The notes under the pieces: generated by a model | The model's input: the letters and a program-made list of their open reading frames with translations, nothing else | Database searches by the model: none | Told to the model about the DNA's origin: nothing | Translations under genes and position numbers: made by a program | Shown here: one piece after another, positions 1 to 64,000 of the stretch | How positions within the stretch are numbered: the stretch's first letter is position 1 | Layout of the letters: each line of letters begins with the position of its first letter | Virus record (IMG/VR): IMGVR_UViG_3300028048_000103 | Span: 1-64,000 of that record | DNA from: a virus | Lineage: Duplodnaviria > Heunggongvirae > Uroviricota > Caudoviricetes | DNA: 64,000 bases | Reading direction: 5' to 3' (one strand)

Positions 1-268
1 CCTCATGAATGCATTTAAATATAGAATGAGAATGGGCACTAAACCAGATAACTCAATACAACAAGACCTACAAAAAGAACAATGGTATCTTAATAAGGCT
101 AAACAACTTAAAGAAAAAGATAATAACTCTAACTAATTACTGAACCTACTTTTATATCAATATAAGGTACTCTTTTGAGTACCTTTTGCCTTTTTATAAC
201 CTCCTTTTTACCTTTTTGTACTATTTATTTCTATACATTTTAATAATATTTAAAACCATTCTTGAATA

Positions 269-685
269 ATGAAATCAAATAACAATTCAACACTCCTTCT
301 TAAATTTAAAATCTTCGTGGAATTCTTAATATCCTTCTGCGCTTTCTATTTTATCCTTAATAACCCTGTCTCAGTTTTTATGTCTTTCATTATTGGCTTC
401 TCTGCTATATTCGTCCTTATGCAAGCACTCGGTAATATTGATAAACTTAATGGCTATGGTAAATATAATAAATCTAATAACCAACAAAACTTTGAACCAC
501 ATCATGACTATAATGATTTCCACCAAGATACTATGGATGATACTACTAATATTACCCATGAAACTGAATTGGATGATGATACACAAAATGATATAGAAAA
601 TGATTTACCCGATATTAATGATAACTCAGACTTCCTTATTGATAATACTTCTGACTTCCACTCTATGGATGATATTATGGAATAA
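269..685 (+). CDS. hypothetical protein; hydrophobic N-terminus, strongly acidic Asp-rich C-terminus
   Basis: 138-aa ORF from the track. Two predicted TM-like segments followed by a D/E/N-rich tail. Followed by an imperfect hairpin plus T-run at 711-748. Confidence 0.4.
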   Translation: MKSNNNSTLLLKFKIFVEFLISFCAFYFILNNPVSVFMSFIIGFSAIFVLMQALGNIDKLNGYGKYNKSNNQQNFEPHHDYNDFHQDTMDDTTNITHETELDDDTQNDIENDLPDINDNSDFLIDNTSDFHSMDDIME

Positions 686-710
686 ATACTAAACTTAATA
701 AAATAAATTA

Positions 711-748
711 ACAGCCGAAAAGTATATTCTTTCCGACTGTTTTTTTTA
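711..748 (+). terminator. putative rho-independent terminator
   Basis: acagccgaaaag...ctttccgactgt forms an imperfect inverted repeat (about 10 of 12 bp) followed by tttttttt, directly after the stop of 269..685. Confidence 0.4.
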
Positions 749-1084
749 CTGTAGTGTCAAAAGGTAGAATTTCTACAATTTTACCTTAATATCATCTGAC
801 TTATGGAAAATTTTACTATATTACTATTTTTTATCTTAACTATCTAACTATCACATCATTATCACACTTTTTGCTATTTTTTCATACCCCATGAAAATGA
901 GCAAAATTTTGGATAACATTTTCATTATCAAACAATTAAATGTGGCGAAACTGTTTATTTTGTGGTAAACAACAGTCTATAATAGTATTAAAATTTCTCC
1001 AAAAAAATTTTTAAAAAAATTGGGAAAAATTAACACAAGACACTGTTTCTTTCACTATTTTTGTTATTATCTATGACAGAGAAA

Positions 1085-1471
1085 TTAATTTTTATGGGGT
1101 TTGTAATATTTCTCATAACTATCAGCCACAGCCTTATCTGAATATTGAAATTCGTATTTCAAACGCTTTTCAGAGACATGATAATTAACCAAATAAAGAC
1201 AAGCCTTTGTTCTAATCACTTGTAATTCTAAAATTTCATTAAGTAGCCTACCCTTTTCTTTTTTTACATTTTGTAATGCATAATACACTCCCATAGATGG
1301 AATAGCAGTAGTGTCATACTTTTCTATAGTCCTACATACTTCATCATAATTTTTATAAACATTAGCCAATCTATAACTTGCCTTATTATAAGTCTTAATA
1401 AGATTTTTCTTTTCCTCAGAATGACAAGAATTAAAAAACAAAGTAGCAATTGCTACAAAAACAAAAATCAT
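1085..1471 (-). CDS. putative lipoprotein
   Basis: 128-aa ORF. N-terminus MIFVFVAIATLFFNSC has a signal peptide plus a lipobox Cys. Confidence 0.5.
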   Translation of the reverse strand: MIFVFVAIATLFFNSCHSEEKKNLIKTYNKASYRLANVYKNYDEVCRTIEKYDTTAIPSMGVYYALQNVKKEKGRLLNEILELQVIRTKACLYLVNYHVSEKRLKYEFQYSDKAVADSYEKYYKPHKN

Positions 1472-1518
1472 TTTTTTTCATAATACAAAATATTTTAAAA
1501 TTTACATATTTAATTATC

Positions 1519-1538
1519 TTACAAATATCATGCCAAAA
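1519..1538 (-). promoter_or_regulatory. class I phage promoter-like motif (ttacaaatatcatgccaaaa on the + strand)
   Basis: One of 11 copies of the consensus cttacaaaaatc(a/g)tgccaaaa. Lies 25-50 nt upstream (minus sense) of the start of 1085..1471. Confidence 0.45.
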
Positions 1539-1655
1539 TAATGTTTCTTTTCTTATTTTTACACTATTTGTGACAGAAAAATTAATAATTATTTCTGTGT
1601 TATTTATTACGAAGAAATTTCCTCTATAACACATTATATATTATAGAGGAAATCA

Positions 1656-1871
1656 TCAAAATGAAAAAACACACCCAACAATTCCGGTTATTAGCATTGT
1701 GACCGAACATAATAAAATTATAATACTTAACCACATTTTTATAGTCATGACACTCTCCCAATATTTTTTTCTATATTCCTTAAAAATATATGAATTTGTA
1801 ATTATTTCGTCAATTAAATAACATAATGTTCCAACTATAAAAGCAATAGTAATAATTATAATGTAGACCAT
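1656..1871 (-). CDS. small membrane protein
   Basis: 71-aa ORF with two hydrophobic helices. Confidence 0.35.
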   Translation of the reverse strand: MVYIIIITIAFIVGTLCYLIDEIITNSYIFKEYRKKYWESVMTIKMWLSIIILLCSVTMLITGIVGCVFSF

Positions 1872-1882
1872 ATTTTATAATA

Positions 1883-2221
1883 TTATTTTGTTTTTTTGTA
1901 CATGTCAGTAGGCGCTTCAAGGGCAAGTTCTTTCTCAATCAAGTCACGATAGTCAAAATGATGGGCATTGAGCCAATCAATATCTTGCATTGTATATCGC
2001 AAAGTATCATAACCAAATTCAGTATACTCTTCCTCAGTCATAGAAGACATTGGACGGAGATAGGGTTTAATCTTTTCAATATCATCATAATAATTTGAAA
2101 GAATAAATGGAGTAAGTGTTAATTCCTTCCATTCTTCAACACTTGATACATCTACTTTAACTCCATACGGCAATCTTGCACAAAGGTCTTTCAATAAAAG
2201 TTGTTTTTCTTTTTGTGTCAT
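1883..2221 (-). CDS. family A paralog (MTQKEKQLLLKDLCARLPYGVK ... KPYLRPMSSMTEEE ... DWLNAHHFDYRDLIEKELALEAP)
   Basis: 112 aa. Shares conserved N- and C-terminal blocks with 2658..3035, 5256..5690, 6458..6871 and 6925..7602. Confidence 0.6.
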   Translation of the reverse strand: MTQKEKQLLLKDLCARLPYGVKVDVSSVEEWKELTLTPFILSNYYDDIEKIKPYLRPMSSMTEEEYTEFGYDTLRYTMQDIDWLNAHHFDYRDLIEKELALEAPTDMYKKTK

Positions 2222-2273
2222 ATCCTATTCAGTTTTTATACATACCTTCAGGTGCTTCCATACTGTTGCCAAA

Positions 2274-2654
2274 TTACCATTTATTAAAAATTCTTTCCCA
2301 CAAATTTCTATTTCTGAGACAGTTAATAGTTTTTTCGTGCTGCTCGGCAATATCCTTAAAGTTTTTAACCATCGCCGAGAGTCTATCTATCTCATTCTGC
2401 GCCTTTTTAAGACTTTCCTCCTTTGATATGATTGATAGACGGGGTATGTCAGAACAAATGTGGGAAATGCCTGTAAGGTTTTCGGTTGACAGATATATTT
2501 TGTATTCTATATAAGTTCCACGTTCCTCACAGTCTTTCTTCAATTCTTCCCTCGCTTTTTTAAGGTCTTCGCTATCCTTTACCAGTTCTTGATATTCATC
2601 CCAAGGAACAAACACTTTTTTCTGTTCTTTTTCTTCCATATATTTCTTTGACAT
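2274..2654 (-). CDS. hypothetical coiled-coil protein
   Basis: 126-aa ORF, K/E-rich and heptad-like. Tightly packed between two family A genes. Confidence 0.5.
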   Translation of the reverse strand: MSKKYMEEKEQKKVFVPWDEYQELVKDSEDLKKAREELKKDCEERGTYIEYKIYLSTENLTGISHICSDIPRLSIISKEESLKKAQNEIDRLSAMVKNFKDIAEQHEKTINCLRNRNLWERIFNKW

Positions 2655-2657
2655 AAT

Positions 2658-3035
2658 CTATTCAGTTTTATACATATCCTTTGGTGCTTCAAGGGCAAGA
2701 CCCATTAGAATTAAACCTCTCCAATCAAGGTGATGGCGGTGAAAGAAGTCAAATTGTTTAATATTCGCAATATATAAGGGAATAGGTGTTTTAATATACT
2801 TCCACGCATCAGTCTCATGAGGTCTTAGTCTGGATAGAGCTATACATTCTTTCTCAGTCATACTCGACATTGGACGGAGATATGGCTTGAATTCTTCATC
2901 CCTCCTTCGTGCAACACTTAATACAAACTCGTCAAGTACAATCGGAGCGATGACGCTTGGAAACCACATTTTTACCCCATAAGGTAACCTTGCACTGAGG
3001 TCTTTAATCAATAGTTGTTTTTCTTCTTGTGTCAT
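2658..3035 (-). CDS. family A paralog
   Basis: 125 aa. Carries MTQEEKQLLIKDLSARLPYGVK, KPYLRPMSSMTEKE and HHLDWRGLILMGLALEAPKDMYK. Confidence 0.6.
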   Translation of the reverse strand: MTQEEKQLLIKDLSARLPYGVKMWFPSVIAPIVLDEFVLSVARRRDEEFKPYLRPMSSMTEKECIALSRLRPHETDAWKYIKTPIPLYIANIKQFDFFHRHHLDWRGLILMGLALEAPKDMYKTE

Positions 3036-3250
3036 ATCTAAATCAAATTAAAAAGGGCGAAGGCCATCAATGCAAGGGAGATAAATTTGCCTAAAACCAT
3101 CCTTGCCACTCCGCCCTATGGTTCTACTTCTTTTTCTTATTAAGTAAATCAAACGACATTGCTCCAATAAATCCACAGATTAGAGCTGCTACTGGAATAA
3201 TCCAAAATGGAATTGTTATTGTCATATTACAATTATTTTAATTGTTTATT

Positions 3251-4348
3251 TTATTTACAAGAGTTACCATTAAAATACGAATCAAATTCTGTTCTAAACC
3301 AATATTGAATACCGTTACACAGTTCATTTACAGATTCTTCCATTTCATCATAGTCTTGGAAAGGGGCTTTGCTTCTCAACCAGAAAACACCGGTTGGATT
3401 GGTATCGGTTGAATCCACAAGTAACTCCCATTTTCCATCAGAATAATTATGCTCAACGCATCTTCCAAGTCGTGAGATTGTAATAACATCATCACAGTAA
3501 AACCATATAGAATACCTGTCCTTCAGATGTCCACAACAAGATTCAAATGTATCTATTGATGGGATGGAATTGAGAATATCACAAAGTTTAATACATTCCT
3601 TATCCATATTTCCATCATATTTTTTATCGCTTGGTTTCCAAGAAGGATGATACTTCTCTATATATCTCATTATTTTAGCCCAGTCATTCTCCTCGAAAGC
3701 CTTGTCTATATCCTTACATTCTCCATTTGATAGACTCATTTTTCCATCAGGTCTATTCTCGTCAAGGTAGTTCATAAATGCTATTGCAAGATGATGTTTA
3801 CCAAGTTTGTACGCTTCGTTTTTCTCTTTGTATATTTCATCTTTAGACTGAGGACGGAGGGATTTGAGTTTCTTCAGTATGTCATCTCTTGTAATGCCTA
3901 ATCTTTCTAATTCTTCATTGGGAATATAAGCCGTAAATCCCCAAAAAGTCTTCTCATCCTCTTCACTCCACTCATTAGAACAGAGTTTTGCTACATCCTC
4001 ATTCTTCTTTTTAAGATTTAGAGAAAGGGATTGGAGCCAGTTGATTTGCTCATTATATTTTTCAATGGTCTTGCCTGTTGTAGCGAAAGTATAATTTCTT
4101 TCAAACTCTATATCTTTGATAATACTCTGCCTTATCTTTTCATCTTCCTCGCTCCACTCTTGTTTTGGCAAATCATATTCGCCATCACGAATTGCTCTAA
4201 GAAGACCAATCTTTCCATCATAACCGCAGAATGATTTGGCGGCTTTTTCATAGTCATCTATTATAGAGTCTAACAATTTCGCCTCCTCCTCGCCCCACTC
4301 CCATGGCTTCTGTTCTTTCTGCTGCTTTATGTAATTTTTATTTTCCAT
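3251..4348 (-). CDS. WSEEDE-motif protein (family B)
   Basis: 365 aa. Contains PKQEWSEEDEKIRQSIIKDIEFERNYTFATTGKTIEKYNEQINWL and a second NEWSEEDEK. About 70 aa are near-identical to 14504..15859. Confidence 0.6.
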   Translation of the reverse strand: MENKNYIKQQKEQKPWEWGEEEAKLLDSIIDDYEKAAKSFCGYDGKIGLLRAIRDGEYDLPKQEWSEEDEKIRQSIIKDIEFERNYTFATTGKTIEKYNEQINWLQSLSLNLKKKNEDVAKLCSNEWSEEDEKTFWGFTAYIPNEELERLGITRDDILKKLKSLRPQSKDEIYKEKNEAYKLGKHHLAIAFMNYLDENRPDGKMSLSNGECKDIDKAFEENDWAKIMRYIEKYHPSWKPSDKKYDGNMDKECIKLCDILNSIPSIDTFESCCGHLKDRYSIWFYCDDVITISRLGRCVEHNYSDGKWELLVDSTDTNPTGVFWLRSKAPFQDYDEMEESVNELCNGIQYWFRTEFDSYFNGNSCK

Positions 4349-4372
4349 ATTAAATTAATTTTTATTAATATA

Positions 4373-4394
4373 CTTACAAAAATCGTGCCAAAAA
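4373..4394 (-). promoter_or_regulatory. class I promoter-like motif
   Basis: cttacaaaaatcgtgccaaaaa, about 25 nt upstream (minus sense) of the ATG at 4348. Confidence 0.45.
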
Positions 4395-4616
4395 CCCTTA
4401 TTTTATTTTACATATATTTAGAAAATGTAGAACCATATTTACGGGTAGTGACATTAAGTTTATTTTTATTTTTCCATAATGTTTTTTCATATAGGTATCG
4501 TATCATGTTTTTCCTTTCAACCTGTTGTGTTCTACCATTAAAAATGATTTCAGGTAGGGTACACAAAGAGGGGGAATCAATATTTTTCATAGACATTATG
4601 TTTATGGAGTATAATA

Positions 4617-5228
4617 TTATTTATTATTTATGTAATCAATTATATCTTGTTCGAGTTTATTTTCATCTGTAATATAGTTTACGATTGTTTTCAGTTCATC
4701 ATTGTTAATTGTTTTAATTTTATCTTGTGGTTCAACGACATAACGAACATCATATTTTGGGTTTCTTGCTTCAAACACTGTAAAGGTATAGTAACCGTGT
4801 TTTTCTTGTTTCAGGAGTCTAAGTATTCCTTGACCATAGCCATTGGCATCTTTATATTTATCATCGCAAAAGTAGCAATATTGTGCATCTTCTTTCAACG
4901 TTAATATAAATGGAAGAAAATCATCCTTTGTATATTTTTCTTTTATTGGTAAGGGTATGAGGATTGGTTTATAAAAGTTAAAGTATTTCTCGTCCACATA
5001 TTTATCACCAATGGTTGTTTTAATTTCCTTATCAAGCCATGAATTATTTTTAAGGTAGAAGAGGTTTTCATTACCATCGCATTGTGTAAACAAATCGTCA
5101 AAAATATATTCATCATTATTTTTCTTATTTTCATTTAATGATTCTTTTCCAATAATTGGGAGTGATGATGCTGCTATTGCTGTTGTAGCGCCAAACAATT
5201 TTTTTAAAAAGTTTCTTCTATTTTCCAT
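4617..5228 (-). CDS. hypothetical exported protein with twin-arginine (Tat)-like signal peptide
   Basis: 203 aa. N-terminus MENRRNFLKKLFGATTAIAASSLPIIG matches the S/T-RRxFLK motif followed by an A-rich hydrophobic region and an AxA-like site. Confidence 0.5.
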   Translation of the reverse strand: MENRRNFLKKLFGATTAIAASSLPIIGKESLNENKKNNDEYIFDDLFTQCDGNENLFYLKNNSWLDKEIKTTIGDKYVDEKYFNFYKPILIPLPIKEKYTKDDFLPFILTLKEDAQYCYFCDDKYKDANGYGQGILRLLKQEKHGYYTFTVFEARNPKYDVRYVVEPQDKIKTINNDELKTIVNYITDENKLEQDIIDYINNK

Positions 5229-5255
5229 AATATTGTTGTATTTTTATATTTTATT

Positions 5256-5690
5256 TTAATTAATTTTATACATATCCTCTGGTGCTTTAATGGCAAGTCC
5301 TTTTTCAATTAATCCACGATAGTCAAAATGATGAGCGTTTAGCCAATCCATTTGCTCAAGACTTAATATACATGTCGATTTCTTTTCTCCAATCCTCAGA
5401 ATACTGTCACTTATCTGTATAAACTCAAATGTTTCTTCCTCAGTCATAGAAGACAGCGGACGGAGATAAGGTTTTAATACAATATTATCATTGAGAAAAT
5501 CATTGATGATATCAGTATTAAGTGTTTTTTTTAGTGTAATGTCGCACACTTGATTAACAGGCATGCTTATGCCGTTATCCATTGGTTTCAGTTCCCTGAC
5601 TACACCTTTTTTGGTAACCCTGCATTTTACCTTATAAGGCAATCTTGCACTAAGGTCTTTTAATAATAGTTGTTTTTCTTCTTGTGTCAT
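5256..5690 (-). CDS. family A paralog
   Basis: 144 aa. Same terminal blocks (MTQEEKQLLLKDLSARLPYKVK ... KPYLRPLSSMTEEE ... DWLNAHHFDYRGLIEKGLAIKAPEDMYK) with a divergent middle. Confidence 0.6.
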   Translation of the reverse strand: MTQEEKQLLLKDLSARLPYKVKCRVTKKGVVRELKPMDNGISMPVNQVCDITLKKTLNTDIINDFLNDNIVLKPYLRPLSSMTEEETFEFIQISDSILRIGEKKSTCILSLEQMDWLNAHHFDYRGLIEKGLAIKAPEDMYKIN

Positions 5691-5691
5691 A

Positions 5692-6081
5692 TTAAATCAA
5701 ATTTTTTAAGCAATACTTAATAGCTTCTTCGCAGGCTTCTTCGTAAGTATTATTGTGAGATTCCCTATCACAGCCTTTTGGTGCCCCGTCCTCATAGCTA
5801 TACCACACATAACTCATGTCTATATGTTGCTGTATTGATATAAAGATTTTATGTACTTCTCTCAGCCACTTCATTGCCATTTGGATGGTTGGTGCATCAA
5901 GGTATCTTTCAGGATATCTTGACCTGTCTGTAATATTATATTCACTGACAATTTTATCTAAATTATATTGCTTATCAGTATTCCAATTAAATCCCTTTTC
6001 CTTCAAGAGTTTTGCTGTTTCAAAGCTGACGTAATCTTCAGTAATCATATTATTTTGCATAAAAATTCCAAAAAGGTTCAA
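5692..6081 (-). CDS. hypothetical protein
   Basis: 129-aa ORF. Overlaps the next ORF by about 30 nt. Confidence 0.45.
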   Translation of the reverse strand: MNLFGIFMQNNMITEDYVSFETAKLLKEKGFNWNTDKQYNLDKIVSEYNITDRSRYPERYLDAPTIQMAMKWLREVHKIFISIQQHIDMSYVWYSYEDGAPKGCDRESHNNTYEEACEEAIKYCLKNLI

Positions 6082-6439
6082 TACTTACAATACCATAAAA
6101 CGGACGTTTTATACCATCCTTTTCGTCAGAAAAGTTTTGTGTAATGACTTTCATGAGGAACCCTTTTCCGGTACTGCCATCGCACCAATCATAGGGATTT
6201 TCTCCGTAATCCTGCTTATTCAGGTGCTGCTTCACTATCTCGGAGACAATATGCACATCGAAATCAAAAGGGAATGGTTTCCATCCGTCTTCTACCGTCC
6301 ATCCAAGACAATATTTACCATCCTTTGAAATTTGATAGGACTCACACTTGCCACCGGACATACTAATGGCAAATTCAATAGCCTTTTCGAGTTGACCCAT
6401 ATCACCTGATACCTCAAATATCTGTTTACTTGAAAACAT
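6050..6439 (-). CDS. hypothetical protein
   Basis: 129-aa ORF. Confidence 0.45.
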   Translation of the reverse strand: MFSSKQIFEVSGDMGQLEKAIEFAISMSGGKCESYQISKDGKYCLGWTVEDGWKPFPFDFDVHIVSEIVKQHLNKQDYGENPYDWCDGSTGKGFLMKVITQNFSDEKDGIKRPFYGIVSIEPFWNFYAK

Positions 6440-6457
6440 AATTGTTGAATTTTAGTT

Positions 6458-6871
6458 TTAGTTTTTATTATACATTCCTTCAGGTGCTTCAAAAGCAAGA
6501 CCTTTTTCAATGAGTCCACGATAGTCAAAGTGATGTTCATTTAACCAATCCATTTCTTCATATACTTCACACTCACCATCAGCAATCAAAATGGAAAGGC
6601 TATTATAGTACTTTCTCTCTTCCTCAGTCATAGAAGACATTGGACGAAGATATGGAAGATAGGTTAGTATATAACCACTACCCTCTTCTTCTTTAATATC
6701 TCCGTGAAACCGAATATACCCATCAGAGTTTATATCATCTAATATCATTGGTACTGGATATTCACAACCTTTGTCTTCATCCCAATAGAGGTATTTTACT
6801 TTTAGTCCATATGGTAACCTTGCACAAAGGTCTTTCAATAAAAGTTGTTTTTCTTCTTCTTGTGTCATCAT
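6458..6871 (-). CDS. family A paralog
   Basis: 137 aa. Carries MMTQEEEKQLLLKDLCARLPYGLK ... LPYLRPMSSMTEEE ... DWLNEHHFDYRGLIEKGLAFEAPEGMYNK. Confidence 0.6.
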   Translation of the reverse strand: MMTQEEEKQLLLKDLCARLPYGLKVKYLYWDEDKGCEYPVPMILDDINSDGYIRFHGDIKEEEGSGYILTYLPYLRPMSSMTEEERKYYNSLSILIADGECEVYEEMDWLNEHHFDYRGLIEKGLAFEAPEGMYNKN

Positions 6872-6894
6872 AATTAATAATATTTTCTTGTTTA

Positions 6895-6917
6895 CTTACA
6901 AAAATTATGCCAAAACA
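6895..6917 (-). promoter_or_regulatory. class I promoter-like motif
   Basis: cttacaaaaattatgccaaaaca, upstream (minus sense) of the start at 6871. Confidence 0.45.
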
Positions 6918-6924
6918 ATTTATT

Positions 6925-7602
6925 TTACATCAGTTTATTCAAATATTTAATAAATTCTTCTATGATATAGTTTGACATATCATCAGGATGGGTAAACCCT
7001 TTTTTAGTGAGTTCATTTTTAAGTTCAGAATTTGTCCACAGTCCCCATTCATTTCTAATCCATCTTCCAAGTGAGTTGTGCATAGAGATTGCACCGTTTT
7101 CGATAAGATATTGTTTATCTTCTTTTGAAATTATTTTGGCAAGGGTAGACATTGCTTCATCAACTGTTTTAGGGACAGGGGTTTCATTTTCTACTTCAGT
7201 TTTATACATATTATCAGGTGCTTCCAATGCAAGTTTTTTTTCAATTAAACCTCTAAAATCAAAATGATGTGCATTGAGCCAATCAAGCCCCTTTTCGCTA
7301 AACAACATTGAACCATCTGATGCGTCATAAATAAAGGATAATCTTTCAAATTCAATCCTCTCTTCTTCTGTCATGCTTGACATTGGACGGAGATAAGGAC
7401 GATAATTCCAAATATCATATATATGTCCAATAGCCACACTATTAGATTTTGGGTATATCTGATTGGTGGATAATTGCATCGTATAGATATTGAAATCTGT
7501 CGGAACAAGTATCAAATCGGAATTTTCAAATCCTAATTTTACTCCATACGGCAACCTTGCACAAAGGTCTTTAAGTAGTAGTTGTTTTTCTTTCTCTGTC
7601 AT
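6925..7602 (-). CDS. family A paralog with about 90-aa C-terminal extension
   Basis: 225 aa. Carries MTEKEKQLLLKDLCARLPYGVK ... RPYLRPMSSMTEEE ... DWLNAHHFDFRGLIEKKLALEAPDNMYK plus an extra C-terminal domain. Its ATG overlaps the stop of an upstream small ORF as ATGA. Confidence 0.6.
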   Translation of the reverse strand: MTEKEKQLLLKDLCARLPYGVKLGFENSDLILVPTDFNIYTMQLSTNQIYPKSNSVAIGHIYDIWNYRPYLRPMSSMTEEERIEFERLSFIYDASDGSMLFSEKGLDWLNAHHFDFRGLIEKKLALEAPDNMYKTEVENETPVPKTVDEAMSTLAKIISKEDKQYLIENGAISMHNSLGRWIRNEWGLWTNSELKNELTKKGFTHPDDMSNYIIEEFIKYLNKLM

Positions 7603-7760
7603 AACTCTGATATTTTTTCAATAAATTCATCAAGCATCTCTATTTTGTCTTTGTTCGGATTGCCGGACATAATAGTACGCATAGTAAGAGGATACCAATC
7701 AAATTCTTTCTTTTTCTTTTTACACCAGTTAATTAAAACCCGTTTTTCTTCCTGTGTCAT
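7599..7760 (-). CDS. small ORF with family A N-terminus only (MTQEEKRVLINWCKKKKKEFDWYPL...)
   Basis: About 53 aa; not in the track because it is under 60 aa. ATGA overlaps on both sides join it to 7757..8035 and 6925..7602. It begins MTQEEK like the family A members. Confidence 0.3.
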   Translation of the reverse strand: MTQEEKRVLINWCKKKKKEFDWYPLTMRTIMSGNPNKDKIEMLDEFIEKISEL

Positions 7761-8035
7761 AATGAGTTTAACTTTGCAATCAATACTTTATAAGCGTCAA
7801 TTCTCCCCATAGTAGAGGCTTTCATATAACTTGGACCATCATATTTGGCGAGTTCCTCTTCTTGGCATTTAAGAACAAACTTTGCCCATTCTATCAGAGT
7901 ATCCTTGTGGATGTATTCTTTCCACCCTTCAACATGGTCAATGACTTTTCCTTCAAACCATTCATCACTAAGATGTGTGTCTATTCCATCATAATTTGGA
8001 TAAAATGGTATGTAAATTTTATCTGGTGTTATCAT
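7757..8035 (-). CDS. hypothetical protein
   Basis: 92-aa ORF. Confidence 0.45.
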   Translation of the reverse strand: MITPDKIYIPFYPNYDGIDTHLSDEWFEGKVIDHVEGWKEYIHKDTLIEWAKFVLKCQEEELAKYDGPSYMKASTMGRIDAYKVLIAKLNSL

Positions 8036-8056
8036 ATCTAAATTAAAAATTTTAAA

Positions 8057-8227
8057 TTATTTTCTTAATATGTAATACAGGGGTATAGTAATAAGCCATA
8101 TAAATGATAAGAATAAATCCTTTATCCATCCTTTCCAAGAGTCATCATATGGTTTAAACGTACAATAGGCAATAAAAAAACCTACCCAATAAATTAATGA
8201 TATAATTATTGCAATTACAGTTATCAT
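8057..8227 (-). CDS. small membrane protein (about 57 aa)
   Basis: Hand-translated as MITVIAIIISLIYWVGFFIAYCTF...; not in the track. A promoter-like motif lies just upstream. Confidence 0.25.
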   Translation of the reverse strand: MITVIAIIISLIYWVGFFIAYCTFKPYDDSWKGWIKDLFLSFIWLITIPLYYILRK

Positions 8228-8264
8228 ATCTATTCAGTTTTGTTATGTTTTAACTTATACAAAT

Positions 8265-8288
8265 ATACAAATAAAAAAGTTAAATAAA
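8265..8288 (-). promoter_or_regulatory. class II (Bacteroides-type -7 box) promoter-like motif
   Basis: The + strand reads cttatacaaatatacaaataaaaaa. The reverse complement contains TATATTTG, matching TAnnTTTG. Confidence 0.35.
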
Positions 8289-8508
8289 AAAAAATATTAT
8301 ATTTTTATTTTATATAGGGATGGTGTTTAAGTTTCATTCTAATGATATCGAGTTTTGCTTTTTCCTGTGGGGACAAAGATGTATTTGTAACTATTGCCTT
8401 ATTTAAAAGTGTGATATCCTCATTGGTAGGTTTCCAATAATATTCTTTTTGTTGGCATTCATTTGTTTTTTCTTCCATACTCATAATGTTTATTTTATGA
8501 TTCAGTAA

Positions 8509-9000
8509 TTAAAATATTCTACGCATATTATCATTTAGTGGTTGGTACATCATATTATGAGAGGGTTCTATTATTTTTTCATAGACAATAGATTCTGAGG
8601 CAATGCCTTCATAAAGTGTATCGAAGTAGCCTTCTACATAATGAGTTCCTTGTGGTATAGCACATAGGGCGATTACATAATTTATGAAATTAGATGTGTT
8701 ATTATATTGTAACTTAGATTTCAGTTTACAAGCATCTTCAATATTTTTACATGAATGAAAAACGCCTATAGATATTGGATATCCATAACCTTTGACATAT
8801 GCTAATACATGATGATTAATTGCTTTTTGAAAATTTAGCAGCATATCATTATTAGATGAATAGATTTCATTTAGATTAATATTCATATGAGCATATGGTG
8901 TACGATAATCACCATATGGATTTTTTTCAAGCACTTTATATACAGTCAAATTTTCTTCAGTTGTTTTAACTGTTAATGGGCAGTTAACAAAAAGGCACAT
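8509..9000 (-). CDS. hypothetical protein
   Basis: 163-aa ORF. Confidence 0.45.
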   Translation of the reverse strand: MCLFVNCPLTVKTTEENLTVYKVLEKNPYGDYRTPYAHMNINLNEIYSSNNDMLLNFQKAINHHVLAYVKGYGYPISIGVFHSCKNIEDACKLKSKLQYNNTSNFINYVIALCAIPQGTHYVEGYFDTLYEGIASESIVYEKIIEPSHNMMYQPLNDNMRRIF

Positions 9001-9003
9001 AAA

Positions 9004-9222
9004 TTAGATTTTATTATAATAGTTACACCAGTTATCGCATTGTTCTTTTGAGTAAAAGGCGTTATTAAGGAAATTCATCAAATCTTGTGCGTTTGAGAAG
9101 CATGAGAGTATACCGAAAAAGGAATACGGTATGGACTGATAGATACCATTATTATTCTTTAGTGGATAATAAATTGTGAAATCATTAGATTCCTTACTAA
9201 AATCAATAATCATAACAAACAA
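9004..9222 (-). CDS. hypothetical protein
   Basis: 72-aa ORF directly abutting 8509..9000. Confidence 0.35.
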   Translation of the reverse strand: MFVMIIDFSKESNDFTIYYPLKNNNGIYQSIPYSFFGILSCFSNAQDLMNFLNNAFYSKEQCDNWCNYYNKI

Positions 9223-9366
9223 AAATTAAACATTAATATAATATGCAAAAACTGTACCAAAGTTTTTAATTTTTAAAAATATACAAAAAAAAAAATAAAT
9301 AAAAAAACTTGATTCTTTTTTGTATATATAGAATCAAGTCAGTGGGATTATATTATAATATTTTTT

Positions 9367-9564
9367 TTAGATATAGTGATATTTTATATAGTTAATATCA
9401 GGTTGAATACTATCTATTTTAATTTTATTTTGTTGAAGTAGTTTATATTCCGCAGGGAAATTTTGTTTCAGATATTTGATATTTTGTGTATCTATTGGTT
9501 GATATAATGGAGGCGAACAGCCATTAATTAATAATAATGGTATTAGTAGCAATAATTTTTTCAT
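9367..9564 (-). CDS. small lipoprotein
   Basis: 65 aa. MKKLLLLIPLLLINGCSPP has a lipobox. Confidence 0.45.
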   Translation of the reverse strand: MKKLLLLIPLLLINGCSPPLYQPIDTQNIKYLKQNFPAEYKLLQQNKIKIDSIQPDINYIKYHYI

Positions 9565-9571
9565 GTGTTTA

Positions 9572-9880
9572 TTATTTTACATGCGGTTTAATATCTTTAA
9601 GTGTTAGTGGAAATGAATTAAAAGTTTTATAATTGAGTCTAATAGTTTCATTTAATTCAGTAGAGGTCATATCATCTTTATAAAAAGAAACTAAAGATAG
9701 AAATTCTATAATAAAGGGTGATTCGTGTGGTGTCATATTATAATATTTTTTTTTATGTTGGCAAGCATATATTTCCATAGCCATAGAAATCTGAAGGTTC
9801 ATCATAATCAAGTGGAAGTTCATATATAATATCGAATTTAAGGTAGATTGGTGTAAATTCAAAAGTGCTACTGTCATCAA
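9572..9880 (-). CDS. hypothetical protein
   Basis: 102-aa ORF. An alternative overlapping frame exists at 9753..9959. Confidence 0.3.
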   Translation of the reverse strand: MMTVALLNLHQSTLNSILYMNFHLIMMNLQISMAMEIYACQHKKKYYNMTPHESPFIIEFLSLVSFYKDDMTSTELNETIRLNYKTFNSFPLTLKDIKPHVK

Positions 9881-9936
9881 TGGGATACTGTATATCTGTT
9901 GGTCCTACATTTTGTGTTTCAAAGGGAAGTGGTAGT

Positions 9937-10164
9937 TCAAAAGCATCGAGTGGTGTCATATGTTTGATTTTTATCTAATTTATAATTATCCGTTATAGAA
10001 CGTTGTTGACGGATGAATGGTTTATAATTATTTGCAGACAGCATATATGGGCTATTTACAAACATTTTTGAATCTTGATATTCAATAAGGATATCATCAT
10101 CAAGATAATCATCATGTAATAGAGCCATTATAAAAAGGCCATTAGGTGAATCTGTTATTCTCAT
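9937..10164 (-). CDS. hypothetical protein
   Basis: 75-aa ORF. Confidence 0.3.
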   Translation of the reverse strand: MRITDSPNGLFIMALLHDDYLDDDILIEYQDSKMFVNSPYMLSANNYKPFIRQQRSITDNYKLDKNQTYDTTRCF

Positions 10165-10370
10165 TTATTTATATATGTTTTATCATTAAAACTTTGTATA
10201 GTAGGTTTAATTTTAGAAATAACCATCATTTCAACGGGATATTGAAATATTCGTTTTGAGGGAAGTGAATTTGAGTATCTTTCTTTTTTATATGCCCTAT
10301 ACAAAGCCAAGCAATCACGATTTAACATTTCTGAAAAGAAAACATAATAAGGGAAATCTATTGGTCTCAT
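10161..10370 (-). CDS. hypothetical protein
   Basis: 69-aa ORF with a 4-nt overlap with the neighbouring ORF. Confidence 0.3.
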   Translation of the reverse strand: MRPIDFPYYVFFSEMLNRDCLALYRAYKKERYSNSLPSKRIFQYPVEMMVISKIKPTIQSFNDKTYINK

Positions 10371-10371
10371 A

Positions 10372-10836
10372 TTAAAGATTTTTGTTCTTTATAATTTTAT
10401 CATGGTCAAAAGCCCATTGATATTCATCAATATCTTTAATGGGAATCCATTTTATTTCGTCAACTTCATTTGGTTCTGAGAATTCAGAAGTAAGGTGTTC
10501 ATCATTAAGCCCATAATAAATGCAATCATAGATAAAGGTAACATTTTGTCTACCGTTAAGACTATCATCTACATAATTAATTTTAAGTTCTGAAACATCA
10601 TCTTTAGCAAGACCGGTTTCTTCATGTAATTCTCTATATGCAGCATTTTGTAGTGTTTCATCATAATCAAGATAACCACAAGGGCAGCACCATTTACCAA
10701 CATTATCAGGACAACCAACACCTCTTTTAACTGCAAGAAATGCTTTTCTTTTAGGGTCATATACAAAGACAGCAACGGCCACACTTCTACTTATCCAATA
10801 TTCTTTATTATCAATATTTACAGGAAAATTTCTCAT
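10372..10836 (-). CDS. Nudix hydrolase
   Basis: 154 aa. Nudix box GYLDYDETLQNAAYRELHEETGL (Gx5Ex7REuxEExGu). Confidence 0.75.
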   Translation of the reverse strand: MRNFPVNIDNKEYWISRSVAVAVFVYDPKRKAFLAVKRGVGCPDNVGKWCCPCGYLDYDETLQNAAYRELHEETGLAKDDVSELKINYVDDSLNGRQNVTFIYDCIYYGLNDEHLTSEFSEPNEVDEIKWIPIKDIDEYQWAFDHDKIIKNKNL

Positions 10837-11312
10837 TTTAAATTTCTATTTTTATAATTTTCGATACAAGTTGGAATTATTTTTTGATATTCAGGGTTAT
10901 TAAAGAGAGGTGAAGTCAGAATCATATCTGCTGTTGTTCTATTTGTTGCAAAGGCAATATTATATAATGATGCCAATCTTGTTAATGCTGACACATCATT
11001 TTGATGTCCTTGTTGAATAAGGTTGTCACAGAAAAATATAAGGACATCAATTTTTCCTTCTGCAATCATTGCACCTATTTGTTGGTCACCACCAAGTGGC
11101 CCTGATAAAAGTGGTTTTACAGATAAAGGCATCGTCACCCAATCTTGTGTTATTTCACCGGTACAATAGTTATTAACTGCAATATTCCTTAATATTTTTG
11201 CGGTTGTTCCGGTTGCATATAATTTATGTGGATAGAGTTTTTGTTTATTATATTCTACCCATTCTTTTAATTCAGTTTTTCTACTATCGTGTGCTACTAA
11301 TGCTATATTCAT
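10833..11312 (-). CDS. mgsA: methylglyoxal synthase homolog
   Basis: 159 aa. NIALVAHDSRK...LYATGTT...GPLGGDQQIGAMIAEGKIDVLIFFCD...ALTRLA...NIAFATN is collinear with the bacterial MgsA signature blocks. Confidence 0.7.
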   Translation of the reverse strand: MNIALVAHDSRKTELKEWVEYNKQKLYPHKLYATGTTAKILRNIAVNNYCTGEITQDWVTMPLSVKPLLSGPLGGDQQIGAMIAEGKIDVLIFFCDNLIQQGHQNDVSALTRLASLYNIAFATNRTTADMILTSPLFNNPEYQKIIPTCIENYKNRNLK

Positions 11313-11322
11313 ATTATTTTTT

Positions 11323-11523
11323 TTATAATCTTAAATTAATTATTCTACTTCTATCTTCAAATCCTAAAGGTTTTTTTTTAAAATGATTATAAGAGTTTTT
11401 TATTCTAAGAGTATAAATGCTTGAAGTATATGTTGGACACTTACCCAAATAAGTACTATTAGAATTTTCTTCCATATATTGGTCATATGCAGCAAGCATA
11501 AAGTTATCAACGGGCATCATCAT
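11323..11523 (-). CDS. hypothetical protein
   Basis: 66-aa ORF. Confidence 0.3.
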   Translation of the reverse strand: MMMPVDNFMLAAYDQYMEENSNSTYLGKCPTYTSSIYTLRIKNSYNHFKKKPLGFEDRSRIINLRL

Positions 11524-11822
11524 CTTTTCCGAACATTATTTTTCCTATACCAAAACAAAGCACCACTACAATCAATATGTTTAAAAATATTTCCATATCA
11601 TTATTTCTTTCATGCCTAAAAATAACCTGTTTTTTTACTAAAATATTGTCTTTTAAATGTTTCTATTATTTCCACTTTTTTACATTTTTTTCCACCATTT
11701 TAACCTATTGATTATTAATCGGTTATAAAAATACTATTTAATAATCAAATATTTAAATTCAATATTATTGAAAATTAATGAGTTAAAAGTACATAGACAA
11801 TGTAGCAAAATTTTAAAACATT

Positions 11823-12224
11823 TTAGTTTTCAAATGGTATATTTTTAGGTTTTTTCATATAGTCAAATGTTTTAATTTGGGGTAATTCAGCATTACCTGT
11901 AATAGTAATTGTTTCAAGAGTTTTTTTATTGTTTCGTGGGTTTGTTTTGATTTGATAAAGTTTATTTGATTTACCTTCGTCATTAACACCGACAATAAAA
12001 ATACTGATATTATCAGTAACCATCATAAAGTCATATGCTTTTTGTTCGTTTTCCATATTTTCATTGTTTTCAATTCTTGTATTGATTTGTGTTATCAATT
12101 GTTCATTGACATTTTCAGTATAAGTAATTGCTTCTTCTTTTGTTTGAAGAAGTTTAATGAAAAATATTTGTGGAATATTTTTATAGCATGGAATAACAAG
12201 ATATTTTATGTTTGAATTTCCCAT
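11823..12224 (-). CDS. hypothetical protein
   Basis: 133-aa ORF. Confidence 0.45.
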   Translation of the reverse strand: MGNSNIKYLVIPCYKNIPQIFFIKLLQTKEEAITYTENVNEQLITQINTRIENNENMENEQKAYDFMMVTDNISIFIVGVNDEGKSNKLYQIKTNPRNNKKTLETITITGNAELPQIKTFDYMKKPKNIPFEN

Positions 12225-12225
12225 T

Positions 12226-12423
12226 TTAATCTTTTTTAATTAATGCTGAATAATTCTTACAGAGTGGTCCTCCTGCTGAAATACCATTAATCTCACTTGG
12301 CTCATAGAAGTCGTTTTCATTATAATAATCTCTCATAATTGCAATTGCATCTTCCACTTTGTCAGCCACGACAAGATGTCCATCAATTTCCCAAACTCGT
12401 GTTCTTTCGTAATTTAGTTTCAT
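12226..12423 (-). CDS. hypothetical protein
   Basis: 65-aa ORF. A class II motif lies immediately upstream at 12433-12460. Confidence 0.4.
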   Translation of the reverse strand: MKLNYERTRVWEIDGHLVVADKVEDAIAIMRDYYNENDFYEPSEINGISAGGPLCKNYSALIKKD

Positions 12424-12432
12424 ATCTATAGT

Positions 12433-12460
12433 TTTTTAACAAATATACAAAATAAAAATA
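12433..12460 (-). promoter_or_regulatory. class II (TAnnTTTG) promoter-like motif
   Basis: The + strand reads ttttttaacaaatatacaaaataaaaat. The reverse complement gives TATATTTG about 17 nt before the ATG at 12423. Confidence 0.4.
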
Positions 12461-12470
12461 AAAAAAGCAA

Positions 12471-12902
12471 TTAATATTTAAGCCATTTAAGAACTTTAGG
12501 TTCTTGGTCTGCCTGTGCATGGGTTGACCAATAAACGTCAAAACCGGTTTCTTTGGTATAACCTGCAATACCTTCAGCGCCATCATTAGTTATTATAAAA
12601 TAGATACCGTGTACTGGAGGTAGTTCATTTTTTGTCATTACCCATGAAATGGTTGCATCAGAGTTATCAGTTATTTCTTCAGGCTGTGTGTCAACTATAT
12701 CATTATTTTCTTTTGTGTTTTTTTCTTTAAGTTCTTTATCAGCAAAAAAAGCAAAAATGAAAATAGAAACCCATGACATCAATAATGAAATAACTGCTTT
12801 CCACCATGAGGTTTTCCAATCAAGCATTTTTAATTCATCAAATATCAATGAAGTATAAAGAATTATTCCTATAATCCAAAATACAATAAAAAATGTTGTC
12901 AT
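12471..12902 (-). CDS. membrane-anchored protein
   Basis: 143 aa with two N-terminal TM helices followed by a soluble domain. Confidence 0.45.
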   Translation of the reverse strand: MTTFFIVFWIIGIILYTSLIFDELKMLDWKTSWWKAVISLLMSWVSIFIFAFFADKELKEKNTKENNDIVDTQPEEITDNSDATISWVMTKNELPPVHGIYFIITNDGAEGIAGYTKETGFDVYWSTHAQADQEPKVLKWLKY

Positions 12903-12903
12903 A

Positions 12904-13200
12904 TTAAAAAAAATTAAATTCTATATTATTATTTCTTTCTTCTATGGTTATTCTTTCCCATAGTTTCCATAATGCTTGACGAATATCCATATCATCATAT
13001 TGATATAGAATAGAGTCATCAACAATCTCATATTGTGCAAACCATCTACCATTATCTGTTCTATAAAGTGATAGTTCATATTTAGATGTCTGACCATATT
13101 TATTTACAGATAATGGCATGTAGTCCAAAATTTGTTCCAATGTAAAATCAGAAATATCCCCAAGTGTTTTGGGGATATTGTTATTAGAATGTGTTATCAT
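12904..13200 (-). CDS. hypothetical protein (start moved to an internal Met)
   Basis: The track ORF 12904..13266 overlaps 13184..13582 by about 80 nt. An internal Met (MITHSNNN) at 13200 removes the overlap. Confidence 0.35.
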   Translation of the reverse strand: MITHSNNNIPKTLGDISDFTLEQILDYMPLSVNKYGQTSKYELSLYRTDNGRWFAQYEIVDDSILYQYDDMDIRQALWKLWERITIEERNNNIEFNFF

Positions 13201-13582
13201 TGGTAATTCGCTTAATATATGCCTTATTATGTTCATTACAGCCCTCAGCCTTATCAATGAAACCATCCTTCAATGGTGCAAGTGCTTCAATAGTATCAAG
13301 AAGTTTTCCCCACCTTCGCAACATTTCATTTTTCAAAAGAACATAAGCCCTTGCTTCAGCCTTTGCCTGTGCAATCTTCTTACCCTTTTCAATACTGAAT
13401 TCATCATCAGGGTGACACTTTGCTGTTGCACAAACACTCATAAATGAACCACCACAAAGAAAATAGTATGCATCAGGTGCATCCAATTCAACATCTACCT
13501 TACAAGTAATGTTTTCACCATTGTAATAAAAATGTGTGTCCAAAACAGACATCTTAATGTTTTGCTTTTCAAAATTTACCAT
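13184..13582 (-). CDS. hypothetical protein
   Basis: 132-aa ORF. Confidence 0.45.
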   Translation of the reverse strand: MVNFEKQNIKMSVLDTHFYYNGENITCKVDVELDAPDAYYFLCGGSFMSVCATAKCHPDDEFSIEKGKKIAQAKAEARAYVLLKNEMLRRWGKLLDTIEALAPLKDGFIDKAEGCNEHNKAYIKRITNDNTF

Positions 13583-13610
13583 AATTAAATTATTTTTTAG
13601 TTAAAATTAG

Positions 13611-13726
13611 CAACTGTGATAGGACTCGAACCTATGACATCGGTATTAAAAGTACTAAAATAATTGCTGTTAATTTTCCCTATCGGAAAACTATGTTACG
13701 TGCTCTACCCACTGAGCTACACAGTT
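13611..13726 (-). tRNA. tRNA-like gene with about 40-nt insertion in the anticodon region
   Basis: The reverse complement gives an acceptor AACTGTG/CACAGTT, a D-arm TAGCTCAGTGGGTAGAGCA and a T-arm ATAGGTTCGAGTCCTAT. The central region is about 40 nt too long and contains the hairpin TTTTCC-gatag-GGAAAA. Confidence 0.5.
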
Positions 13727-13747
13727 GACAATGTAAATCTATGACAA

Positions 13748-13769
13748 TGCAAATATATAAATCTTTTTA
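13748..13769 (-). promoter_or_regulatory. tgcaaatatataaatc motif (reverse complement contains TTATATATTTGCA, i.e. a TAnnTTTG -7 box)
   Basis: One of 4 near-identical copies (13748, 27747, 29264, 31228). This one sits about 20 nt upstream (minus sense) of the tRNA. Confidence 0.4.
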
Positions 13770-14178
13770 TTAATAACCAAACATTTTTTCGTTTTTCTTC
13801 AGTTCATCAACAAATTTGTTTGCCAATTTAATACACAAAGAAGTGGTTGCATCAAGATTTTCTATTTTAAAATCCGGTGATTTTAATGCATGAAGATATA
13901 GTTTTTTAGCTATATCATGATGATATGTTCTCCAATTAAATTTCATTGTTTACATTTTTTAACAAAATTATAAATAAAATTTTTAAAAACAAAATATTAT
14001 TTTTGGGAACGATATATTTGTTGGCTACACTCCCGTTATTTTTTGCCAATAAATTGTTTATTTTCTGAATTTTAAGTGAAAGATTCTTATGTTTAAGGAG
14101 TATAATATACTGTAGAACATAAGGAACCTGCACTATGATTGACTTCAGCAACTTCAACTCCCTCGTGGAAATTGCCCT

Positions 14179-14487
14179 CTACTTTGACAATGAAAACTTC
14201 TTGCTGTCAATATAGTGGAGCATTTCCTGCTCTAAACTCAAGTTGTCCATATCAACGATAACTGGTTCTGAAAAATACTTATACTCCCATTGTGTTGTCA
14301 GCCACGGACCTTTTCTGATTTCTTTGAATGCACCGTCTTCGTTTTGAAGATGAGATATGTGTTGGACATCAATGTTGTGTTCTACCTTTTTGTACAATTC
14401 GCTCCGACCTATCTTTTTGATTTCTTCGTCAAGAAGTTTTTTCATCTCGTCCGTGAGATGTTTATAGTCAAACTTTTTCTGTTTCAT
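14179..14487 (-). CDS. hypothetical protein
   Basis: 102-aa ORF. Confidence 0.45.
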   Translation of the reverse strand: MKQKKFDYKHLTDEMKKLLDEEIKKIGRSELYKKVEHNIDVQHISHLQNEDGAFKEIRKGPWLTTQWEYKYFSEPVIVDMDNLSLEQEMLHYIDSKKFSLSK

Positions 14488-14503
14488 ATTGTTTCCTTAT
14501 TTT

Positions 14504-15859
14504 TTATCCTATTTTTTTAATATTACACAAGCACTGATACCGAAGGGATTTGAACCAAGAAAGCATTTCATCTCTTGGACAGAGTGGTTCATAGAGAGAG
14601 TTTGATATTATGTCTATCATTGCATCAAACATTTCCTCATCCTTCTCACTCCACTCATTAGAACAGAGTTTTGCTACATCCTCATTATGCTTTTTATGAT
14701 TAAGAAAAAGGGCTTTGAGCCAAGCAATTTGCTCATTATATTTTCCAATGACCTTACCTGTTGTGGCGGAAGTATAATTTCTTTCGAATTCTATATCTTT
14801 GATAATACTCTGCCTTATCTTCTCATCCTCCTCGCTCCACTCTTGCGTTGGCTGAGGAATTATATGGTCAAGCAACCACAATTTGACAGATACACCATTT
14901 GCTTCCTCCTTCTCTAATTGATAGTGGTCTTCCGCAAATCTGATGCACTCAAGCACCTTTCCGAGCATTTCCTCATCTTCCTTGCTCCACTCCACGGGCT
15001 TGTCATATCTAACACGAATTGCATCTTTTAGCCAACTTCGCAGTGGTTCGTCTTTGATATAAGATAAACAGACATTTAGATTTTGTTCATCTTCCATATT
15101 CCACTCTGCTGATTTCTGCTCTTTCTGTTTTTCCTCCTTTTCTTTCCATCCCATGAAATGCACAGCGGTTTCCTCAATAGTTACTGCTATGTCCTCCCAA
15201 TCAAAATCATCAAGAGTTCTCTGTCCGTTTCCAAAGGTTTCATGGTACTTTTCCTCCGTGTACCTTTTGATTTCGGCTTCCAAAGCCAAATCCCTTGTAT
15301 TAACCTTGTGTTTGCCACTTTCGATGTCTGACTTAGGCTTTTTCTGCTGTCCATTATAAAAAGACATTCTTTCCCTACTATGCTTATAAATGTTCTCAGT
15401 TGTTAAATCTTTCTGCTTTTCCTCGTCCTCATCAACTTTTACTATCAGAACTTTAACTTTGTCACCATATGATAAATCACACTCATCAACCGGCACTATA
15501 AGATGCCAATCGTCATCATAGTTAATAGTTGCATCGAACATATCTTGTTTTATATGTTCCCACTGCATATCAAGATGTTCTTGAAGTTGTTGTGGACTAA
15601 ATAGTTCTTTCTGCTTTTTGAGCCAAGCAACATATCCATTCCTTGTTTCATTGGAAATATAATACTCGCCGATTGTTTCTATAAGAGAAATAAGTGATTC
15701 CCTTATTCTATCATCATCGCTCTCTTCAAGTACAGGGAAGATGTTTTGAATAGCATCTTCAATGGTATAATTATCTTGTATTGCTTGAGGGTCATTTAAC
15801 CACCATTGTGCTTTTTTTAAAGCCTCATCATAGGCTCTTGCTTTTTCTTCAGTTGTCAT
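14504..15859 (-). CDS. WSEEDE-motif protein (family B)
   Basis: 451 aa. Contains PTQEWSEEDEKIRQSIIKDIEFERNYTSATTGKVIGKYNEQIAWLKALFLNHKKHNEDVAKLCSNEWSEKDEE and PVEWSKEDEEM. Confidence 0.6.
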   Translation of the reverse strand: MTTEEKARAYDEALKKAQWWLNDPQAIQDNYTIEDAIQNIFPVLEESDDDRIRESLISLIETIGEYYISNETRNGYVAWLKKQKELFSPQQLQEHLDMQWEHIKQDMFDATINYDDDWHLIVPVDECDLSYGDKVKVLIVKVDEDEEKQKDLTTENIYKHSRERMSFYNGQQKKPKSDIESGKHKVNTRDLALEAEIKRYTEEKYHETFGNGQRTLDDFDWEDIAVTIEETAVHFMGWKEKEEKQKEQKSAEWNMEDEQNLNVCLSYIKDEPLRSWLKDAIRVRYDKPVEWSKEDEEMLGKVLECIRFAEDHYQLEKEEANGVSVKLWLLDHIIPQPTQEWSEEDEKIRQSIIKDIEFERNYTSATTGKVIGKYNEQIAWLKALFLNHKKHNEDVAKLCSNEWSEKDEEMFDAMIDIISNSLYEPLCPRDEMLSWFKSLRYQCLCNIKKIG

Positions 15860-15908
15860 AATTTTATATTTTTCGTAAATATATAAAAAAGTAATAATAA
15901 AACAAAAT

Positions 15909-16160
15909 TTAAAGATTGAATAATTCTTTAAATGAATACCAAATCCAAATAATTAGATTCCATATCATAGTTAAAATAAACCATACAGCAAAAAAAAGTA
16001 CATAGTACCAACTAAGAAAAATGGGGACAAACCATAACAAACTAAAAATTGTGTTTTCTTTATAACTAAAATAGTTTCTTGTTATAAGGAACATCCAAAC
16101 AATTAGTCCACTAAAAAGTACACCCCACCAATAAAATTCAGTAAATAATGTTGTTATCAT
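15909..16160 (-). CDS. small multi-pass membrane protein
   Basis: 83 aa, Trp/Phe-rich and hydrophobic. Confidence 0.4.
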   Translation of the reverse strand: MITTLFTEFYWWGVLFSGLIVWMFLITRNYFSYKENTIFSLLWFVPIFLSWYYVLFFAVWFILTMIWNLIIWIWYSFKELFNL

Positions 16161-16185
16161 AACTAAAATATTTTTTTCTTTATTA

Positions 16186-16210
16186 TTTACAAAAATCGTG
16201 CCAAAATAAA
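16186..16210 (-). promoter_or_regulatory. class I promoter-like motif
   Basis: tttacaaaaatcgtgccaaaataaa, upstream of the start at 16160. Confidence 0.45.
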
Positions 16211-16236
16211 ATATTTTAAGTTTATAAACTATTTAT

Positions 16237-16620
16237 TTGTATAAAAATAGTTTGGCTATGACATTGAATGAAGAAAAAATATTAAGGGAAAAAATTAAAG
16301 ATATAATCAGGGAAACAATCTTTGATTATTTTAGTAATGAGGCTCAAAAAAATGATAAAAGCAAAAAAGATGATAAGGAAGATAACCCTAACGGTACAAA
16401 AAAAATAAGCAAATCAAGGGTTATCAATCAACTTAAATCAAAGGGTATTAATAAAGCACAGTTTGCATATAAATTATGGCCTGAAAAAGACAAAGATAGT
16501 GCAAGAAGTTATTTCTATAAGTGTTTGAACCACGAAACCAATGATGATGGTGATGTTTATTCATTTGATGATAAAGAAGCAACTGAATTACGAAGTATGT
16601 TAAATAATCAACAGATATAA
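16237..16620 (+). CDS. hypothetical basic protein on the opposite strand to its neighbours
   Basis: 127-aa ORF; one of the few plus-strand genes in the left arm. Immediately followed by a strong terminator. Confidence 0.45.
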   Translation: MYKNSLAMTLNEEKILREKIKDIIRETIFDYFSNEAQKNDKSKKDDKEDNPNGTKKISKSRVINQLKSKGINKAQFAYKLWPEKDKDSARSYFYKCLNHETNDDGDVYSFDDKEATELRSMLNNQQI

Positions 16621-16623
16621 AAA

Positions 16624-16655
16624 AAAGAGGAACTAAATTAGTTCCTCTTTTTTTT
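16624..16655. terminator. bidirectional rho-independent terminator
   Basis: aaaaaaagaggaactaaattagttcctctttttttttt is a perfect 7-bp stem flanked by an A-run and a T-run. It lies between the convergent genes 16237..16620 (+) and 16657..17049 (-). Confidence 0.7.
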
Positions 16656-16656
16656 T

Positions 16657-17049
16657 TTACTTAACATTAATTTTAATTCTTTTTGTTCCCGTTTCCTTTT
16701 CCTTTTCAACCGGTTTCTTATCAACCTTAATAATAAGTTGATTAGTTGTTGCATCAAAATTTGCGGTCAAGGTGTCAACAATAATATTTTCAGGTAAACT
16801 ATTAGTATAACTACCACAGGATGATGAACTCTTATCTTTATACTCATATTTAACGGTAATTGTTTTGTCATCCTCAATTTCAATATTAATGTTTTCATCA
16901 TTAACAAACTTAGGAAGCGGAATTACTAATTCCCAATCATTTTCATTTTCTTTGAACATGTGAAAATCATCATTATTAAAATTAAAAGAATCAAATGGTT
17001 TCCTGAATGTCGGAAAGCCAAAAAAGTCATCAAAAATAGTAGGTAACAT
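16657..17049 (-). CDS. Hsp20/alpha-crystallin-like small heat-shock protein
   Basis: 130 aa. DWELVIPLPKFVNDENINIEIEDDKTITVKYEYK ... LPENIIVDTLTANFDATTNQLIIKVDKK fits the alpha-crystallin domain pattern. Confidence 0.5.
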   Translation of the reverse strand: MLPTIFDDFFGFPTFRKPFDSFNFNNDDFHMFKENENDWELVIPLPKFVNDENINIEIEDDKTITVKYEYKDKSSSSCGSYTNSLPENIIVDTLTANFDATTNQLIIKVDKKPVEKEKETGTKRIKINVK

Positions 17050-17080
17050 AATTAAAACATTTTTAATATTTTTATTATTT

Positions 17081-17431
17081 TTAAAATATAACCATAAATA
17101 AGATTAAAGTCAAGAGAATTTGCAAAGAATTTATTATAGTTTTTGTGGAAAATTTAATTTTTCTTATTTTATACAAATCATTAGCAATATAATAAATTGC
17201 ACTGTTAATGACAATCATACACAACAATATTAAACCACTGCACATCAACATAAGCAGTATTGGTAATTCAATTGCTGATGACCAAAAAATTGCTTTCATA
17301 GATGAAAAAACATCCTCACCATTTTTCGTATACAACTCTGTCATTTCTTGTTTACTGAGAAATAAAGGGAAAAACACAAATTCACAAATAAAATGGCATA
17401 ATGCCATTAAAATCAAAATCTTACAAAACAT
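17081..17431 (-). CDS. membrane protein
   Basis: 116 aa with 3-4 hydrophobic helices. Confidence 0.4.
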   Translation of the reverse strand: MFCKILILMALCHFICEFVFFPLFLSKQEMTELYTKNGEDVFSSMKAIFWSSAIELPILLMLMCSGLILLCMIVINSAIYYIANDLYKIRKIKFSTKTIINSLQILLTLILFMVIF

Positions 17432-17451
17432 ATTCTTTTATTATTTAATAA

Positions 17452-17937
17452 TTAAAGTCCACTTTGTACAGTAAAAAAAGGTTTATTACCGGTACCAATA
17501 ACATGAAGATTTTTATTGTCATCAACAAAAAAATCAATATCACCATTAAAATCTTCAATTACGGCTGCACACCAATTATGTGTTTTAATCCATAATTTAT
17601 TTTCATCATTAAGCAAGTTATAATCAAATACGCCAACTTCACCTGCATCAGCACAAAATTCACCAAGTGTTTCAGTTTCTAACCAACTCTTTTTAAAATC
17701 GTCAAATGTTTTTGCTAATGTTTTTTTCTCTTCATCATTTTCAGTCGTGAAGTTATAGTCGTGGAAAAATTTGGAATAATATCCATCCCATTCTTTGTAT
17801 TTTAGATTTTCTTCAAGTTTACCGGAGTAAACCATACAAGACCAATCACCATAAATTGTGTTTCTTTTTATACATGGCCCATAATAATTTTTCAGATAAC
17901 AAGGGTCAGTAATAACAAGTGTTCCTATAAATTTCAT
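17452..17937 (-). CDS. hypothetical protein
   Basis: 161-aa ORF. Confidence 0.45.
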   Translation of the reverse strand: MKFIGTLVITDPCYLKNYYGPCIKRNTIYGDWSCMVYSGKLEENLKYKEWDGYYSKFFHDYNFTTENDEEKKTLAKTFDDFKKSWLETETLGEFCADAGEVGVFDYNLLNDENKLWIKTHNWCAAVIEDFNGDIDFFVDDNKNLHVIGTGNKPFFTVQSGL

Positions 17938-17975
17938 AATAAATAATTTATTTTTTATATTTTATTTTTTATAAA

Positions 17976-17996
17976 TGCAAAAATTATGCCAAAAAA
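17976..17996 (-). promoter_or_regulatory. class I promoter-like motif (variant)
   Basis: atgcaaaaattatgccaaaaaaaa, upstream of the start at 17937. Confidence 0.4.
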
Positions 17997-18000
17997 AATG

Positions 18001-18732
18001 TTATATTTCTATTTGAAGAATTTCATAAGATGGTTTATATTTTTCATTTATATATGAAACGTTTGCCATTTTAGTTCCTTCAATGTTTTCTAAATTATGG
18101 TTTCCACTATGAATGTGTCCACTAAAAAAATATTTAGGTTTCTTTTTCTTAATTTCTTCGGCTAATGGTAAATTACCAGCATCATAACCACTATTCCAAC
18201 CTTCTGTAATTGTTCCTATGTTGTTCAATGATGGCGAATCATGAGATATAACAATATCACAATTTTCAGGCATAAATGAATAATATCTTTTTAGTGTTTC
18301 ATCATTAACCATAAAAGCCCAATCACCAAAAATATGACAATATGGAGTACCAAATATTTTTAATGTTTTTATACCATTATCAGTAAAATATTCAAAATTA
18401 TAATCTTCATTATTAAGAATTTTTACTCTGTTTTTTGTTGTAATATTAAAACAATTAACATGTTCTTTTGATATTTGCAGACCGACAAAATCATGATTGC
18501 CCCAAACCATTACAACCTTACTCCATTCATTTTTAAATGGTAATGTGTTTATCCAATTAGCAAAATCGTGTTGAAACCAATTAATTTGATATGAAAAATA
18601 ATGACTATGTGCAGGGCAAATGTCACCGCAGATTAACAATAAATCAAACGGTGTTGTTATCTCAGGCAAATGGCCGTGCAAATCACTTGTTGCTAATATC
18701 TTTAAATTTTCCATCATTAAATCACTTTGCAA
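18001..18732 (-). CDS. calcineurin-like metallophosphoesterase
   Basis: 243 aa. Motifs DLHGH, GDICP, GNHDF and GHIHSGNH occur in the canonical order. Confidence 0.65.
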   Translation of the reverse strand: MQSDLMMENLKILATSDLHGHLPEITTPFDLLLICGDICPAHSHYFSYQINWFQHDFANWINTLPFKNEWSKVVMVWGNHDFVGLQISKEHVNCFNITTKNRVKILNNEDYNFEYFTDNGIKTLKIFGTPYCHIFGDWAFMVNDETLKRYYSFMPENCDIVISHDSPSLNNIGTITEGWNSGYDAGNLPLAEEIKKKKPKYFFSGHIHSGNHNLENIEGTKMANVSYINEKYKPSYEILQIEI

Positions 18733-18947
18733 TAAATTCCATAATCGTAATAAAGTGTGTCTTCAAGGTCTTCAGCATCTTTACAACTGTATTGTTCAAG
18801 ATATTTATTAAGATTTTCTGAATAAATCTTCATTACGCCATTGTCCAAATCAACAATATCATTTCTATGTGTAATATTGTTTTTAAATTCTTGGTTTGAT
18901 GAAACCATTTCTTTAAATGCATCAAAAGAAAAAGTTGTCTGTGCCAT
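18717..18947 (-). CDS. hypothetical protein
   Basis: 76-aa ORF. Confidence 0.35.
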   Translation of the reverse strand: MAQTTFSFDAFKEMVSSNQEFKNNITHRNDIVDLDNGVMKIYSENLNKYLEQYSCKDAEDLEDTLYYDYGIYCKVI

Positions 18948-18958
18948 AATATTAAATT

Positions 18959-19180
18959 TTAATGTTTTTCTACATAATTTCCTCTAAAATTCAAACTCAT
19001 TGTGTCAATAATTTGTTTAGCAAGTTGCAAACCTTGTCTAAATCTACTACTTGGCCCAAGGTTTTTAAGAACATTTTCAAATTGTGTGTTAATTTTATTT
19101 AACTCATGATGTTTACCATAATGCCAACTAATTAAATTTGTACAAATTAAAATTACTACAAAAACTAAAATCATTTCCAT
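18959..19180 (-). CDS. small membrane-anchored protein, paralog of 19239..19517
   Basis: 73 aa. WHYGKHHELNKINTQFENVLKNLGPSSRFRQGLQLAKQIIDTM aligns with the neighbouring ORF. Confidence 0.45.
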   Translation of the reverse strand: MEMILVFVVILICTNLISWHYGKHHELNKINTQFENVLKNLGPSSRFRQGLQLAKQIIDTMSLNFRGNYVEKH

Positions 19181-19191
19181 ATTTCTTATTT

Positions 19192-19222
19192 TTTACAAAT
19201 ATACAAAAATCATACCAAAATA
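19192..19222 (-). promoter_or_regulatory. hybrid class II / class I promoter-like motif
   Basis: ttacaaatatacaaaaatcataccaaaataa combines both motif types; upstream of 18959..19180. Confidence 0.4.
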
Positions 19223-19238
19223 ACAAAAATAGTACAGA

Positions 19239-19517
19239 TTATTCTGTACTATTTTCAATATAATCACCGTTAAAATCTTTATCCATTTGTTCAATAACTT
19301 GTTCAGCAAGTTCAAGACCTTGCCTAAATCTACTACTTGGACCTAAATCAACCAAACGGTGTTCAAATTCAGCCCTTATTTTATGTAGTTCGTGATGTTC
19401 TGCATAATGCCATGTAACAAAACAGGCAATAACTAAAATGACAATAAATAAAATAAACCAACCCATATTACTTTTCTTTAATGTCCCACATTTGTGTAGA
19501 GTTACCAAGAAGAACAT
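19239..19517 (-). CDS. small membrane-anchored protein, paralog of 18959..19180
   Basis: 92 aa. WHYAEHHELHKIRAEFEHRLVDLGPSSRFRQGLELAEQVIEQM. Confidence 0.45.
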   Translation of the reverse strand: MFFLVTLHKCGTLKKSNMGWFILFIVILVIACFVTWHYAEHHELHKIRAEFEHRLVDLGPSSRFRQGLELAEQVIEQMDKDFNGDYIENSTE

Positions 19518-20310
19518 CTACATTAACATTTTCCTTATTCTTAATCATTTCAACTTTTTCCAATTCAATTTCAGCATATCTAAGTTTAATAAAAGCATCA
19601 GGTGAAAGACCCATTGAGTTCATGTATGATTTATCAGCATAAGCTCTCTTTTGCTCAGTAATGGCACGTTGTTCTTCCATTTCCTGTTGCCTTTCCTGCG
19701 TAATTTTCTGTTGTGCCATTGCTGCTGTCTTATTAAGCTCTTCAAGTACCATATCATTAGGCTTTGCCTTGTCAACAACAACATTGACAATTTCAATAGG
19801 AAATTCAGCAATACCATTTAACTTGTCAAAATATGCTTGCATCTTCTGTGTAATATCAAGTTTTACTTGGTCATATACTTCCCTATCAGAAACAAGTGTA
19901 TACATATTGTATGTACTAATAAAGTTTCTAACAATTTCCCTGAAATTTTCCTTTACATTATTATCATACCAATCAGCACCATAGTTCTTGTGCAAAATAG
20001 GTGACTTACCATCCTTAATTTTAAGCGTAATATGTGCACTTAAATCAAGTGGTGTGTTGTCATCACAAAAAACATCATCAAACTGTTCAGTGTACTTTAC
20101 AGGAATTTTCTTGTACTTAACAAAACTTGTTGTCCATACCCTCCACTCTGAACCTTGTGTAAGTGCCCTTTCCTGAACGCCACCACGTCCAAAAAACATT
20201 GGCTTCATAATAAATACACCTTCCTCATCACCATCAACCGTTGACAGTGAACAACTACTAAAACTAAACATGGCCATAACAATGGCAAAAAAATAAAAAA
20301 TCTTCTTCAT
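19468..20310 (-). CDS. lipoprotein with SPFH/band-7-like domain (tentative)
   Basis: 280 aa. The signal-plus-lipobox N-terminus is MKKIFYFFAIVMAMFSFSSCS. The C-terminal Q/E-rich helix (AAMAQQKITQERQQEMEEQRAITEQKRAYADK) resembles HflK/C-type proteins. Confidence 0.35.
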   Translation of the reverse strand: MKKIFYFFAIVMAMFSFSSCSLSTVDGDEEGVFIMKPMFFGRGGVQERALTQGSEWRVWTTSFVKYKKIPVKYTEQFDDVFCDDNTPLDLSAHITLKIKDGKSPILHKNYGADWYDNNVKENFREIVRNFISTYNMYTLVSDREVYDQVKLDITQKMQAYFDKLNGIAEFPIEIVNVVVDKAKPNDMVLEELNKTAAMAQQKITQERQQEMEEQRAITEQKRAYADKSYMNSMGLSPDAFIKLRYAEIELEKVEMIKNKENVNVDVLLGNSTQMWDIKEK

Positions 20311-20324
20311 AATATTTACGTATT

Positions 20325-21302
20325 TTAAATTTTATATGTGTTTTTGCTAATATCAATTTTGCTATCAATCAAATCTGTTTCAATAATATCCCAAGTTTTT
20401 ATTTTGTACAGATAACGTTTATCACCAAATGTTTTTATGAATTTAATCTTTTTCCGTTCACCATTTATTTCTTGCAATATTTCTTGATGGATATTATCAT
20501 ATGCATTGTCTCTATCTTCCTCATTTTCAAACACCAACAACTTATTATTATATCTTGTAAAAAACCATCCATCAAATTTATTGTTATCTACATTTTCAAC
20601 AGTGGCTTTAATTGCAAATAATTGATTTTCTAATCTTTCTTTGTCTCTTTTCTCATACTTTTCAATAATTTTAGGAATCAATGCATCTTGGATGGCTTTT
20701 AATTTTTTTCTATCTTCTTCCTTTTTAAGAAATCTCGGTTCAAATTTAAATCTAAACCCTTTTTCACCAGGTTTGTTATACCAACCACAAGCACCATTAG
20801 TTTTTTCTAAATCACCATTGTAGTACTGATAAGTAAGAATACTTTCCCAATATTGGTCTTGGCACATCCAATCATCTTCATCTTCTTTAGGTATATATGT
20901 GGTTACAGAAATAGCAAGACCAAAAAAAACAATTGTAAAATGTGCAGGAAATTCATATCTAAAATCATCTTCGTCCCATTTTGTTTTGTACATTATATCA
21001 CAGTTGTACCAATGAAATGCTAACCAAATTGGTAGTTGCCAAACAGGTTTTTTTATAATCTTTGAAAGAATAGGATGGTTCTTCTTACCTGATTCATTCC
21101 ATTCAACAGATTCCAATTTAGCCCAATTCCAATTTTCAGTCCTTTCATAATGTTTACCAAAACGAATTTGTGGGCCTCTTCTCCAAACAGGAAGATTGTG
21201 CTCATGTCTCCATGAGCCAAAATACCATTTAAGTTTTGGTTTTACAAAAACATCCTTGGATTTTTTCCATGTGTCTAAAAATCTATATCTATATTTACTC
21301 AT
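20325..21302 (-). CDS. hypothetical protein
   Basis: 325-aa ORF, Trp-rich. Confidence 0.5.
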   Translation of the reverse strand: MSKYRYRFLDTWKKSKDVFVKPKLKWYFGSWRHEHNLPVWRRGPQIRFGKHYERTENWNWAKLESVEWNESGKKNHPILSKIIKKPVWQLPIWLAFHWYNCDIMYKTKWDEDDFRYEFPAHFTIVFFGLAISVTTYIPKEDEDDWMCQDQYWESILTYQYYNGDLEKTNGACGWYNKPGEKGFRFKFEPRFLKKEEDRKKLKAIQDALIPKIIEKYEKRDKERLENQLFAIKATVENVDNNKFDGWFFTRYNNKLLVFENEEDRDNAYDNIHQEILQEINGERKKIKFIKTFGDKRYLYKIKTWDIIETDLIDSKIDISKNTYKI

Positions 21303-21307
21303 GATTT

Positions 21308-22456
21308 TTAATATGATGCATAGTTATTAAAATAGTTTTTAATTAAAATAATTGGTGTTCCTTTCTGCCCTGAACCACTAACCAAATCACAAAGTGATGC
21401 AATTAAGTCCCTATACTGTCTTGGTGTTGTACCTTGTGCTATCATGTTTCCAACCAAATTGTGTGCATTGTATTCCTTAATTTCATTTTTAATTGCATTG
21501 TCAAGTTCAGTACCATGCAAGTCCTTATATTTATCATCAGCAAACGCCTTAATTTTAATCTCATTAGGTGTTGATTCAAATATTTCAGGGTCAGTATAAC
21601 CAGGCATTGTAACAGGGTCAGCAAATTCATTAATAGAAGTACCTAAAATACCATTAATCATTGGACTATGGAAACAACCATCACCATATACACAAACAAG
21701 TACATCTTTTCCTGTAACAATTTTAATCTTGTCCTTTATGTCTTCACAAACTCTAACACAGTCCTTAATGTTGGGAAATAGTTTAATTTTGTCCTCAGTT
21801 GCTTTATTAGAACCTAAAACACCCCAATCACATCTGTCAGAAAGTATATCAGCCAAAGTATACCAATATCTAAAACCACTGTATCTTTCTTTAAACTGAT
21901 TGTAATCATGAAGACCACAATAAAGAACATTTGTCGGATGTTCATCTGATGGATTGAAATTACTTTCAACAATAACACATTCAACACCTTCGGATTCAAT
22001 AATTTCTCTATAATATTCTGTATAATCCATACCTGTAAACGGATGATTTCTGCTTATATTTCCAACCTCATCAATCAAAGGCATGTATAGATATATTTTT
22101 CCGTCAAAAAAACCCAATTCAGCGCCTTTCTTATATATACCCCTTGCAATTCCTCTAAGTATCATGGCAAACCTGTTTCTTGAATAAATCATGTTCACCA
22201 AAGTAAGGACATTACCGAAAAACTTTTTCTTAACATCTTCAGCAATGTCATCAATAGTAGCATAATTACCAAAACTCCTTGCTACAACAGATTCCGTTAT
22301 GCCAATAATATCTTTGTCTTCGATATCATAAATGTCATTATGTATTCTTGTAGCATTAAACACACTGTCAATAACAGCATCTACAATATTATCACCTTCT
22401 TTAATAATTGGTGCTTTAATACCAAAAGCACTTGTACAAATTCCACTTCTAACCAT
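21308..22456 (-). CDS. hypothetical protein
   Basis: 382-aa ORF. A class II motif lies upstream at 22476-22505. Confidence 0.5.
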   Translation of the reverse strand: MVRSGICTSAFGIKAPIIKEGDNIVDAVIDSVFNATRIHNDIYDIEDKDIIGITESVVARSFGNYATIDDIAEDVKKKFFGNVLTLVNMIYSRNRFAMILRGIARGIYKKGAELGFFDGKIYLYMPLIDEVGNISRNHPFTGMDYTEYYREIIESEGVECVIVESNFNPSDEHPTNVLYCGLHDYNQFKERYSGFRYWYTLADILSDRCDWGVLGSNKATEDKIKLFPNIKDCVRVCEDIKDKIKIVTGKDVLVCVYGDGCFHSPMINGILGTSINEFADPVTMPGYTDPEIFESTPNEIKIKAFADDKYKDLHGTELDNAIKNEIKEYNAHNLVGNMIAQGTTPRQYRDLIASLCDLVSGSGQKGTPIILIKNYFNNYASY

Positions 22457-22475
22457 ATTACATATTATTTTGCTT

Positions 22476-22505
22476 TTTTTTACAAATATACAAATTTAAA
22501 AATTA
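22476..22505 (-). promoter_or_regulatory. class II (TAnnTTTG) promoter-like motif
   Basis: ttttttacaaatatacaaatttaaaaatt, between the start at 22456 and the upstream gene. Confidence 0.4.
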
Positions 22506-23330
22506 ACCAACAATTTTTAATTCAAATTTATCAATATCATTTACCCATTTTTCATCAGAAACATTCCAATATCTGCCGTATTTGGTCATTGTGTGTGTAT
22601 ATCCCAAATTTCTTAATGTTGATTTAAGTGCATTATCTTCACTAATGACAATTTTATTAATCTTTTTATTGTGCTTTTCAATGCTAACAATGTCATTAAC
22701 CAATGACATTTTATTACAATTGATATATTTAACTGTACCTGTATTATAAAATATGAATGTGGGTACAGAATTAGATATTTTGTTTATAAGTCTATTTTCT
22801 CTTTTTATCTTAAACTCAGGCTTCAAATCCATTTCAGACATCTGTTCAGCACTTGCAAGTCTTTGTACTGTAAACAACTCAGGTGCTTTTTCAGATACAA
22901 TTTTTGCAATGTTCATAAAATCTTTTCCATGACATCTTTTGGGATGATACCCTTGCATATCAACATAATAGTGACACATTTCATGTACCAAAGTACTTAA
23001 AGCAGCCTTTTCAGTCCATATATAATTACCATTTAACTCAATAATAGGTTTATATAATTTAGTAAAATTGTTTTTATTAATATATGTAATACTGCCATTT
23101 ACTACAGTATATATTTTTCTATTGCTATTAACTACTCTTACATTTTTACCACCACATTTAAACCACCCTAAAACATTACCGTTCATGCCTTTACCTTTGG
23201 TGAAAATTCTAAATGTGCAAGAACCTAAAACATCATTGAAAAGTTTTTCGTTCATTTCATCAAACTTTTCTGACATCCATTCAACTGTTGGTATAAATCC
23301 CTCCATAAAAAAATAAATTTTGTAATACAA
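22503..23330 (-). CDS. SprT-like / HExxH zinc metalloprotease-like protein
   Basis: 275 aa. STLVHEMCHYYVDMQGYHP is an HExxH motif in an SprT-like context. Confidence 0.45.
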   Translation of the reverse strand: MYYKIYFFMEGFIPTVEWMSEKFDEMNEKLFNDVLGSCTFRIFTKGKGMNGNVLGWFKCGGKNVRVVNSNRKIYTVVNGSITYINKNNFTKLYKPIIELNGNYIWTEKAALSTLVHEMCHYYVDMQGYHPKRCHGKDFMNIAKIVSEKAPELFTVQRLASAEQMSEMDLKPEFKIKRENRLINKISNSVPTFIFYNTGTVKYINCNKMSLVNDIVSIEKHNKKINKIVISEDNALKSTLRNLGYTHTMTKYGRYWNVSDEKWVNDIDKFELKIVG

Positions 23331-23350
23331 ACAAATAAAAACAATGTTTA

Positions 23351-23373
23351 TATTACAAAATTCGTGCCAAACT
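23351..23373 (-). promoter_or_regulatory. class I promoter-like motif
   Basis: tattacaaaattcgtgccaaact, upstream of the start at 23330. Confidence 0.4.
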
Positions 23374-23412
23374 AAACGCTACAATACAGATAAATACAAA
23401 TTATTTTAAATG

Positions 23413-23502
23413 CAGAAGGTACTGGATTCGAACCAGTGGCTCCATCAAAAAAAGAGCGCCGGTTTAGCGAACCGGTAGTTTAAACCACTCACTCAACCTT
23501 CT
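23413..23502 (-). tRNA. type II tRNA (long variable arm), probable anticodon GCU (Ser)
   Basis: Reverse complement: acceptor AGAAGGT/ACCTTCT, T-arm ACTGGTTCGAATCCAGT, anticodon stem CCGGT/ACCGG with loop TCGCTAA (C33 is atypical), and a 14-nt variable arm. Confidence 0.55.
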
Positions 23503-23927
23503 GTAGCGCAATTTTGTAAGTTCCAACTAACAACTTCAATTGCCACCATATCGTGTATACCCAATATGGAAGTTTTGAACATTATTCCACAAAACACCCT
23601 GTAAGAGAAAAAATTGTTTAGATGTCCCCAGAAAACAATTTTTATAAAAAAAAACACAAACTTTACTACATCACTGCGACTGTTGCAACCATATTGGCAT
23701 ACCCTTTCGGATTTTACGCATCTGTTGGCAAGGTGCTTCTCTTAGGATTTATGAATTATGTTCCTAAGTACAAGATATGTCAGCATCCCATCGGTTCGTT
23801 GTGGTCTCATATTACATGGACATATGTACACTATTCCATGCTATTACCTGACGCACTTGGCAAGGTTCTACTCTAAAAATAGAACGAGTTTGTGTTAACT
23901 TATCAAAGAAATGATAAGGAGGAAAAA

Positions 23928-24704
23928 TTAGTATATAAAAACTTCACCTTTTGCACTTCTTGGTGCTCTTGAACTAATTGAGCCACATGGCGGATTTACA
24001 TATGATTCAACAAAAGTAAATCTTGTTGGCTTTCCGCCATTGTTTTTGTATTTTTCACTATTTTTATGTAAATCAGTGAAATACTCCTGAGAAAAATCAT
24101 TAAAAGTTGCATCAGAGCCAAATTCCATATCAATTTCTCCGTTTTTTGTTATATATTTTGGGTTTTCATTACCCTTTTTAAATAAAAAAGAATCTTGATT
24201 ATATTTTTTTGACATTTCAATACCGAAATCATAAAGTTTATCTATTCCAAATACATTACCGTCAGTTGTTCTGTTATAGACCATAAATGATTTCTCATAA
24301 ACATTTTTTTCTGTCTCAGAACCAAGATTTTCAATAAAACCGCCATAAACCGGTGTGTATGAAAGATGGTTTTTTCTTAGAATATTAATAAAATCCTTCA
24401 CTCTTTCATTATTAATATGTTTGCTTTTTTCTTCAACATTGGGGTCATTAGGGTTAGTACCTAATTCCTCAGGATTTGACCTACATGGACTAATAACAAT
24501 GTAGCCATTATCACTATGTCTTGCAAGCATCCTTTTGGCATTTGTTTCAGTTATTGGCACTAAATAAGAATTTTCTGAATAATGTGAAACATTAACCCTT
24601 TCGTCAGAAGGAAATGACTTCCTGTTGCTTTCTTTTATTTCGTTAAGCACTGTTTTTGTGCTTTCAAATATTATTGTTTTTAGTTGTGATTCAGTTATTT
24701 TCAT
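23928..24704 (-). CDS. hypothetical protein
   Basis: 258-aa ORF. Confidence 0.5.
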   Translation of the reverse strand: MKITESQLKTIIFESTKTVLNEIKESNRKSFPSDERVNVSHYSENSYLVPITETNAKRMLARHSDNGYIVISPCRSNPEELGTNPNDPNVEEKSKHINNERVKDFINILRKNHLSYTPVYGGFIENLGSETEKNVYEKSFMVYNRTTDGNVFGIDKLYDFGIEMSKKYNQDSFLFKKGNENPKYITKNGEIDMEFGSDATFNDFSQEYFTDLHKNSEKYKNNGGKPTRFTFVESYVNPPCGSISSRAPRSAKGEVFIY

Positions 24705-24728
24705 TATTTGTGATGTTTAAAATTTTTG

Positions 24729-24800
24729 AGCCTCCTGTCGGAATCGAACCAACATCTACTGATTACAAATCAGTTATAATAACCTTTATACTAAGGAGGC
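24729..24800 (-). tRNA. tRNA-Thr (anticodon UGU)
   Basis: Reverse complement: acceptor GCCTCCT/AGGAGGC, anticodon stem ACTGA/TCAGT with loop TTTGTAA, T-arm GTTGGTTCGATTCCGAC. Confidence 0.65.
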
Positions 24801-24844
24801 GTAAAGCCATGATTTATAAGGAAAACCATGGCGAAAAACCATGA

Positions 24845-24925
24845 CCACCCCTTTGTGGAACCCATCGTATTAGGGAGTCGAACCCTGCTACTTGCATATT
24901 CGAAAACGTGCCCAAGGGGACCTTA
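24845..24925 (-). tRNA. tRNA-like element, not resolvable into a cloverleaf by eye
   Basis: Contains a T-loop-like GGGTTCGACTCCC (reverse complement), but no 7-bp acceptor pairing could be found. Possibly degenerate or intron-containing. Confidence 0.25.
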
Positions 24926-24945
24926 CTAACCGTTCAGGATGTTTC

Positions 24946-24975
24946 TTTTTTTACAAATATACAAAATAAAATATT
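24946..24975 (-). promoter_or_regulatory. class II (TAnnTTTG) promoter-like motif upstream of the first tRNA block
   Basis: ttttttacaaatatacaaaataaaatatt. Confidence 0.4.
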
Positions 24976-25085
24976 AAAATTCAAATATTATTGAATAATG
25001 TTCAGAATTTTTATCTTTGTCCCTTGTCCAAATTCTTACATTGAATGATAATATTTTCATTTTTTTTGTTTTTTAAAAAATTATT

Positions 25086-25676
25086 TTATCTTCTTCCACC
25101 ATTATTACCTCTTGCACCACCACCTCTTGGTGGATTACTTGGTCTTGGCTGTGGCCTTGGCGGTGCAACATTTGGTCTTGGTGGTTGTGGTACAGGTCTT
25201 ACGTATGGTATTGGCCTTGGAATCGGCCCATAATAATGATACCTTGGTGTATAGTAATAACCACCGTATGTTCTTCTATATGAAACATGATACCTGATTT
25301 TACCTGTTCGCTTTTCCACATATTTATACAGTGAAGTAATATCAATTAAACCATGATAATAACGTTCATATAACTCAGGAAAACGTGTTCTCAAACATTC
25401 AATTATTTCAGCATGATTTCTGTAATAATACCTACAAAATTCATAAGAAACATCATAAGAAATATTGCCATTTAAAGTGTTTTCTCTTATTGATTTAATC
25501 CTTAAAACATCTTCCTGATAATAATAATTAAGTTCAGGGTAATAAGTTTCAAGTATATAAGAAATATCATAATCCTTATATACAGCACCAGCAGTAACAT
25601 AATTTCTTGTATCAACACTTGCACAAGAACTTAAAATACTTATAATCAAAATAAGTATTAAATTAATCCTTTTCAT
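25086..25676 (-). CDS. lipoprotein with Pro/Arg-rich low-complexity C-terminus
   Basis: 196 aa. MKRINLILILIISILSSCAS has a lipobox. The tail reads PRPIPYVRPVPQPPRPNVAPPRPQPRPSNPPRGGGARGNNGGRR. The ORF is Tyr-rich. Confidence 0.5.
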   Translation of the reverse strand: MKRINLILILIISILSSCASVDTRNYVTAGAVYKDYDISYILETYYPELNYYYQEDVLRIKSIRENTLNGNISYDVSYEFCRYYYRNHAEIIECLRTRFPELYERYYHGLIDITSLYKYVEKRTGKIRYHVSYRRTYGGYYYTPRYHYYGPIPRPIPYVRPVPQPPRPNVAPPRPQPRPSNPPRGGGARGNNGGRR

Positions 25677-25701
25677 TTTATTTTAGTTTTTTTTTTATTT
25701 G

Positions 25702-25776
25702 GGAGTTATAAGAGATTCGAACTCTTTCCTTCAGAACCACAATCTGACATGCTTCGACCATTAACACCAATAACTC
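25702..25776 (-). tRNA. tRNA-His (anticodon GUG)
   Basis: Reverse complement: acceptor GAGTTAT/ATAACTC, anticodon stem TCAGA/TCTGA with loop TTGTGGT, T-arm AAGAGTTCGAATCTCTT. Confidence 0.55.
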
Positions 25777-25804
25777 CATGTTAAAAACTTTCAGAAAACT
25801 TTTT

Positions 25805-25874
25805 ACCGGTTTTAGGAATCGAACCTTTATCACCTGAACAAATCAGTTGTTCTACCATTGAACTATAACGTCCG
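25805..25874 (-). tRNA. tRNA-like gene, possible anticodon UUG (Gln); acceptor and anticodon stems imperfect
   Basis: Reverse complement has a canonical D-arm AGTTCAATGGTAGAAC and the T-loop GGTTCGATTCC. The acceptor pairs only 4 bp (CCGG/CCGG) and the anticodon stem has a mismatch. Confidence 0.35.
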
Positions 25875-25933
25875 GATTTTTGCCACGTTAAATAAAATTA
25901 AAACATTGCTGTTAGTTTTCTTAATTTTATTTG

Positions 25934-26006
25934 TAGGGCCAACGGTATTCGAAACCGTGTGATAGGAATGAAAATCCTATATCCTTGACCACTAGATGAT
26001 AGCCCC
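25934..26006 (-). tRNA. tRNA-Glu (anticodon UUC)
   Basis: Reverse complement: acceptor GGGGCTA/TGGCCCT (two G-U pairs), anticodon stem TAGGA/TCCTA with loop TTTTCAT, T-arm ACGGTTTCGAATACCGT. Confidence 0.55.
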
Positions 26007-26419
26007 ATAAAATACCTGTTTTGTTAATTTTCTTTGTTTTTGTTCTAAGAAGTGTACCAAAAAAACTCGCCACATGCCTGTGTTTATCCCTGTACAGGTG
26101 AACATACTCTAAAACCTCACTCCTTCATGGGTCGAACAATTTTCTATAAACAACTAATTGTAATTATCCTTTATCTTAACATCATGCCTTCAATTAAGAG
26201 AATAATCCTCGATTAATAGTTCAGAAGGTTAAGTTTCCCTCTATACCTATGTTGGCTCTTTTAACTGTTCTGCAACACCACAACAATCAGTATTGGTCAA
26301 GTATTAGGATTTGCACCAACTTTTTACAACCTTATTATAACACAAAAAAATTAACTAGTACTTTTAAAATATTATAATTAGTTCTCCACTTGACTTCGAA
26401 GCCTCACAAGTGGTATACT

Positions 26420-26496
26420 TGGTGGAATAGACAGGATTCGAACCTGCAAAATGACACCGTGCAAGGGTGTTGCTGTACCATTGAAGCCACTACCCC
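26420..26496 (-). tRNA. tRNA-Ala (anticodon UGC) with encoded CCA
   Basis: Reverse complement: acceptor GGGGTAG/CTATTCC, anticodon stem ACACC/GGTGT with loop CTTGCAC, T-arm GCAGGTTCGAATCCTGT, then ACCA. Confidence 0.65.
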
Positions 26497-26636
26497 AAAA
26501 ATACCGCATTTACGGCAGTGCGGTCAGCCAAAACATACGCTCTTCGAGTGATGTTAATTTTACAGGAAACATTTTTTTCAGAATGTTAGATTAAAAGTCT
26601 AGTCCTTAAAAAACTTGCTGTGTGTTTCCTTATTGT

Positions 26637-26714
26637 TGCGGAGGGTAGGATTCGAACCGTTTGATACGTCCTCCTGCTTATGAGACAGGCGAGCTGACCA
26701 CTGCTCCACCCCGC
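26637..26714 (-). tRNA. tRNA-Met/fMet-like (anticodon CAU) with atypical T-arm
   Basis: The 5' half GCGGGGTGGAGCAGTGGTCAGCTCG closely resembles bacterial initiator tRNA. The anticodon arm is CCTGT-CTCATAA-GCAGG. The T-arm region is about 6 nt too long and pairs poorly. Confidence 0.45.
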
Positions 26715-26908
26715 AATATTTAAAAATAAACGATTTTAGACTAGATTCGTGAACCGTTTTTATGCTTAGAGCCATAGAAAATTTGCAACTTCTCTATGTT
26801 GTTACTTGAACGTGCGAATCCACAAACACACCGCTACCCCTTGAAACCACCTAAAAAGTGTGTACATCACTTTCATTATCAATGATTACCTTTCAAGTAT
26901 CTCTATTG

Positions 26909-26983
26909 TGGGAATGAAGGAATTCGAATCCCTGACCCTTTGAATGTAAGTCAAATGCTCTAACCCAACTGAGCTACACTCCC
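26909..26983 (-). tRNA. tRNA-Val (anticodon UAC)
   Basis: Reverse complement: acceptor GGGAGTG/CATTCCC, D-arm TAGCTCAGTTGGGTTAGAGC, anticodon stem TTTGA/TCAAA with loop CTTACAT, T-arm AGGGATTCGAATTCCTT. Confidence 0.65.
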
Positions 26984-27814
26984 AAAAATACGCCCATTTG
27001 TTCCTCCATGTTGCCACAGTATGTTGTGAAGGACTTCTCACGATATTAGCCCAATGCAACCTCTTTACGCTACTTCTGCACCTATATTTGGAATTAATGT
27101 TGCTTACCTACGTATACCCATCGCAAATTTTAACCTTGAACCTCTGTACATTGCTCCAATCTGTAGCAGGACTCTCCCAAGGTTGGCAGGAACAACCCAA
27201 CAAGACTATTTTCTATTGAGGATTTGAACCTCTGCACATCTTAATCATAGAAAAAAAACAGGAAACATTATAAAAACCCAATTTATTATGCTTAATAATA
27301 AGTTAATTTGCTGTATGTTTCCTTATAAAAATAAATACAAAAAATATCTAAAAAAAACTACTTGATAGTACAAAAAGATATTATTGGTTTAGCCAAAACC
27401 ATTTTGTTTCGATTAGTCCTCTACCTAACCGTGTAGGATTTCCTTTCCACATTTAGAATGGCTTATTCTATTTAGTATGTTGGCTAAGGAAATATTCTAA
27501 TCCCCAACAACTTTATTTTTCAAAAAAAAACGGATGCATGTCAATCGTATTCCGTTATTCTGCGTTAACCTCACATGCCAAGGTCATATAGTCCACAACA
27601 CACCCATATGACTAACTAGTATTTTCATTCTAAAAATTACTTAATAGAATATGAGCAGCCACTATTATAATGGAACCAATAAAACCACTATTGAATTTCT
27701 GCTATTGTTTAGTTTCTAATTTTTCAACATTGTCAAATAACTTACATTGCAAATATATAAACATTAATTGACAAAAACAAATTTATTTTTACTCAAACAT
27801 CAAAAAACTTTTTG

Positions 27815-27853
27815 TACTTCGGCTGCGACTCGAACGCAGGACCAACTGCTTAG
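27815..27853 (-). tRNA. 3' exon (positions 35-73) of intron-split tRNA-Arg (anticodon UCU)
   Basis: Reverse complement: CTAA-GCAGT-TGGTC-CTGCGTTCGAGTCGCAG-CCGAAGT-A. It pairs perfectly with the 5' exon at 28408..28441 (acceptor 7/7 including one G-U, anticodon stem ACTGC/GCAGT 5/5). Confidence 0.7.
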
Positions 27854-28407
27854 CTTACCACTATAACTTTCGTTACCAATATAAGACTAAAAATGACCTA
27901 CAGCACAAGAGGATTGCAGTCATTCCGTAACATCCCTTTTATGTTCCTCTTATTTCGGGTCTTTATATTGTTTGTGGTCTGGACTATCCCTTAACCATAT
28001 TGAAATCTTGCAAGATTGGATTAGGGTTCGTTCTTACCCCGAATAGCAGGTCGCTTTCCTGCACAGTTTGTTTTAATTTTAGAATCCAAATTTCAACTTA
28101 GGTTTCTTCCGTCTAGTCTCTACACACTGTCTATTACAAATACTGAAATGTAGCTTAATTGCATATATTTGCCTTCTATGCAATAACGCCTTTTCATTAC
28201 ATTCCCAATTAACACCTTTTGCAAACGAGGTGAGTATTTGTTTTTAACATTGGTTCGGTATTAGCATATATTAACAGGACTCTTCACCTGTCCGACTCAT
28301 ATAGAGTGTCTGATTTGATTTTATACTTAGCTTTCACCGAATTTGGAAGTTTCTACATCTAAAATTTCTTTTAGTGCACTCCTAATTAATTGATTATCAA
28401 TTACTTA
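27854..28407 (-). mobile_element. group I intron (about 554 nt) in the anticodon loop of tRNA-Arg(UCU), inserted after position 34
   Basis: Both flanking tRNA halves match exactly. The minus-strand reading has an R-like element GTAGAGACTA (28108-28117), an S-like GATAGTCCAGACC (about 27975-27990) and a P-like AATTCGGTGAAA (about 28335-28346) in the canonical order. It ends in G before the 3' exon, and the 5' exon ends in U. Confidence 0.6.
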
Positions 28408-28441
28408 AAGGCAGTTGCTCTATCCACTGAGCTACCGAAGC
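28408..28441 (-). tRNA. 5' exon (positions 1-34) of intron-split tRNA-Arg (UCU)
   Basis: Reverse complement: GCTTCGG-TA-GCTC-AGTGGATA-GAGC-A-ACTGC-CTT. Confidence 0.7.
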
Positions 28442-28465
28442 ATAAATAATATTTTTAAAAATTAG

Positions 28466-28504
28466 TGACCCCTGTGGGATTCGAACCCACGACCCCAACA
28501 TTAA
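28466..28504 (-). tRNA. 39-nt tRNA 3' half (anticodon N-U-U; acceptor AGGGGTC), 3' exon of the second intron copy
   Basis: Reverse complement: TTAA-TGTTG-GGGTC-GTGGGTTCGAATCCCAC-AGGGGTC-A. Same length and junction context (gtaccactataactttcgttacca) as the Arg 3' exon. Confidence 0.5.
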
Positions 28505-28932
28505 CGTACCACTATAACTTTCGTTACCAGTTGCAAACAAGGAGTTTAGCCCTATATTTACATACCTGTTTGTGGTCTGGACTGTATCTTAACCATATTG
28601 AAATCTTGCAAGATACTGTATGAAGAGATTTGCTGAGTTGCACAGCCTGTATCTAACTCCGGTTTCACTGGGAACATTCATACAATAATTTCAACTTAGG
28701 TTCCTCCTGTATAGTCTCTACACACTGTCTAAAGGTATTGCATTCTTGCAACTAAACTATCTCACTCCTTTTAACATTGGCTCGGTATTACCATCAGCAA
28801 CATACTTTCAAATCATTAATCCTCAGTATTCCCAAAGCATTCATTTACTTGTACGTTCTGTTAAGGTTTCACCGAATTAGGGAGGTTCTACATCCGAAGT
28901 TTCCTTCGGTGCACTCAAATTACACATTGTTC
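28505..28932 (-). mobile_element. second group I intron copy (about 430 nt), homologous to 27854..28407
   Basis: Shares four conserved blocks with intron 1: 3'-terminal accactataactttcgttacca, the S-like block at 28567-28612, the R-like block at 28688-28730, and the P-like block plus gtgcactc at 28870-28908. The central regions are divergent. Confidence 0.5.
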
Positions 28933-28967
28933 AAGACCGCTGCATTAGACCACTCTGCCACCTCACC
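28933..28967 (-). tRNA. tRNA 5' half resembling tRNA-Ser(UGA) (class II D-arm), 5' exon of the second intron copy
   Basis: Reverse complement: GGTGAGG-TG-GCA-GAGTGGTCTAA-TGC-A-GCGGT-CTT. This follows the architecture of a bacterial tRNA-Ser(UGA) 5' half. The acceptor GGTGAGG does NOT pair with the 3' half at 28466..28504. Confidence 0.45.
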
Positions 28968-29109
28968 GTAAAATAAAGATTATTCTGAACTCTGTCACCA
29001 TTAACAAATATTAGATAAAAATCTAATATTTAACAAATATTAGGTAAAAGTCTAATAATATTGTTAAACATTTATTCAATGTTACTGTCAGTTTTTTCTT
29101 TATTAAGAA

Positions 29110-29160
29110 AGTCACCATAGTATGCTGCAAGTTGGAATTGAACCAACAACTATATTCAGT
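29110..29160 (-). tRNA. orphan tRNA 3'-half-like element (T-arm GTTGGTTCAATTCCAAC, acceptor TTGCAGC)
   Basis: Good T-arm and 3' acceptor, but no canonical D or anticodon arm upstream. Possibly another split or degenerate tRNA. Confidence 0.25.
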
Positions 29161-29307
29161 TTTTTCATAATCACAGCCTTCGTGACCATATTTTATTTTC
29201 AATTTCACATATTCAATAAAATAATTTGTATTTATCAGTATTGTCAAAGAGCAATTAATTTCATTGCAAATATATAAATCTTTTTTTTAACAACAAAATT
29301 AATTTTA

Positions 29308-29378
29308 GTTGAAGGCAGAGGAATCGAACCTCTATTCTGGGAACCAAAATCCCATGTCTTGCCTTTAGACGAGCCTTC
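29308..29378 (-). tRNA. tRNA-Pro (anticodon UGG)
   Basis: Reverse complement: acceptor TGAAGGC/GCCTTCA, D-stem GTCT/AGAC, anticodon stem TGGGA/TCCCA with loop TTTTGGT, T-arm AGAGGTTCGATTCCTCT. Confidence 0.65.
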
Positions 29379-29405
29379 AATTTATTTCAAAGAACAATTG
29401 TTTAT

Positions 29406-29428
29406 CTTACAAATATCGTGCCAAAATA
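29406..29428 (-). promoter_or_regulatory. class I promoter-like motif upstream of tRNA-Pro
   Basis: cttacaaatatcgtgccaaaata. Confidence 0.4.
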
Positions 29429-29451
29429 TAAATTTTAACATTTTTTTTTTG

Positions 29452-29488
29452 CGGGAATGATAGGATTCGAACCTATAACCTACGGATT
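29452..29488 (-). tRNA. 3' exon of split tRNA-Asn (anticodon GUU)
   Basis: Reverse complement: AA-TCCGT-AGGTT-ATAGGTTCGAATCCTAT-CATTCCC-G. It pairs 7/7 (acceptor) and 5/5 (anticodon stem) with the 5' exon at 29591..29626. Confidence 0.6.
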
Positions 29489-29490
29489 AG

Positions 29491-29562
29491 ACTCAGCAAA
29501 AGGAATCGAACCTTTTTTTGGACTTGCAATGCCACCCGTCCTAACCATTAGACGATACTGAG
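29491..29562 (-). tRNA. tRNA-like element embedded inside the tRNA-Asn intervening sequence
   Basis: Reverse complement: acceptor CTCAGTA/TGCTGAG, D-arm GTCT-AATGGTTA-GGAC, T-arm AAAGGTTCGATTCCTTT. The anticodon-arm region GGTGGCATTGCAAGTCC does not form a canonical stem. Confidence 0.4.
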
Positions 29563-29590
29563 TTGGTTCGTTTCGGTGAACCATTCCGTT

Positions 29591-29626
29591 AACAGTCCGT
29601 TGCACTAACCGTTGTGCTACATTCCC
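29591..29626 (-). tRNA. 5' exon of split tRNA-Asn (GUU)
   Basis: Reverse complement: GGGAATG-TA-GCAC-AACGGTTA-GTGC-A-ACGGA-CTGTT(AA). Confidence 0.6.
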
Positions 29627-29638
29627 AATTATAAACTA

Positions 29639-29872
29639 CTATTCAGTAGTTTCAGTTTCTTCAGTCTTTACTGTATCTTCATTTTTAGGCATTGTTGCTG
29701 CTGTAACAGGTGCAACTGAATTCATCTTTTCATATTCCTCCTTCAACTTTTCAAGCCTCTTTTGTCTTGCCAACATAAGTCTCTTCTTTTCAGTAAGACT
29801 ATTTCTAACGTTTTCATTTGCATCCCTTCTTGGTGCATCAACATGTTTCTTAATGTGCTTTCTCTTTGTCAT
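29639..29872 (-). CDS. hypothetical basic K/E-rich protein
   Basis: 77-aa ORF embedded in the tRNA region. Confidence 0.4.
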   Translation of the reverse strand: MTKRKHIKKHVDAPRRDANENVRNSLTEKKRLMLARQKRLEKLKEEYEKMNSVAPVTAATMPKNEDTVKTEETETTE

Positions 29873-29901
29873 AATATATAAAGTTTAAAATTAAAAATTT
29901 G

Positions 29902-29975
29902 TACCCTCTCTCAGATTCGAACTGAGACTTTATAGGTTTTGAATCTATTCACTCTTCCAATTGGTGTAAGAGGGT
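29902..29975 (-). tRNA. type I tRNA with anticodon CAA (Leu codon UUG), atypical
   Basis: Reverse complement: acceptor ACCCTCT/AGAGGGT, T-arm CTCAGTTCGAATCTGAG, anticodon stem ATAGA/CCTAT (one mismatch) with loop TTCAAAA. The variable arm is short, unlike canonical tRNA-Leu. Confidence 0.45.
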
Positions 29976-30185
29976 AAAAAATATTGAGTTACTTGTCCTT
30001 ATCACCTTACAGTTGGTTCGTACTTCCTTCGCCTTGGATAATATATTGTTCATGCATGTCAACTATATTACCTGTACACCTTTACAACCCGCTATTGTTT
30101 TCACTGTAACACATACTTGCAAAAGCTGAAAGTTGTTTTCCTAATCCCTCACTCAATATTAAAATTTCAAAGAACATTTATTTAT

Positions 30186-30208
30186 CTTACAAAAATCATG
30201 CCAAAGGC
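30186..30208 (-). promoter_or_regulatory. class I promoter-like motif
   Basis: cttacaaaaatcatgccaaaggc, pointing leftward into the non-coding region 29981-30180 and the tRNA at 29902. Confidence 0.4.
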
Positions 30209-30234
30209 AATAAAAGCAAACATTTTTTTTTAAA

Positions 30235-30915
30235 TTACTTATTTAATATTTTGCCGTACAATTGGCCTCTTTTAAAATATTTTGATTTACCTGTGCGAGT
30301 TGGTTCAAGACTTTCTGTTATAATTTTGTCTATATCAATAGTATTTTCTCTCAAAGCCAAATCATCATATATTTTTTTTACTTGTTCAAAAAAAGGTATT
30401 CTAAATTTAAAATGCTTGGATATTTGTGTATAATAGTTATCATCATCTGTTGCATCTACAATTTCATGTTCTTCATGTTGAAGTTTTAATTGTGAGTGCT
30501 TGTCATCACCTTCCCAATATTGATACGAAACCTCTCCATCGTTTTGCATATCAACAAATATCACACTTTCTTGGTTATATTTGTAGCATAGATAAAGTGT
30601 ATCTTCAATAGTGATATTATATACCATTATAGAATTCTCAATACCATCATAGTTACCTTTTACTTTAAAATATTTATAATGTCCAATACTAAGTTGTCTT
30701 TCTAATTCATTACTTGCTTGCTGATTATATTCTTTTTCAGCCTTATTACCCATAGGATTTTCTGCTGAAATAATAGCCATTGTTCTAACCCTACGATTAG
30801 TTCCTCGTATTGCTTGTTGTGCTTTTTGTCTGCGTGATGTTTCCATCATGGCATTTTTAACACTTTTCTCTATTATATTTCTTAAATCAGTTTCAGTAAG
30901 AACTATTTTTTTCAT
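30235..30915 (-). CDS. hypothetical protein
   Basis: 226-aa ORF between tRNA blocks. Confidence 0.5.
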   Translation of the reverse strand: MKKIVLTETDLRNIIEKSVKNAMMETSRRQKAQQAIRGTNRRVRTMAIISAENPMGNKAEKEYNQQASNELERQLSIGHYKYFKVKGNYDGIENSIMVYNITIEDTLYLCYKYNQESVIFVDMQNDGEVSYQYWEGDDKHSQLKLQHEEHEIVDATDDDNYYTQISKHFKFRIPFFEQVKKIYDDLALRENTIDIDKIITESLEPTRTGKSKYFKRGQLYGKILNK

Positions 30916-30929
30916 ATTTTCTTTTTTTG

Positions 30930-31014
30930 TGGGAGTGGTTAGATTCGAACTAACTGTGTGTCATTGTAATGGATTTACAGTCCATCGCCCATCCACCATC
31001 TGAGCAGCACTCCC
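30930..31014 (-). tRNA. tRNA-Tyr (anticodon GUA), long variable arm
   Basis: Reverse complement: acceptor GGGAGTG/CACTCCC, anticodon stem ATGGA/TCCAT with loop CTGTAAA, a 16-nt variable arm, T-arm GTTAGTTCGAATCTAAC. Confidence 0.65.
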
Positions 31015-31095
31015 GTAATTAAATTCTTATTGAATTTAGAAGTCAATGTATCTCATCTTCCTACGGCTTAAAAATCCGAAAAACATACATAGTTG

Positions 31096-31178
31096 TGGGC
31101 ATTGAGAGACTTGAACTCTCACGTCATTCTGACACATGCTCCTTAGGCATGCCTGTCTACCAATTCCAGCAAACGCCC
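31096..31178 (-). tRNA. tRNA-Leu (anticodon AAG), class II
   Basis: Reverse complement: acceptor GGGCGTT/AATGCCC, D-loop AATTGGTAGA, anticodon stem CATGC/GCATG with loop CTAAGGA, long variable arm, T-arm GAGAGTTCAAGTCTCTC. Confidence 0.55.
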
Positions 31179-31250
31179 ATCATTTCATCGTATCACTTTT
31201 ATAAAAACCTCATATGTTTAAAACAACAATGCAAATATATAAATCTTTTT

Positions 31251-31406
31251 TTAAAAACCCAAATTTTTATGTACAAAAATAATGTTTTCTACATCAAAAT
31301 CATCTGTGTAATTCAACACTTCATTCAAAAATGTTTCCATTGTATAACCACTATGGTTTTTAAATTCCTCTTCCAATTGTTTGTGATTTTCCAAAATATT
31401 ATCCAT
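31251..31406 (-). CDS. possible small ORF (about 52 aa; MDNILENHKQLEEEFKNHSGYTMETFLNEVLNYTDDFDVENIIFVHKNLGF)
   Basis: Hand-translated; under 60 aa so absent from the track. It lies between two tRNAs. Confidence 0.25.
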   Translation of the reverse strand: MDNILENHKQLEEEFKNHSGYTMETFLNEVLNYTDDFDVENIIFVHKNLGF

Positions 31407-31429
31407 AATCATTAAATTTTATATTTTTG

Positions 31430-31503
31430 TGGGCAAGGTAGAACTCGAATCTACGGTCTCTTGAATATCAGTCAAGTGCTTTAACCAACTAAGCTACTTG
31501 CCC
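31430..31503 (-). tRNA. tRNA-Ile (anticodon GAU)
   Basis: Reverse complement: acceptor GGGCAAG/CTTGCCC, D-arm TAGCTTAGTTGGTTAAAGC, anticodon stem CTTGA/TCAAG with loop CTGATAT, T-arm GTAGATTCGAGTTCTAC. Confidence 0.65.
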
Positions 31504-31520
31504 TTATTTTTAAAATTTTG

Positions 31521-31602
31521 TGGGCACTGAGAGACTTGAACTCTCACATCCAAAGGATACATGCTTCTAAGGCATGTGTGTCTACCGTTCCACCAAGCAC
31601 CC
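31521..31602 (-). tRNA. tRNA-Leu (anticodon UAG), class II
   Basis: Reverse complement: acceptor GGGTGCT/AGTGCCC (two G-U pairs), anticodon stem CATGC/GCATG with loop CTTAGAA, long variable arm, T-arm GAGAGTTCAAGTCTCTC. Confidence 0.55.
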
Positions 31603-31607
31603 ATTTG

Positions 31608-31681
31608 AGTTTCAGGTGAGATTCGAACTCACGGATGTCAGTTTTGCAGACTGATGTGTTAAACCACTTCACCACTGAAAC
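31608..31681 (-). tRNA. tRNA-Cys (anticodon GCA)
   Basis: Reverse complement: acceptor GTTTCAG/CTGAAAC, anticodon stem TCAGT/ACTGA with loop CTGCAAA, T-arm GTGAGTTCGAATCTCAC. Confidence 0.6.
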
Positions 31682-31689
31682 ATATTTTG

Positions 31690-31764
31690 CAGAAGCGGAA
31701 AGATTCGAACTCTCATCAGGCAACTTTGGAGGATGCTATGCTTAACCATTTACACCACGCTTCC
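31690..31764 (-). tRNA. tRNA-Trp (anticodon CCA)
   Basis: Reverse complement: acceptor GGAAGCG/CGCTTCT, anticodon loop CTCCAAA (identical to E. coli tRNA-Trp), T-arm GAGAGTTCGAATCTTTC. Confidence 0.6.
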
Positions 31765-31775
31765 GTATTAACTAT

Positions 31776-31798
31776 CTTACAAAAATCATGCCAAAATA
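31776..31798 (-). promoter_or_regulatory. class I promoter-like motif upstream of the Trp-Cys-Leu-Ile-Leu-Tyr tRNA block
   Basis: tatcttacaaaaatcatgccaaaataaa, about 12 nt upstream (minus sense) of tRNA-Trp. Confidence 0.45.
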
Positions 31799-32109
31799 AA
31801 AAACCTCTTGGTTTTAATTCTTATTTTGTTGAAGGAATTTTAACTAAGAGGTTGGGAAAAATATGTTGTGGTTAGAAACCTATGTGATTTACTTTATACT
31901 TTCTTATCCTCTTTACAGTTTGTTCTTTCATGTGATGGTTCTTCACATGGGAGTACAAAACTATCATAACCATTAATTTGATTAACGGTTTGCCAGGATT
32001 TATATGTATAATTTTTTTGTAACATAAACAGTTATTTTCGCTTATAAATATTATTGTTTTTTAAAAAAATAAAAAAATATTAAAAAAAATCAACATTTTT
32101 TTTAAAAAG

Positions 32110-32940
32110 TTACAAATTTTCGTCAATAATATCATTAAATATTAAATGCGGATGAAATTTAATGATATCATTTTGTGCTTTAATGATGGTTTTTCCAATT
32201 TTGTTAGTATAAGTTTTAACAACATTTTTTGCCATATTATACCACCAATTAAAAGTTTTATTAAAAGTAGTATTCAGTATTTCATTAATTTTTTCTTTTT
32301 GGTTAGGTGTTAGGGTGTTTGTTACTTTATCAATTGTATTAATGTTTTTATATACTATTGTATTTTTTACTGTTTCAAAAGGGTCAATTTGCCAATTGTC
32401 CATAATTTGTTTATAAATTTCATTTATGAATGCATCTTTTTCAAATTTGTTGTTATAATATATAACATATCCTACTATTTTTTCAAAAGCATCTGTTGAT
32501 TTAGCTAATTTAGTTGCCGTATTATACATTTTTTTAGATTTATCATTATTTAATAAATCTTTACTTGATTTCATTTCTTGAAAAAGGTGTTCTATTTCAT
32601 GTTGTGTTGTTCCATTATAGTCAACATATCTATTTTGGTTTCTGAGGTAGCATAAAGTTGTTGTTAAATAATTATTTTTAAAGTTTCCTGGATTTACCAA
32701 ATTAAGTTTTTTAATGTCAGTACTATCGTTCAAATAAAATATTTGATATTCCACTTCAATAGGAAAACTAAAAACAAATGTTCTAAAAATACCTTTTTTA
32801 ATATTATTTTGTTTATTTTGTTCTTTAGCATTTTTAACTATGTTGGCAATTAACATATTAGTTTCTTTAACAACCGTCCTTGATATTCCAAGTTCTTCGT
32901 TTATTACCTTTTTGATTTCAGTTATTAAATTTTTTTCCAT
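32110..32940 (-). CDS. HExxH-motif protein, paralog 1 of 3 (putative zinc metalloprotease)
   Basis: 276 aa. Carries GTTQHEIEHLFQEMKS, YYNNKFEKDAFINEIYKQIMDN and KTFNWWYNMAKNVVKTY. Homologous to 33916..34800 and 38275..39135. Confidence 0.55.
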   Translation of the reverse strand: MEKNLITEIKKVINEELGISRTVVKETNMLIANIVKNAKEQNKQNNIKKGIFRTFVFSFPIEVEYQIFYLNDSTDIKKLNLVNPGNFKNNYLTTTLCYLRNQNRYVDYNGTTQHEIEHLFQEMKSSKDLLNNDKSKKMYNTATKLAKSTDAFEKIVGYVIYYNNKFEKDAFINEIYKQIMDNWQIDPFETVKNTIVYKNINTIDKVTNTLTPNQKEKINEILNTTFNKTFNWWYNMAKNVVKTYTNKIGKTIIKAQNDIIKFHPHLIFNDIIDENL

Positions 32941-32942
32941 AA

Positions 32943-33158
32943 TTATTTTTCTTTAATATATAATTGGCAGCAACAAATATCTTCTTCTCTATATGCTTTG
33001 CATGGACAGATATCATCATCAGTACCACTATATTTATTATTGCAAGGACAATGACCATTGCATCTATCAAGGCTCTTCATAATACCATTAACAATTTTGT
33101 CGTTTGGATTTATTTTCCATCCATCTTTTCTTAGTATTTTCCAATTTTTAAGTTCCAT
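32943..33158 (-). CDS. small Cys-rich protein (zinc-ribbon-like)
   Basis: 71 aa. CNGHCPCNNKYSGTDDDICPCKAYREEDICCCQLY. Confidence 0.4.
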   Translation of the reverse strand: MELKNWKILRKDGWKINPNDKIVNGIMKSLDRCNGHCPCNNKYSGTDDDICPCKAYREEDICCCQLYIKEK

Positions 33159-33161
33159 TTG

Positions 33162-33944
33162 TTATTTTTTGTTATATTGTTCAATTATTCCATTTTTTGT
33201 ATTTAAAACAAAAGCCTGTCTTACGTCAAGGTCAGCCACCCAATTTTCTACAATTGGTGTATCTTGTAATTGTGTATGGCCACAAATAAAATGTACATTT
33301 GGATATTCAATGTTGTTTTCGTCAGAATATTCATTGATATCAGCCCAAACAATTGACCCATTGTCCCAACCATCCCAACCTCTATATCTTGAATATATAC
33401 CCATTGCTATTTCAAAATCATGTGTAGATTTTGTTTCATAATTTCGTCCGTTATCATATGCAGCATGAAACAGATTGTTAAAATATTCAGCATCAGGAAG
33501 ACCTTCATTGTTCCATTCAAAAAGTTTATTTTTTACCCAAGTATCAAACCAATCTTTTCTTACACCTGCATGTGAAAAAAAATAACGTTTATTATTGATA
33601 GTTGTCTCCCAAGCAAGGTCAAATAATTTTATATTAGAAAAATATAATTTATTAAGTTTATTATAGTTTGTATAGTCAGTTCGACATTCACATATATTAC
33701 TATTAATGTATGAAAAATCATGATTTCCCATTAATAATACTACTTTATCATTATTTTCTTTTTTAAACTTAATAATTTCTTTGAAAATTTTCATTGCATG
33801 TGCATTGGTTATCTCTTCATATGGATATGGTGATACATAATCCCCTAAAAAAATAACCTTATCATAGTCATCAATATGTGCACATGGTTCAATCCAAAAT
33901 TCTCTTCCGTGTACATCAGGAATTATTAGTATTTTGTTCATCAT
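33162..33944 (-). CDS. calcineurin-like Ser/Thr phosphatase / metallophosphoesterase
   Basis: 260 aa. Motifs DVHG, GDYV, GNHD and a later GH... histidine motif in order. The stretch IIPDVHGREFW...VIFLGDYVSPYP...LLMGNHDFSY is PPP-family-like. Confidence 0.6.
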   Translation of the reverse strand: MMNKILIIPDVHGREFWIEPCAHIDDYDKVIFLGDYVSPYPYEEITNAHAMKIFKEIIKFKKENNDKVVLLMGNHDFSYINSNICECRTDYTNYNKLNKLYFSNIKLFDLAWETTINNKRYFFSHAGVRKDWFDTWVKNKLFEWNNEGLPDAEYFNNLFHAAYDNGRNYETKSTHDFEIAMGIYSRYRGWDGWDNGSIVWADINEYSDENNIEYPNVHFICGHTQLQDTPIVENWVADLDVRQAFVLNTKNGIIEQYNKK

Positions 33945-34800
33945 TTAAGAAATCATCTGTTTTAAAATTATTTTCTTCTATTCTTCCATATATATGTGTT
34001 AATGTGTTTTCTTGACACAAATCTTTTTGGGCTTTAACTATTATTTTTCCTATTTTGGTTTTGTAATTTTTAACAACATTCTTAGCCATGTTGTACCACC
34101 ATTTATAATGTTTTCCAAAGGTGTTTGAAACAATGTTATCTATTACTTGTTTAACATAAATTGAATCATTGTTCAGATATTTTTCAATAATTAATATGTT
34201 ATTAAATGTGTCAGTTTTTTTTACTATATCAATTGGGTTCTTAAATTTGTTATCAATAATTTGTCTATATATATCATTAGCATATCCATCCTTTTCGAAC
34301 CTATTGTTATAATAAACAGTAAAACCAACAAGTGCTTCAAATAAATTATTATTGGTTATACCTATTGTTATTAAATTTTTTGCTTTTGTATATGTAGTTA
34401 TATTTTGAGGTGTTAATAAATATTTTCCAGATTTAATTATTTGATATGTATGTTCAAGTTCGTGTTGTGTGCTTCCTTTATAGTCAATATATTTGTTTAT
34501 TTCCTTAATATAACAAATTATAACATGTATTTCTTTATTATTTGTGGTGTTACCTGCATCAATATAACTGAATTCTTCTTTTTCTTTAATGGTATTAAAA
34601 AAATATAGAGTATAAAAAACATCATATTTTTCACCAAAAAGATTATATTGTTTTAAACAGCCTTGTTTAATGCTATTGTTAGGTATAGATTTACTATTTT
34701 TAACAATATTGTTAATTAGTATGTTTGTGGTATTAGTTACCAATTGACTAATACCCAATTCTTCATTTATTTCTTGTGTAATTTCTTCAAAAAGTGTCAT
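33916..34800 (-). CDS. HExxH-motif protein, paralog 2 of 3
   Basis: 294 aa. Carries GSTQHELEHTYQIIKS, YYNNRFEKDGYANDIYRQIIDN and KHYKWWYNMAKNVVKNY. Confidence 0.55.
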   Translation of the reverse strand: MTLFEEITQEINEELGISQLVTNTTNILINNIVKNSKSIPNNSIKQGCLKQYNLFGEKYDVFYTLYFFNTIKEKEEFSYIDAGNTTNNKEIHVIICYIKEINKYIDYKGSTQHELEHTYQIIKSGKYLLTPQNITTYTKAKNLITIGITNNNLFEALVGFTVYYNNRFEKDGYANDIYRQIIDNKFKNPIDIVKKTDTFNNILIIEKYLNNDSIYVKQVIDNIVSNTFGKHYKWWYNMAKNVVKNYKTKIGKIIVKAQKDLCQENTLTHIYGRIEENNFKTDDFLNDEQNTNNS

Positions 34801-34840
34801 TTTTTGCTTTTTTTATACTATTTATTCTAAAAATTATTAA

Positions 34841-34984
34841 AGATATGGCATGTGCATGTAAACAAAAATCATCAGGTGAAGTTAAGGCTGTTAAACAAGT
34901 AGTAAAAAATGTTAACAAAAAAACAACGCCTAATACAAGTGTAAAGAAAACAACTGTAAGAAAAATTACTTATAGAAGACCCAT
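34841..34984 (+). CDS. possible small basic protein (about 47 aa, MACACKQKSSGEVKAVKQVVKNVNKK...)
   Basis: The only plus-strand ORF in the 188-nt gap between two minus genes; part of track ORF 34794..34988. Confidence 0.2.
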
Positions 34985-34988
34985 TTAA

Positions 34989-36563
34989 TTATAATCCGAC
35001 AGATAATGGATATTTAATTGAGGGATATGACTGATATTCTTTAATCTTAATATCACCATATGTAAACTCTTCTATATTTTTCCTCTCAGGATTAAGCCAT
35101 AACTTAGGAAGTCCATACATGTGTGGATTTCTATTTTTTTGCTCTTTTTCGTAAATTTCAATTTGGTTTTCATACATATGTACATCACCACCGCTAAATA
35201 TAAGTTCATCTACACCCATATTACAACATTGCGCAATCATATAAGTCATTATAGAATAGGAAGTTATATTGTACGGTAAACCTAAACCACAATCCACGCT
35301 GCGCTGATTCCACATACAACTTAGTTTTCTTGTTGGAACACCTGCATTGTCAAATATTCTATTACTTCTTTCCTCATCATCAGGATACCATATAACAGAC
35401 CCATCAGCATAATTATCAACTACGTATTGTTCTCTTTCTTTGAAAGTCATTTTCTTCGTATAGAACTGACAGCAATAGTGACAAGGAGGCAATGCCATTG
35501 TTTTTAATTCACCAACGTTCCAAGCGGAAACAATAAGCCTTCTGTCATCAGGGTTAGTTTTAAGTTTATTAATAAGTTCATTAATTTGGTCAACACCGTT
35601 CCAATTTCTCCATTGTTTACCATAAACAGGGCCTAAATCACCAAACACATACTGTTTATAAGTAGATAAATTATCTTCGATACTTTTAGGGTATATTTTA
35701 GTTTGTTTTAAAACCTCAGATAAAAAATCATTTTTTGAAAGTTGTGGTGTTGTATTATTTTTGGTAAGTTCCAAATAATACCTATATGCATCATCATCCC
35801 AAATATGAACACCATTTTCTACTAAATATTTAATATTGGTTTCACCTTTTAAAAACCAAAGAAGTTCATGAATAATTCCTTTTGTAAATACTTTTTTTGT
35901 CGTGAGTATTGGTAAACCCTCTTTTAAATTAAATCTAAGTTGTTTACCAAATAATGACCTTGTTTTACCTGCTCTTGTATCTTTGATTTCACCATGTTCA
36001 ATAATATCATTAACTAAATTAAGATATTGTTCATCAACATGATTGTTCATACCATTACATTTAATATATGTCATTGCATAAGCCTTTCTATGTTCTATCT
36101 CAATAGGTTGACCAATTTCCTCCCAATTTGGATTCGTTACAATATCTGGAAAAAAAGTATCAGCATCAGGTACATCAACCGCAAGCATATCAATCATCAC
36201 CTTGTCTACTAAATTATGTGATAAAGCATAATCATATATACTTGCACCACCAATAATGAAAATTTCATCATCTATTGTTTTAGCATAACTTATTGCTTCT
36301 TCGACATCACTGACAACTTTTACATCTTTATATCTTGCTTCATATTCTTTTCTTGAAGTAACAACAATATTGGTTCTGTTTGGAAGTGGATGACCAATTG
36401 CTTCAAATGTTTTTCTACCCATAATAACAGGATGTCCTGTTGTTGTGTCTTTAAACCATTTTAAATCCGCCTTATTATTCCAAGGCATATTTCCTTTTAT
36501 ACCAATAGGGAAACCATGATTTGGTACATAGTTTCCCACGGCAACAATAATATTAACACTCAT
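34989..36563 (-). CDS. bifunctional dihydrofolate reductase-thymidylate synthase (DHFR N-terminal, TS C-terminal)
   Basis: 524 aa. The N-terminus IVAVGNYVPNHGFPIGIKGNMPWN...DLKWFKDTTTGHPVIMGRKTFEAIG...RTNIVVTS matches DHFR. The C-terminus PVYGKQWRNW...DDRRLIVSAWNVGEL...MALPPCHYCCQFY matches ThyA including the catalytic Cys. Confidence 0.8.
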   Translation of the reverse strand: MSVNIIVAVGNYVPNHGFPIGIKGNMPWNNKADLKWFKDTTTGHPVIMGRKTFEAIGHPLPNRTNIVVTSRKEYEARYKDVKVVSDVEEAISYAKTIDDEIFIIGGASIYDYALSHNLVDKVMIDMLAVDVPDADTFFPDIVTNPNWEEIGQPIEIEHRKAYAMTYIKCNGMNNHVDEQYLNLVNDIIEHGEIKDTRAGKTRSLFGKQLRFNLKEGLPILTTKKVFTKGIIHELLWFLKGETNIKYLVENGVHIWDDDAYRYYLELTKNNTTPQLSKNDFLSEVLKQTKIYPKSIEDNLSTYKQYVFGDLGPVYGKQWRNWNGVDQINELINKLKTNPDDRRLIVSAWNVGELKTMALPPCHYCCQFYTKKMTFKEREQYVVDNYADGSVIWYPDDEERSNRIFDNAGVPTRKLSCMWNQRSVDCGLGLPYNITSYSIMTYMIAQCCNMGVDELIFSGGDVHMYENQIEIYEKEQKNRNPHMYGLPKLWLNPERKNIEEFTYGDIKIKEYQSYPSIKYPLSVGL

Positions 36564-36566
36564 TGT

Positions 36567-37268
36567 TTATTCTTTTGACTTCGTTATTATTTCATCAATA
36601 AGGCCATAAGTTCCATATACGCCAGGTAATGCTTCATTAGGCATAAGCCAATGGTCTCTATCAGCATCTTTTTCAATTTCCTCAAATGTTTTACCTGTAT
36701 TCTCAGCCAAAATATTGTAAAGGATATTTTGCCATTTTTGTGATTCTCTTGCTTCAATTTGAAGGTCTGCGTTTTTAAGATAACCATTATATGATGCAAC
36801 CTGATGAATCATAATTGTACTGTTAGGCAATGCATATCTTTTACCTCTCACGCCTGATGACAAGAGTATTGATGCCATTGATGCTGCCATTCCCATGCAG
36901 TATGTAGCAACATCAGGTATAACAAAATTACATGTATCTCTTATTGAAAGGCCATCAATAACACTCCCACCTCCGCTTGATATGAACATTTTAATTGTGT
37001 CATCAATATCTGAAATTGAATTAAGATAAAGAAGTTGTGCGTTAATCACACTTGCGGTATCACCATCAATTTCGCCTGAAAGATAAATAATTTTCTCTCT
37101 AATCAAGGCAGAAAACACATCCATTGATGCAACATTAAGTGGTCTTTCCTCAATAATTGTAGGGCTTATAATCCTGTTCTTAATTGTGTTGTTATAGCCG
37201 TTAATTTTACTTGTACTAACACCCTTATCAATGGCAAATTTCTCAAAATCGTTTAACTTATAATTCAT
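36567..37268 (-). CDS. clpP: ClpP-family serine protease
   Basis: 233 aa. MFISSGGGSVIDGLSIRDTCNFVIPDVATYCMGMAASMASILLSSGVRGKRYALPNSTIMIHQ aligns with the ClpP Ser (GMAASMAS) and His (MIHQ) catalytic context. Confidence 0.7.
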   Translation of the reverse strand: MNYKLNDFEKFAIDKGVSTSKINGYNNTIKNRIISPTIIEERPLNVASMDVFSALIREKIIYLSGEIDGDTASVINAQLLYLNSISDIDDTIKMFISSGGGSVIDGLSIRDTCNFVIPDVATYCMGMAASMASILLSSGVRGKRYALPNSTIMIHQVASYNGYLKNADLQIEARESQKWQNILYNILAENTGKTFEEIEKDADRDHWLMPNEALPGVYGTYGLIDEIITKSKE

Positions 37269-37278
37269 AATATTTTAA

Positions 37279-37303
37279 TTTTTAACAAATATATAAAAAG
37301 TTA
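37279..37303 (-). promoter_or_regulatory. class II variant promoter-like motif
   Basis: tttttaacaaatatataaaaagtt, about 12 nt upstream of the ClpP ATG. Confidence 0.35.
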
Positions 37304-37321
37304 TTTTAAAAAGCAAAAATA

Positions 37322-38263
37322 TTAGTCCTCATGTTTTAACAACATTGACGGATTAACATGTGTGATTTCATCCGTTATAGGTTCAATTTCTTTATCATCG
37401 TAATAAACTGATGCTGCACTACCAATACCTTTAATTAGTTTGTTCAATCTAAAATTGATTTTTTTTCTAAATTCTTTTTTAAATGATAATAGTCCATCAT
37501 GATATGGTTTAATGTTTATTCCACTTTTTCGTAAACTTACGTTTATTTGATGATAATTATCATTGTTAATCGCACGGAACAAATCAGGTAAATTTTCTCT
37601 TATTTTTCTATATAGACAATATGCTTGACTTTCTTGAATGTCATGTCTGAAATTTTTTCTCTCTGAATTACAACCTTGTAAAGAACCGTAAACAGATGCT
37701 ATTAAAGCGTTTAGTTCAGTTTCCGAAAATAGTCTATAAATAATAAGTTCTAAGATTTCTTTAAGATAATCATCAATTTGTATGTCAGCAGTGTCAATTT
37801 TTGACTTTGTGGCACTGTTCGCATATCTTCTTGCAACCCCCCAATTATTAGTTATATCTTGATAGTAATCGTACACATGGTTTAGTTCATGATACAATGA
37901 TGTCAATATAGTTTTAGTGTACAAAACATGTTTGTAAGAATATGCATATATAAAAATTTTAGCGTTTTTTAATTTACCGTTAACAATTTCGTTTGTGTAT
38001 TTTACTGTTGTTTTTCCCCCACCACTCAAAAATTTACCATTAACATTTTCAGTGACCGTAATTTCAAGATAAAGATTTTCAACAAAATCAATTTTTTGTG
38101 TAATTTCATTTGGAAGTACGAAATTTGTAGTTCCGGTAAATTTGTTTTTCCATATAAAATCTTGACAATATTTAATAATTTCTTTAGCCACATTATTATA
38201 TTTTGATGCAGCAACACCTCTTTCTTCGACTAATCTTATTATTTTTTCTTCTGATAATACCAT
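37322..38263 (-). CDS. hypothetical protein
   Basis: 313-aa ORF. Confidence 0.5.
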   Translation of the reverse strand: MVLSEEKIIRLVEERGVAASKYNNVAKEIIKYCQDFIWKNKFTGTTNFVLPNEITQKIDFVENLYLEITVTENVNGKFLSGGGKTTVKYTNEIVNGKLKNAKIFIYAYSYKHVLYTKTILTSLYHELNHVYDYYQDITNNWGVARRYANSATKSKIDTADIQIDDYLKEILELIIYRLFSETELNALIASVYGSLQGCNSERKNFRHDIQESQAYCLYRKIRENLPDLFRAINNDNYHQINVSLRKSGINIKPYHDGLLSFKKEFRKKINFRLNKLIKGIGSAASVYYDDKEIEPITDEITHVNPSMLLKHED

Positions 38264-38274
38264 AAGTCACTCAA

Positions 38275-39135
38275 TTATTTTAATAATTCTTCACCAATTC
38301 CAAATGTTCCACCATCAAGTTCATGATATTTTTTATTTAAATCATTATATGCTTTAGCATAAACTTTTCCAATTTTGTTAATATATGTTTTAACTACTTT
38401 ATTTGTCAAATTATAAAACCAAGTGTAATTTTTACCAAAATTTGTTTTAACAATATCAGTAAATTTGTTTTTATAAATTTCGCTATCTAATACATATTTT
38501 TTAATAGTATTGATGTTTTGATATGTTATTGTTGATTTTAATGTTTCGTATGGATTGTTATTTGGATTATTTATTATTTGTCTATAAATTGCATTAGCAA
38601 AAGCATCTTTTTCAAACCTACAACCATAATACACAACAGTACCAACAATTTTATCACAAAAATCAAAAGAATTTTTTAGTTTTTCTGATTTTTTATATAA
38701 AGAAAGGCTATCTCTATTTGAAAGCAAATGTTTTCCGGATTTAATCATCTGATAAATATGTTCAAGTTCGTGCTGAAGATTACCATTAAAATCAATATAT
38801 TGATTAATATCACTAACATAAACTATTGTTGTTTTTAACTCGTATGTGTTGTTGTTAATTTTATTGGAACTTCCTCTATTATTCGAAATTGAATAAAATA
38901 TGTCATTATATGTAGACACATAGTACAAATCATAATTTATATTAATTGTACTATTTTCAAAATTATAAGCAAAATTACCATGTTTATAATTTCTAATACT
39001 GTTTTTTTGTGAAGGTACGGTTTTACTGTGTTGAATTATTTTTGATAATATATCATTTGATGTTGTTGACACAATATCAGCAACACCGAGTTCTTCATAT
39101 AATTTGTACCTTATTTCTGTTAACAAATCTTTCAC
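38275..39135 (-). CDS. HExxH-motif protein, paralog 3 of 3
   Basis: 286 aa. Carries GNLQHELEHIYQMIKS, YYGCRFEKDAFANAIYRQIINN and KNYTWFYNLTNKVVKTY. Confidence 0.55.
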   Translation of the reverse strand: MKDLLTEIRYKLYEELGVADIVSTTSNDILSKIIQHSKTVPSQKNSIRNYKHGNFAYNFENSTININYDLYYVSTYNDIFYSISNNRGSSNKINNNTYELKTTIVYVSDINQYIDFNGNLQHELEHIYQMIKSGKHLLSNRDSLSLYKKSEKLKNSFDFCDKIVGTVVYYGCRFEKDAFANAIYRQIINNPNNNPYETLKSTITYQNINTIKKYVLDSEIYKNKFTDIVKTNFGKNYTWFYNLTNKVVKTYINKIGKVYAKAYNDLNKKYHELDGGTFGIGEELLK

Positions 39136-39140
39136 TATTA

Positions 39141-39980
39141 TTATAAATTAATTAACTCTTCATTATCATTTTCAATATCATCAATATTATTTATTACAAA
39201 TTTGTAATAACCACCATCAGGATTAGGGACATCAATATATTCATAAATAACATCATCCTTGTCTGATATGTCCCATAACACAAAACCATGTTCGGATATA
39301 CTTTCACCAAAATTTTTTTGATTAATTGATGAACAGTACACGATTTTAACACCGTTCTTTTTAATTTCCTGTTTTTTATGAATATGGCCGGCAATAACAA
39401 AATCACAATTTTCAAAAACATTGGGGTCAACACCATTTTCGGTAACACGATTAGTTGCAGTAATTGCACCATTGACATCACCATGGATTAAACCAATGTA
39501 TATGTTATCATCACCGTATTTTGTTTTTGCTGCTTCTATATCAGGAGGGTTAAAACCTTCAAATGATGAATAAAGACACCAAACAACATTATCATCTTTA
39601 AAACAATCTGATTTATATTTAAGTTGTTTGTCAAGATAAATAACATTTTTCATTTTGTTAATTTCGAATAGAGGTGTTATTGAATCAACCCTTTCTATAT
39701 TATTCATTAACATATCATGGTTTCCTGCAATAACAATTGTTTTAGTTATTTTACCAAGTTCATCTAAAAACCAATAAGCCAATAATTGTGATTCATTCGA
39801 AATATTAATTTTTTGATTAAATAAATCACCTGCAACCACAATTCTTACATTATCTTTTTCCTCCTTTTCAACAATCTCTTTACATTGATTTATAAATGTG
39901 GTTAAAATAGTTTTTAATTCGTCAATCCCCTGATAATTAGGAATATGTATATCACTGCATGCAATTATTTTAGTTATCAT
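39141..39980 (-). CDS. SbcD/Mre11-like metallophosphoesterase (putative nuclease)
   Basis: 279 aa. Motifs ACSDIHI, VVAGDLF, AGNHD and GHIH in the canonical order. Confidence 0.5.
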   Translation of the reverse strand: MITKIIACSDIHIPNYQGIDELKTILTTFINQCKEIVEKEEKDNVRIVVAGDLFNQKINISNESQLLAYWFLDELGKITKTIVIAGNHDMLMNNIERVDSITPLFEINKMKNVIYLDKQLKYKSDCFKDDNVVWCLYSSFEGFNPPDIEAAKTKYGDDNIYIGLIHGDVNGAITATNRVTENGVDPNVFENCDFVIAGHIHKKQEIKKNGVKIVYCSSINQKNFGESISEHGFVLWDISDKDDVIYEYIDVPNPDGGYYKFVINNIDDIENDNEELINL

Positions 39981-40330
39981 TTCTTTTTGTTCTTTTTTTG
40001 TTGTTCATCATATTTATATATTTCTTCATAGTCAAAATCATACTTAAGACCCCATTGAAGATTAAACCAATTGAATTCACGTTCCATTTGTGATTTTTTC
40101 ACTGATTTTGGTTGCCAATCATAAAAATGGTCGTAGAAAAACTGTCTCCATTCAAGAAACTGTTCAAGGGTTTTAAATGTAAATCTTGTATAAAATTCAT
40201 ATTCTTTTTGTTCTTCTTCGGGCATTGCTGTAATGTCCTTATATCTGACATCAGTACCACTGATTTCAAGTTCTTTGTCTATTATTAATTCAACAAATTC
40301 TTTGTCTGTTAATTTTTTTACATAAGCCAT
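39977..40330 (-). CDS. hypothetical protein
   Basis: 117-aa ORF, Phe/Tyr/Trp-rich. Confidence 0.45.
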   Translation of the reverse strand: MAYVKKLTDKEFVELIIDKELEISGTDVRYKDITAMPEEEQKEYEFYTRFTFKTLEQFLEWRQFFYDHFYDWQPKSVKKSQMEREFNWFNLQWGLKYDFDYEEIYKYDEQQKKNKKK

Positions 40331-40354
40331 AATATCGTATAATTTATTTTGTTA

Positions 40355-41404
40355 TTAAACCAATTCAAGTTCAGTAAATTGTTTTTTTGATTTCATTATT
40401 TTAATTATATTTTTTTTACCATCTTCTTCATAGGCTTCGCCAAAATCTTTCCACGGTAATGTGTTAGTTCCTAATCTAACATACCAAATTTTGCCATATA
40501 GTTTTCCTTGATTAAGTAGTTGGTATATTCTTTTTATTTCACTAATATCAACATCACCATCAAGACATATTGTGACATTGGCATTTGCTTTTTTATAAAT
40601 TTTTTTATAGAGTTCAGTATCTTTAGTTAATGCTTTTCCAAGTAAACTAATAACATTGCCGTTGCCATATATACAATCAATTGCACCCTCAACAAGCCAT
40701 ATATCAGCGTTCCATTTAATTTTGTCTTCCTGAAATATTATTTGTTTTTTATCAATATTACAGTTTTTATATTTAACTTTTTTGGAATTACCTGAAAAAT
40801 CTCTTCCAACCCAATAATTTAAATCACCATTAATATCATATGATGGTATTATAATCCTATCTCTATCTTGCCATTTTTCCTCATCCCAAGTAGTATAACC
40901 AATGTTATAATAATCAATAATTTCTTGGTTAATATTTCTTTTTTTTAGATATTCAACTAATTTCTTTTTTTTACATTTTTCAAGATTAATTTTAGTAAAA
41001 GTTGGTGGCAAAACAACATTGTTTGTTATACCTAATAAATTATTTTGATTATCTTTGAATAGTTCTAAATTATAATATTTATTTTCTTTAAATTCATCAA
41101 TTATTGCAAAATATTCAGACAATAATTCAGAAGTGCCCCATCGTTTTATCAATTTTGATATGTTACCACCATGTTCAGTTGACCAATCATGATATTTACC
41201 TAATGATAAAGATACTTCAAGATTATATTTGCCATCAGGTATTCCACTGTTTTCATCAGTTATCCAAGGTGAATTAAATTGATATTGAGTTTCATTTACA
41301 TTGAACCCTCCTTGTTTTGATTCACCTAAAATTGTTTGTAAAATGTTATATATACTTTTTACTTCTAATGGTAACATATATAGTGGTTTTGTACAAAAAT
41401 ACAA
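40355..41404 (-). CDS. Toprim-domain protein (DnaG-like primase candidate)
   Basis: 349 aa. WLVEGAIDCIYGNGNVISLLG ... VTICLDGDVD gives the conserved Glu and the DxD of a Toprim fold. Confidence 0.45.
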   Translation of the reverse strand: MYFCTKPLYMLPLEVKSIYNILQTILGESKQGGFNVNETQYQFNSPWITDENSGIPDGKYNLEVSLSLGKYHDWSTEHGGNISKLIKRWGTSELLSEYFAIIDEFKENKYYNLELFKDNQNNLLGITNNVVLPPTFTKINLEKCKKKKLVEYLKKRNINQEIIDYYNIGYTTWDEEKWQDRDRIIIPSYDINGDLNYWVGRDFSGNSKKVKYKNCNIDKKQIIFQEDKIKWNADIWLVEGAIDCIYGNGNVISLLGKALTKDTELYKKIYKKANANVTICLDGDVDISEIKRIYQLLNQGKLYGKIWYVRLGTNTLPWKDFGEAYEEDGKKNIIKIMKSKKQFTELELV

Positions 41405-41439
41405 AAAAAAATTAAATAAACAAAAAAGGCTTAGATTTT

Positions 41440-42294
41440 CTAAGCCTTAATAGTAGATACAACATTCAATAGTCTTTTCTTAGTTTTAGAAATTATTTGT
41501 CTAATACGTTCAGAGGAAAAACCAAGTTGTTCTCCAATTTCATAATTAGTATATTCTTTATCATAATCAATGCCAAAAGCCATTTTCATTATTGTTCTAT
41601 CTCTTTCGTTTAATATTGAAAGAAGTTTCTTTATTACTGCCTTGTTATGTTCCTTATCTATTGTCTCTTCATAATCATTATAACTGGCTGTTCTTTGATT
41701 ATATGCTTTGGTTTTTTCTTTAGTATTTTCTTCATCATCAAGAAAATCATTTATTGATTCCGATGAAATATCAAATACTTCACTTTCATTCTGAATTTCA
41801 ACATTAAAATCATTTTTCATGAAATCAATTATTTCATCATCAGAAGGATATCTACCGTTTTCGCAATAAAATTTGTTTTTAATCTTATTTAGTTTAGTAC
41901 CAATTTTCATATTATTGGTTCTTTTAATAAGAAGATTATCATTTGTCATATAATAATTTATGGCCCTTCTTATATACCAAACAGCATATGACAAAAATCT
42001 TACACCTTTTGTATCATCATATTTTTCAATTGCCGTAATGAGGCCAATGTTACCTTCATTAACTAAGTCCATTATTGAATCATCTGATGCATATCTTTTG
42101 GCAATAGCAAAAACAAACCTCTGATTACAATTAATAAGTTTTTCTCTTGCTTCATTATCACCTTCTTTAATCTTATAAATCAAATCAATTTCCTCATCAG
42201 GAGAAAGCAAAGGATATTTGCGTATTTCGGAAAGATAAGTATTAAGACCATCAGTTTTAGGTGTAAAACCACCATTAATAAGTTTAATATTCAT
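41440..42294 (-). CDS. sigma-70 family RNA polymerase sigma factor
   Basis: 284 aa. Region 2 reads DLVNEGNIGLITAIEKYDDTKGVRFLSYAVWYIRRAI. A region 4-like helix-turn-helix reads YTNYEIGEQLGFSSERIRQIISKTKKRL. Confidence 0.7.
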   Translation of the reverse strand: MNIKLINGGFTPKTDGLNTYLSEIRKYPLLSPDEEIDLIYKIKEGDNEAREKLINCNQRFVFAIAKRYASDDSIMDLVNEGNIGLITAIEKYDDTKGVRFLSYAVWYIRRAINYYMTNDNLLIKRTNNMKIGTKLNKIKNKFYCENGRYPSDDEIIDFMKNDFNVEIQNESEVFDISSESINDFLDDEENTKEKTKAYNQRTASYNDYEETIDKEHNKAVIKKLLSILNERDRTIMKMAFGIDYDKEYTNYEIGEQLGFSSERIRQIISKTKKRLLNVVSTIKA

Positions 42295-42304
42295 ATTGTT
42301 TTCT

Positions 42305-42655
42305 TTAATTTAAATTATATAAAATTTTTCCGTATTTAGTTTTTCCTTCTCTTATATATTTACCATCAATATTGTAAATTATTTCACCATATGATGTCTG
42401 CCCTTTCCTTATATAGTTTCCATCAATAGTATAAACTATTTTACCATAAGAAGAAGGTCCTTTTCTTATATATTTACCATCAATATAAAAGAGAATATAA
42501 CCATAACTTGTTTGTCCCTTTCTTATATATTTACCGTCAATATTATAAACGATTTCGCCATAACTTGTTTGTCCTTTTCTAATGTTAATTTTTTCAGAAA
42601 AGGGTGATAGTATAAATGAAAGGAGTATAGTTAGTATTAACAAAAATCGCACCAA
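42305..42655 (-). CDS. secreted tandem-repeat protein (four 19-aa repeats, MORN-like)
   Basis: 116 aa. A hydrophobic N-terminus is followed by four YIRKGQTSYGxIxYNIDGK repeats. Confidence 0.5.
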   Translation of the reverse strand: MVRFLLILTILLSFILSPFSEKINIRKGQTSYGEIVYNIDGKYIRKGQTSYGYILFYIDGKYIRKGPSSYGKIVYTIDGNYIRKGQTSYGEIIYNIDGKYIREGKTKYGKILYNLN

Positions 42656-42659
42656 ACTT

Positions 42660-42962
42660 TTAAATATTTAATAGTTCTTCCATGATAAAATCCCTATCAA
42701 GTATCCATCTTTTACACTTCTTGGTAGCATCTTTAAGTGCAAGTGGTTTTAATTCAAGGTTTTCAATTTCGTAACCTGAAGGTACATTTGCCTTAACTTT
42801 TTCCATTGCATCATTAAGGTTTTCTTCATTCAAACAAACATGCCCATTATCAATAATATTACATGACACACAATTAAGGCACATTTTTTTCAAATGCATT
42901 TCAGCATTAGGACATTTTCCATCAATCTTTTCAGTTCCACAAATTTTACAAATTTCACTCAT
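42660..42962 (-). CDS. Cys-rich zinc-ribbon protein
   Basis: 100 aa. CKICGTEKIDGKCP...CLNCVSCNIIDNGHVC. Confidence 0.45.
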   Translation of the reverse strand: MSEICKICGTEKIDGKCPNAEMHLKKMCLNCVSCNIIDNGHVCLNEENLNDAMEKVKANVPSGYEIENLELKPLALKDATKKCKRWILDRDFIMEELLNI

Positions 42963-43428
42963 AATTTTTTTCTTTTATTAAATTATTATAATTAAAAACA
43001 ATTGGTTCTGTTTCAGCAATTTCTTTAACATAAAATTCTTTTATTAAAATTTTATTCAAACCTTTTTGTTCTTGCTCTATTATATTGTTAATATAATTAA
43101 TGTTTTCTTTAATTGTAACTAAAATATCTCCGTCAATATCAAGATTTTTGTCATATGAGCGTATAAGATATTCAGTTGTTTCATATAAGTTTTTGAAATT
43201 TTTTAGTTCTGTTTCATTATTAGATAAACCATCACAAGTTGGTCCTAAAGTGGCAAGACAAAGAAAAAGATTAAAAATAAATAATACATATAAATCATTA
43301 TTTTTTTTACCTAAAAAATAAGTTCCAAATATTAAAATAATATTGAAAACAATAAAAATAAACAATAGTCCCATATTAATTTGCAAGTTTGTTCCATTTA
43401 TATTCTTTTCTATTAAAAACATATTCAC
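42955..43428 (-). CDS. membrane protein
   Basis: 157 aa with two TM helices. Confidence 0.4.
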   Translation of the reverse strand: MNMFLIEKNINGTNLQINMGLLFIFIVFNIILIFGTYFLGKKNNDLYVLFIFNLFLCLATLGPTCDGLSNNETELKNFKNLYETTEYLIRSYDKNLDIDGDILVTIKENINYINNIIEQEQKGLNKILIKEFYVKEIAETEPIVFNYNNLIKEKNYE

Positions 43429-43891
43429 CAGGTGTTAAACCGCCATTATCTATAAATTGGAACATGATATTAATAATATCTGTCATATTGTTAACAATGT
43501 ATAGATATAGTTCCCACCAATGGTCTTCCAACTCCTTAGGATACTGTTTACCCATAGGACTTTCCTCTGTACCAGGAATAAAATCCTCATAGTGACCAAG
43601 AATAAGTGCCACATCTTCCATGACGTAAGTACCACCAAACAAATTCCATTGGTTAATACCCCATGCATTGCACTCTTTTAAATCAGAAATTAACATTATC
43701 TTATCTTTTGCACGAACAAGTTGGTCTCTTAACAAACCAAATTTCTTCATATTTTCTGGTGAAGATTCAATTTCTTCAATTGCATTTTGTATAAACTCTG
43801 TGTTAAAATTTTCACCCATTTCAAATTCTTCAAACTTAATGTTCTTGATTAATTTGATATGTTCATCTGTTAATACTATTTTTTTTACCAT
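43376..43891 (-). CDS. hypothetical protein
   Basis: 171-aa ORF. Confidence 0.45.
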   Translation of the reverse strand: MVKKIVLTDEHIKLIKNIKFEEFEMGENFNTEFIQNAIEEIESSPENMKKFGLLRDQLVRAKDKIMLISDLKECNAWGINQWNLFGGTYVMEDVALILGHYEDFIPGTEESPMGKQYPKELEDHWWELYLYIVNNMTDIINIMFQFIDNGGLTPGEYVFNRKEYKWNKLAN

Positions 43892-43927
43892 AATGTTTCA
43901 AAAAGTTAAAATATTTTTTTTTTTAAG

Positions 43928-44470
43928 TTAATCTTTTCTTATTAAAATGTCAATTATTTTTTCAATGTCTTTTTCAGTTATTCCTGTTTCTCTATCAATA
44001 TGTATAAAGTTATTTTTTTGTCCTAATAGAAAATCAGTATCATCATCAATAATTACAAATTCATAATCAATCTGTTCATCGCCATATCTATGCCTATAAT
44101 ATGGTACACCATCAGGCGAAAAACCATATTTAGTACCTAATCCTTTAAAATTTTCTATTAACCACTTTTCTATTTCGTTACCTCGGCACATCCAATCAAC
44201 ATGAAAATGGTCAGTATAACCAATAATTGGTAGTTCAAGGCCACAATCTTTTAGTGCTTTTTCTGTCCTTCCTTCATCATATCCCCAAGAAGATGATATA
44301 ACTATTTCAACATTATAATTTTTAAGTGTATTAAGTAGTTTACATTTTTCGGGGTCAATGTAACCTTTGCGTTTCATTAAAAAAGGTATAGAAGCAAGAC
44401 AACCATCTATGTCAAGGAAGACTATACGTTTATAACTACACATAACTAGTGTATTTTTAAATTTTCTCAA
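43928..44470 (-). CDS. HAD-like phosphatase (tentative)
   Basis: 180 aa. Motif I is FLDIDGCL and motif IV is IIDDDTD. Confidence 0.4.
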   Translation of the reverse strand: MRKFKNTLVMCSYKRIVFLDIDGCLASIPFLMKRKGYIDPEKCKLLNTLKNYNVEIVISSSWGYDEGRTEKALKDCGLELPIIGYTDHFHVDWMCRGNEIEKWLIENFKGLGTKYGFSPDGVPYYRHRYGDEQIDYEFVIIDDDTDFLLGQKNNFIHIDRETGITEKDIEKIIDILIRKD

Positions 44471-45470
44471 CTAACTTATTTTCAAGCCAATCCTTGCACT
44501 TATAGAATCGTGAATTTGAGTTCTCATAATCATTGATAACAACCTTGCAAGCTTCAATAGCTGTTTGGCGCATACGTTCATCTTCCTCACTCCATTTTAT
44601 TAATCCTCTCAGATATGCATAATGTGTGTCCTTTGGAATATCACACCACTCAGTTATGCTATTGTGAGTGTAGTAATCTTCACTATCATATACATTCACC
44701 ATCCAACTACCATCATAACGAGTAAGCAGGACGTTTCCAAAACTGTCTTTTGCAAGAACCAACCTTTTACTATCAGGTAGAGAATCAGTCACTTTATGCC
44801 ATTCGTACTCACATTTTGTGACAGATGGAACAGAATCTGTGGATTTTGAACCTTCTTTCTGCTTTTCGATAAATGAATCATATATATCTACAATCTTGTT
44901 TACATTATAACCTTTCCTAACTGGTATATATGCTCCATTAAACGCAAGAACAAGACGGTCTCCTTCATTCGCTATTCTGATTGCTTGTTCTGCTGCGATG
45001 GTTATATCAGTCCCAGCCAATGGTCTGAAAACATATTCCTTTTCTATGTTTTCTTTCTGCTTTTCAAGACCAAATAGGTAACCTTCCCTGAATCCTTTGG
45101 CATGAGCACATTCGATATAATCATCTTCAAAAGAGTCTACTGTTCGAGAACCACATTCGTTATAAGACTTCCAAGCCTTGTCAAGAGCAGACTCAAAAGA
45201 TTCTTGATTGTCATAGACAGGTTGCATCCTGTTATATTTCTGCTTTTCGAGCCAAGCAATCATATCAGATACGGAAACAGTACCATTTGGCAATCCATTT
45301 GGTTTATCACCTTGTTCTTTAATGTACCTTTTAATTTCTCGAATCATCCTCTCATCCTCGCTCTCTGCGAGTTCGGGAATGAGAGTTTCTAATGCTTCTT
45401 GGTCCACTAGGTGAAGGCATGTGCCATTTATGAACTCTTTTACAATTTTTATTGCTTCTTCTCTTGTCAT
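44457..45470 (-). CDS. WSEEDE-motif protein (family B)
   Basis: 337 aa. The N-terminus MTREEAIKIVKEF...LIPELAESEDERMIREIKRYIKEQ is shared with 45783..46901. Ends with WSEEDERMRQTAIEACK. Confidence 0.55.
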   Translation of the reverse strand: MTREEAIKIVKEFINGTCLHLVDQEALETLIPELAESEDERMIREIKRYIKEQGDKPNGLPNGTVSVSDMIAWLEKQKYNRMQPVYDNQESFESALDKAWKSYNECGSRTVDSFEDDYIECAHAKGFREGYLFGLEKQKENIEKEYVFRPLAGTDITIAAEQAIRIANEGDRLVLAFNGAYIPVRKGYNVNKIVDIYDSFIEKQKEGSKSTDSVPSVTKCEYEWHKVTDSLPDSKRLVLAKDSFGNVLLTRYDGSWMVNVYDSEDYYTHNSITEWCDIPKDTHYAYLRGLIKWSEEDERMRQTAIEACKVVINDYENSNSRFYKCKDWLENKLVEKI

Positions 45471-45620
45471 AATGAGTTGATTTTGATTTTATTTAATAGT
45501 TTTTATAAACCTTTGAACAGTTGAATGAATTTTATCGAGTTTATTTTTATCCTCGTTCCACTCTTGCTTCGGTTGAGGACGGAGGAATTTGAGTTTATTC
45601 TTAAACCAATCAAGCCTCCT

Positions 45621-45785
45621 TTAGCAATCGTCATACAGTTCGCTTTCTTCTTTAGAAGGATAATCAGGAAAATCTCCAGGATACCATAATTCCTCTTCAA
45701 TTTCCTTTGCTATCTTCTCATCCTCTTCACTCCACTCTTGCTTGGGTTTGGACAACATTTTGTCATCTATATCTTCTTTCTTTCA
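45621..45785 (-). CDS. small ORF (about 54 aa) carrying KQEWSEEDEK motif
   Basis: Hand-translated as MLSKPKQEWSEEDEKIAKEIEEELWYPGDFPDYPSKEESELYDDC. It is followed by a further start-less KQEWNEDKNK segment at about 45510-45600. These look like remnants of the family B module. Confidence 0.3.
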
Positions 45786-46901
45786 CTCTGTAACAATTTC
45801 TCCTATTTTGCATTTGTGGAATCCCATTTTCTCTGCAAGTGCGCGAAGCCAATTAATTTCTTTATCTTTTGCTACCTTAAATGTATCACTATCCGCAAAC
45901 TGTTTTGAAGTTTCAATTGATTTTATACAACGAGAAAGCATTCTTTCATCCTCCTCGCTCCACTCTGTTGGCTTACATAAGCCATATTTTTTAGGATGTT
46001 CAACTACTTCCTTTTTCCCATCTTCAAATGCTTCATTGATGTTTCTAAACACTTCTTGAAGTTTGTCCCACTCTGCTGACTTCTGCTTAATGGATACATA
46101 TTTATCATAAAAATAAAGTGGATTGTCCTTGCATTTCTTTAATTCAGCCTCGTAATCTACTGGCTTCTGCTCATCAGCAACCATTGGAGTAGGAACAGGG
46201 GCAATATAGGGTTCTTTATGAACCATCATTTCAGATAGGTCTGCTGACTTCTGCTCCACAGGTGTATAATCCTTCTGTGGAATATTGGCACATTCATAGT
46301 CAAATGGCTTCTTCGCCAGCAAATATGTGTAGTCAGTGAAAGTGATAATATGATTTGCTAAAAGATGGTATAAGTATTCTTCTCTTGGTATTTTACTATC
46401 AGGTTCTACATTTGTTTCTCCTGATGGCTTCTGCTCTTTCTGCTCAACTTCTTTCATTGCCTTGTTATATCCTGCGGTAAAGCCGTTCCGTCTGCCTTCC
46501 TCATACCCTTTCTTATATTCATCACAAGTGAAGCACCCATTAGGATGTTTCTGCTCTTTCTGCTTTTCAATCTCAGAAGCATAACACATTCTACCATCAG
46601 TCGTGTAAAACATTCCTGTCTTGTCAATATGTGGCTTGTCAGGGTTTTTTACGTTATCACTTTTAAACCATCGAATGCCTGTTTCTTTCTGCTTTTCAAG
46701 CCAAGCGAGAATATTTGGAATTTCAAGGTTTATCCATGATTCTACATGTAACTCCTTAAAATACTTAACTATAACTTTCCTAATTCTCTCATCCTCGCTT
46801 TCTGCGAGTTCAGGAACAAGGGTTTCGACAGCATCCTTAGTCTCTTTCCACATAGTAGGCATCGCTTCCTTGATTTTCTTTATTGCTTCTTCTTTTGTCA
46901 T
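45783..46901 (-). CDS. WSEEDE-motif protein (family B)
   Basis: 372 aa. Carries MTKEEAIKKIKEA...LVPELAESEDERIRKVIVKYFKEL and PTEWSEEDERMLSRCIKSIE. Confidence 0.55.
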   Translation of the reverse strand: MTKEEAIKKIKEAMPTMWKETKDAVETLVPELAESEDERIRKVIVKYFKELHVESWINLEIPNILAWLEKQKETGIRWFKSDNVKNPDKPHIDKTGMFYTTDGRMCYASEIEKQKEQKHPNGCFTCDEYKKGYEEGRRNGFTAGYNKAMKEVEQKEQKPSGETNVEPDSKIPREEYLYHLLANHIITFTDYTYLLAKKPFDYECANIPQKDYTPVEQKSADLSEMMVHKEPYIAPVPTPMVADEQKPVDYEAELKKCKDNPLYFYDKYVSIKQKSAEWDKLQEVFRNINEAFEDGKKEVVEHPKKYGLCKPTEWSEEDERMLSRCIKSIETSKQFADSDTFKVAKDKEINWLRALAEKMGFHKCKIGEIVTE

Positions 46902-46931
46902 AGTATTTTTTATAATAATTAAATTAATTTT

Positions 46932-47231
46932 TCAAAACATACACATTGGGTCATTGCCCATTATTTCGTCAAGATAATCTTCGTCTTCGCTTGATAAATT
47001 GCATCTGTTCATCTCCTGAGATAACCCGTACAATAATTCTACTGTGTTAGTTTTATTGGAATTTGTTTGTTTCTTCGTTTTCATTTCAAAATAATCGAAG
47101 TTATTTATGATGAATGTCAGCCGAGAATTATTGAGTGCAGTGCCCGTATCTTCGAGTTCCATGGCGCGGTTTAGAAAATATTCATTTTTCGCAATATACT
47201 CCCTGCCTTTGCATCTTACTATTAATTCCAT
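46932..47231 (-). CDS. hypothetical protein
   Basis: 99-aa ORF. Confidence 0.45.
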   Translation of the reverse strand: MELIVRCKGREYIAKNEYFLNRAMELEDTGTALNNSRLTFIINNFDYFEMKTKKQTNSNKTNTVELLYGLSQEMNRCNLSSEDEDYLDEIMGNDPMCMF

Positions 47232-47266
47232 ATTTAAATTAAATTTTCTTTTATTACTCTACAAAA

Positions 47267-47289
47267 ATCATGCCAAATATGTTTTTAAA
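47267..47289 (-). promoter_or_regulatory. class I promoter-like motif
   Basis: ctctacaaaaatcatgccaaata, upstream of the start at 47231. Confidence 0.45.
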
Positions 47290-47503
47290 GTCGTGCTACA
47301 ATTCTTCCTCTTGTTAAATCATATGGTGACATTTCAATTTTAACTTTATCACCAACAATTACTTTAATAAAATTTTGTCTCATTTTACCTGATGATTGGC
47401 ATAAAATAATCATACCATTACTGTCTAATTGTACCCTAAACATTACATTGGGTAAACTTTCAATAACAACACCTGTTTGTTCTATCAATGCTTGTTTTGC
47501 CAT
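47285..47503 (-). CDS. infA: translation initiation factor IF-1 homolog
   Basis: 72 aa. [72 protein letters not shown] is collinear with bacterial IF-1 (S1-like OB fold). The blocks MFRV, SGKMR and PYDL..GRIV are conserved. Confidence 0.75.
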
Positions 47504-47558
47504 ATGCTTTTAATATATTATTTTTTACAAAAATACAAATTATTTTTTAAAAAACAAA

Positions 47559-47590
47559 AACACACTCCAATAATTGGAGTGTGTTTTGAC
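47559..47590 (-). terminator. rho-independent terminator for 47626..48801
   Basis: acacactccaataattggagtgtgt is a 9-bp perfect stem with a T-run in the minus sense. Confidence 0.6.
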
Positions 47591-47625
47591 AAATTTAGAA
47601 ACTAAACTTGAAGGATATGGATAAA

Positions 47626-48801
47626 TTATATAATTTTCTTTCTAATAATTTCATATGAGTCTTCAGTGAAGTTATAGATATCAGCAAGTGTCAGCCCCTT
47701 ATTTACCTTAGGTATTTCAGTTTCTGTTGTAGGAACATTTCCTCTATTTTCTATATCTTCTTCGGTAGTTTCTACCTCTTCCTTAGCCTTTTCGGTATAA
47801 ACAAATTCAAGAAGTGCATTTGTTTTTTCAACTGTAAGTGGTTTAAATTCATATTTACTTACAAGCCTACCCTTTCTCATAAGTGCTGAATCAATATCTT
47901 TTATATCAGCATTAAAAGTACAAATAAATTTAATACCAAGGTCATCAGCAAGTAGTCCATCAGACATATTAAGAAGGGTTGAAACGCCTGAGGTCATACC
48001 TGTGGTTCTTCTATCCCTAATAACGTTTTCGCAATCTTCAAGAATAATTATATGGTCACTAAGAGTATTAAGGAATGAAGTAAATGCTGGTTGTCCTAAC
48101 ATTTCCACAAGGTCAGGGGTAACATAAACAAATTTTCTACTTGGATTAGTATTAATAAGATTTCTAATGTAGGTTGTTTTTCCTGTACCTTTTTCACCAT
48201 GAAGAATTACAAGGCCACTCTTATCTTTATCTTCAATAAATTTCTTAATCTTTTCGTCTTCGTGGACAAAATCATCATTATATTGTCTTTCAATTGAAAA
48301 ATTCTTTACTTCCTTAATCTTACCTTTCTGTAAACAGAAACCTGCTTGTGTTTGTGCAATTTTCCATATATTACCCTTTTCTTCATCAGGTGCAACATAA
48401 AAGTCATTAAGTGTATTTACTAAATTGACAAGATTTTCAGTGTTATTATTTCCGTAAAGAATATAACACTCATTGACCTGCTTTTCAAATCTTGCAAAAA
48501 GATTTTGTTTTAGAAGAACAACGCAAAAACCCATTGAATCTTCTTTAGTGTCAATATTATGTGTTATATACTGAATATATTCCATTTCAGTCTCATCATA
48601 TGTTTCTATAAAATAATCAAACAATTTTTTAACATCAAAAAAATTATCATTTCCCTTATAGTTTTTTGTAAACATATAGCAGTTAGGGAAATAACCGTTT
48701 TTAACAAAAAATAAATTTTGCAGGGACAAACCATCAACCTCATTGTAAATTGATGACATTGATTTATCCATCAATAGATTTTTAAAATTACTTTCTTTCA
48801 T
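47626..48801 (-). CDS. AAA+ ATPase
   Basis: 391 aa. Walker A is GEKGTGKTT, Walker B is IIILEDCE, and an arginine-finger region lies downstream. Confidence 0.65.
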   Translation of the reverse strand: MKESNFKNLLMDKSMSSIYNEVDGLSLQNLFFVKNGYFPNCYMFTKNYKGNDNFFDVKKLFDYFIETYDETEMEYIQYITHNIDTKEDSMGFCVVLLKQNLFARFEKQVNECYILYGNNNTENLVNLVNTLNDFYVAPDEEKGNIWKIAQTQAGFCLQKGKIKEVKNFSIERQYNDDFVHEDEKIKKFIEDKDKSGLVILHGEKGTGKTTYIRNLINTNPSRKFVYVTPDLVEMLGQPAFTSFLNTLSDHIIILEDCENVIRDRRTTGMTSGVSTLLNMSDGLLADDLGIKFICTFNADIKDIDSALMRKGRLVSKYEFKPLTVEKTNALLEFVYTEKAKEEVETTEEDIENRGNVPTTETEIPKVNKGLTLADIYNFTEDSYEIIRKKII

Positions 48802-48865
48802 ATAATAATATTTTTAAACTTTCTTTTGCAAATATACTAACATTATTTTAAAAAAACAAATCATT

Positions 48866-49126
48866 TTAAATTTTTTCAAAATCATAGGTTGTATTATTGG
48901 GCCAAGGATTTTCATCATCAATATATAACTTCCACATATCAACACAAGGTCGTAACAATATACTAGATATATCATTTTTATCTTCTACAAAATCATTGGC
49001 TTCACCCCTATAATATTGTAAATTGTTTATTATACAACTATAACTTTTTCTGGTGTTTTCTTCATCGTCAAATTCAATAACAGAATATAGTGTATCAGGT
49101 TTGGTGAATCTATTTTTTTTCGACAT
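48866..49126 (-). CDS. hypothetical protein
   Basis: 86-aa ORF overlapping the helicase start by 17 nt. Confidence 0.4.
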   Translation of the reverse strand: MSKKNRFTKPDTLYSVIEFDDEENTRKSYSCIINNLQYYRGEANDFVEDKNDISSILLRPCVDMWKLYIDDENPWPNNTTYDFEKI

Positions 49127-50726
49127 CTTCTTTAATTTTTAAAAATTCATTATAAAGGCTATCATTACCTGAATAACTTTTTTCTGGAGGAAATTCTTTT
49201 TCACTGATAAAATTCAATGTTTTTTTGGCTCTTGTCCAAGCAACATAAACCAAATTTTTTTCTGAAATTATTTCCCAATCTTTTTTTGCTAATTTATTTG
49301 GTAACAGTGAAGGACATAATATAAAAACATTATTTGCTTCCAAACCTTTTGCCCTATGTACAGTTGAAAGATGTATATATTTATCATCATCAATACCTAT
49401 TTCTTTTGTTTTTGTTACAAATATTTCATTAACATATTCTTCCAAATCATCAACTGAACTAATACCATCAGATAATAATTCTAATGTCAATATTTCATCA
49501 TATAATGTAACAACATCAGATTCGCCTACAACTGATTTCAGGTCTGTTTTATAAATCTCAGCAATTTCCTCCCATTTTGTAATCAAATTTTTTTTAAGAC
49601 TATTAATTACAACATTTAAATCATTGGTTTTGTATGAATCAACAGTTTCAATAATATTGTTACCTATTTCAATACCTTTTATATAAACAGGTTTACCTTC
49701 TTTCATTAAATTTAAGTATAATTTGATTAATGGTGATGTTAATCTACACAATACCATATCACCTGGCTTAATGTTATTTAATGGAACATTATAATTAATT
49801 TCACCATCAATTGCCTTTTCATATGCTTCAAAATCAGGAACAATCGTTTTTGCTAAATCAGCAACCTTTTTGGAACATCTATATGATGTGGTTAATTTGA
49901 ATTTTTTAACATTTGGTCTATTATTAAAATGTGTAAAGGCTTCTTCATCACTTCCTGCCCATGCATTAATCATTTGCTGTGAATCGCCAAATAATAAAAA
50001 TCTTGTATTTCTTTTCATGCACATGTCAATTAAATGCTGCTGTGCCAATGAAGAATCTTGTGCTTCATCAATAAAAATCATATCAAATTTCAAATATTTG
50101 TTAATGATACCTAATTCATAAGGTAACCATATCATATCTTGATAATCAACAAAATCATTGTTTTCACAACCCCATTTCATTATTTTTCTCACTGCTTGAC
50201 ATTCATTGGAAAATACTTTAATACCGTATTTAATTGCCATTTTTGCAATTTCCTTTTCTGACTGCATCAGATTATAACGAGAATAATCCAATAATTTTTC
50301 TATGTTTTTGATATATCTACCTTTATCCGCATTTGAAAATGTGTTGAAATCAGGGCATAAATATTCAATATGACTGTTAATATATTTAATGTATTTTTTT
50401 TCATCTAACTCAACTTTGTTATTAAATGACTTAATTAATTTATAGCCTAAACTATGATATGTTAATACTGTTACATTTTTTAATGAACAAAGTTTTGCCC
50501 TTAAATGGGTCGCAATATGAACATTATATGCTAATACTAAAACCGTTTTATTTGATGGTATAAAATGACAAGCCAATTCAATTGTCTTCGATTTTCCACT
50601 ACCGGCTCTTGATTCAACTGAACCATTTCCAATACCATGTTTTACAAATTCAAATATTTCTTCTTGTGCTTTTGATGGAACAAAATTTTCTCCACCTATT
50701 TGCTTATATATTTCTAAATCAGTCAT
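49110..50726 (-). CDS. UvrD/Rep/PcrA-like superfamily 1 DNA helicase
   Basis: 538 aa. Motif I is AGSGKSKT, motif II is IFIDEAQD, and a C-terminal VHRAKGLE-type motif VI region is present. Confidence 0.7.
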   Translation of the reverse strand: MTDLEIYKQIGGENFVPSKAQEEIFEFVKHGIGNGSVESRAGSGKSKTIELACHFIPSNKTVLVLAYNVHIATHLRAKLCSLKNVTVLTYHSLGYKLIKSFNNKVELDEKKYIKYINSHIEYLCPDFNTFSNADKGRYIKNIEKLLDYSRYNLMQSEKEIAKMAIKYGIKVFSNECQAVRKIMKWGCENNDFVDYQDMIWLPYELGIINKYLKFDMIFIDEAQDSSLAQQHLIDMCMKRNTRFLLFGDSQQMINAWAGSDEEAFTHFNNRPNVKKFKLTTSYRCSKKVADLAKTIVPDFEAYEKAIDGEINYNVPLNNIKPGDMVLCRLTSPLIKLYLNLMKEGKPVYIKGIEIGNNIIETVDSYKTNDLNVVINSLKKNLITKWEEIAEIYKTDLKSVVGESDVVTLYDEILTLELLSDGISSVDDLEEYVNEIFVTKTKEIGIDDDKYIHLSTVHRAKGLEANNVFILCPSLLPNKLAKKDWEIISEKNLVYVAWTRAKKTLNFISEKEFPPEKSYSGNDSLYNEFLKIKEDVEKK

Positions 50727-50736
50727 TTTTCAATAT

Positions 50737-50760
50737 TTTTATACAAATATATAAAAAATA
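50737..50760 (-). promoter_or_regulatory. class II variant promoter-like motif upstream of the helicase
   Basis: tttttatacaaatatataaaaaata. Confidence 0.35.
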
Positions 50761-50859
50761 ACTATAATTAACAAAGAAAATGTTTTTATCTTTTAAACAA
50801 CTATTTATTGTTAAATAATAGTATTGAAATTATAAAAAAATAAAATAAATATTTTAATT

Positions 50860-52173
50860 ATGGGAAAATATATTCATTATTTTGATTCAGTAACTGAATA
50901 TAATGATATGAGAGAAAATCATTATGAAGAACCATGGACATCATTAACAGAAGAAAATGATGAGGTTAACTTTAATAAAACATTGGAAGAAACTCCATTA
51001 ACATTTGAAATAACAGGTGATGGCAATATTGTATGGAAAGCAAGTAATACCGCCTATACTGTTACTTTGGAATATAAGTTAAATGATGGTGAATGGACTG
51101 AGATAACATCAACAACAGGTGGTACAACAATACCTGTTGTTAGTGGTGATACTATTCAGTTCAGAGGAAATAATACTACTTATACAAGTTATGATATTGA
51201 CGATAATACGTTTAATGGTAGCACAGCACAATTTAGTGTTAAGGGTAATATAATGTCATTGCTTGATAGTACTAACTTTACAACAATGAACACATTATCA
51301 AGTGCTTATACATTTTATAAATTATTTTATGATTGTACTGGCTTAACTGATGCTTCTAAACTAATTTTACCTGCTACTACATTAACAAGTTATTGTTATG
51401 ACAATATGTTCAATGGTTGTATTTCATTAACAACAGCACCTGAATTACCTGCAACTACTTTAGCAAATGATTGTTATTATGAAATGTTCAATGGATGTAC
51501 ATCATTGACAACAGCGCCTGAATTACCGGCAACTACATTAGCACCTTATTGTTATGAATGTATGTTCCAAGGATGTACGTCATTAACAACAGCACCTGAA
51601 TTACCTGCTACTACATTAGCGGATAATTGTTATAGTACTATGTTCAATGGTTGTATTTCATTAACAACAGCACCTGAATTACCTGCAACTACTTTAGCAA
51701 ATGATTGTTATGGTAGTATGTTCTATGGCTGTACTTCATTAACCCAAGCACCTGCATTACCTGCTACTACATTAGCACCTTATTGTTATGAGTATATGTT
51801 CGATGGTTGTACATCATTAACAACAGCACCGGAATTACCTGCAACTAACTTATCAGGAGCAAATAATTGTTATCAATATATGTTCCAAGGTTGTTCAAGT
51901 TTAACCCAAGCCCCTGAATTACCGGCCACAACATTGGTTTCGAATTGTTACGATAGTATGTTTAGAAACTGTACAAATTTAAATTATATTAAATGTCTTG
52001 CAACTAATATTTCAGCAACTAATTGTACTCAAAATTGGGTAAATGGTGTGGCTGCATCAGGTACATTTGTTGCTTATGATAGTAATGTTGCATGGCAAGT
52101 AGACAATGTAAATGGTATTCCAACAGGTTGGACTATTGATTATGAATATTCTTCTGAACCGTTAGTATCTTAA
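50860..52173 (+). CDS. BspA-type leucine-rich-repeat protein (putative receptor-binding / tail protein)
   Basis: 437 aa with at least 9 tandem repeats of about 23 aa (NCYxxMFxGCTSLTTAPELPATTLAxxCY), typical of the Bacteroidota BspA-like LRR class. Confidence 0.6.
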   Translation: MGKYIHYFDSVTEYNDMRENHYEEPWTSLTEENDEVNFNKTLEETPLTFEITGDGNIVWKASNTAYTVTLEYKLNDGEWTEITSTTGGTTIPVVSGDTIQFRGNNTTYTSYDIDDNTFNGSTAQFSVKGNIMSLLDSTNFTTMNTLSSAYTFYKLFYDCTGLTDASKLILPATTLTSYCYDNMFNGCISLTTAPELPATTLANDCYYEMFNGCTSLTTAPELPATTLAPYCYECMFQGCTSLTTAPELPATTLADNCYSTMFNGCISLTTAPELPATTLANDCYGSMFYGCTSLTQAPALPATTLAPYCYEYMFDGCTSLTTAPELPATNLSGANNCYQYMFQGCSSLTQAPELPATTLVSNCYDSMFRNCTNLNYIKCLATNISATNCTQNWVNGVAASGTFVAYDSNVAWQVDNVNGIPTGWTIDYEYSSEPLVS

Positions 52174-52372
52174 AAAAAATATTTACTTTTTCAGTTTTTC
52201 TATAATAAGAAATTATTTATATGAAAACGGATAGAAATTGAGGATATATTTTTATGTTACCGAATCCCTTTTCTGATTTTCAGTTTTTATGGTAGATAAG
52301 TAATTATCTACCATTTTTTTTGTTTCCAATGACTATTTATAAGAAAAATATTGTTTAAAAAATAATTAAAAT

Positions 52373-53314
52373 ATGGGTAGAATTTTATATAATAAAAACA
52401 CAGTACAAGAAAGTGGTGTTTCAGCATTATTTGATAGTACACTTTATACAGGTGAACTTGTTTTAAACAACAATAATGACAACCCTGGTTTATGGATGTC
52501 AAAAGCAAATGGCACAAAGATAAAGGTCAACGGTGCTAAGAATGTTAAAATGGATGAGAGTCTTTCATCATTATCAGGTGCAATTGCAGCAAATGATAGT
52601 GTTCATGATGCTATTTCCAAGTTAAATAACAACACATATACCAAACAAGAAGTTGACGATAAAATTTCTCAATCAGGCACGTTTGACCCAAGTCAATATT
52701 ATACCAAAAATGATATTGATAATAAGCATTATATAACAAGTGGTGATGCAAAAACTCAGATTGAGAATTATCACTATACTACTTCAGGTAATGTTAAAAC
52801 ACAGGTAGAGAATTATCATTATATCACTTCAGGTGATGCAAAAACACAAATAGAAAATTATCACTATATTACTTCTGCTGATACTTCTAATGCAGCAAAG
52901 AAATTAGACCACAATGTAACATTATCATTAAGTGGTGAAGTAAAAGGTAGTGCTGTAACTGATTTTTCAGGCAATGCAGTTGCCATGAATACATACAAGA
53001 CTTTTACAACAGTAACAAGTTTAAGTAATCTTACTTTTGAAAATTTCCTTACAGTTGCAACAATTGGAGCAAATGCAACTTTAACAATCTCATCTACAGG
53101 TTTAGTTTCAATACCTAATGGTGCAGTAAGAGAAGGACATTTGCTTATACAGAACAGCAGTTCTTCAAATATTGCAATTACAATTGCAAGTGATAGTAGA
53201 GTAAAAACAACCAACGGTACAACTTTCACTGTTGAAGGAAATGGTATTGGTGAATTAAATGCACTTATTACCAATAATGGTGGTACTTATACTGTTTATA
53301 TTATTACTTCGTAA
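52373..53314 (+). CDS. tail fiber-like protein with tandem 13-aa repeats
   Basis: 313 aa. TQIENYHYTTSGNVK/TQVENYHYITSGDAK/TQIENYHYITSADT repeats, with a Ser/Thr/Asn-rich beta-rich C-terminus. Confidence 0.5.
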   Translation: MGRILYNKNTVQESGVSALFDSTLYTGELVLNNNNDNPGLWMSKANGTKIKVNGAKNVKMDESLSSLSGAIAANDSVHDAISKLNNNTYTKQEVDDKISQSGTFDPSQYYTKNDIDNKHYITSGDAKTQIENYHYTTSGNVKTQVENYHYITSGDAKTQIENYHYITSADTSNAAKKLDHNVTLSLSGEVKGSAVTDFSGNAVAMNTYKTFTTVTSLSNLTFENFLTVATIGANATLTISSTGLVSIPNGAVREGHLLIQNSSSSNIAITIASDSRVKTTNGTTFTVEGNGIGELNALITNNGGTYTVYIITS

Positions 53315-53379
53315 AATTACATCCAATAGGATATAATTTAATTAAAAAATAAAAAATTACATTCGAAAGGATATAAATT

Positions 53380-56300
53380 ATGGCAAGAAGAAGATTACTT
53401 TTTTCATATTTTTATTTAACATATAACGGAAACAAATATGGTGAAACCGTCAATGTATCATCATTCAGTGAAGATGGTGGTACTGATAGTTTTTCCGTAA
53501 CATCAAGTAAAGAATGGAACATTGTTTCAAGCCCATCATGGATAACAGCAAGTGTTACAAGTGGTGGGAAAGGAGAAACATCCGTTACATTAACAGCAAG
53601 TGTAAATGAAGGTACTTCTGAAAAAACAGGTAGTATTGTAATTAAAACCGTTGATGATAGATATACAGCAACACTTTATGTTACACAAGATGGTATTGTT
53701 CCTTACATTAGAATAAACAATAATGATGCTGATGTTAATGAAAATGTTGCTTTCCGTAGCACAATTAGCAGTTATACAATTAAATCTCGTGGAGGATGGA
53801 CACTTGCTATTACAGGTGGTACAACTAATGTTACTGCAATAACAGACACCAATGTAGTTGAAACTGCTTTAACAATAAATTACCCCAAAAACACTGACAC
53901 CGGTTCATCTAAAACAATTAAGATTGTTCTTACTAATACAAGTGATAGTACAATTAAAAGAACAATTACATTAACACAGGCAGCACAATCGTATATTACA
54001 TTCACAAGAAATGGTGCTGATGCAAATGTAATACCATATAATGGAGAAGTTGGAAGTATTTTAGTTAAAACCAATGATATAGGTTATGCGTTTGAAGAAT
54101 CTTCACAATTTGAATTATCTAAAACACTTGGTTTAAATAATAATGAAACCATCTCTTATACAGCGCAAACGCTTACAACAGCAAATACAGCAACGACTGT
54201 AAGCATATCTGTTACGGCAAAAACAAGTGATTATGATGCTTCTGATAACATTGACCAAAAAGTATATACATATCAATATGAATTATACCCATATCTTAAT
54301 GTTGCAAATGTTAATGTAAGTAGTGCTTCAACAACAGGCAGTACCACATATTCTTCAAATTATAATGTAATTAATGCTACACCTGCAAGTCAAGGTATAA
54401 CCAATATTGTGGTTAACAATGGTAATGTTACTTTCACATTACCTGAACCATCATGGAATGATGAAACATATACATTAAACTTACAAACAACAGGTACTGT
54501 TGGTCCTGGTTTAAGTACAACTGCAACAATAACAAGACCTGCCAAAGTTGCTTATCTTAATACTTCGAATATAACAGTTTCAAAAAATGCAGGTGACCCT
54601 ACCAATAATATTATTGGTGCAATTGATACTAATGATACTTATACATTAGATGTTACTTCAGGTAGTGATTGGTTAACTTATAACCCAACAACAGGTACTT
54701 TCTCAATGACAGAAAATACAGGTACAGAAGATAGGACAGCAACCATTACTGTTACAACAACACATAATGGTTCAAACGGCAGTCCTATAGTTAAAACTAT
54801 TACTGTTACACAAGAAGCAATACCTACTGTTGAACAAAATATTACTGTTAACCTTGATATGAAACAAAATAATGGTGGAACTTGGTATATTAAAACAAGT
54901 ACAAGTAATTCATCACTAAATTTCCCAATTACAATTTCTTATGGTGGAAATCAATTTAATACCACAGTTAATAATGGAAATTTTGTTCAAACACCATTTA
55001 CAACAGCCGTAGGTACACAAATTAATACAACAAATATTAGTGGTACACCAAGTTATTTGGATGCTGATGCACATATTAGATATAACATAACCTATGTAAT
55101 GCCAACAAATGTTGCTTATACAGAAACAGTACAAAGTCTTGTTCCAACATCAGTTGAATTAACATATTCTGATACTGATTTCTTGGCAAACGGTAATGCT
55201 TCAACCACTTCACAATATAGTACACCAAGCAATTTTGTTATTAATTATAATGAAATTATTGCTAATAGTTTTGATAATACAACAAGAACTGTTGCAAAAA
55301 CTGAAAGTGGTTTAAACCATATTACAAGTCTTGATGTTACAACATCTAACGGTGGTGCTGTTAACGGAACATATAATATTGGTGCAGCAAGTAGAGGCAC
55401 AACAACAGGAAATTCACAAACAGTTGCTGTTATTGATAAAGTAAACTATACTTTTTCAGGACAGACTTATACTTATGATATTCCTAATATTACCTTTACA
55501 CAGGAAGCAAACGTTGCAGGTGCACCGGTATATGTTAGTGGTGAAACAAACAGTACTGTTACTAATACTGACATACAATCATTCTATCAAGACATTGGAA
55601 TAACAACAGCAACAACTGGTGGTACATCTTTTACAGCAAAAGGTACTAATACAAATGCAGGATATAGTGGAAACAATTATATTCAAGCAAGAGCAACTGA
55701 AACAGGACACACCTATGATATAACAACAACCACACTTTCTGTAACAGGTACAAGTGCATTTACTATTACATATACATCAGGTGAACACACTGATTCTATA
55801 ACAAGTAACACATGGACTGACACTAATGTTGTGACAGGTTCAGTAACAACTTATTCACAAAAAGCACAATATTCAGGTAGTAGTCAAAGCTGGTTATCTT
55901 ATAATAATAGTAATGAACATGCAACTGCACAAAACAGAGGTATTGTAACAGGTAACACACGAAGTGGATTATTATATTTTTATGCTGAACATGATAATTC
56001 AATAAAAGTAAATATTCAATTTAGTCAAAACCAAAACAAACTTGAAAGTTGGACTAAGACAGCTGAATATGAGGTTAGTCGAACATTTGTTTCAGCAGTG
56101 ACAAACTCAACAAGTGAAGAATATAGAAATATTTCAATTGACATAACGGCAAGTGAAACCGATTTTAAGGCTAATGGACACACATTAAATGATAACTCAA
56201 CTATTTCAGTAAGTGCAACAGAAACTGGCGAAAAATGTATTACTTCATCAGTCACATCAACATATGAGGTAGAGATGGGTTATGATTGGATTGATTATTA

Positions 56301-57342
56301 TACATCAGAAGCATCAGGCACAAGTACAACATATGACACTGATTATGTACATATTGATGAAACAATTACAGGTGATTGGGTTAGTTTTAGTGAGAATAAC
56401 ACCAATATTACAACAGGCACAAGTGTTGGCAATAGTCTATATTATGATGATTCATCACAGAGAGTGGTTGCCAATCATCTTGAAGATACAATTACACAAC
56501 AACAATCACTTGAATTAATTGCAACTGCAACTCATGATTCAAATGTGTCCGATTCTATAACAATATATCAAGAAGCCAATCAAATTGTTGAAACAGGTAG
56601 AACAGAACCACTTTCATGTAGTTTAGATGTATATCCAAGTAGTTATACATTTAAACCTGGACAAATGCAAGCATTAGTTTCTGTTACTTCCACAACAAAC
56701 TATTATGTATATAGTGCTTATACATCAACATATTCAGCACAAACTGAAATGATTTCGGCTACTGAACCTAATGGTGATTGGCAAAATGGTAACAGTGGTA
56801 TAACTGTTTCATTAAATTCTCATACCGGTTCCACATATACATATGAATTTGGCGCAGATTTACCATCAGGGTCAGTTAGTGGTGTTAAAGATTATGGTAC
56901 ATATGTGTTTAGTACACCAAATGGTACTTGCACTGATAGTATTGATTTCTATTATTCAGGCGCATCACAAGAAATTATATATCCTACTTTAACTCCATCT
57001 TTTTATAGCCCTCAGGGTGGATTCTGGGGTATTAATTTAAATTTTGATACTTCGGAAGCCACTACAGGTGTACAATGGTCATGTTCTGTTGACTATCAAG
57101 TAACTATAACTGAAGGTTCTAATCTACCAGAAACGTATAGGGCTAGTTTCTACATGACAGGACACTGTGATGAATTTGGTAAAATTGAAGTAGATGATTA
57201 TGATGACGGAGAGGGCGGTACAACAATTTCACAAGTAAAGGTGGAAGGTTGGACAACTGTTTTTGTTCGTAGTAGCCGTGTATTATCTCAAACAGCGTCT
57301 ATGCAAGAAGATGATATAAATATAACACAACAACCAAACTAA
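53380..57342 (+). CDS. giant BACON/Ig-like-domain structural protein (putative tail/adhesin)
   Basis: 1320 aa, very Thr/Ser/Asn-rich. The N-terminal segment GGTDSFSVTSSKEWNIVSSPSWITASVTSGGKGETSVTLTASVNEGTSEKTGSIVIKTVDDRYTATLYVTQDG fits the BACON domain pattern. Repeated beta-sandwich-like modules follow. Confidence 0.55.
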   Translation: MARRRLLFSYFYLTYNGNKYGETVNVSSFSEDGGTDSFSVTSSKEWNIVSSPSWITASVTSGGKGETSVTLTASVNEGTSEKTGSIVIKTVDDRYTATLYVTQDGIVPYIRINNNDADVNENVAFRSTISSYTIKSRGGWTLAITGGTTNVTAITDTNVVETALTINYPKNTDTGSSKTIKIVLTNTSDSTIKRTITLTQAAQSYITFTRNGADANVIPYNGEVGSILVKTNDIGYAFEESSQFELSKTLGLNNNETISYTAQTLTTANTATTVSISVTAKTSDYDASDNIDQKVYTYQYELYPYLNVANVNVSSASTTGSTTYSSNYNVINATPASQGITNIVVNNGNVTFTLPEPSWNDETYTLNLQTTGTVGPGLSTTATITRPAKVAYLNTSNITVSKNAGDPTNNIIGAIDTNDTYTLDVTSGSDWLTYNPTTGTFSMTENTGTEDRTATITVTTTHNGSNGSPIVKTITVTQEAIPTVEQNITVNLDMKQNNGGTWYIKTSTSNSSLNFPITISYGGNQFNTTVNNGNFVQTPFTTAVGTQINTTNISGTPSYLDADAHIRYNITYVMPTNVAYTETVQSLVPTSVELTYSDTDFLANGNASTTSQYSTPSNFVINYNEIIANSFDNTTRTVAKTESGLNHITSLDVTTSNGGAVNGTYNIGAASRGTTTGNSQTVAVIDKVNYTFSGQTYTYDIPNITFTQEANVAGAPVYVSGETNSTVTNTDIQSFYQDIGITTATTGGTSFTAKGTNTNAGYSGNNYIQARATETGHTYDITTTTLSVTGTSAFTITYTSGEHTDSITSNTWTDTNVVTGSVTTYSQKAQYSGSSQSWLSYNNSNEHATAQNRGIVTGNTRSGLLYFYAEHDNSIKVNIQFSQNQNKLESWTKTAEYEVSRTFVSAVTNSTSEEYRNISIDITASETDFKANGHTLNDNSTISVSATETGEKCITSSVTSTYEVEMGYDWIDYYTSEASGTSTTYDTDYVHIDETITGDWVSFSENNTNITTGTSVGNSLYYDDSSQRVVANHLEDTITQQQSLELIATATHDSNVSDSITIYQEANQIVETGRTEPLSCSLDVYPSSYTFKPGQMQALVSVTSTTNYYVYSAYTSTYSAQTEMISATEPNGDWQNGNSGITVSLNSHTGSTYTYEFGADLPSGSVSGVKDYGTYVFSTPNGTCTDSIDFYYSGASQEIIYPTLTPSFYSPQGGFWGINLNFDTSEATTGVQWSCSVDYQVTITEGSNLPETYRASFYMTGHCDEFGKIEVDDYDDGEGGTTISQVKVEGWTTVFVRSSRVLSQTASMQEDDINITQQPN

Positions 57343-57360
57343 ATATAAATATTAAAAAAT

Positions 57361-57390
57361 CCCTCCTAAAATTAGGAGGGATTTTTTTTA
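57361..57390. terminator. bidirectional rho-independent terminator
   Basis: tccctcctaaaattaggaggga is a 9-bp stem flanked by an A-run and a T-run, between convergent 53380..57342 (+) and 57388..57618 (-). Confidence 0.7.
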
Positions 57391-57618
57391 AATAATATTT
57401 TTTCCAACGATTTTATTATTAGGTCTAAGATATTTCCAACCATTTTTTTCTTCATTTTCAATTAGTTGGTCAAAATCTTGTTGGTAAGCAGGTGGTAATA
57501 GACCACCGTCCATATAGTAATTACCATGCATTCTATAAATATCTGTATTTACTCTAATATTTCCACCTTCTCTAAGTGGAATTTCTTTTACTACAATGTA
57601 TTGACTATCTTCTTTCAT
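57388..57618 (-). CDS. hypothetical protein
   Basis: 76-aa ORF. Confidence 0.4.
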   Translation of the reverse strand: MKEDSQYIVVKEIPLREGGNIRVNTDIYRMHGNYYMDGGLLPPAYQQDFDQLIENEEKNGWKYLRPNNKIVGKNII

Positions 57619-58249
57619 GTTTGTTAATTGTTAAATCTAAAGTTATTTCTATTTCACCACAGTTATTACAATATAAAGTATATGAATCAACAGTTATTTC
57701 ATCACCAATAAAATTATAGCAATAATCCACAACAATATAGGTTTTAATATTATAAAATTTTCTATTAGTTTTATTAAACTTTTCATGATAGATATCACCA
57801 TGTTTAGGCTTTAAAGTAAGTTTCAATTTATTTTGCCACAAATTAAAACATTCAATATCATCTGAATAAATAAAAACATCATCTATGGTATCAAAACATA
57901 GTTTTGCTTCATGTTTTTTGTTATGTGGATAAATATATGGATATGTCGGATAATTGTACGGATATGTATAATAATTGGGTATCGAATATGTTTCCGGTAA
58001 AACCTGACAATTATCTTGGAAATCCGTTATTGTGTGTGGATTTAAAGTATCAACATCTATTGGTTTATCATCGAAATCCAACTCTATTGGTTCATTAGGT
58101 ACTGTTAATGTGTCTTCATGTAGCCAAGTTTTGTCCCAATCATTTGTTTTAGTAACAGATGCTGTTGTTGTAGGATTATTATTAATTTTGTTAACTTTAA
58201 TTTTTTTAATGTTTTTGTTCATTTTGTTAATTAAATTTCTATCGTCCAT
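57605..58249 (-). CDS. hypothetical protein
   Basis: 214-aa ORF, Tyr/Asn-rich. Confidence 0.45.
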   Translation of the reverse strand: MDDRNLINKMNKNIKKIKVNKINNNPTTTASVTKTNDWDKTWLHEDTLTVPNEPIELDFDDKPIDVDTLNPHTITDFQDNCQVLPETYSIPNYYTYPYNYPTYPYIYPHNKKHEAKLCFDTIDDVFIYSDDIECFNLWQNKLKLTLKPKHGDIYHEKFNKTNRKFYNIKTYIVVDYCYNFIGDEITVDSYTLYCNNCGEIEITLDLTINKHERR

Positions 58250-58258
58250 GGTATAAAC

Positions 58259-59122
58259 TTATTTAATTATATTATTTATTATTTCTGTTTTATCTGTTGT
58301 TGGTATTATTTCATATGTACCATCATCTTTAAGCCAAATAATTCTTCTACCCAAAACTTTTAGTCCAATATCTTTAAGGCATAAATGGTATGCTGATAAT
58401 TGTATTGTATAACCACCAAAAGGTTCATCATATAAATCATTAAATGGATAATATAACATTTTATGATTGGTTCTTGAAAACTCTTTATATAATTCCCTAT
58501 TGGTTTTCCAATCCATAATAATTAAACCGCTTTTACTATCATCCGTTGGATGTTTAAAATAAACCAATAAATCAAATGTACCTGCAAAATTTTTAGTATA
58601 CTGTATATTTGGGTTAGCACTTGTATAAACTTTTGTTTCAGGTAAAACAACCCACATATTTTCAGGAAACTCATTCCAAAATTTTAAAGCCGCTTCTTCC
58701 TTAATTCTTGTTGGTATTAACCAATTTTTATCAGCAATGTATTTACATTTGTTATCATCAGTAATATTTTCAGGATGACCCATATGGAGCCAAGCAAGTG
58801 ATTCACCGTAGCTATGTACCAATGTACCTGAAACCGTTGCTTTCAAATTTGTGAATTTCCATTGGTCTAACCAATATTCAGGTGTTTCACCGTTTTTTTC
58901 AGCATAGGCAATTGCTTTTTGTACTGAATCAAATTCTTCCTCAAATTGTGAAACAAATGATGAAACTGAAATTAATTCTTTATCACCCAAAAAATACTTA
59001 TGGCCTTCATCAATAAAAACCAAATTATCAAAAGTATCCAATATTTTATTTCTAATATCAGTTACTTCCTGTGGTTCCCCAATAACCTTTACTCTATATT
59101 TATCTTCATTTCTTAGTGGCAT
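58259..59122 (-). CDS. putative PD-(D/E)xK-family nuclease (tentative)
   Basis: 287 aa. GTFDLLVYF...IMDWKTN gives a D...(D/E)xK arrangement. Confidence 0.35.
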   Translation of the reverse strand: MPLRNEDKYRVKVIGEPQEVTDIRNKILDTFDNLVFIDEGHKYFLGDKELISVSSFVSQFEEEFDSVQKAIAYAEKNGETPEYWLDQWKFTNLKATVSGTLVHSYGESLAWLHMGHPENITDDNKCKYIADKNWLIPTRIKEEAALKFWNEFPENMWVVLPETKVYTSANPNIQYTKNFAGTFDLLVYFKHPTDDSKSGLIIMDWKTNRELYKEFSRTNHKMLYYPFNDLYDEPFGGYTIQLSAYHLCLKDIGLKVLGRRIIWLKDDGTYEIIPTTDKTEIINNIIK

Positions 59123-59294
59123 CTTCTTCCTCCTTTTCTAATTCTTTTAATAATGCATCTGCCATTCTAACAGATAACTTAGCAACAATTTTTGGTGCAG
59201 CCTCCAATGCAGTACCAAATGTACCACTTTCCAAAATACCTTGCATTGCATTTACAGCAGCAGTAAATCTTTTTTCATCAGCAGTCATGTTCAT
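59106..59294 (-). CDS. hypothetical small protein
   Basis: 62-aa ORF. Confidence 0.3.
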   Translation of the reverse strand: MNMTADEKRFTAAVNAMQGILESGTFGTALEAAPKIVAKLSVRMADALLKELEKEEEDATKK

Positions 59295-59490
59295 CTAACC
59301 AATCAATTATTTTTTTATAGTCCTCTCTAGACAAAACCGCTTCTGCTGCATCCAAAACAATATTGTATCCTTCGCAATAAGCGCCATCAATTGAATAACT
59401 AAAATAATCAGAACCTTCTTCTTTCAATCTATCTAAAATTTCTTCGGTGTATCTTTTTTTTATTTTTTGTCTGTGTTCCATTTGTCCCAT
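59278..59490 (-). CDS. hypothetical small protein
   Basis: 70-aa ORF. Confidence 0.35.
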   Translation of the reverse strand: MGQMEHRQKIKKRYTEEILDRLKEEGSDYFSYSIDGAYCEGYNIVLDAAEAVLSREDYKKIIDWLDEHDC

Positions 59491-59521
59491 TATCTTAATG
59501 TTTTTGTATATTATAATTAAA

Positions 59522-59890
59522 TTATCTTTTGTTATTTTTAATTGTTTTTATTTTTTCCTTTATTAGTTTTTGTTCTAATTTTCTTTTTATAATATCACCA
59601 TGGCAACTTTTAGGTTTGCAAAAACAACCAAGATATATATTATCACCATTTTTATAGTGTTTATATATTTCGTCAACAGCATCAGTAAATTCTTTATTAT
59701 GACCATACATTACATCAAAATATTCACTATATTTTTCTATCGCTTCTTCTCTATCTTCACATTGAAAAAGAGCAAGTGTTTTGTTTTTATCCAAATGTGT
59801 ATAGGGATTACCTAAAGCACTACCTCTGCCGACATAAAAATATATTCCATCTGTTGGCTTTTCATCATTTATGTTTATGACATTAATCAT
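59522..59890 (-). CDS. DUF4326-like protein (GRxSxxGNP(F/Y) motif)
   Basis: 122 aa. YFYVGRGSALGNPY matches the hallmark DUF4326 motif, a family commonly found next to macro domains. Confidence 0.4.
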   Translation of the reverse strand: MINVININDEKPTDGIYFYVGRGSALGNPYTHLDKNKTLALFQCEDREEAIEKYSEYFDVMYGHNKEFTDAVDEIYKHYKNGDNIYLGCFCKPKSCHGDIIKRKLEQKLIKEKIKTIKNNKR

Positions 59891-60359
59891 TATATCTCCA
59901 ATATTCTATAATAATATCTTCATTATTTTTAAAAACAGTTTCAATCATTGTATTAATAACCAACCATTCAGCACCTGCTAAACCGCATGACATTTTCCAA
60001 GGAAAAGCAACACTTTTTATTTTATGTTCTTGACAATAGGATGCCAATTTTTCAAGTGCTACATAAATACCTTCATAGTTAGTATATCTTTTCTTTTCAC
60101 TACCATATGTTTCTTGTCCGAACAAATTTGCTACTAACCTATTATCATTAAAACCAGGATGTGTTTTAACAATTTGACACATACCAAGTTTAATTAATTT
60201 GTTTTCAACTGCTTTTTTGTATTGCTCATAAACTCTTGGATAAGTATCTCTTATTGTTTTGGCAACACCTGCACCAAAACCACCATAACAATTACACTGA
60301 TGGCATATAATTTCAGCAGAACTATCTACTAAATTACCTTTATAAATTATTTCTTTCAT
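59883..60359 (-). CDS. macro-domain protein (ADP-ribose binding/processing)
   Basis: 158 aa. SAEIICHQCNCYGGFGAGVAKTI resembles the macro-domain ADP-ribose-binding Gly-rich motif. Confidence 0.5.
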   Translation of the reverse strand: MKEIIYKGNLVDSSAEIICHQCNCYGGFGAGVAKTIRDTYPRVYEQYKKAVENKLIKLGMCQIVKTHPGFNDNRLVANLFGQETYGSEKKRYTNYEGIYVALEKLASYCQEHKIKSVAFPWKMSCGLAGAEWLVINTMIETVFKNNEDIIIEYWRYND

Positions 60360-60872
60360 TTAACAAAGAGAGTCATAACTTTCAATTGCAAAATCAACAT
60401 GCACATTAACACAATGTGCAAAATCATCAGGCTCATTGTCCTCAGGTGCATAACATTCAAAACCAACAGTAAATCCACCTGTGCTTATTTTATATCTTTT
60501 TCCGTTTTCGTTTTTTTCTTTATTACTACCATCTTCAAATAATTCACATAACAAATTTAAAAGTTGTTCTTTAATTATTGTTACGGATGGTGGGTTGTTA
60601 GGGTCTATTAATGACCATTTCCAATTAAGTGTAACCATTGTGTCATGAATTTTGTCAAACTCAATAAAATCCATAATTGTGTTAATTTCATCTAACATTT
60701 GTCTTTTACCTTCTTCGGTATCAAGATAATACCAAATTGGTTTTACACTATCATCGTTGTTAACAAAATCTGGTTCATATGGCACATAATTACTATTATC
60801 ATCACCATATTTCTTTAAAAATTCTTCTTTAATATTAAAATTTTTCATATCAAAAACAGTTTTTATATTCAA
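60360..60872 (-). CDS. hypothetical protein
   Basis: 170-aa ORF. Confidence 0.45.
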   Translation of the reverse strand: MNIKTVFDMKNFNIKEEFLKKYGDDNSNYVPYEPDFVNNDDSVKPIWYYLDTEEGKRQMLDEINTIMDFIEFDKIHDTMVTLNWKWSLIDPNNPPSVTIIKEQLLNLLCELFEDGSNKEKNENGKRYKISTGGFTVGFECYAPEDNEPDDFAHCVNVHVDFAIESYDSLC

Positions 60873-61476
60873 TTATTTCTTTACTATCAACAGCAAAATC
60901 ATATAATGTTTTATATCTGAATATGTTTTTGCAATTACTTTTTAAACGTAAATCAGATAAGGTAATTTCTTTATTATATGGTGCATCAATTAACACACCA
61001 TAATCAGCATTACAACCTTCAAAATTCCAATCATTATCATCAATAAAATATGTTGGGTGTAATATGGTTTTGTCTTTTAAAAAACAAATTCCATCAGGAA
61101 TAATATTTTGTTTTTCCAACCATTCCAATGTATCTTTTTTATTAGTATATGATTTTTGGTAAGTGACAATTATCACATCACCATATTGTTTAAGTATTTC
61201 AATGGCTTCTTTTATTTTAGGTAGTGCTTCTGAATTCAAAAACAGTTCAGTACTATGTTCTTGGAAAAACCAATTAGATGCTGTCATTCCTGTTTCCGTT
61301 TTAATTTTCGGAAAAGAATTTTCGACAACAAAATCAGTTATATCATCATATTTTAAATTGTCATTAAACTCTTTATTGTATAATGATAACATATTATTTA
61401 ACAAAGCCCTAAGAACCTCATCACAATCAATAGCAAATGTTATTTTATTCTTCATCATCAATGTGTTTATAATCAA
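60850..61476 (-). CDS. HAD-family 5'(3')-deoxyribonucleotidase-like protein
   Basis: 208 aa. Motif I is FAIDCDEVL and motif IV is TYFIDDND. Confidence 0.45.
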   Translation of the reverse strand: MIINTLMMKNKITFAIDCDEVLRALLNNMLSLYNKEFNDNLKYDDITDFVVENSFPKIKTETGMTASNWFFQEHSTELFLNSEALPKIKEAIEILKQYGDVIIVTYQKSYTNKKDTLEWLEKQNIIPDGICFLKDKTILHPTYFIDDNDWNFEGCNADYGVLIDAPYNKEITLSDLRLKSNCKNIFRYKTLYDFAVDSKEIIEYKNCF

Positions 61477-62323
61477 TTTTGTTTTCTTGTAATAGCCTAA
61501 TCAATTTTCTAATATAATGACTATTTTCTTTACATATTTTATCTAAATAATCAACCTCTTTTTGTTTATTTTTCCAACATTCGTACCAATATTCATATTT
61601 TTCTTTTTCTTTCTCATATTTTTTCTTTAAATCAATATAAGATATTTTTTCTTCATCAGGTTTATCTGTTACTTCATTTAATAATTCCTTAACTTTATTT
61701 GTATTTTCTTTTTCATCACATGCTTTAAGTCTCCAATCTCTATAATTATAATAAAATTTTTCTGTTAAATTAAGTCCCTCAATAGTGTTTTTCTTATTTG
61801 TTAATTTGGGTGCTTGTTTAATTATTTTATGATATGGATAATAATTAAGCATATAAATTAAACCTGCATATTCAGGAACATCATCTTCTTTTATCATGTC
61901 CTCAGGTACAGCATAGTAAAAATATGTTGGTAGCATGATTTCATCATATTTAAATTGTGAAGGATGTTCTTCAACATATTTTTCAAATAAATATATATCT
62001 TCGTTTATATTCCTTTTCTTATATCTATCTAACAACTCGTAATAACCTGGTGTGTAAATTTCTTTGTTTTTGTATTTCTCTTCAAATAGTTGATGTTTTT
62101 TGGTTTTATGTTTAAAATCATTTTTAAAATCTGCTTTTGAAATTTTAATTTCAAATTCATAAGTTACATCTGATTTTGTCATTAACCATAAATCTGATTC
62201 CCATCCATATATGTAAAGATTTTCGGCTAAAAATTTTATGCTGTTCGGTGACATAAAATTATTACTTAATCTTTTTTGTATTAATTCTTCTGTATAGTGT
62301 ATTTTATTTTTAATAACACCCAT
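61445..62323 (-). CDS. hypothetical protein (start moved to the ATG at 62323; the track start at 62347 is a TTG inside the promoter motif)
   Basis: The track ORF begins MYICKKVVMGV; the codon at 62345-62347 is TTG. The first ATG gives MGVIKNKIHYTEE. A class II motif occupies 62331-62358. Confidence 0.45.
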   Translation of the reverse strand: MGVIKNKIHYTEELIQKRLSNNFMSPNSIKFLAENLYIYGWESDLWLMTKSDVTYEFEIKISKADFKNDFKHKTKKHQLFEEKYKNKEIYTPGYYELLDRYKKRNINEDIYLFEKYVEEHPSQFKYDEIMLPTYFYYAVPEDMIKEDDVPEYAGLIYMLNYYPYHKIIKQAPKLTNKKNTIEGLNLTEKFYYNYRDWRLKACDEKENTNKVKELLNEVTDKPDEEKISYIDLKKKYEKEKEKYEYWYECWKNKQKEVDYLDKICKENSHYIRKLIRLLQENKIDYKHIDDEE

Positions 62324-62330
62324 TACTACT

Positions 62331-62358
62331 TTTTTACAAATATACAAAATAAAATTTA
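62331..62358 (-). promoter_or_regulatory. class II (TAnnTTTG) promoter-like motif
   Basis: ttttttacaaatatacaaaataaaattt. Confidence 0.4.
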
Positions 62359-62432
62359 AACCCCCAAAAATAAATAAAAGAAATTAACTGAATAAAACAA
62401 TATTAAAAACTATTTATAAAGAAAATGTTTAT

Positions 62433-63215
62433 ATGTCATTATTACAAACAATATTAAATCTTTTTGTCAGTATTTTTAAGAAAAAAGAAAATACTGAAAC
62501 AATTATAACACAAGAAGATAATACTATTGATACAGAAAATAATGATATTTTTAATAACAACAATAGTAGTAACATTAACATGACATCCAAATATAATGGT
62601 AAAGTAATCCTTTTAGATAATGGACACGCGCAATCAACGCAGGGGAAAATGTCCCCTTTATTTGATGATGGTTCAAGGTTTTATGAATATGAATTCGCAA
62701 GAGATATTGTTAGACGTATTGCACTTGAATTAAATAAACTTGGAATTAAATATCATATTTTAGTACCTGAAGTTAAAGAGGATATTGCACTTTCCACAAG
62801 AGCCAATAGAGCCAACAGTTATTGCAATAGGTATGGAAAAAATAATTGTGTTTTTATTTCTGTTCATGCAAACGCAGCAGGTATGGGTGATAAATGGATG
62901 AATGCAAGAGGATGGAGTGTTTATACAACAAAAGGTGTTACTAAATCGGATGAAATTGCAACTATTTTTTGGGAAGAGGCAAATAAATTATTGCCCAAAT
63001 ATAATATGACATTAAGAAAAGATATGACAGATGGTGACCCTGATTATGAGGCTAATTTTACTGTTATATATAAAACAATTTGTCCGGCAATATTAACAGA
63101 AAATTTGTTTCAGGATAATAAAATAGATGCATCATTTTTACAATCAGATTTAGGAAGAGAAGTTATTGCTAAAATACATGTGAATGCGATTAAGAGAATA
63201 ACTAATTTAAATTAA
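62433..63215 (+). CDS. N-acetylmuramoyl-L-alanine amidase (endolysin candidate)
   Basis: 260 aa. VILLDNGHAQSTQGK and VFISVHANAAG fit Amidase_3-type motifs. Confidence 0.6.
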   Translation: MSLLQTILNLFVSIFKKKENTETIITQEDNTIDTENNDIFNNNNSSNINMTSKYNGKVILLDNGHAQSTQGKMSPLFDDGSRFYEYEFARDIVRRIALELNKLGIKYHILVPEVKEDIALSTRANRANSYCNRYGKNNCVFISVHANAAGMGDKWMNARGWSVYTTKGVTKSDEIATIFWEEANKLLPKYNMTLRKDMTDGDPDYEANFTVIYKTICPAILTENLFQDNKIDASFLQSDLGREVIAKIHVNAIKRITNLN

Positions 63216-63221
63216 TATATA

Positions 63222-64000
63222 ATGGCAAGTATAGAAAGAATAGGTAAATATTTACTATTAAGAAGTAACTCACTAGTTAATGGTGAAGCAAAATTACCAA
63301 CAACAACACAACTTGAAGAAGGTGAATTGGCTTTGAATTTCCATGACGGTGTGGAAAAAATTTCGATTAAAAATGATAATAACGAAATTGTTACTTTTTC
63401 ATCTGATGACCAAGTTAAAGCATGGATAAGTGCAGGTGGCGGTGGAACAGGTGGAACCGTTAATGGTATTACCGGTATCACAATGAATGGTAATGCGGTA
63501 AGCGTTTCTAATTATGTTGCTAACCTTGGAACAGTACTGACAAGTTTTACTGAAACACAACTAAGCACAGGTACAACAAGTGGTAATGGTAATGTTGTTA
63601 CTAATATCAGTGTCAATAACCACCAAATTACTTTAACAAAGGGTTTAACAATACCTTCATGGGCAACAGCAACAACTAAACCTACATATACTGCTTCTGA
63701 AGTTGGTGCATTACCAACAGGTACTACACTTGATAATGTTGCAGATGGCACTACAAGGAAATTAAGTGATTATGTTACAACTAATACTGAACAAAACATA
63801 ACAGCTAAAAAAACGTTCACAACTGCCATTGCAATGAACAAAAGCGAAGCATGGTCAGGAAATTATGGTGGTGGTGACGTTGGACATGGTTTGAGATTTA
63901 CCATACCTAACATGGCTGCTAATAATAGGTTTGTTTTTATTGATGGCGGTAAAGCACTTAGTAGTAATAACTCAATACACTTTGATTTTGGTTTTGTTGG
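63222..64000 (+). CDS. tail fiber-like protein, 5' partial (continues beyond the window)
   Basis: Open frame from the ATG at 63222 to the window end. Gly/Thr/Asn-rich (GGGGTGGTVNGITGITMNG...). Lies directly downstream of the amidase. Confidence 0.45.
   Translation, partial: MASIERIGKYLLLRSNSLVNGEAKLPTTTQLEEGELALNFHDGVEKISIKNDNNEIVTFSSDDQVKAWISAGGGGTGGTVNGITGITMNGNAVSVSNYVANLGTVLTSFTETQLSTGTTSGNGNVVTNISVNNHQITLTKGLTIPSWATATTKPTYTASEVGALPTGTTLDNVADGTTRKLSDYVTTNTEQNITAKKTFTTAIAMNKSEAWSGNYGGGDVGHGLRFTIPNMAANNRFVFIDGGKALSSNNSIHFDFGFV

Follow-up and report, generated by a model that had tools for sequence, protein, structure and literature searches.

On the minus strand of the window (the whole 64,000-nucleotide stretch of DNA analysed here) lie two adjoining open reading frames that encode a 159-aa protein predicted to be a methylglyoxal synthase (MgsA) of the Bacteroidales type and a 154-aa Nudix hydrolase (Table 1). 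A preliminary description of this DNA had placed the two genes side by side with a 4-nt overlap, and both sets of coordinates were reproduced here. At the junction the minus strand reads ...aat tta aaA TGA gaa att..., with the Nudix ATG at positions 10836-10834 and the MgsA TGA at 10835-10833, so that the ATGA is directly visible in the sequence. A scan for sigma-70 promoters and terminators, which is ill-suited to Bacteroidales promoters, returned 24 hits against 27.5 expected from shuffles and hence no enrichment.

Table 1. Genes and features of the mgsA-Nudix locus, in window coordinates.
Feature	Coordinates	Strand	Description	Basis
mgsA	10833..11312	(-)	159-aa predicted methylglyoxal synthase, Bacteroidales type	ORF, NF003559 and Pfam MGS
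Nudix hydrolase	10372..10836	(-)	154 aa	ORF and Pfam NUDIX
ATGA overlap of MgsA stop and Nudix start	10833..10836	(-)		Read from sequence
Variable surface insertion of MgsA	11127..11186	(-)	approximately aa 43-62	PDB and multiple alignments
Nudix box	10609..10677	(-)	G54-x5-E60-x7-R68-E69-L-x-E72-E73-x-G75-L76	Translation

The window has a GC content of ~30%, is transcribed nearly entirely from the minus strand and carries 16 tRNA genes. It encodes an SF1 helicase that, among cultured phages, best matches Bacteroides phage DAC19 (34% identity), a primase, a dihydrofolate reductase-thymidylate synthase (DHFR-TS) fusion, a sigma-70 family protein, three metallophosphoesterases, a 1320-aa BACON-domain protein, a BspA-type leucine-rich repeat (LRR) protein, an exonuclease, an endolysin and a ClpP-like head maturation protease. 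On either side of mgsA, which does not sit at a contig edge, same-strand genes of phage type extend for tens of kb. The closest relative of the window MgsA in IMG/VR (L001, 94% identity) is encoded on a 363-kb viral contig, IMGVR_UViG_3300028886_000029, in which a Nudix gene again follows MgsA directly. The window is only a part of a genome that probably exceeds 300 kb; its source is a phage of very large size that infects Bacteroidales of the gut or rumen. Stop-codon recoding, considered because of a similarity to Lak phages described below, was discarded, as the standard code yields dense minus-strand ORFs that end predominantly in TAA. Neither the region nor two related loci had a megablast match among 50,697 phage records, the well-characterised cultured phages in the phage database contain no mgsA, no PHROGs family was assigned to MgsA or to eight neighbouring small ORFs, and a PADLOC search for defence systems returned no match for MgsA.

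The locus also recurs outside the window. An identical MgsA protein is present on three independent public contigs; on two of these (26.7 and 7.0 kb) it is followed by the same Nudix gene amid ORFan genes, while the third, at 1.7 kb too short to show a Nudix gene, carries MgsA and the upstream ORFans. The recovery of the identical MgsA together with Nudix on two independent contigs indicates that the locus is not an assembly artefact of the window.

Profile searches place the 159-aa protein firmly in the methylglyoxal synthase family. It scores 171.2 bits against the NCBIfam equivalog NF003559 'methylglyoxal synthase' (cutoff 84, E 1e-50) and 49.5 bits against Pfam MGS (E 4.9e-13), and falls slightly under the cutoff of the older equivalog TIGR00160 (139.1 against 146.9), probably because of a 16-residue insertion. 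Among the 13 matches in a PDB sequence search, 11 are methylglyoxal synthases (E 2.8e-37 to 8.5e-19), led by those of Thermotoga maritima (1VMD, 2.8e-37) and Escherichia coli (1B93, 3.2e-32); the other two are designed armadillo-repeat proteins with E>0.002, and no CarB-type domain is found among the 13.

To assign residues, E. coli numbers were carried over via the PDB alignment and a 151-sequence alignment that included 69 viral and 80 bacterial homologs. The complete catalytic set is present in the window protein (D76, H103, H8, D9, D96 and D106, equivalent to E. coli Asp71, His98, His19, Asp20, Asp91 and Asp101), as is the complete phosphate-binding set (K12, T34, T36, T37, S70 and G71, equivalent to Lys23, Thr45, Thr47, Thr48, Ser65 and Gly66), and the counterparts of E. 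coli G46 and R107 are likewise kept. Of the six catalytic residues, five do not vary in any of the 69 viral and 80 bacterial homologs, the exception being D20 in E. coli numbering. Four viral copies carry D20N and G66E, and most other active-site residues are invariant in the same set. The C-terminal arginine R156, which is invariant in alignment A1, falls within one alignment position of E. coli Arg150, which belongs to the inter-subunit contacts of the homohexameric, allosterically phosphate-inhibited enzyme, and the position of E. coli Pro92, of interest for phosphate regulation, is occupied by Asn in the window protein and in all Bacteroidales and phage copies. The preliminary description had claimed a full-length MgsA-like protein with conserved catalytic-region blocks and had named the loss of catalytic residues as an outcome that would speak against it; the alignment bears the claim out, with the catalytic Asp and His residues, and indeed every catalytic and phosphate-binding residue, retained and NF003559 passed.

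The predicted structure agrees with this assignment. The AlphaFold2 model of MgsA has a pLDDT of 77.8 and is low only within the insertion (~53 at residues 51-60). In a Foldseek search of the PDB with this model, ranks 1-26 are all methylglyoxal synthases (E 2e-13 to 7e-10, TM-score 0.66-0.76, identity 34-50%), whereas the MGS-like (CarB-type) domains of carbamoyl-phosphate synthetase appear from rank 27 on (E>=4e-5, identity 16-20%). A better match to a CarB-like family, the other outcome that would have counted against the initial annotation, was thus not obtained, true methylglyoxal synthases leading by both sequence and fold.

The window protein has the same fold, active-site and phosphate-binding residues as bacterial MgsA (EC 4.2.3.3; E. 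coli 1B93/1EGH, T. maritima 1VMD), a similar length and 46-50% identity to the solved structures. It differs from these in the 16-residue insertion after the TGTT motif, which is missing from every solved structure and which appears in the PDB alignments to the E. coli and T. maritima enzymes as gaps of 6 and 10 residues; unlike E. coli MgsA, it also lacks the 11-residue N-terminal extension, has Asn for Pro92 and is encoded by a phage. In the multiple alignment the insertion, of variable length, is common to Bacteroidales and phage homologs. Because both the insertion and the Asn at Pro92 are common to all Bacteroidales homologs, they are lineage features rather than phage innovations. Divergence between the MgsA proteins of close phage relatives is concentrated in the insertion loop and the N-terminal third. 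Together, the residue assignments and the modelled fold make it very probable that the 159-aa protein is a genuine methylglyoxal synthase, predicted to be catalytically competent.

The second gene had been described as a Nudix hydrolase, and profile, motif and fold searches all uphold this. The protein scores 78 bits against Pfam PF00293 (NUDIX; cutoff 21.1, E 8.9e-22), also matches phrog_1198, and contains an intact Nudix box (G54YLDYDE60TLQNAAYR68E69LHE72E73TG75L76), whose residues G54, E60, R68, E69 and E73 do not vary among 57 relatives and whose E72 hardly does. Its AlphaFold2 model has a pLDDT of 91.7, and the top Foldseek matches are all Nudix enzymes.

Sequence and fold searches singled out no substrate class for this protein. 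The best TM-score (0.70) is to 3GZ8, the Nudix domain of NrtR with ADP-ribose bound, and the C-terminal AFDH motif is held in common with 3I9X and, more generally, with the ADP-ribose-binding domains of NrtR and NadM-Nudix proteins; fold matches of comparable quality were obtained to NUDT15, RppH and Ap4A hydrolases. The weak NCBIfam matches are to NtrR (33 bits, cutoff 400) and to NMN adenylyltransferase/ADP-ribose pyrophosphatase, and all subfamily scores lie far under their curated cutoffs. PADLOC returned one weak match only, to candidate family PDC-S07. The protein would probably clean up or recycle a nucleoside-diphosphate-linked compound, for which ADP-ribose is our best guess. Its closest homologs among phages come from an uncultured phage of 642 kb and from the Prevotella Lak megaphages (43% identity), none of which gave an MgsA match.

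The nearest bacterial MgsA proteins belong to Prevotella, Segatella, Bacteroides, Paludibacteraceae and other Bacteroidales, from which the gene presumably came; they show 60-70% identity, with the insertion at the same position and a DNL motif in common. The codon composition of the phage gene, unlike that of its Bacteroidales counterparts, is fully adapted to the AT-rich phage: its GC3 is 0.175, against a mean of 0.198 ± 0.056 for the long ORFs of the window and 0.25-0.68 for host copies. Synonymous divergence of phage mgsA from host genes is saturated. Between the window gene and that of L001, dN/dS is 0.05 at a dS of 0.67, and it ranges from 0.13 to 0.25 for more distant phage pairs; phage mgsA is under strong purifying selection. 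Only two positions, both conservative, differ consistently between phage and bacterial proteins (V90 against M, I131 against L), which led us to dismiss changes to the active site or to regulation that would be peculiar to the phage. In a neighbour-joining tree without support values, the phage MgsA proteins mostly cluster together, in several clades that lie apart from the main bacterial clades.

Bacteroidales-type MgsA is widespread among large phages. At least 64 such loci were found in IMG/VR, on large, low-GC contigs of which many share replication genes with the window. In a rumen-like set the contigs span 138-411 kb, and near their mgsA several carry helicase, AAA ATPase, primase, protease and LRR genes in common with the window. 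A 51.5-kb contig encodes an MgsA with 80% identity to that of the window, flanked by thymidylate synthase, DHFR-dCMP deaminase, HD hydrolase and RNA ligase genes, and the same protein is encoded on another contig, up to 413 kb long. The contigs of a human-gut clade are mostly 90-180 kb long, with ~30% GC, CobS/CobT-like and metallophosphoesterase neighbours, and a best cultured match to Bacteroides phage BS162P1. A profile scan further turned up other large phage-like contigs whose mgsA is of non-Bacteroidales types (46-51% identity), next to genes for GroEL, a baseplate spike, homing endonucleases, peptidyl-tRNA hydrolase and helicase, and these suggest that the gene was seemingly acquired more than once by different large phages. 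With its viral flanks, Bacteroidales homologs, selection and composition, mgsA has the genomic hallmarks of a phage auxiliary metabolic gene.

Several readings at odds with a captured, working enzyme and an unrelated neighbour were weighed against these data. It is barely credible that the MGS fold has been repurposed as a non-catalytic regulator or binding protein, as the preliminary description had entertained. In carbamoyl-phosphate synthetase, MGS-like domains do have an allosteric function, and such domains are among the distant fold matches of the phage protein (Foldseek ranks 27-40). The fold match to the CarB type is, however, about 8 orders of magnitude worse than that to true methylglyoxal synthases; moreover, the equivalog model is passed, all catalytic and phosphate-binding residues are kept in the window and nearly all across the phage copies, and notable phage-specific substitutions are missing. 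The two conservative phage/host differences and the strong purifying selection leave that suggestion unsupported. The chance that mgsA represents host DNA, introduced by chimeric assembly or a mis-binned bacterial contig, is close to negligible. Some of the mgsA matches in the phage database do look like host DNA, namely short unannotated records labelled 'Listeria phage' and 'Enterococcus phage', but the window gene is embedded in same-strand phage-type genes on both sides, its protein recurs unchanged among ORFans on independent contigs, and its synonymous divergence from host genes is at saturation. The agreement of its GC3 with the phage average, far from the values of host genes, likewise led us to reject contamination and chimeric assembly.

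Another possibility is that the mgsA and Nudix genes work together as a functional module in a single pathway. The MgsA-then-Nudix order is kept in three lineages (the window, L001 and L151-L153, the last including an NCBI metagenome contig), and in the window the overlapping ATGA points to coupled translation. All three lineages, however, belong to one closely syntenic subclade, and the overlap is not conserved, the spacer between the genes being 44 nt in L001 and 38 nt in L151. At more than 60 other phage loci MgsA lacks a nearby Nudix gene, and in the lineage with the 80% identical MgsA an unrelated 243-aa ORF occupies the Nudix position; conversely, Nudix occurs without MgsA in the Lak megaphages and on the contig of L154. 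Furthermore, the Nudix genes of L001 and L151 are near-identical (dN 0.005) while the N-terminal thirds of their MgsA proteins are divergent, indicating that the two genes recombine independently. A homolog of the window Nudix was found beside bacterial mgsA at none of 80 loci, and joint capture of both genes from a host was rejected for this reason. To our knowledge, no reaction ties DHAP or methylglyoxal to a Nudix substrate, which also counts against a shared pathway. On balance a functional module appears very unlikely. Since the pair is confined to one narrow subclade and each gene stands alone elsewhere, the two are probably independent accessory genes, and their pairing probably reflects gene packing in one transcription unit, that is, local synteny; the Nudix gene is probably a separate accessory gene derived from a phage lineage.

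The explanation that best accommodates these observations, to which as a whole we assign a probability of roughly 0.6, is that of a captured MgsA, predicted to be competent, that acts as a DHAP overflow and phosphate valve, accompanied by a separate Nudix gene. Under this explanation, ancestors of large or huge Bacteroidales phages would have captured mgsA from those bacteria, and the group would have retained it since. Expressed in the infected cell, MgsA would convert DHAP to methylglyoxal and inorganic phosphate. With host growth halted and sugar uptake and catabolism still ongoing, the enzyme could then function as an overflow valve that drains the triose-phosphate pool and releases trapped phosphate, keeping upper glycolysis and the supply from the pentose-phosphate pathway going for heavy phage nucleotide synthesis. 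The toxicity of methylglyoxal would be tolerable because the infected cell is going to lyse. In bacteria, MgsA frees phosphate from DHAP and operates as a glycolytic overflow or bypass and a phosphate-release valve (PMC12291648, PMC12096831). By analogy with these bacterial enzymes, a role of phage MgsA in triose-phosphate overflow and phosphate release is possible, and we advance it tentatively, at somewhat less than even odds. Nucleotide synthesis is in high demand in an infected cell, and the phage itself encodes DHFR-TS. Precomputed Pfam annotations within ±10 kb of mgsA include no glyoxalase, no other gene for handling methylglyoxal and no further glycolytic gene, and none for methylglyoxal detoxification or glycolysis was found among the ~30 larger ORFs of the window. 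Given the lack of such genes nearby, the neighbourhood points to no particular pathway role.

The main rival to the overflow valve, and one with which it is not mutually exclusive, holds that methylglyoxal itself is the weapon, arresting host growth or macromolecular synthesis, damaging the DNA of a competing phage or of the host, or diffusing out to harm neighbouring cells. From its residues and modelled fold the enzyme looks fully active, and its product is toxic. Bacteroidales accumulate methylglyoxal to harmful levels under sugar excess, according to references listed in PMC12291648. The same gap in detoxifying genes within ±10 kb of mgsA would also suit a toxin. Prevotella ruminicola, in work by Russell from 1993, reportedly accumulated methylglyoxal to harmful levels when sugar was in excess. 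Against this, methylglyoxal would harm phage DNA and proteins as well, and the neighbourhood of mgsA holds no hint of self-protection. In addition, almost nothing sets the phage protein apart from the housekeeping enzyme of the host, and it gives no indication of having been deregulated or targeted. We therefore regard a role as a weapon as unlikely, and favour the overflow and phosphate valve.

The presence of mgsA in lists of viral auxiliary genes is already known, and the present analysis contributes a well-supported annotation, not a new mechanism. In the literature on phage-encoded MgsA we found catalogue mentions only, with no residue-level, evolutionary or functional analysis, and no reports of mgsA in gut or rumen Bacteroidales phages. 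A Lake Baikal virome mgsA (PMC8066274) likewise lies on a large phage-like contig and was read as a carbon-metabolism auxiliary gene, but it is a catalogue mention and concerns unrelated freshwater phages. The Jug phages are huge gut phages of Bacteroidales with genomes of 360-402 kb, 27-30% GC and the standard code (PMC12880540). Relatives of the window resemble them in lying on contigs of 344-411 kb with ~30% GC, the standard code and Bacteroidales host signals, a likeness of general genome features. The main text of the Jug paper (PMC12880540) mentions neither MgsA nor Nudix.

Phage-borne host metabolic genes are well known, but few have a toxic electrophile as their product, and mgsA is widespread in large Bacteroidales phage contigs from the human gut and other metagenomes. 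The phage gene is thus a worthwhile candidate for a first biochemical look at how phages may drive methylglyoxal and phosphate metabolism. Activity in vivo would tie phage infection to triose-phosphate overflow, to phosphate economy and to methylglyoxal levels in the gut. A more far-reaching proposal, which we consider quite unlikely, is that methylglyoxal synthase is a conserved and active gene of prevalent large or huge Bacteroidales phages in human and animal guts, possibly of the Jug type, and that infection is a significant and unrecognised driver of methylglyoxal formation, or methylglyoxal a deliberate agent of host takeover. If phages did drive methylglyoxal formation in the gut or rumen, bacterial competition, phage-phage exclusion and the exposure of the host to a glycating toxin might all be affected.

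Comparison of the methylglyoxal synthase gene (mgsA) of the window with those of three close phage relatives (L001, on a 363-kb IMG/VR contig; L148, on a 51.5-kb contig; and L151, in which mgsA is likewise followed by a Nudix gene) revealed that the C-terminal two-thirds of MgsA are near-invariant and that sharp divergence marks the N-terminal third as well as the insertion loop (window 11127-11312, minus strand). In L001, a window-like mgsA is joined to an L151-like Nudix gene, and this combination suggests that recombination has taken place within or next to mgsA.

The region downstream of mgsA also varies. L148, of the lineage whose MgsA is 80% identical, presents the same compact 4-nt overlap at the mgsA stop codon as the window, but with a different partner gene: a 243-aa ORF (L148 10474-11205) that returns no match in Pfam and is not a Nudix hydrolase. 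MgsA and Nudix do not overlap in L001 and L151, the two relatives with this arrangement, and their AT-rich spacers (L001 6484-6527; L151 6402-6439) carry TATATTTG immediately before the Nudix start codon, a sequence in keeping with TAnnTTTG, the -7 promoter consensus of Bacteroides. If TATATTTG is indeed a -7 element, the Nudix genes of L001 and L151 may have a promoter of their own.

L072, a 143-kb contig binned in a Phocaeicola dorei MAG, and L143, which is 2.5 kb long and was assigned to a Lactobacillus johnsonii MAG, both have a GC content of ~30% and a phage-type mgsA; L072 also encodes a protein homologous to the head protease of the window, and the L143 MgsA is identical to that of the human-gut IMG/VR clade. 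Judging from these features, both look like phage contigs mis-binned into bacterial MAGs. Firmicutes-type mgsA genes (38-46% identity) were found in short, unannotated phage-database records (matches H4-H10 and H12) under the names 'Listeria phage LM 4-14-1', 'LM 4-11-1', 'Enterococcus phage Efs 1-1-1' and 'IME_EF3', and these Listeria and Enterococcus phage records may represent host DNA deposited as phage sequence.

Other features of the window
Feature	Position	Strand	Remarks
Paralogous ORFs, ~110-225 aa	1883-7602	-	At least 6 copies; one with DUF6794
F420-0:gamma-glutamyl ligase (CofE) family match, 382 aa	21308-22456	-	111.7 bits
16-tRNA gene array	23412-31764	-	Small ORFs interspersed
Dihydrofolate reductase-thymidylate synthase (DHFR-TS) fusion	34989-36563	-	Single 524-aa ORF
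Phage-encoded sigma-70 family protein	41440-42294	-	Regions 1.2, 2 and 4; adjoins primase
Plus-strand island	50860-57342	+	Rest of window otherwise minus-strand

The paralogous ORF family is also repeated in L001 (221-2074 and 9202-11055). The plus-strand island encodes a 437-aa BspA-type leucine-rich-repeat protein, a 313-aa protein without assigned function and a protein of 1320 aa that carries both BACON and viral BACON domains. These are probably structural proteins that bind the host surface or glycans, of the type usual in Bacteroidales phages. The tRNA array comprises genes for Ser, Thr, His, Glu, Ala (two), Met, Val, Gln, Leu (three), Tyr, Ile, Cys and Trp, and no suppressor tRNA was seen among its 16 genes. 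The CofE-family match is a cofactor-related gene that is unexpected in a Bacteroidales phage. Unlike the window with its DHFR-TS fusion, L148 encodes a separate thymidylate synthase and a fusion of DHFR to dCMP deaminase (6216-8005). As these differing layouts demonstrate, the domain arrangement of folate and dTMP genes is fluid across this phage group.

Follow-up and report, generated by a model that had tools for sequence, protein, structure and literature searches.

Mobile introns and candidate structured RNAs in a phage tRNA cluster

A viral DNA stretch of 64,000 nucleotides (the window; IMG/VR record IMGVR_UViG_3300028048_000103, positions 1 to 64,000) carries a tRNA array on its minus strand at 25700-31800, and automated tools leave about 2 kb without explanation, as a sequence-only reading had claimed. 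The question raised by this locus is what lies between and within its tRNA genes. We favor, at a probability of roughly 70%, the view that the cluster is mosaic, with mobile introns and with stable RNAs excised by tRNA-processing enzymes among its tRNAs, and that group I introns, a mini-intron, structured RNAs between tRNAs, and debris cover most of the sequence that the tools do not explain. Mobile elements would have colonized the phage tRNA cluster, which may also carry stable noncoding RNAs.

tRNA genes and coding context

ARAGORN called 16 tRNAs in the whole window, 14 of them on the minus strand at 25700-31800, where Rfam at its gathering score likewise placed 14. This strand of the array holds 13 uninterrupted tRNAs (His, Glu, Ala, Met-like, Val, Gln, a class-I CAA tRNA, Tyr, Leu-AAG, Ile, Leu-TAG, Cys, and Trp) and two interrupted ones, Arg and Asn:

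25701-25776, minus strand: tRNA-His(GTG), ARAGORN; Rfam 50.2 bits
25804-25872, minus strand: degenerate tRNA-like sequence, Rfam tRNA 27.1 bits (below the gathering score of 29), acceptor pairing partial by reading
25933-26006, minus strand: tRNA-Glu(TTC), ARAGORN and Rfam
26420-26496, minus strand: tRNA-Ala(TGC), ARAGORN and Rfam
26635-26715, minus strand: tRNA-Met(CAT)-like, 81 nt, enlarged variable region, ARAGORN; Rfam 34.5 bits
26908-26983, minus strand: tRNA-Val(TAC), ARAGORN and Rfam
27814-28441, minus strand: split tRNA-Arg(TCT), exon 1 28408-28441, group I intron 27854-28407, exon 2 27814-27853
28466-28967, minus strand: chimera of a tRNA-Ser(TGA) 5' exon (28933-28967), a group I intron (28505-28932), and a tRNA-Lys(TTT)-like 3' half (28466-28504)
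29308-29379, minus strand: tRNA-Gln(TTG), intron-free in the window, ARAGORN and Rfam
29452-29626, minus strand: split tRNA-Asn(GTT), exons 29592-29626 and 29452-29489, mini-intron 29490-29591
29901-29975, minus strand: class-I tRNA with anticodon CAA and an irregular anticodon arm, ARAGORN; Rfam 46.6 bits
30929-31764, minus strand: tRNAs Tyr(GTA), Leu(AAG), Ile(GAT), Leu(TAG), Cys(GCA), and Trp(CCA), ARAGORN and Rfam

At least 18 tRNA-like genes, including Pro, had been read from the sequence. The array is real, the window has no tRNA-Pro, and Gln had been overlooked. The sequences flagged as noncanonical, at 25805, 26637, and 29902, do have low Rfam scores, as listed; a homolog of the CAA tRNA in locus L010 has a 5-bp stem and a 9-nt loop. 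One ARAGORN call, an "Ala" at 29490-29562, was rejected as a tRNA gene and is the tRNA-like core of the insert within tRNA-Asn. Much of what follows draws on relative R, which is 90% identical, measures 108 kb, and differs sharply in content. R has a tRNA-Pro, and its tRNA-Gln(TTG) is interrupted by a 556-nt group I intron that the window copy lacks. The window, which encodes a BACON-domain protein, UvrD, DHFR-thymidylate synthase, a sigma factor, and an endolysin, most likely belongs to a phage of Bacteroidota-type hosts of the gut or rumen.

Three blocks of the array had been described as free of ORFs and tRNAs, and so they are: their minus strand contains no ORF of at least 60 aa, ARAGORN and Rfam find no tRNA in them, and no Rfam family matches them even at E<=5. 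Clean contiguous tRNA calls across the blocks had been named as the outcome that would speak against the reading; ARAGORN and Rfam made no such calls, and the finding thus survives. That the blocks encode small proteins, or proteins under an alternative genetic code, is very improbable. Related gut phages do reassign stop codons (PMC7886860), and L010 has a CTA suppressor tRNA, but ARAGORN finds no suppressor tRNA in the window, its ORFs are dense and long under the standard code, and substitutions in the B3 RNA described below track base pairing rather than codon periodicity.

Introns within tRNA genes

The stretches that had been read as plain Arg, "Pro," and Asn tRNAs actually harbor the introns. 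Two of these introns, in tRNA-Arg and in the chimera, are members of the common bacterial tRNA group I family, inserted after U34 of the anticodon loop. They share with bacterial relatives of the Azoarcus tRNA-Ile and cyanobacterial tRNA-Leu(UAA) type (RF00028) the position in the anticodon loop, a U at -1, a 3' G, and common core sequence elements, those seen here being AATTCGGTGAAACC, GTGTAGAGACTATAC, and AAGATACAGTCC. The intron motif lies within an anticodon loop in 24 of the 30 viral loci that bear it. The same 3' motif is found in intron-containing tRNAs across many bacterial phyla; it occurs in 114 bacterial genome loci, and 65 of 81 motif regions checked (from 80 bacterial loci) are enclosed by an intron-containing tRNA call. 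The range of target tRNAs agrees with a published survey (bioRxiv 10.1101/2020.01.27.920355). Unlike the bacterial introns, the window copies lie in a phage array, measure 428 to 554 nt with large peripheral insertions, and score below the Rfam gathering score of 50 (29.8 bits against Intron_gpI for the chimera intron, E=2e-5 with the full model aligned, and 16.8); one of them bridges unrelated half-genes.

The intron of tRNA-Arg(TCT), 554 nt by ARAGORN in intron mode, has U at -1 and G at its 3' end and scores 269 bits against the family profile. Spliced in silico, the tRNA is a perfect cloverleaf, and self-splicing to a normal tRNA-Arg(UCU) is predicted. The chimera, by contrast with R, which has complete Ser, Pro, and Asp genes, an HNH ORF, and Lys at this position, is dead: two unrelated half-genes are joined, and in silico splicing of the Ser 5' and Lys 3' parts gives no tRNA. 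Its Ser exon is identical to the complete Ser gene of R, and its 3' half corresponds to Lys genes in L006 and L014. The chimera probably arose by a deletion between two copies of the intron, but misassembly across two introns of similar sequence could also account for it. The family profile finds only these two copies in the whole window (27848-28410 and 28501-28922), both outside the blocks, contrary to the suggestion that the blocks might hold more intron remnants.

The insert in tRNA-Asn is of another kind. It is 102 nt long, with an Rfam tRNA score of 59.4 bits across the 175 nt of the split gene, and its presence or absence differs at the exact anticodon position from R, in which tRNA-Asn is uninterrupted. 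We assign the insert to the "enigmatic" tRNA introns first described from Lak megaphages (Devoto et al. 2019, PMC6784885). Like these, it is an anticodon-loop insert in the 80- to 115-nt range that starts with WTACAG and a hairpin, has a tRNA-like part with a TTCGAWT loop, lacks an Rfam match, and varies in presence among close relatives. The Lak intron listed as Tyr-GTA is better read as Asn-GTT, with the same 35|36 site as in the window. Differences are that the phage carrying it here is another, much smaller one (108 kb in the relative) and that the 5' part of the window insert is a clearer H-type pseudoknot. With the Lak sequences taken from Table S6 of PMC6784885, a common architecture is found in 13 members (the window and 12 other introns) from nine tRNA species: a 5' WTAC(A/G)G hairpin or pseudoknot, a tRNA-like minihelix of 13 stacked bp, and a single C, inserted at anticodon position 35|36 or 36|37. 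In the three Pro copies, the acceptor sequences differ entirely and yet still pair. PMC6784885 offered neither a mechanism nor a structural definition; the proposed rule of a 13-bp stack plus C and the predicted splice positions are newly worked out here.

The mini-intron may be excised at the RNA level by proteins that recognize the elbow of the tRNA-like part and gauge distance along the helix, after which an RNA ligase would join the exons; cleavage by RNase P or RNase Z at the minihelix alone would not yield the observed exon ends. The window yielded neither an RNA ligase nor a splicing endonuclease; the only pointers to such enzymes are three metallophosphoesterases, a macro domain, and a HAD domain of the "Swiss Army Knife" RNA-repair type. 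We consider it unlikely that the insert is never removed, that is, that it is selfish DNA in an inactivated gene, with the tRNA-like core perhaps the sole product. We know of no bacterial pathway that removes inserts of this type, the variable -1 nucleotide excludes a group I identity, reading revealed no bulge-helix-bulge motif, and tRNA-Asn could come from the host. Against this, joining the exons in silico at 35|36 restores a perfect tRNA-Asn cloverleaf despite many differences between its exons and those of R, several or many of which appear compensatory (by eye, uncounted). The same type of insert recurs at the same anticodon position across the nine tRNA species with every member's exons intact, and Lak phages retain identical introns across cohorts (PMC6784885).

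Structured and candidate structured RNAs between tRNAs

The elements between tRNAs that bear on structure are the following:

26059-26288, minus strand: block A core, candidate stable noncoding RNA, ~230 nt, 3' hairpin and T-run, from conservation and a homolog in L065
26294-26331, minus strand: tRNA-like minihelix, acceptor and T-arm only, CCA end, just upstream of the block A core, by reading
26386-26413, minus strand: conserved hairpin directly after tRNA-Ala, compensatory changes versus L068
26989-27206, minus strand: B3 RNA, structured noncoding RNA family, ~215 nt, tRNA-to-tRNA spacer, from covariation
27218-27235, minus strand: T-arm remnant of the tRNA preceding B3 in other phages, from alignment with L022, L028, and L004
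27345-27521, minus strand: B2, noncoding segment, homolog only in R at ~90% identity
27522-27744, minus strand: B1, candidate noncoding RNA, ~220 nt, ending in a hairpin and T9, from conservation versus R
29983-30157, minus strand: block C, candidate noncoding RNA, ~175 nt, 10-bp closing stem, from comparison with R

On covariation, we are certain that B3 is a structured RNA between tRNAs, and a previously unclassified one. Viral and metagenome contigs supplied the 24 distinct sequences of its family; the window has one copy. Compensatory changes occur at 21 of its 25 pairs across the 24 sequences, cells are paired at 96.1% versus 74.1% in shuffles, and the covariation score of 0.709 (0.289 in shuffles) was reached by 0 of 500 shuffles, with slid controls at 0.124 or less. 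No Rfam family covers B3 in the window or in the other B3-bearing loci searched, and no copy was found in 185,579 bacterial or archaeal genomes. The large ornate RNAs ROOL and GOLLD, which have no known function (PMC12286853), resemble B3 in their elaborate folds and in typically neighboring tRNAs of phage or prophage DNA, with some examples from the rumen, but they measure ~580 to 800 nt, and neither has a match at E<=5 in the window or any match in the other B3-bearing loci (Rfam 15, all families).

B3 always occupies the gap between two tRNAs, with 0 nt at its upstream junction and the downstream tRNA at a fixed distance; in L022, L028, and L004, a full tRNA ends exactly where B3 starts. 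RNase P and RNase Z would free B3-type RNAs from the tRNA precursor transcript, by analogy with phage T4, whose tRNA cluster yields species 1 and 2, non-tRNA stable RNAs that tRNA-processing enzymes liberate from the shared precursor. Neither of these two has a known function. The window RNAs would likewise be stable non-tRNA RNAs among phage tRNA genes; B3 is unrelated in sequence to the T4 RNAs and longer, and its comparative support is far stronger. A somewhat unlikely alternative is that B3 and block A are not free-standing RNAs but cis-acting leaders or spacers of the tRNA precursor, which could steer how the tRNA that follows, often tRNA-Val(UAC), is processed, folded, or transcribed. 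The invariable abutment of the upstream tRNA fits this, as does Val-UAC following B3 in 12 of the 22 cases with a downstream tRNA called, most often ~95 to 120 nt past a conserved ...AATATAG motif; other conserved leader modules, such as CCGTAAATGCGGyATTTT, sit directly before tRNAs. The downstream tRNA varies, however (Pro, Ala, Ile, Leu, His, and Ser also occur), and the several invariant loops of B3, including TTGGA and TCCAA with complementarity over 5 nt, are commoner in folded RNAs that act in trans or in ribozymes.

Block A and B1 are probably structured RNAs between tRNAs or minihelices, as suggested by conservation. Block A is 99% identical to R between flanks of 87 to 93% and has no Rfam match; its distant homolog in metagenome locus L065 (E=2.7e-34) begins right after a tRNA and shows eight pairs with compensatory change. 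The minihelix upstream also occurs in L068, where a real tRNA comes next, and the hairpin after tRNA-Ala pairs as CCACTTG/CAAGTGG in the window versus CCTTCTG/CAGAAGG in L068. B1, downstream of a TAnnTTTG-type promoter motif, differs from R by two substitutions and a 3-nt difference in terminal T-run length over ~220 nt (~99%), with neighbors at 87 to 93%. Block C is a possible structured RNA, with conserved islands alternating with fully diverged hairpins and three compensatory pairs from two sequences; it is missing upstream of the same CAA tRNA in L010. B1, B2, and C have no homologs beyond R, and recent transfer, as opposed to selection, could explain their conservation.

The suggestion that the blocks may hold noncoding RNAs was reasonable and is supported for B3 and block A; block C is a weaker candidate. 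The inverted repeats quoted in its favor exist, at 26078 as the 3' hairpin of block A and at 27572 as a hairpin within B1; the latter, taken for S-element-like, belongs to neither intron copy and is not a group I S element. Structure in the blocks is supported by covariation and conservation, not by inverted repeats, and most blocks fold no more stably than shuffles (z -2.1 to +0.6).

Remnants and debris

A rival account is that the noncoding blocks (the tRNAs and two group I introns aside) are functionless, decaying leftovers of introns, homing-endonuclease genes, and tRNAs, left by repeated traffic of mobile elements. The ordinary folding energies, the sharp content difference from R, and clear debris, namely, endonuclease 3' ends, the tRNA-half remnants at 27218-27235 and 26294-26331, and the dead Ser/Lys chimera, agree with this account. 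It is nonetheless improbable given the compensatory changes in B3, the conservation of block A and B1 far above their flanks, the pairing retained in the L065 homolog, and the empty intron-family profile in the blocks. The mosaic reading assigns to debris the remaining stretches, which are homing-endonuclease gene ends, tRNA halves, and promoter and terminator repeats. Two hairpin elements and a further minihelix of the array are the following:

26562-26631, minus strand: long-loop hairpin element AAGGAAACACACAGCAAG...ATGTTTCCT, the same motif forming the last codons of an ORF in R
27251-27324, minus strand: second copy, AAGGAAACATACAGCAA...ATGTTTCCT, then a T-run, from motif recurrence
29123-29177, minus strand: tRNA-like minihelix of the GGCTG...T-arm...CAGCATACTA type, acceptor and T-arm, Rfam tRNA 23 bits

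At the first site, R has an inserted endonuclease-type ORF of ~320 aa whose last codons are the hairpin motif, and the element is probably a remnant of the 3' end of a homing-endonuclease gene. The motif GAAA-N3-ACAGCAA occurs four times, always on the minus strand and in tRNA regions. The minihelix at 29123-29177 has longer homologs in R (L024, 7919-8025) and in L010 (1974-2096).

tRNA content of the array and its phage background

The usual annotation of a phage tRNA array is a simple list of tRNAs. ARAGORN called 16 tRNAs in the window, 14 of them within the array at 25700-31800 (minus strand), and Rfam likewise returned 14 tRNAs in this interval. Allowing for introns added a tRNA-Arg(TCT) at 27814-28441 with a 554-nt intron, while a 175-nt Rfam tRNA match at 29452-29626 is a tRNA-Asn(GTT) with a 102-nt insert, the tRNA-like core of which ARAGORN had labeled "Ala" (29490-29562). 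The two sets of calls, read with introns in mind, therefore give 13 uninterrupted and 2 interrupted tRNAs in the interval. Standard tools miss interrupted tRNAs, here Arg, Asn, and, elsewhere in the window, Lys, and mis-call an intron core as tRNA-Ala; such errors distort inferences about codon usage and code reassignment.

The array described in the sequence-only reading is real, although its list overlooked Gln, and the tRNA-Pro that it claimed is not present in the interval. Three tRNAs that it flagged as odd do score low, at 27.1, 34.5, and 46.6 bits. The blocks that it singled out (26007-26420, 26990-27810, and 29981-30180) are indeed free of minus-strand ORFs of at least 60 aa and of tRNAs, and Rfam searches at the gathering score and at E<=5 returned only tRNAs, with no match to any family in these blocks. 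Its suggestion that they may hold more intron remnants was not supported for group I introns, as the group I family profile finds just two copies. Overall, the finding stands, and there is more in it than was proposed. The sequence left unexplained divides into known mobile introns, an intron class that is poorly understood, a single new structured RNA with strong support, two or three candidates with weaker support, and debris. This is demonstrated at the level of sequence architecture, homology, covariation, and presence or absence between relatives, and any function of the non-tRNA elements is putative.

The window is AT rich (26-35% GC), with nearly every gene on the minus strand, and encodes a BACON-domain protein, a UvrD helicase, a fused DHFR-thymidylate synthase, ClpP, a primase, a sigma-70 factor, and an endolysin. 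This gene content, together with promoter motifs of the TAnnTTTG type, marks it as a phage of a Bacteroidota-type host. Near and distant BLAST searches of 50,697 annotated phage records gave tRNA-sized matches only, with nothing similar to the array beyond single tRNAs. There is one close relative in IMG/VR, IMGVR_UViG_3300032007_000048 (107.9 kb), the sequence of which was found again within a 363-kb contig, and it shares the whole array with the window at 87-96% identity. Two free-standing endonuclease-type ORFs, one with an HNH motif, lie among the tRNAs of the relative (9608-10433 of its piece L024 and 2352-3316 of its piece L029); both are missing from the window, and one takes the place of most of the window's tRNA-Met. 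At 21308-22456 and 34989-36563 (minus strand), the window encodes, respectively, an F420-0:gamma-glutamyl ligase-family protein and the fused DHFR-thymidylate synthase.

The CAA-anticodon tRNA (29901-29975, minus strand; 3712-3786 in the related locus L010) is without the long variable arm of bacterial tRNA-Leu. By reading, its anticodon arm in L010 is a 5-bp stem with a 9-nt loop; in the window, the stem has 4 bp and an A.A mismatch.

Group I introns and the Ser/Lys chimera

Two large introns of one family lie in the array:

27854-28407, minus strand: group I intron in tRNA-Arg(TCT)
28505-28932, minus strand: second group I copy, in the Ser/Lys chimera (28466-28967)

Core segments of the two are ~80-94% identical, and both carry the conserved core strings AATTCGGTGAAACC, GTGTAGAGACTATAC, and AAGATACAGTCC, which resemble an Azoarcus-type core. 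Both 5' exons end in ...CTT (U34), placing U at position -1; T is the final exon nucleotide in every family member, and the final intron nucleotide is G in both copies (...GTGGTAAG and ...GTGGTACG). P1, with a G.U pair at the splice site and an internal guide sequence, can be drawn by reading: CTT/GAA (slash, splice site) pairs with TTTGAG in the Ser copy, and in the Arg copy CTT pairs with GAG, a conserved part of GAGTGCAC. When 1.2 kb was searched, the full Intron_gpI model (RF00028) aligned to 28558-28931 with 29.8 bits (E=2e-5), and the Arg copy gave a partial alignment of 16.8 bits, both lower than the gathering score of 50; neither copy was detected by Rfam in a search of 6.3 kb.

A 24-nt core motif recurs in 30 viral loci, and in 24 of these it lies inside the anticodon loop according to ARAGORN. 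Target tRNAs, by reading, are Arg-UCU, Lys-UUU, Leu-UAA, Ser-UGA, Gln-UUG (in the close relative), CAU, and a UUA suppressor; several raw ARAGORN labels disagree with this reading, since the program misplaces the splice point by a few nucleotides. In bacterial genomes, the 3' motif was located at 114 loci from many phyla, and 65 of the 81 regions checked fall within an intron-containing tRNA call. The large introns of the window are ordinary members of a bacterial tRNA group I family, and their less usual aspect is their location in a phage array. Excision restores tRNA-Arg(UCU) as a perfect cloverleaf, and the Arg intron is probably self-splicing. The Gln gene has an intron in the relative and none in the window, indicating that these introns are gained and lost on short timescales.

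The chimera joins a 5' exon identical to the tRNA-Ser(TGA) exon of the relative to a Lys(UUU)-type 3' half like those of the related loci L006 and L014, and its spliced product is not a tRNA. In the relative, the Ser and Lys genes are complete and are separated by Pro, Asp, and an HNH endonuclease ORF. The simplest account of the chimera is a deletion between two intron copies, with assembly error as the alternative. The spacer upstream of the Ser exon contains a tandem pair of a 29-nt unit, TTAACAAATATTAGRTAAAARTCTAATA (29001-29057).

Small introns in anticodon loops

The insert in tRNA-Asn is of another kind:

29490-29591, minus strand: 102-nt mini-intron in tRNA-Asn(GTT) (29452-29626)

The relative has an uninterrupted tRNA-Asn (...GCGGACTGTTAATCCGT...), and the window has ACGGA CTGT, 102 nt, and TAA TCCGT. 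Splicing between nucleotides 35 and 36 gives a perfect tRNA-Asn, and many of the exon differences between window and relative look compensatory by reading, without a count. Inserts of the same architecture, 80-115 nt in the anticodon loop at 35/36 or 36/37 with exons intact, interrupt Val-UAC and Pro-UGG in L004, Glu-UUC in L022, Arg-UCU and Pro in L049, Pro in L065, Tyr in L061, and Asn in L069, all related viral or metagenome loci. They also include four intron types of the Lak megaphages, which were termed enigmatic, with "no hit in rfam" (Table S6, Devoto et al. 2019, PMC6784885). The class I Lak tRNA given as Tyr-GTA reads better as Asn-GTT split at the same site, between 35 and 36.

A common structural plan was parsed from 9 members and extended to 13, with three mis-sliced Lak entries corrected by hand. 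The introns start with (A/T)TAC(A/G)G, in the window version TAACGG, followed by a short 5' hairpin, which in rumen members is an H-type pseudoknot. The window pseudoknot pairs CGG/CCG (S1) and GGTTC/GAACC (S2), that of L004 pairs ACAG/CTGT and TAATCC/GGATTA, and the geometry of the window recurs with other sequences in L049, L004, and L069. An A/T-rich linker leads to a minihelix with a TTCGAWT loop, the acceptor and T stems of which total 13 bp (8+5, 9+4, or 7+6; 8+5 in the window), and a single C is the last intron nucleotide. This rule of 13 bp plus C fits 8 of the 9 parsed members and 4 further ones; the exception, in L022, has 12 bp and a terminal G.G mismatch. Acceptor sequences of the three Pro introns are unrelated and all paired; selection acts on the helix and not on its sequence. 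A motif scan gave no exact match to the mini-intron hairpin. The enigmatic introns of Lak phages now have a concrete, testable definition, namely splice position, 5' pseudoknot, and 13-bp minihelix plus C, and a wider host range than before, making splicing experiments straightforward to design.

The mini-intron was compared with known elements. It is not a group I intron because the -1 nucleotide varies (T, A, C, or G). For an archaeal or eukaryal bulge-helix-bulge intron, no 3-4-3 motif could be drawn in the window, L004, or Lak members, nor, on reading the same introns, does a complement of the anticodon lie near the 3' end; the window ORFs yielded no splicing endonuclease domain. HDV-like, hammerhead, and pistol ribozymes were ruled out by reading, and an IS200/IS605-type insertion after TTAC was rejected, as the flanking target varies. 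We infer removal at the RNA level, and our best guess is that enzymes would dock on the tRNA-like elbow, measure along the 13-bp stack, and excise the intron, with ligation to follow. The sole support for this guess within the window is circumstantial: an ORF with a HAD domain of the "Swiss Army Knife" RNA-repair type (43928-44470), one with a macro domain (59883-60359), and three calcineurin-like metallophosphoesterase ORFs (18001-18732, 33162-33944, and 39141-39980), all on the minus strand. Jointly, the five could belong to a pathway for healing and sealing RNA. Beside the HAD domain, two ORFs of 337 and 372 aa were considered as RNA ligase candidates; neither matched PDB or Pfam, and PHROG gave nothing informative.

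tRNA-Lys(UUU) (13611-13726, minus strand) is interrupted in yet another, third way: a 43-nt insert lies in the 5' strand of the anticodon stem, between nucleotides 28 and 29 (CG/TAA...GTTTTCC-GGGAAAA-TTAACAGCAAT...TTA/GTA, slashes marking the insert ends). L022 has a homologous 47-nt insert at the same position (4236-4354). No removal route is known for an anticodon-stem insert of this type.

B3 and other noncoding elements between tRNAs

The strongest new structured RNA lies between tRNAs:

26989-27206, minus strand: B3, structured RNA, single copy in the window

Searches with nhmmer linked B3 to four other viral loci, and a metagenome scan extended the family to 24 distinct full-length sequences. 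RNAalifold placed 25 pairs in 5 helices, with compensatory change at 21 of the 25. Pairing holds in 96.1% of cells compared to 74.1% in shuffles of the same alignment, and the covariation score, 0.709 against 0.289 in shuffles, was reached by none of 500 shuffles and fell to 0.124 or less when partners were slid by 1-3 columns. An extra closing helix covaries by eye (e.g., CAACTAAC/GTTAGTT, GTTCCT/AGGAAC, and ACCGTCA/TGACGGT), and two invariant loops, AGATTGGARCAAT and TCCAAATATAG, share 5-nt complementarity. The upstream tRNA (Ala, Val, or Leu) ends 0 nt before B3 in 13 loci, and the next tRNA, Val-UAC in 12 of 22, begins a few nucleotides past its end; in the window, the upstream tRNA is reduced to a T-arm remnant.

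B3 has no Rfam match in the window (E<=5) or in 30 related loci (gathering score), and no copy occurs in 185,579 bacterial and archaeal genomes. RNase P RNA, 6S, SRP, tmRNA, a group I core, and omega RNA were rejected for mismatches of motif or topology by reading and for lack of Rfam matches. B3 is well supported as a structured RNA and was seen only on phage-like contigs; published phage RNA screens, with their thousands of unnamed candidates, may already include it. Its structure and function merit study beside those of ROOL and GOLLD. Neither these nor other Rfam families gave a model match to B3 or blocks A, B1, and C (window, E<=5). Genes for tmRNA (Rfam, 68-70 bits) occur in related large phage contigs with B3 or introns (L022, 6539-6864; L040, 5842-6261).

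Blocks A, B1, and C are weaker candidates, and B2 (27345-27521) and the Val-Met spacer received no assignment. The blocks are not additional copies of B3, and folding-energy z-scores are uninformative, that of B3 itself being +0.6. The core of block A (26059-26288) is 99% identical to the relative and has a homolog in L065 (E=2.7e-34) that starts directly after a tRNA and shows 8 compensatory pairs; a motif scan found block A in the close relative only. In the window, a CCA-ending tRNA-like minihelix (26294-26331) precedes it, and upstream lie a promoter-like stretch and a hairpin covarying with L068. B1 (27522-27744) has a TAnnTTTG promoter motif on one side and, on the other, a hairpin plus T9. 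Compared with the relative, it carries 2 substitutions, and its terminal T-run differs by 3 nt in length; no homolog was found other than the relative. In block C (29983-30157), compared in two sequences, a 10-bp closing stem is conserved, as are islands split by diverged hairpins. It is missing upstream of the same CAA tRNA in L010, and a motif scan of viral contigs gave only chance matches in GC-rich coding DNA.

The placement of B3 between tRNAs, and of block A after a tRNA (L065) or minihelix (window), appears similar to that of T4 species 1/2. Within one transcription unit, RNase P and RNase Z would set the ends of RNAs lying between tRNAs or tRNA-like structures, and B3 and block A may be released by these tRNA-processing enzymes. 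The broadest reading is speculative, and we give it a chance of roughly one in four. It would place the mini-introns in a mechanistic class of their own, the third among tRNA introns beside group I and bulge-helix-bulge; tRNA-processing enzymes would use the minihelix (13 bp plus C) as a ruler, or else the 5' pseudoknot would be a small ribozyme that cleaves itself. In the same reading, B3 would be a new RNA, catalytic or tRNA-binding, that is specific to lytic phages of gut and rumen.

Several smaller repeats accompany these elements. Two hairpin elements (26562-26631 and 27251-27324) each start with AAGGAAACAYACAGCAA, which in the relative encodes the last codons of an inserted endonuclease-like ORF, and both probably represent terminators or what is left of endonuclease genes. 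Past tRNA 3' ends, at a distance of 5-15 nt, the motif GAAA-N3-ACAGCAA is found repeatedly (25906-25925, 26614-26631, 27307-27324, and 13664-13684, minus strand), as it does in L069 and L010. Often it supplies the 5' arm of a hairpin that has a long loop and is closed by ATGTTTCC. In the relative, it overlaps an endonuclease-like ORF at its stop region, and its role may be in termination, processing, or homing. Two promoter-like repeat families precede tRNA or noncoding RNA units, TTGGCATGATTTTTGTAAGATA and GATTTATATATTTGCAATG (Bacteroidota TAnnTTTG type), at 29403-29432, 30183-30212, and 31773-31802 and at 27736-27789, 29253-29306, and 31218-31271; the phage's own sigma-70 factor is encoded at 41440-42294. 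A conserved leader module, ...CTCGAAGAGCG...CCGTAAATGCGGYATTTT, lies directly 5' of tRNA-Ala in the window (26497-26560, minus strand) and directly 5' of tRNA-Val in L004 (~9940-9984).

What the first reader, a model, noticed from the sequence alone, without database searches (positions are those of the whole stretch)
27815..28441. tRNA-Arg(UCU) split by a 554-nt group I intron after anticodon position 34
The two tRNA halves are separated by 554 nt and are exactly complementary (acceptor 7/7, anticodon stem 5/5). Together they rebuild a 73-nt cloverleaf with loop CTT|CTAA. Read on the minus strand, the intervening sequence carries group I core-like elements in the canonical order: a P-like AATTCGGTGAAA, an R-like GTAGAGACTA and an S-like GATAGTCC. 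It ends in G, and the 5' exon ends in U. The insertion site (34/35) is the classic tRNA group I intron site. I do not know of self-splicing introns being characterised in phage tRNA genes.
Basis: partly seen in the sequence, partly recalled or inferred. Interest (0 to 1): 0.8.

Follow-up and report, generated by a model that had tools for sequence, protein, structure and literature searches.

The report
Self-splicing intron in phage tRNA-Arg gene
A phage tRNA-Arg(UCU) gene is interrupted in its anticodon loop by a 554-base group I (self-splicing type) intron, one of a family that has spread through many different tRNA genes of large gut and rumen phages; I found no paper describing this in phages.

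Summary
On the minus strand, 28441..28408 and 27853..27815 are the two halves of a 73-nt tRNA-Arg(UCU), separated by 554 nt inserted after U34.

The insert is a group I intron.
- The 5' exon ends in U, which forms a U·G pair with an internal guide (CUU/GAG). The intron ends in G.
- The 3' exon CUAA pairs with UUAG just upstream of the guide (P10).
- P2 to P9 lie in canonical order, with the P3/P7 pseudoknot.

Rfam's general model misses it (16.8 bits against a cut-off of 50). The cause is four long insertions in the P5, P6, P8 and P9 loops. The core is 65-70% identical to compact metagenomic tRNA introns that do pass Rfam. A model built only from four of those matches locus A in all modules.

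At least 49 IMG/VR stretches share its 16-nt R motif; the 36 with all core anchors include introns splitting Arg, Leu, Lys, Ser, Gln, Met/Ile-type and Thr-type tRNA genes. The guide sequence changes to match each exon. Across 20 members, 95.6% of proposed pairs hold and 23 pairs show compensatory changes.

Splicing itself is inferred, not shown. It is a new member of a known kind in a new setting.

The parts
28408..28441 (-). 5' exon of tRNA-Arg(UCU): acceptor 5' strand, D arm, anticodon stem 5' strand and loop C32 U33 U34. Ends in U.
27854..28407 (-). 554-nt group I intron inserted between anticodon-loop positions 34 and 35. No ORF longer than 34 aa inside it.
27815..27853 (-). 3' exon of tRNA-Arg(UCU): C35 U36 A37 A38, anticodon stem 3' strand, variable loop, T arm, acceptor 3' strand and discriminator A. 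No CCA is encoded.
28379..28381 (-). Internal guide sequence GAG. It pairs with exon C32 U33 U34 (28410..28408) to form P1, with the U·G wobble at the 5' splice site.
28382..28385 (-). UUAG, immediately 5' of the guide. It pairs with the first four 3'-exon bases CUAA (27853..27850) to form P10.
28383..28407 (-). P1 extension hairpin (UAAGUAAUUG / CAAUUAAUUA). Its 3' strand overlaps the P10 partner, so the two pairings exclude each other.
28359..28374 (-). P2 hairpin CUAAAA-GAAA-UUUUAG. All six pairs covary in the family.
28345..28349 (-). P3 5' strand CUUCC. It pairs with GGAAG at 28110..28106 and is followed by J3/4 AAA.
28336..28341 (-). It pairs with ACCGAA at 28259..28254 (the 'Q' element).
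28263..28332 (-). P5 (AGC 28332..28330 / GCU 28265..28263) enclosing the first peripheral insertion (about 64 nt of hairpins).
28125..28252 (-). P6 (CAAUGU 28252..28247 / ACAGUG 28130..28125) and P6a (ACAAAUAC / GUAUUUGU) enclosing the second peripheral insertion.
28114..28120 (-). P7 5' strand GAGACUA within the R element, with bulged A28119. G28118 pairs with C27982, the expected guanosine-binding pair.
28106..28110 (-). P3 3' strand GGAAG. It lies between the two strands of P7, which makes the P3/P7 pseudoknot.
27993..28104 (-). P8 (AACC..UUGAAAU 28104..28090 / AUUUCAA..GGUU 28006..27993), enclosing P8a (UUGGAUU / AAUCCAA), the third peripheral insertion and the small palindromic hairpin AUCUUGCAAGAU (28016..28005).
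27981..27992 (-). S element: J8/7 AAGGGA plus P7 3' strand UAGUCC.
27854..27978 (-). P9 domain: ACCAC (27978..27974) pairs with GUGGU (27861..27857). It encloses P9a (CAAUAUAA / UUAUAUUG) with the fourth peripheral insertion, and the hairpin P9b GUAAC-GAAA-GUUAU (27876..27863). It ends in AAG with the terminal G at 27854.

Best explanation
Locus 27815..28441 (minus strand) is a phage tRNA-Arg(UCU) gene interrupted after the wobble base U34 by a 554-nt group I intron of the bacterial tRNA-intron lineage.

Proposed mechanism, inferred from the anatomy:
1. The gene is transcribed with the surrounding minus-strand tRNA array.
2. The intron folds into the P3-P9 catalytic core.
3. The guide GAG pairs with exon C32-U33-U34, giving the U·G wobble at the splice site (P1).
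4. A free guanosine bound at the G-C pair of P7 attacks after U34.
5. The first 3'-exon bases CUAA dock on UUAG (P10), and the terminal G (27854) enters the G site.
6. The 3'-OH of U34 attacks after that G. The exons are ligated into the loop CUUCUAA.
7. Host RNase P, 3' trimming and CCA addition then finish the tRNA.

The intron carries no endonuclease gene. Its core equals that of compact tRNA introns of about 190-270 nt. The additional ~350 nt are four structured insertions in the terminal loops of P5, P6, P8 and P9.

Shown here: exon structure, intron secondary structure with covariation, homology to recognised group I introns, and conservation. Inferred: catalytic activity and use of the tRNA.
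For: (1) The spliced exons form a canonical 73-nt tRNA-Arg(UCU). It aligns across the junction with more than 100 unsplit viral tRNA-Arg(UCU) genes.

(2) Structure counts on 20 family members (alignment A2; counts):
- 95.6% of 1176 cells are paired, against 32-42% when partners are slid by 1-3 columns.
- 23 of 59 pairs change on both sides, and 0 of 500 shuffles reach any measure.
- P1 is paired in 100% of cells, as CUU/GAG, ACU/GGU, CAU/GUG or UUU/GAA depending on the exon.
- All four P10 pairs covary with the 3' exon.
- P2, P3, P4, P5, P8, P9 and P9b contain compensatory pairs.
- The P3 3' strand lies between the two P7 strands, which is the pseudoknot.

(3) The closing stems of the four variable insertions are complementary within each intron more than between introns (0 of 2000 permutations).

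(4) Homology to recognised group I introns:
- The R element of locus A occurs in at least 120 metagenome loci.
- 10 of 20 loci tested reach Rfam Intron_gpI gathering (50.1-76.4 bits); the nine I examined further, all ~200-270-nt, lie in tRNA genes (Leu(UAA) at 34/35, Met-type at 33/34; Thr in L207).
- The core of locus A is 65-70% identical to three of them over 217-254 aligned positions.

(5) A covariance model built only from four of those Leu(UAA) introns finds nothing in the 64-kb window except loci A and B. B scores 106.5 bits, E 1.5e-31. A scores 29.4 bits, E 9.7e-8, plus 17.4 bits. With filters off, A scores 40.2 bits for the 3' module and 29.7 bits for the 5' module.

(6) A compact 186-nt family member (L037) matches the full Rfam model at 34.5 bits, E 2.9e-7.

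(7) The MFE fold of the intron alone recovers P2, P4, P5, P7, P8, P8a, P9a and P9b.

(8) Conservation: there are 2 differences in 627 nt against L011 and L013, while the flanks are about 89% identical.

(9) An intron-plus / intron-minus pair exists in the same lineage. L011's tRNA-Gln carries a 556-nt family member exactly between ...AUUUU and GGUUCCC of the window's uninterrupted tRNA-Gln. This confirms the U(-1) / terminal-G boundaries.

(10) AGA accounts for 142 of 221 Arg codons in 20 large ORFs, and no other tRNA-Arg is present in the window.
Against: - Rfam's curated group I model does not reach its gathering score on locus A: no hit at gathering, and 16.8 bits covering only P3-P6 in E-value mode. 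Fifteen further family loci also stay below it.
- P6 and P7 never vary in my alignment. The family was collected with an exact seed inside that region, so these two helices rest on consensus, not covariation.
- The MFE z-score is modest (-1.94).
- Not every family copy can be functional. Locus B and L031 join halves of two different tRNAs, and L010 lacks the terminal G.
- No RNA data or splicing assay is available.
- The subgroup (IC3-like) was not tested with subgroup models.
Confidence: 0.88

Rival explanations
1. It is a group I intron by descent but no longer splices. On this reading the four long insertions or other changes have inactivated it, and the locus is a dead tRNA-Arg pseudogene carried along in the tRNA array.
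For: The neighbouring copy B (28967..28466) cannot give a tRNA. Another family member (L010) lacks the terminal G. The Rfam score of locus A is sub-threshold.
Against: P1 and P10 of locus A fit its own Arg exons exactly, 3/3 and 4/4 pairs. Every core helix is intact, and P7 is the most canonical of the family. The insertions sit only in terminal loops and have paired closing stems. The 627-nt gene is far better conserved than its flanks in two other contigs. It is the only tRNA-Arg in the window, and AGA is the main Arg codon.
Confidence: 0.08
2. The intron is removed, but only with the help of a protein: a host or phage RNA chaperone or maturase. Alternatively its slow, GTP-dependent splicing is used by the phage to time or gate tRNA supply. 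The intron would then be more than a neutral passenger.
For: The large peripheral domains are conserved in length and in pairing. Multiple copies occur per genome, in several tRNAs with U34. No endonuclease gene that would explain purely selfish spread lies inside.
Against: Nothing in the sequence requires a cofactor. Compact relatives have the same core. No candidate maturase gene was identified. The intronless Gln allele in this very window shows that the introns are dispensable.
Confidence: 0.12
3. The split is an assembly artefact, or an unrelated insertion (transposon, group II intron, or an archaeal-type protein-spliced intron) that merely lies inside a tRNA gene.
For: The intron family is repeated within genomes. 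That can mislead assemblers and may explain the chimeric locus B.
Against: The same 627-nt arrangement is present in three independent assemblies. In the E-value scan of the intron the only intron family matched was the group I model. There is no transposase or other ORF. The insertion site is 34/35 with U(-1) and a terminal G, not the 37/38 site of protein-spliced introns. The group I core is demonstrated.
Confidence: 0.01

Closest known systems
Bacterial and plastid tRNA anticodon-loop group I introns: tRNA-Leu(UAA) at 34/35, tRNA-fMet at 33/34, tRNA-Arg(CCU) and tRNA-Ile(CAU) at 36/37; mostly subgroup IC (PMC13011429; PMC3984707)
   Same: The site is inside the anticodon loop, directly after a U. 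The intron ends in G, and the guide pairs with both loop halves (P1 and P10). No ORF is present. The core sequence blocks are shared (AAAUUCGGxGAA, AAUxCCGAxCCAA, GUGUAGAGACUAGACGG, GAAGGGAUAGUCCAGACCAC, GUGAAAxCUAUAGUGGUAxG). Identity to Rfam-positive metagenomic tRNA-Leu and tRNA-Thr introns is 65-70%, and a model built from the Leu introns hits this locus. From memory, and not tested here, the core also closely resembles the Azoarcus tRNA-Ile ribozyme.
   Different: It sits in a phage genome and in tRNA-Arg(UCU) at 34/35. It is 554 nt instead of about 190-270, because of four structured insertions in L5, L6, L8 and L9, and these push it below Rfam's threshold. It belongs to a phage-borne radiation that occupies at least eight isoacceptors, with several copies per genome.
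Group I introns of phage protein-coding genes (T4 td, nrdB, sunY; Twort; SPO1; crAss-like Delta and Zeta groups; PMC3984707, PMC7886860)
   Same: They are phage-borne self-splicing group I ribozymes. The host phage here is also a large phage of Bacteroidota type: it has a BACON-domain protein, and its helicase is closest, at 34% identity, to Bacteroides phages DAC19/20/23.
   Different: Those introns interrupt ORFs, are mostly of other subgroups and often carry homing-endonuclease genes. This one interrupts a tRNA and has no ORF. No GenBank phage record in INPHARED carries a close relative.
'Enigmatic' introns of Lak megaphage and jumbo-phage tRNA genes (bioRxiv 10.1101/356790; PMC13037316)
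   Same: These are interrupted tRNA genes in large gut-associated phages. The same window also holds the Lak-like kind: tRNA-Asn(GUU) at 29626..29452, with a ~103-nt insert that itself looks like a tRNA.
   Different: The Lak introns were predicted with eukaryotic tRNAscan settings, were tested against Rfam, and were left mechanistically unexplained. The intron here has a demonstrable group I core and splice-site logic.

Membership tests
Group I intron | The 5' splice site follows a U that forms a U·G wobble in P1 with an internal guide sequence. | tested here: met
   Exon CUU (28410..28408) pairs with GAG (28381..28379). The P1 columns are paired in 100% of 20 family members, and the guide changes with the exon: CUU/GAG, ACU/GGU, CAU/GUG, UUU/GAA.
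Group I intron | The intron ends in G (omega G). | tested here: met
   G at 27854. That column is invariant in the 20-sequence alignment. One family member left out of the alignment (L010) lacks it.
Group I intron | P10: the start of the 3' exon pairs with the guide region 5' of the P1 strand. | tested here: met
   CUAA (27853..27850) pairs with UUAG (28385..28382), 4 of 4. In the family all four columns change on both sides with the exon, and 70% of cells are paired. The two chimeric copies account for some of the failures.
Group I intron | Core helices P3, P4, P5, P6, P7, P8, P9 in canonical order, with the P3/P7 pseudoknot. | tested here: met
   95.6% of cells paired against 32-42% with slid partners. 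Compensatory changes occur in P2, P3, P4, P5, P8, P9 and P9b. The P3 3' strand (28110..28106) lies between P7 5' (28120..28114) and P7 3' (27986..27981). P6 and P7 are invariant, so they are supported by consensus only.
Group I intron | Guanosine-binding site: a G-C pair in P7 next to a bulged nucleotide, with conserved R and S elements. | tested here: met
   GAGACUA / UAGUCC with bulged A28119 and the pair G28118-C27982. The R and S blocks are identical or nearly so to those of Rfam-positive introns. The assignment of the site is by analogy with established group I structures.
Group I intron | Match to the curated Rfam model RF00028 at its gathering score (an operational classifier, not a biochemical definition). 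| tested here: inconclusive
   Locus A: no hit at gathering; 16.8 bits, E 0.08, over P3-P6 only. Compact family member L037: 34.5 bits, E 2.9e-7, full model. Sequence relatives sharing the R element: 10 of 20 reach 50.1-76.4 bits. A model built from four of these hits locus A at 29.4 and 17.4 bits window-wide, and at 40.2 and 29.7 bits with filters off.
Group I intron | Guanosine-dependent self-splicing. | not testable with these tools
   Needs an in vitro splicing assay or RNA data.
Group I subgroup IC3 (bacterial tRNA-intron type) | Match to subgroup-specific covariance models, or the subgroup's peripheral architecture. | not tested
   No subgroup models are available here. The compact relatives lack P5abc, P2.1 and P7.1/7.2, which is compatible with IC3. 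The resemblance to the Azoarcus ribozyme is recalled from memory only.
tRNA-Arg(UCU) | Cloverleaf with a 7-nt anticodon loop and anticodon UCU after exon joining. | tested here: met
   ARAGORN on the spliced sequence and on the genomic sequence with the intron option. Identity to unsplit tRNA-Arg(UCU) genes is 88-92%.
Protein-spliced (archaeal or eukaryal type) tRNA intron | Insertion typically at 37/38, with a bulge-helix-bulge motif at the splice sites. | tested here: not met
   The insertion is at 34/35, and the splice sites lie in P1 and P10 of a group I fold. A bulge-helix-bulge search as such was not run.
Group II intron | Match to group II domain models, or a reverse-transcriptase ORF. 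| tested here: not met
   No group II family appears among the Rfam matches up to E 10 on the intron. No ORF longer than 34 aa is present.

The most novel reading that the evidence does not exclude
The intron is part of an actively moving population that retargets itself among phage tRNA genes by changing a 3-nt guide. The preferred target would be the C32-U33-U34 loop shared by tRNAs with U34, reached through reverse splicing or through recombination between intron copies. As a by-product it would shuffle tRNA halves (locus B, L031). Phages may also exploit it, for example to keep the anticodon loops of nuclease-targeted tRNAs (Lys UUU, Arg UCU, Gln UUG and others) absent from precursor transcripts, or to gate tRNA maturation on GTP. 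This would also supply a mechanism for some of the 'enigmatic' tRNA introns of huge phages.
Probability: 0.2. Interest if true: 0.8.

Novelty: new member of a known kind. Interest (0 to 1): 0.6.

Why it matters
Group I introns in bacterial and plastid tRNA genes, and group I introns in phage protein genes, are both textbook cases. Their combination is not.
- A 2014 review states that every phage group I intron then known lies in a protein-coding gene, despite the many phage tRNA genes (PMC3984707).
- Interrupted tRNAs of Lak and other huge phages have been reported only as unexplained introns (10.1101/356790; PMC13037316).

What this finding adds:
- It gives one such class a concrete mechanism.
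- It shows that standard annotation (bacterial tRNA finders, Rfam at gathering) misses both the tRNA and the intron. Phage tRNA repertoires in gut and rumen viromes are therefore undercounted.
- It provides a natural series of guide-sequence retargeting events across at least eight isoacceptors, useful for studying how group I introns move without an endonuclease.
- The compact-to-expanded series (186 to more than 700 nt on the same core) could be of interest for ribozyme engineering.

Tried and rejected
- Rfam on the window at gathering gave tRNAs only. E-value mode on 2.4 kb gave nothing for group I. On the intron alone it gave a weak partial hit.
- I first took the Rfam group I hit in L002 (57.6 bits) as a family member. 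It lies 9 kb from the shared motif and is a different intron, so I dropped it as evidence.
- Fifteen more family loci gave no Rfam group I hit at gathering.
- ARAGORN's second 'tRNA-Arg(tct)' at 29451..29626 looked like a second split Arg gene. Comparison with L011 shows it is tRNA-Asn(GUU) with an unrelated insertion. ARAGORN's 'tRNA-Leu with 425-nt intron' at 31095..31602 simply joins two separate Leu genes.
- blastn of the A and B loci against 50,697 GenBank phage records found only tRNA exon matches.
- The 16-mer scan of species-representative genomes gave 38 hits, but 34 lack the other core motifs. The four real ones are MAG contigs, one of them holding a 16-tRNA array, and are probably phage DNA.
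- I tried to retrieve the Azoarcus ribozyme sequence from papers so as to test the remembered resemblance. The sequence strings were not found and no supplement is held.
- Nine of the ten permitted literature searches found no report of group I introns in phage tRNA genes (one search was the sequence search). The library is incomplete, so absence is not proof.
- A pairing between UGCAC next to the guide and CUGUGCA in the P8 insertion, and between that UGC and the palindromic P8b loop, was considered. It was dropped because the UGC stays constant while the P8b loop changes.

Full report
**What is in the sequence.** Read on the minus strand, 28441..28408 is GCTTCGGTAGCTCAGTGGATAGAGCAACTGCCTT and 27853..27815 is CTAAGCAGTTGGTCCTGCGTTCGAGTCGCAGCCGAAGTA. 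Joined, they make a 73-nt cloverleaf that ARAGORN calls tRNA-Arg(tct) with loop CTTCTAA. ARAGORN with its intron option finds the gene directly: c[27814,28441], intron of 554 nt at position 35. The only slip is that the acceptor stem holds one G·U pair. All 16 ordinary tRNA genes of the window lie on the same strand, in the same 23.4-31.8 kb array. The intron has no ORF above 34 aa.

**Rfam.** At gathering thresholds the window yields only tRNAs. With permissive settings on the intron alone, RF00028 gives 16.8 bits (gathering 50), E 0.08, over P3-P6 only.

**A second copy and a family.**
- 60 nt upstream lies a homologous 428-nt intron (locus B, 28932..28505). It shares long identical blocks with locus A.
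- A 27-mer from these blocks occurs in 13 IMG/VR viral stretches, and a 16-mer from the R element in 49. The source contigs are mostly 100-410 kb.
- The loci examined, with few exceptions, lie in tRNA arrays.
- Applying the rule '5' exon ends in U, intron ends in G', the family members split tRNA-Arg(UCU), Leu(UAA) at 34/35 and at 33/34, Lys(UUU), Ser(UGA), Gln(UUG) at 35/36, Met/Ile-type CAU at 36/37, and Leu(UAG).
- Intron lengths run from 186 to 722 nt.

**Structure.** I cut each member at five conserved anchors and aligned the cores of 20 members together with their exon ends. I then wrote out the group I helices, including the P3/P7 pseudoknot and P10. Counting the pairs gave:
- 95.6% of 1176 cells are standard pairs, against 32-42% when every 3' partner is slid by 1-3 columns.
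- 23 of 59 pairs change on both sides, in 109 cells.
- None of 500 shuffles reaches any of the five measures.
- P1 is paired in every sequence, and the guide follows the exon: CUU/GAG, ACU/GGU, CAU/GUG, UUU/GAA.
- All four P10 columns covary with the first bases of the 3' exon.
- P2 (all six pairs), P3 (four pairs), P4, P5, P8, P9 and the GAAA-capped hairpin P9b contain compensatory changes.
- P6 and P7 never vary. The family was collected with an exact seed in that region, so they say nothing either way.

The closing stems of the four variable regions (P5a, P6a, P8a, P9a) differ in sequence in almost every member. They are more complementary within an intron than between introns (0 of 2000 permutations each). 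The unconstrained MFE fold of locus A's intron recovers P2, P4, P5, P7, P8, P8a, P9a and P9b. One search gives the window coordinates of every element.

**Link to recognised group I introns.**
- The compact 186-nt member in a tRNA-Ser(UGA) gene (L037) aligns with the full Rfam model at 34.5 bits, E 2.9e-7.
- Locus A's R element GTGTAGAGACTAGACGG occurs in at least 120 metagenome stretches.
- Of 20 tested, 10 carry a full-length RF00028 match at or above gathering, 50.1-76.4 bits.
- The nine of these that I examined further are introns of about 200-270 nt. Four interrupt tRNA-Leu(UAA) at 34/35, four interrupt Met-type CAU tRNAs at 33/34, and one interrupts a tRNA-Thr. The first two are the classical bacterial sites (PMC13011429).
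- Aligned with three of them, locus A shares the guide/P2/P3/P4/P5 block, the P5'/P4'/P6 block, the R block, the S block and the P9b-P9-terminal G block. Identity is 65-70% over 217-254 positions.
- The rest of locus A consists of four insertions, in L5, L6, L8 and L9.

A covariance model built only from four of the Leu(UAA) introns finds nothing in the 64-kb window except loci B and A. B scores 106.5 bits, E 1.5e-31, full length. A scores 29.4 bits, E 9.7e-8, for P2-P6, plus 17.4 bits and the R element. With filters off, locus A's 3' module (P8'-S-P9-terminal G-exon) scores 40.2 bits and its 5' module 29.7 bits. Locus A therefore has the core of the bacterial tRNA-intron lineage. The long insertions are what defeat the general model.

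**Signs that the gene is in use.**
- Two other assemblies (L011 from a 107.9-kb contig, L013 from a 363-kb contig) carry the same 627-nt split gene with only two differences, both in the P8 insertion. The flanking DNA is about 89% identical.
- P1 and P10 of locus A fit its own exons perfectly.
- The window has no other tRNA-Arg.
- AGA makes up 142 of 221 arginine codons in 20 large ORFs of this 30% G+C sequence.

**Evidence of mobility.**
- L011 carries a 556-nt family member in tRNA-Gln(UUG), exactly between ...ATTTT and GGTTCCC of the window's uninterrupted tRNA-Gln (29308..29379). This is an intron-plus / intron-minus pair that confirms the predicted boundaries.
- Core similarity does not follow host tRNA. 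The nearest relatives of the three Arg(UCU) introns in the alignment sit in Leu and Lys genes.
- None of the introns inspected holds an endonuclease ORF. L011 does have a free-standing HNH-type ORF between its tRNA genes.

**Host and distribution.**
- The window encodes a BACON-domain protein, a thymidylate synthase-DHFR fusion and a UvrD-type helicase. The helicase's best matches among isolates, at 34% identity, are 167-179-kb Bacteroides phages.
- No GenBank phage record carries a close relative of the intron.
- In 185,579 species-representative genomes only four MAG contigs do, and one of them holds a 16-tRNA array.

**Literature.**
- The 2014 review of bacterial group I introns states that all phage introns known then lie in protein genes (PMC3984707).
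- The Lak megaphage preprint reports tRNA introns as new for phages and 'enigmatic', some of them containing a tRNA (10.1101/356790).
- A 2026 survey repeats this for jumbo phages (PMC13037316).
- A 2026 paper treats tRNA group I introns in Patescibacteria and other bacteria, not phages (PMC13011429).
- I found no paper that assigns phage tRNA introns to group I. The library is incomplete.

**Verdict.** The mechanism is the ordinary group I pathway and the intron belongs to the known tRNA-intron lineage, so this is a new member of a known kind. The setting (phage tRNA genes), the scale of the radiation, the retargeted guides and the expanded architecture make it moderately interesting. Catalysis remains to be shown.

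Noticed in passing
window 28466..28967 (minus strand): Locus B is a chimeric split gene. It joins the 5' half of tRNA-Ser(UGA) (28967..28933), a 428-nt intron of the same family (28932..28505) and the 3' half of tRNA-Lys(UUU) (28504..28466). The joined exons do not fold as a tRNA, and the intron's P10 partner fits the Ser exon (GAAA), not the Lys exon. The relative L011 has an intact Ser(UGA) gene with a 722-nt intron, followed by tRNA-Pro, tRNA-Asp, an HNH ORF and tRNA-Lys; about 2 kb is missing here. The cause is either recombination between intron copies or an assembly collapse. L031 is a second chimera of this kind.
   Followed up: partly
window 29452..29626 (minus strand): This is a tRNA-Asn(GUU) whose body is interrupted right after the anticodon loop by a ~103-nt insert. 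The insert contains a tRNA-like sequence (ARAGORN tRNA-Ala(tgc) at 29490..29562). ARAGORN with introns allowed miscalls the outer gene Arg(tct). L011 has the uninterrupted Asn gene. The arrangement resembles the 'tRNA inside a tRNA intron' reported for Lak and jumbo phages. The mechanism is unknown.
   Followed up: partly
window 13611..13726 (minus strand): Far from the main array lies a tRNA gene (Rfam tRNA 46.4 bits over 116 nt; ARAGORN Lys(ttt)) with an insertion of about 35-43 nt in the anticodon arm.
   Followed up: no
window 29123..29177 (minus strand): A mini tRNA-like element with only an acceptor stem and a T arm (Rfam tRNA 23 bits, below threshold). It lies between tRNA-Gln and locus B.
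   Followed up: no
window 29308..29379 (minus strand) and L011 7161..7788: The window's tRNA-Gln(UUG) is the intronless allele of a gene that, in the close relative L011, carries a 556-nt intron of the same family at 35/36. The exons differ at one base.
   Followed up: yes
window 28005..28016 (minus strand) and the same position in family members: The small hairpin AUCUUGCAAGAU in the P8 domain changes among family members only in ways that keep its centre palindromic (UGCA, AGCU, CGCG, CAUG, GCGC). A hairpin cannot pair its two central bases. This hints at a loop-loop contact, dimerisation or a DNA-level site.
   Followed up: no
L008 and L046 (P5 insertion of their introns): Some family members carry T-arm-like sequences (GGTTCGAATCC flanked by complementary arms) inside the P5 peripheral insertion.
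   Followed up: no
L011 9608..10433: A free-standing HNH-type endonuclease ORF lies between tRNA genes in the close relative and is absent from the window. It might mobilise neighbouring intron-containing tRNA genes.
   Followed up: no
L002 29..309; L010 3013..3405; L020 5687..6059; L043 5509..5910: Related viral contigs also hold an unrelated group I intron that passes Rfam (57.6 bits) and full-length tmRNA genes next to their tRNA arrays.
   Followed up: no
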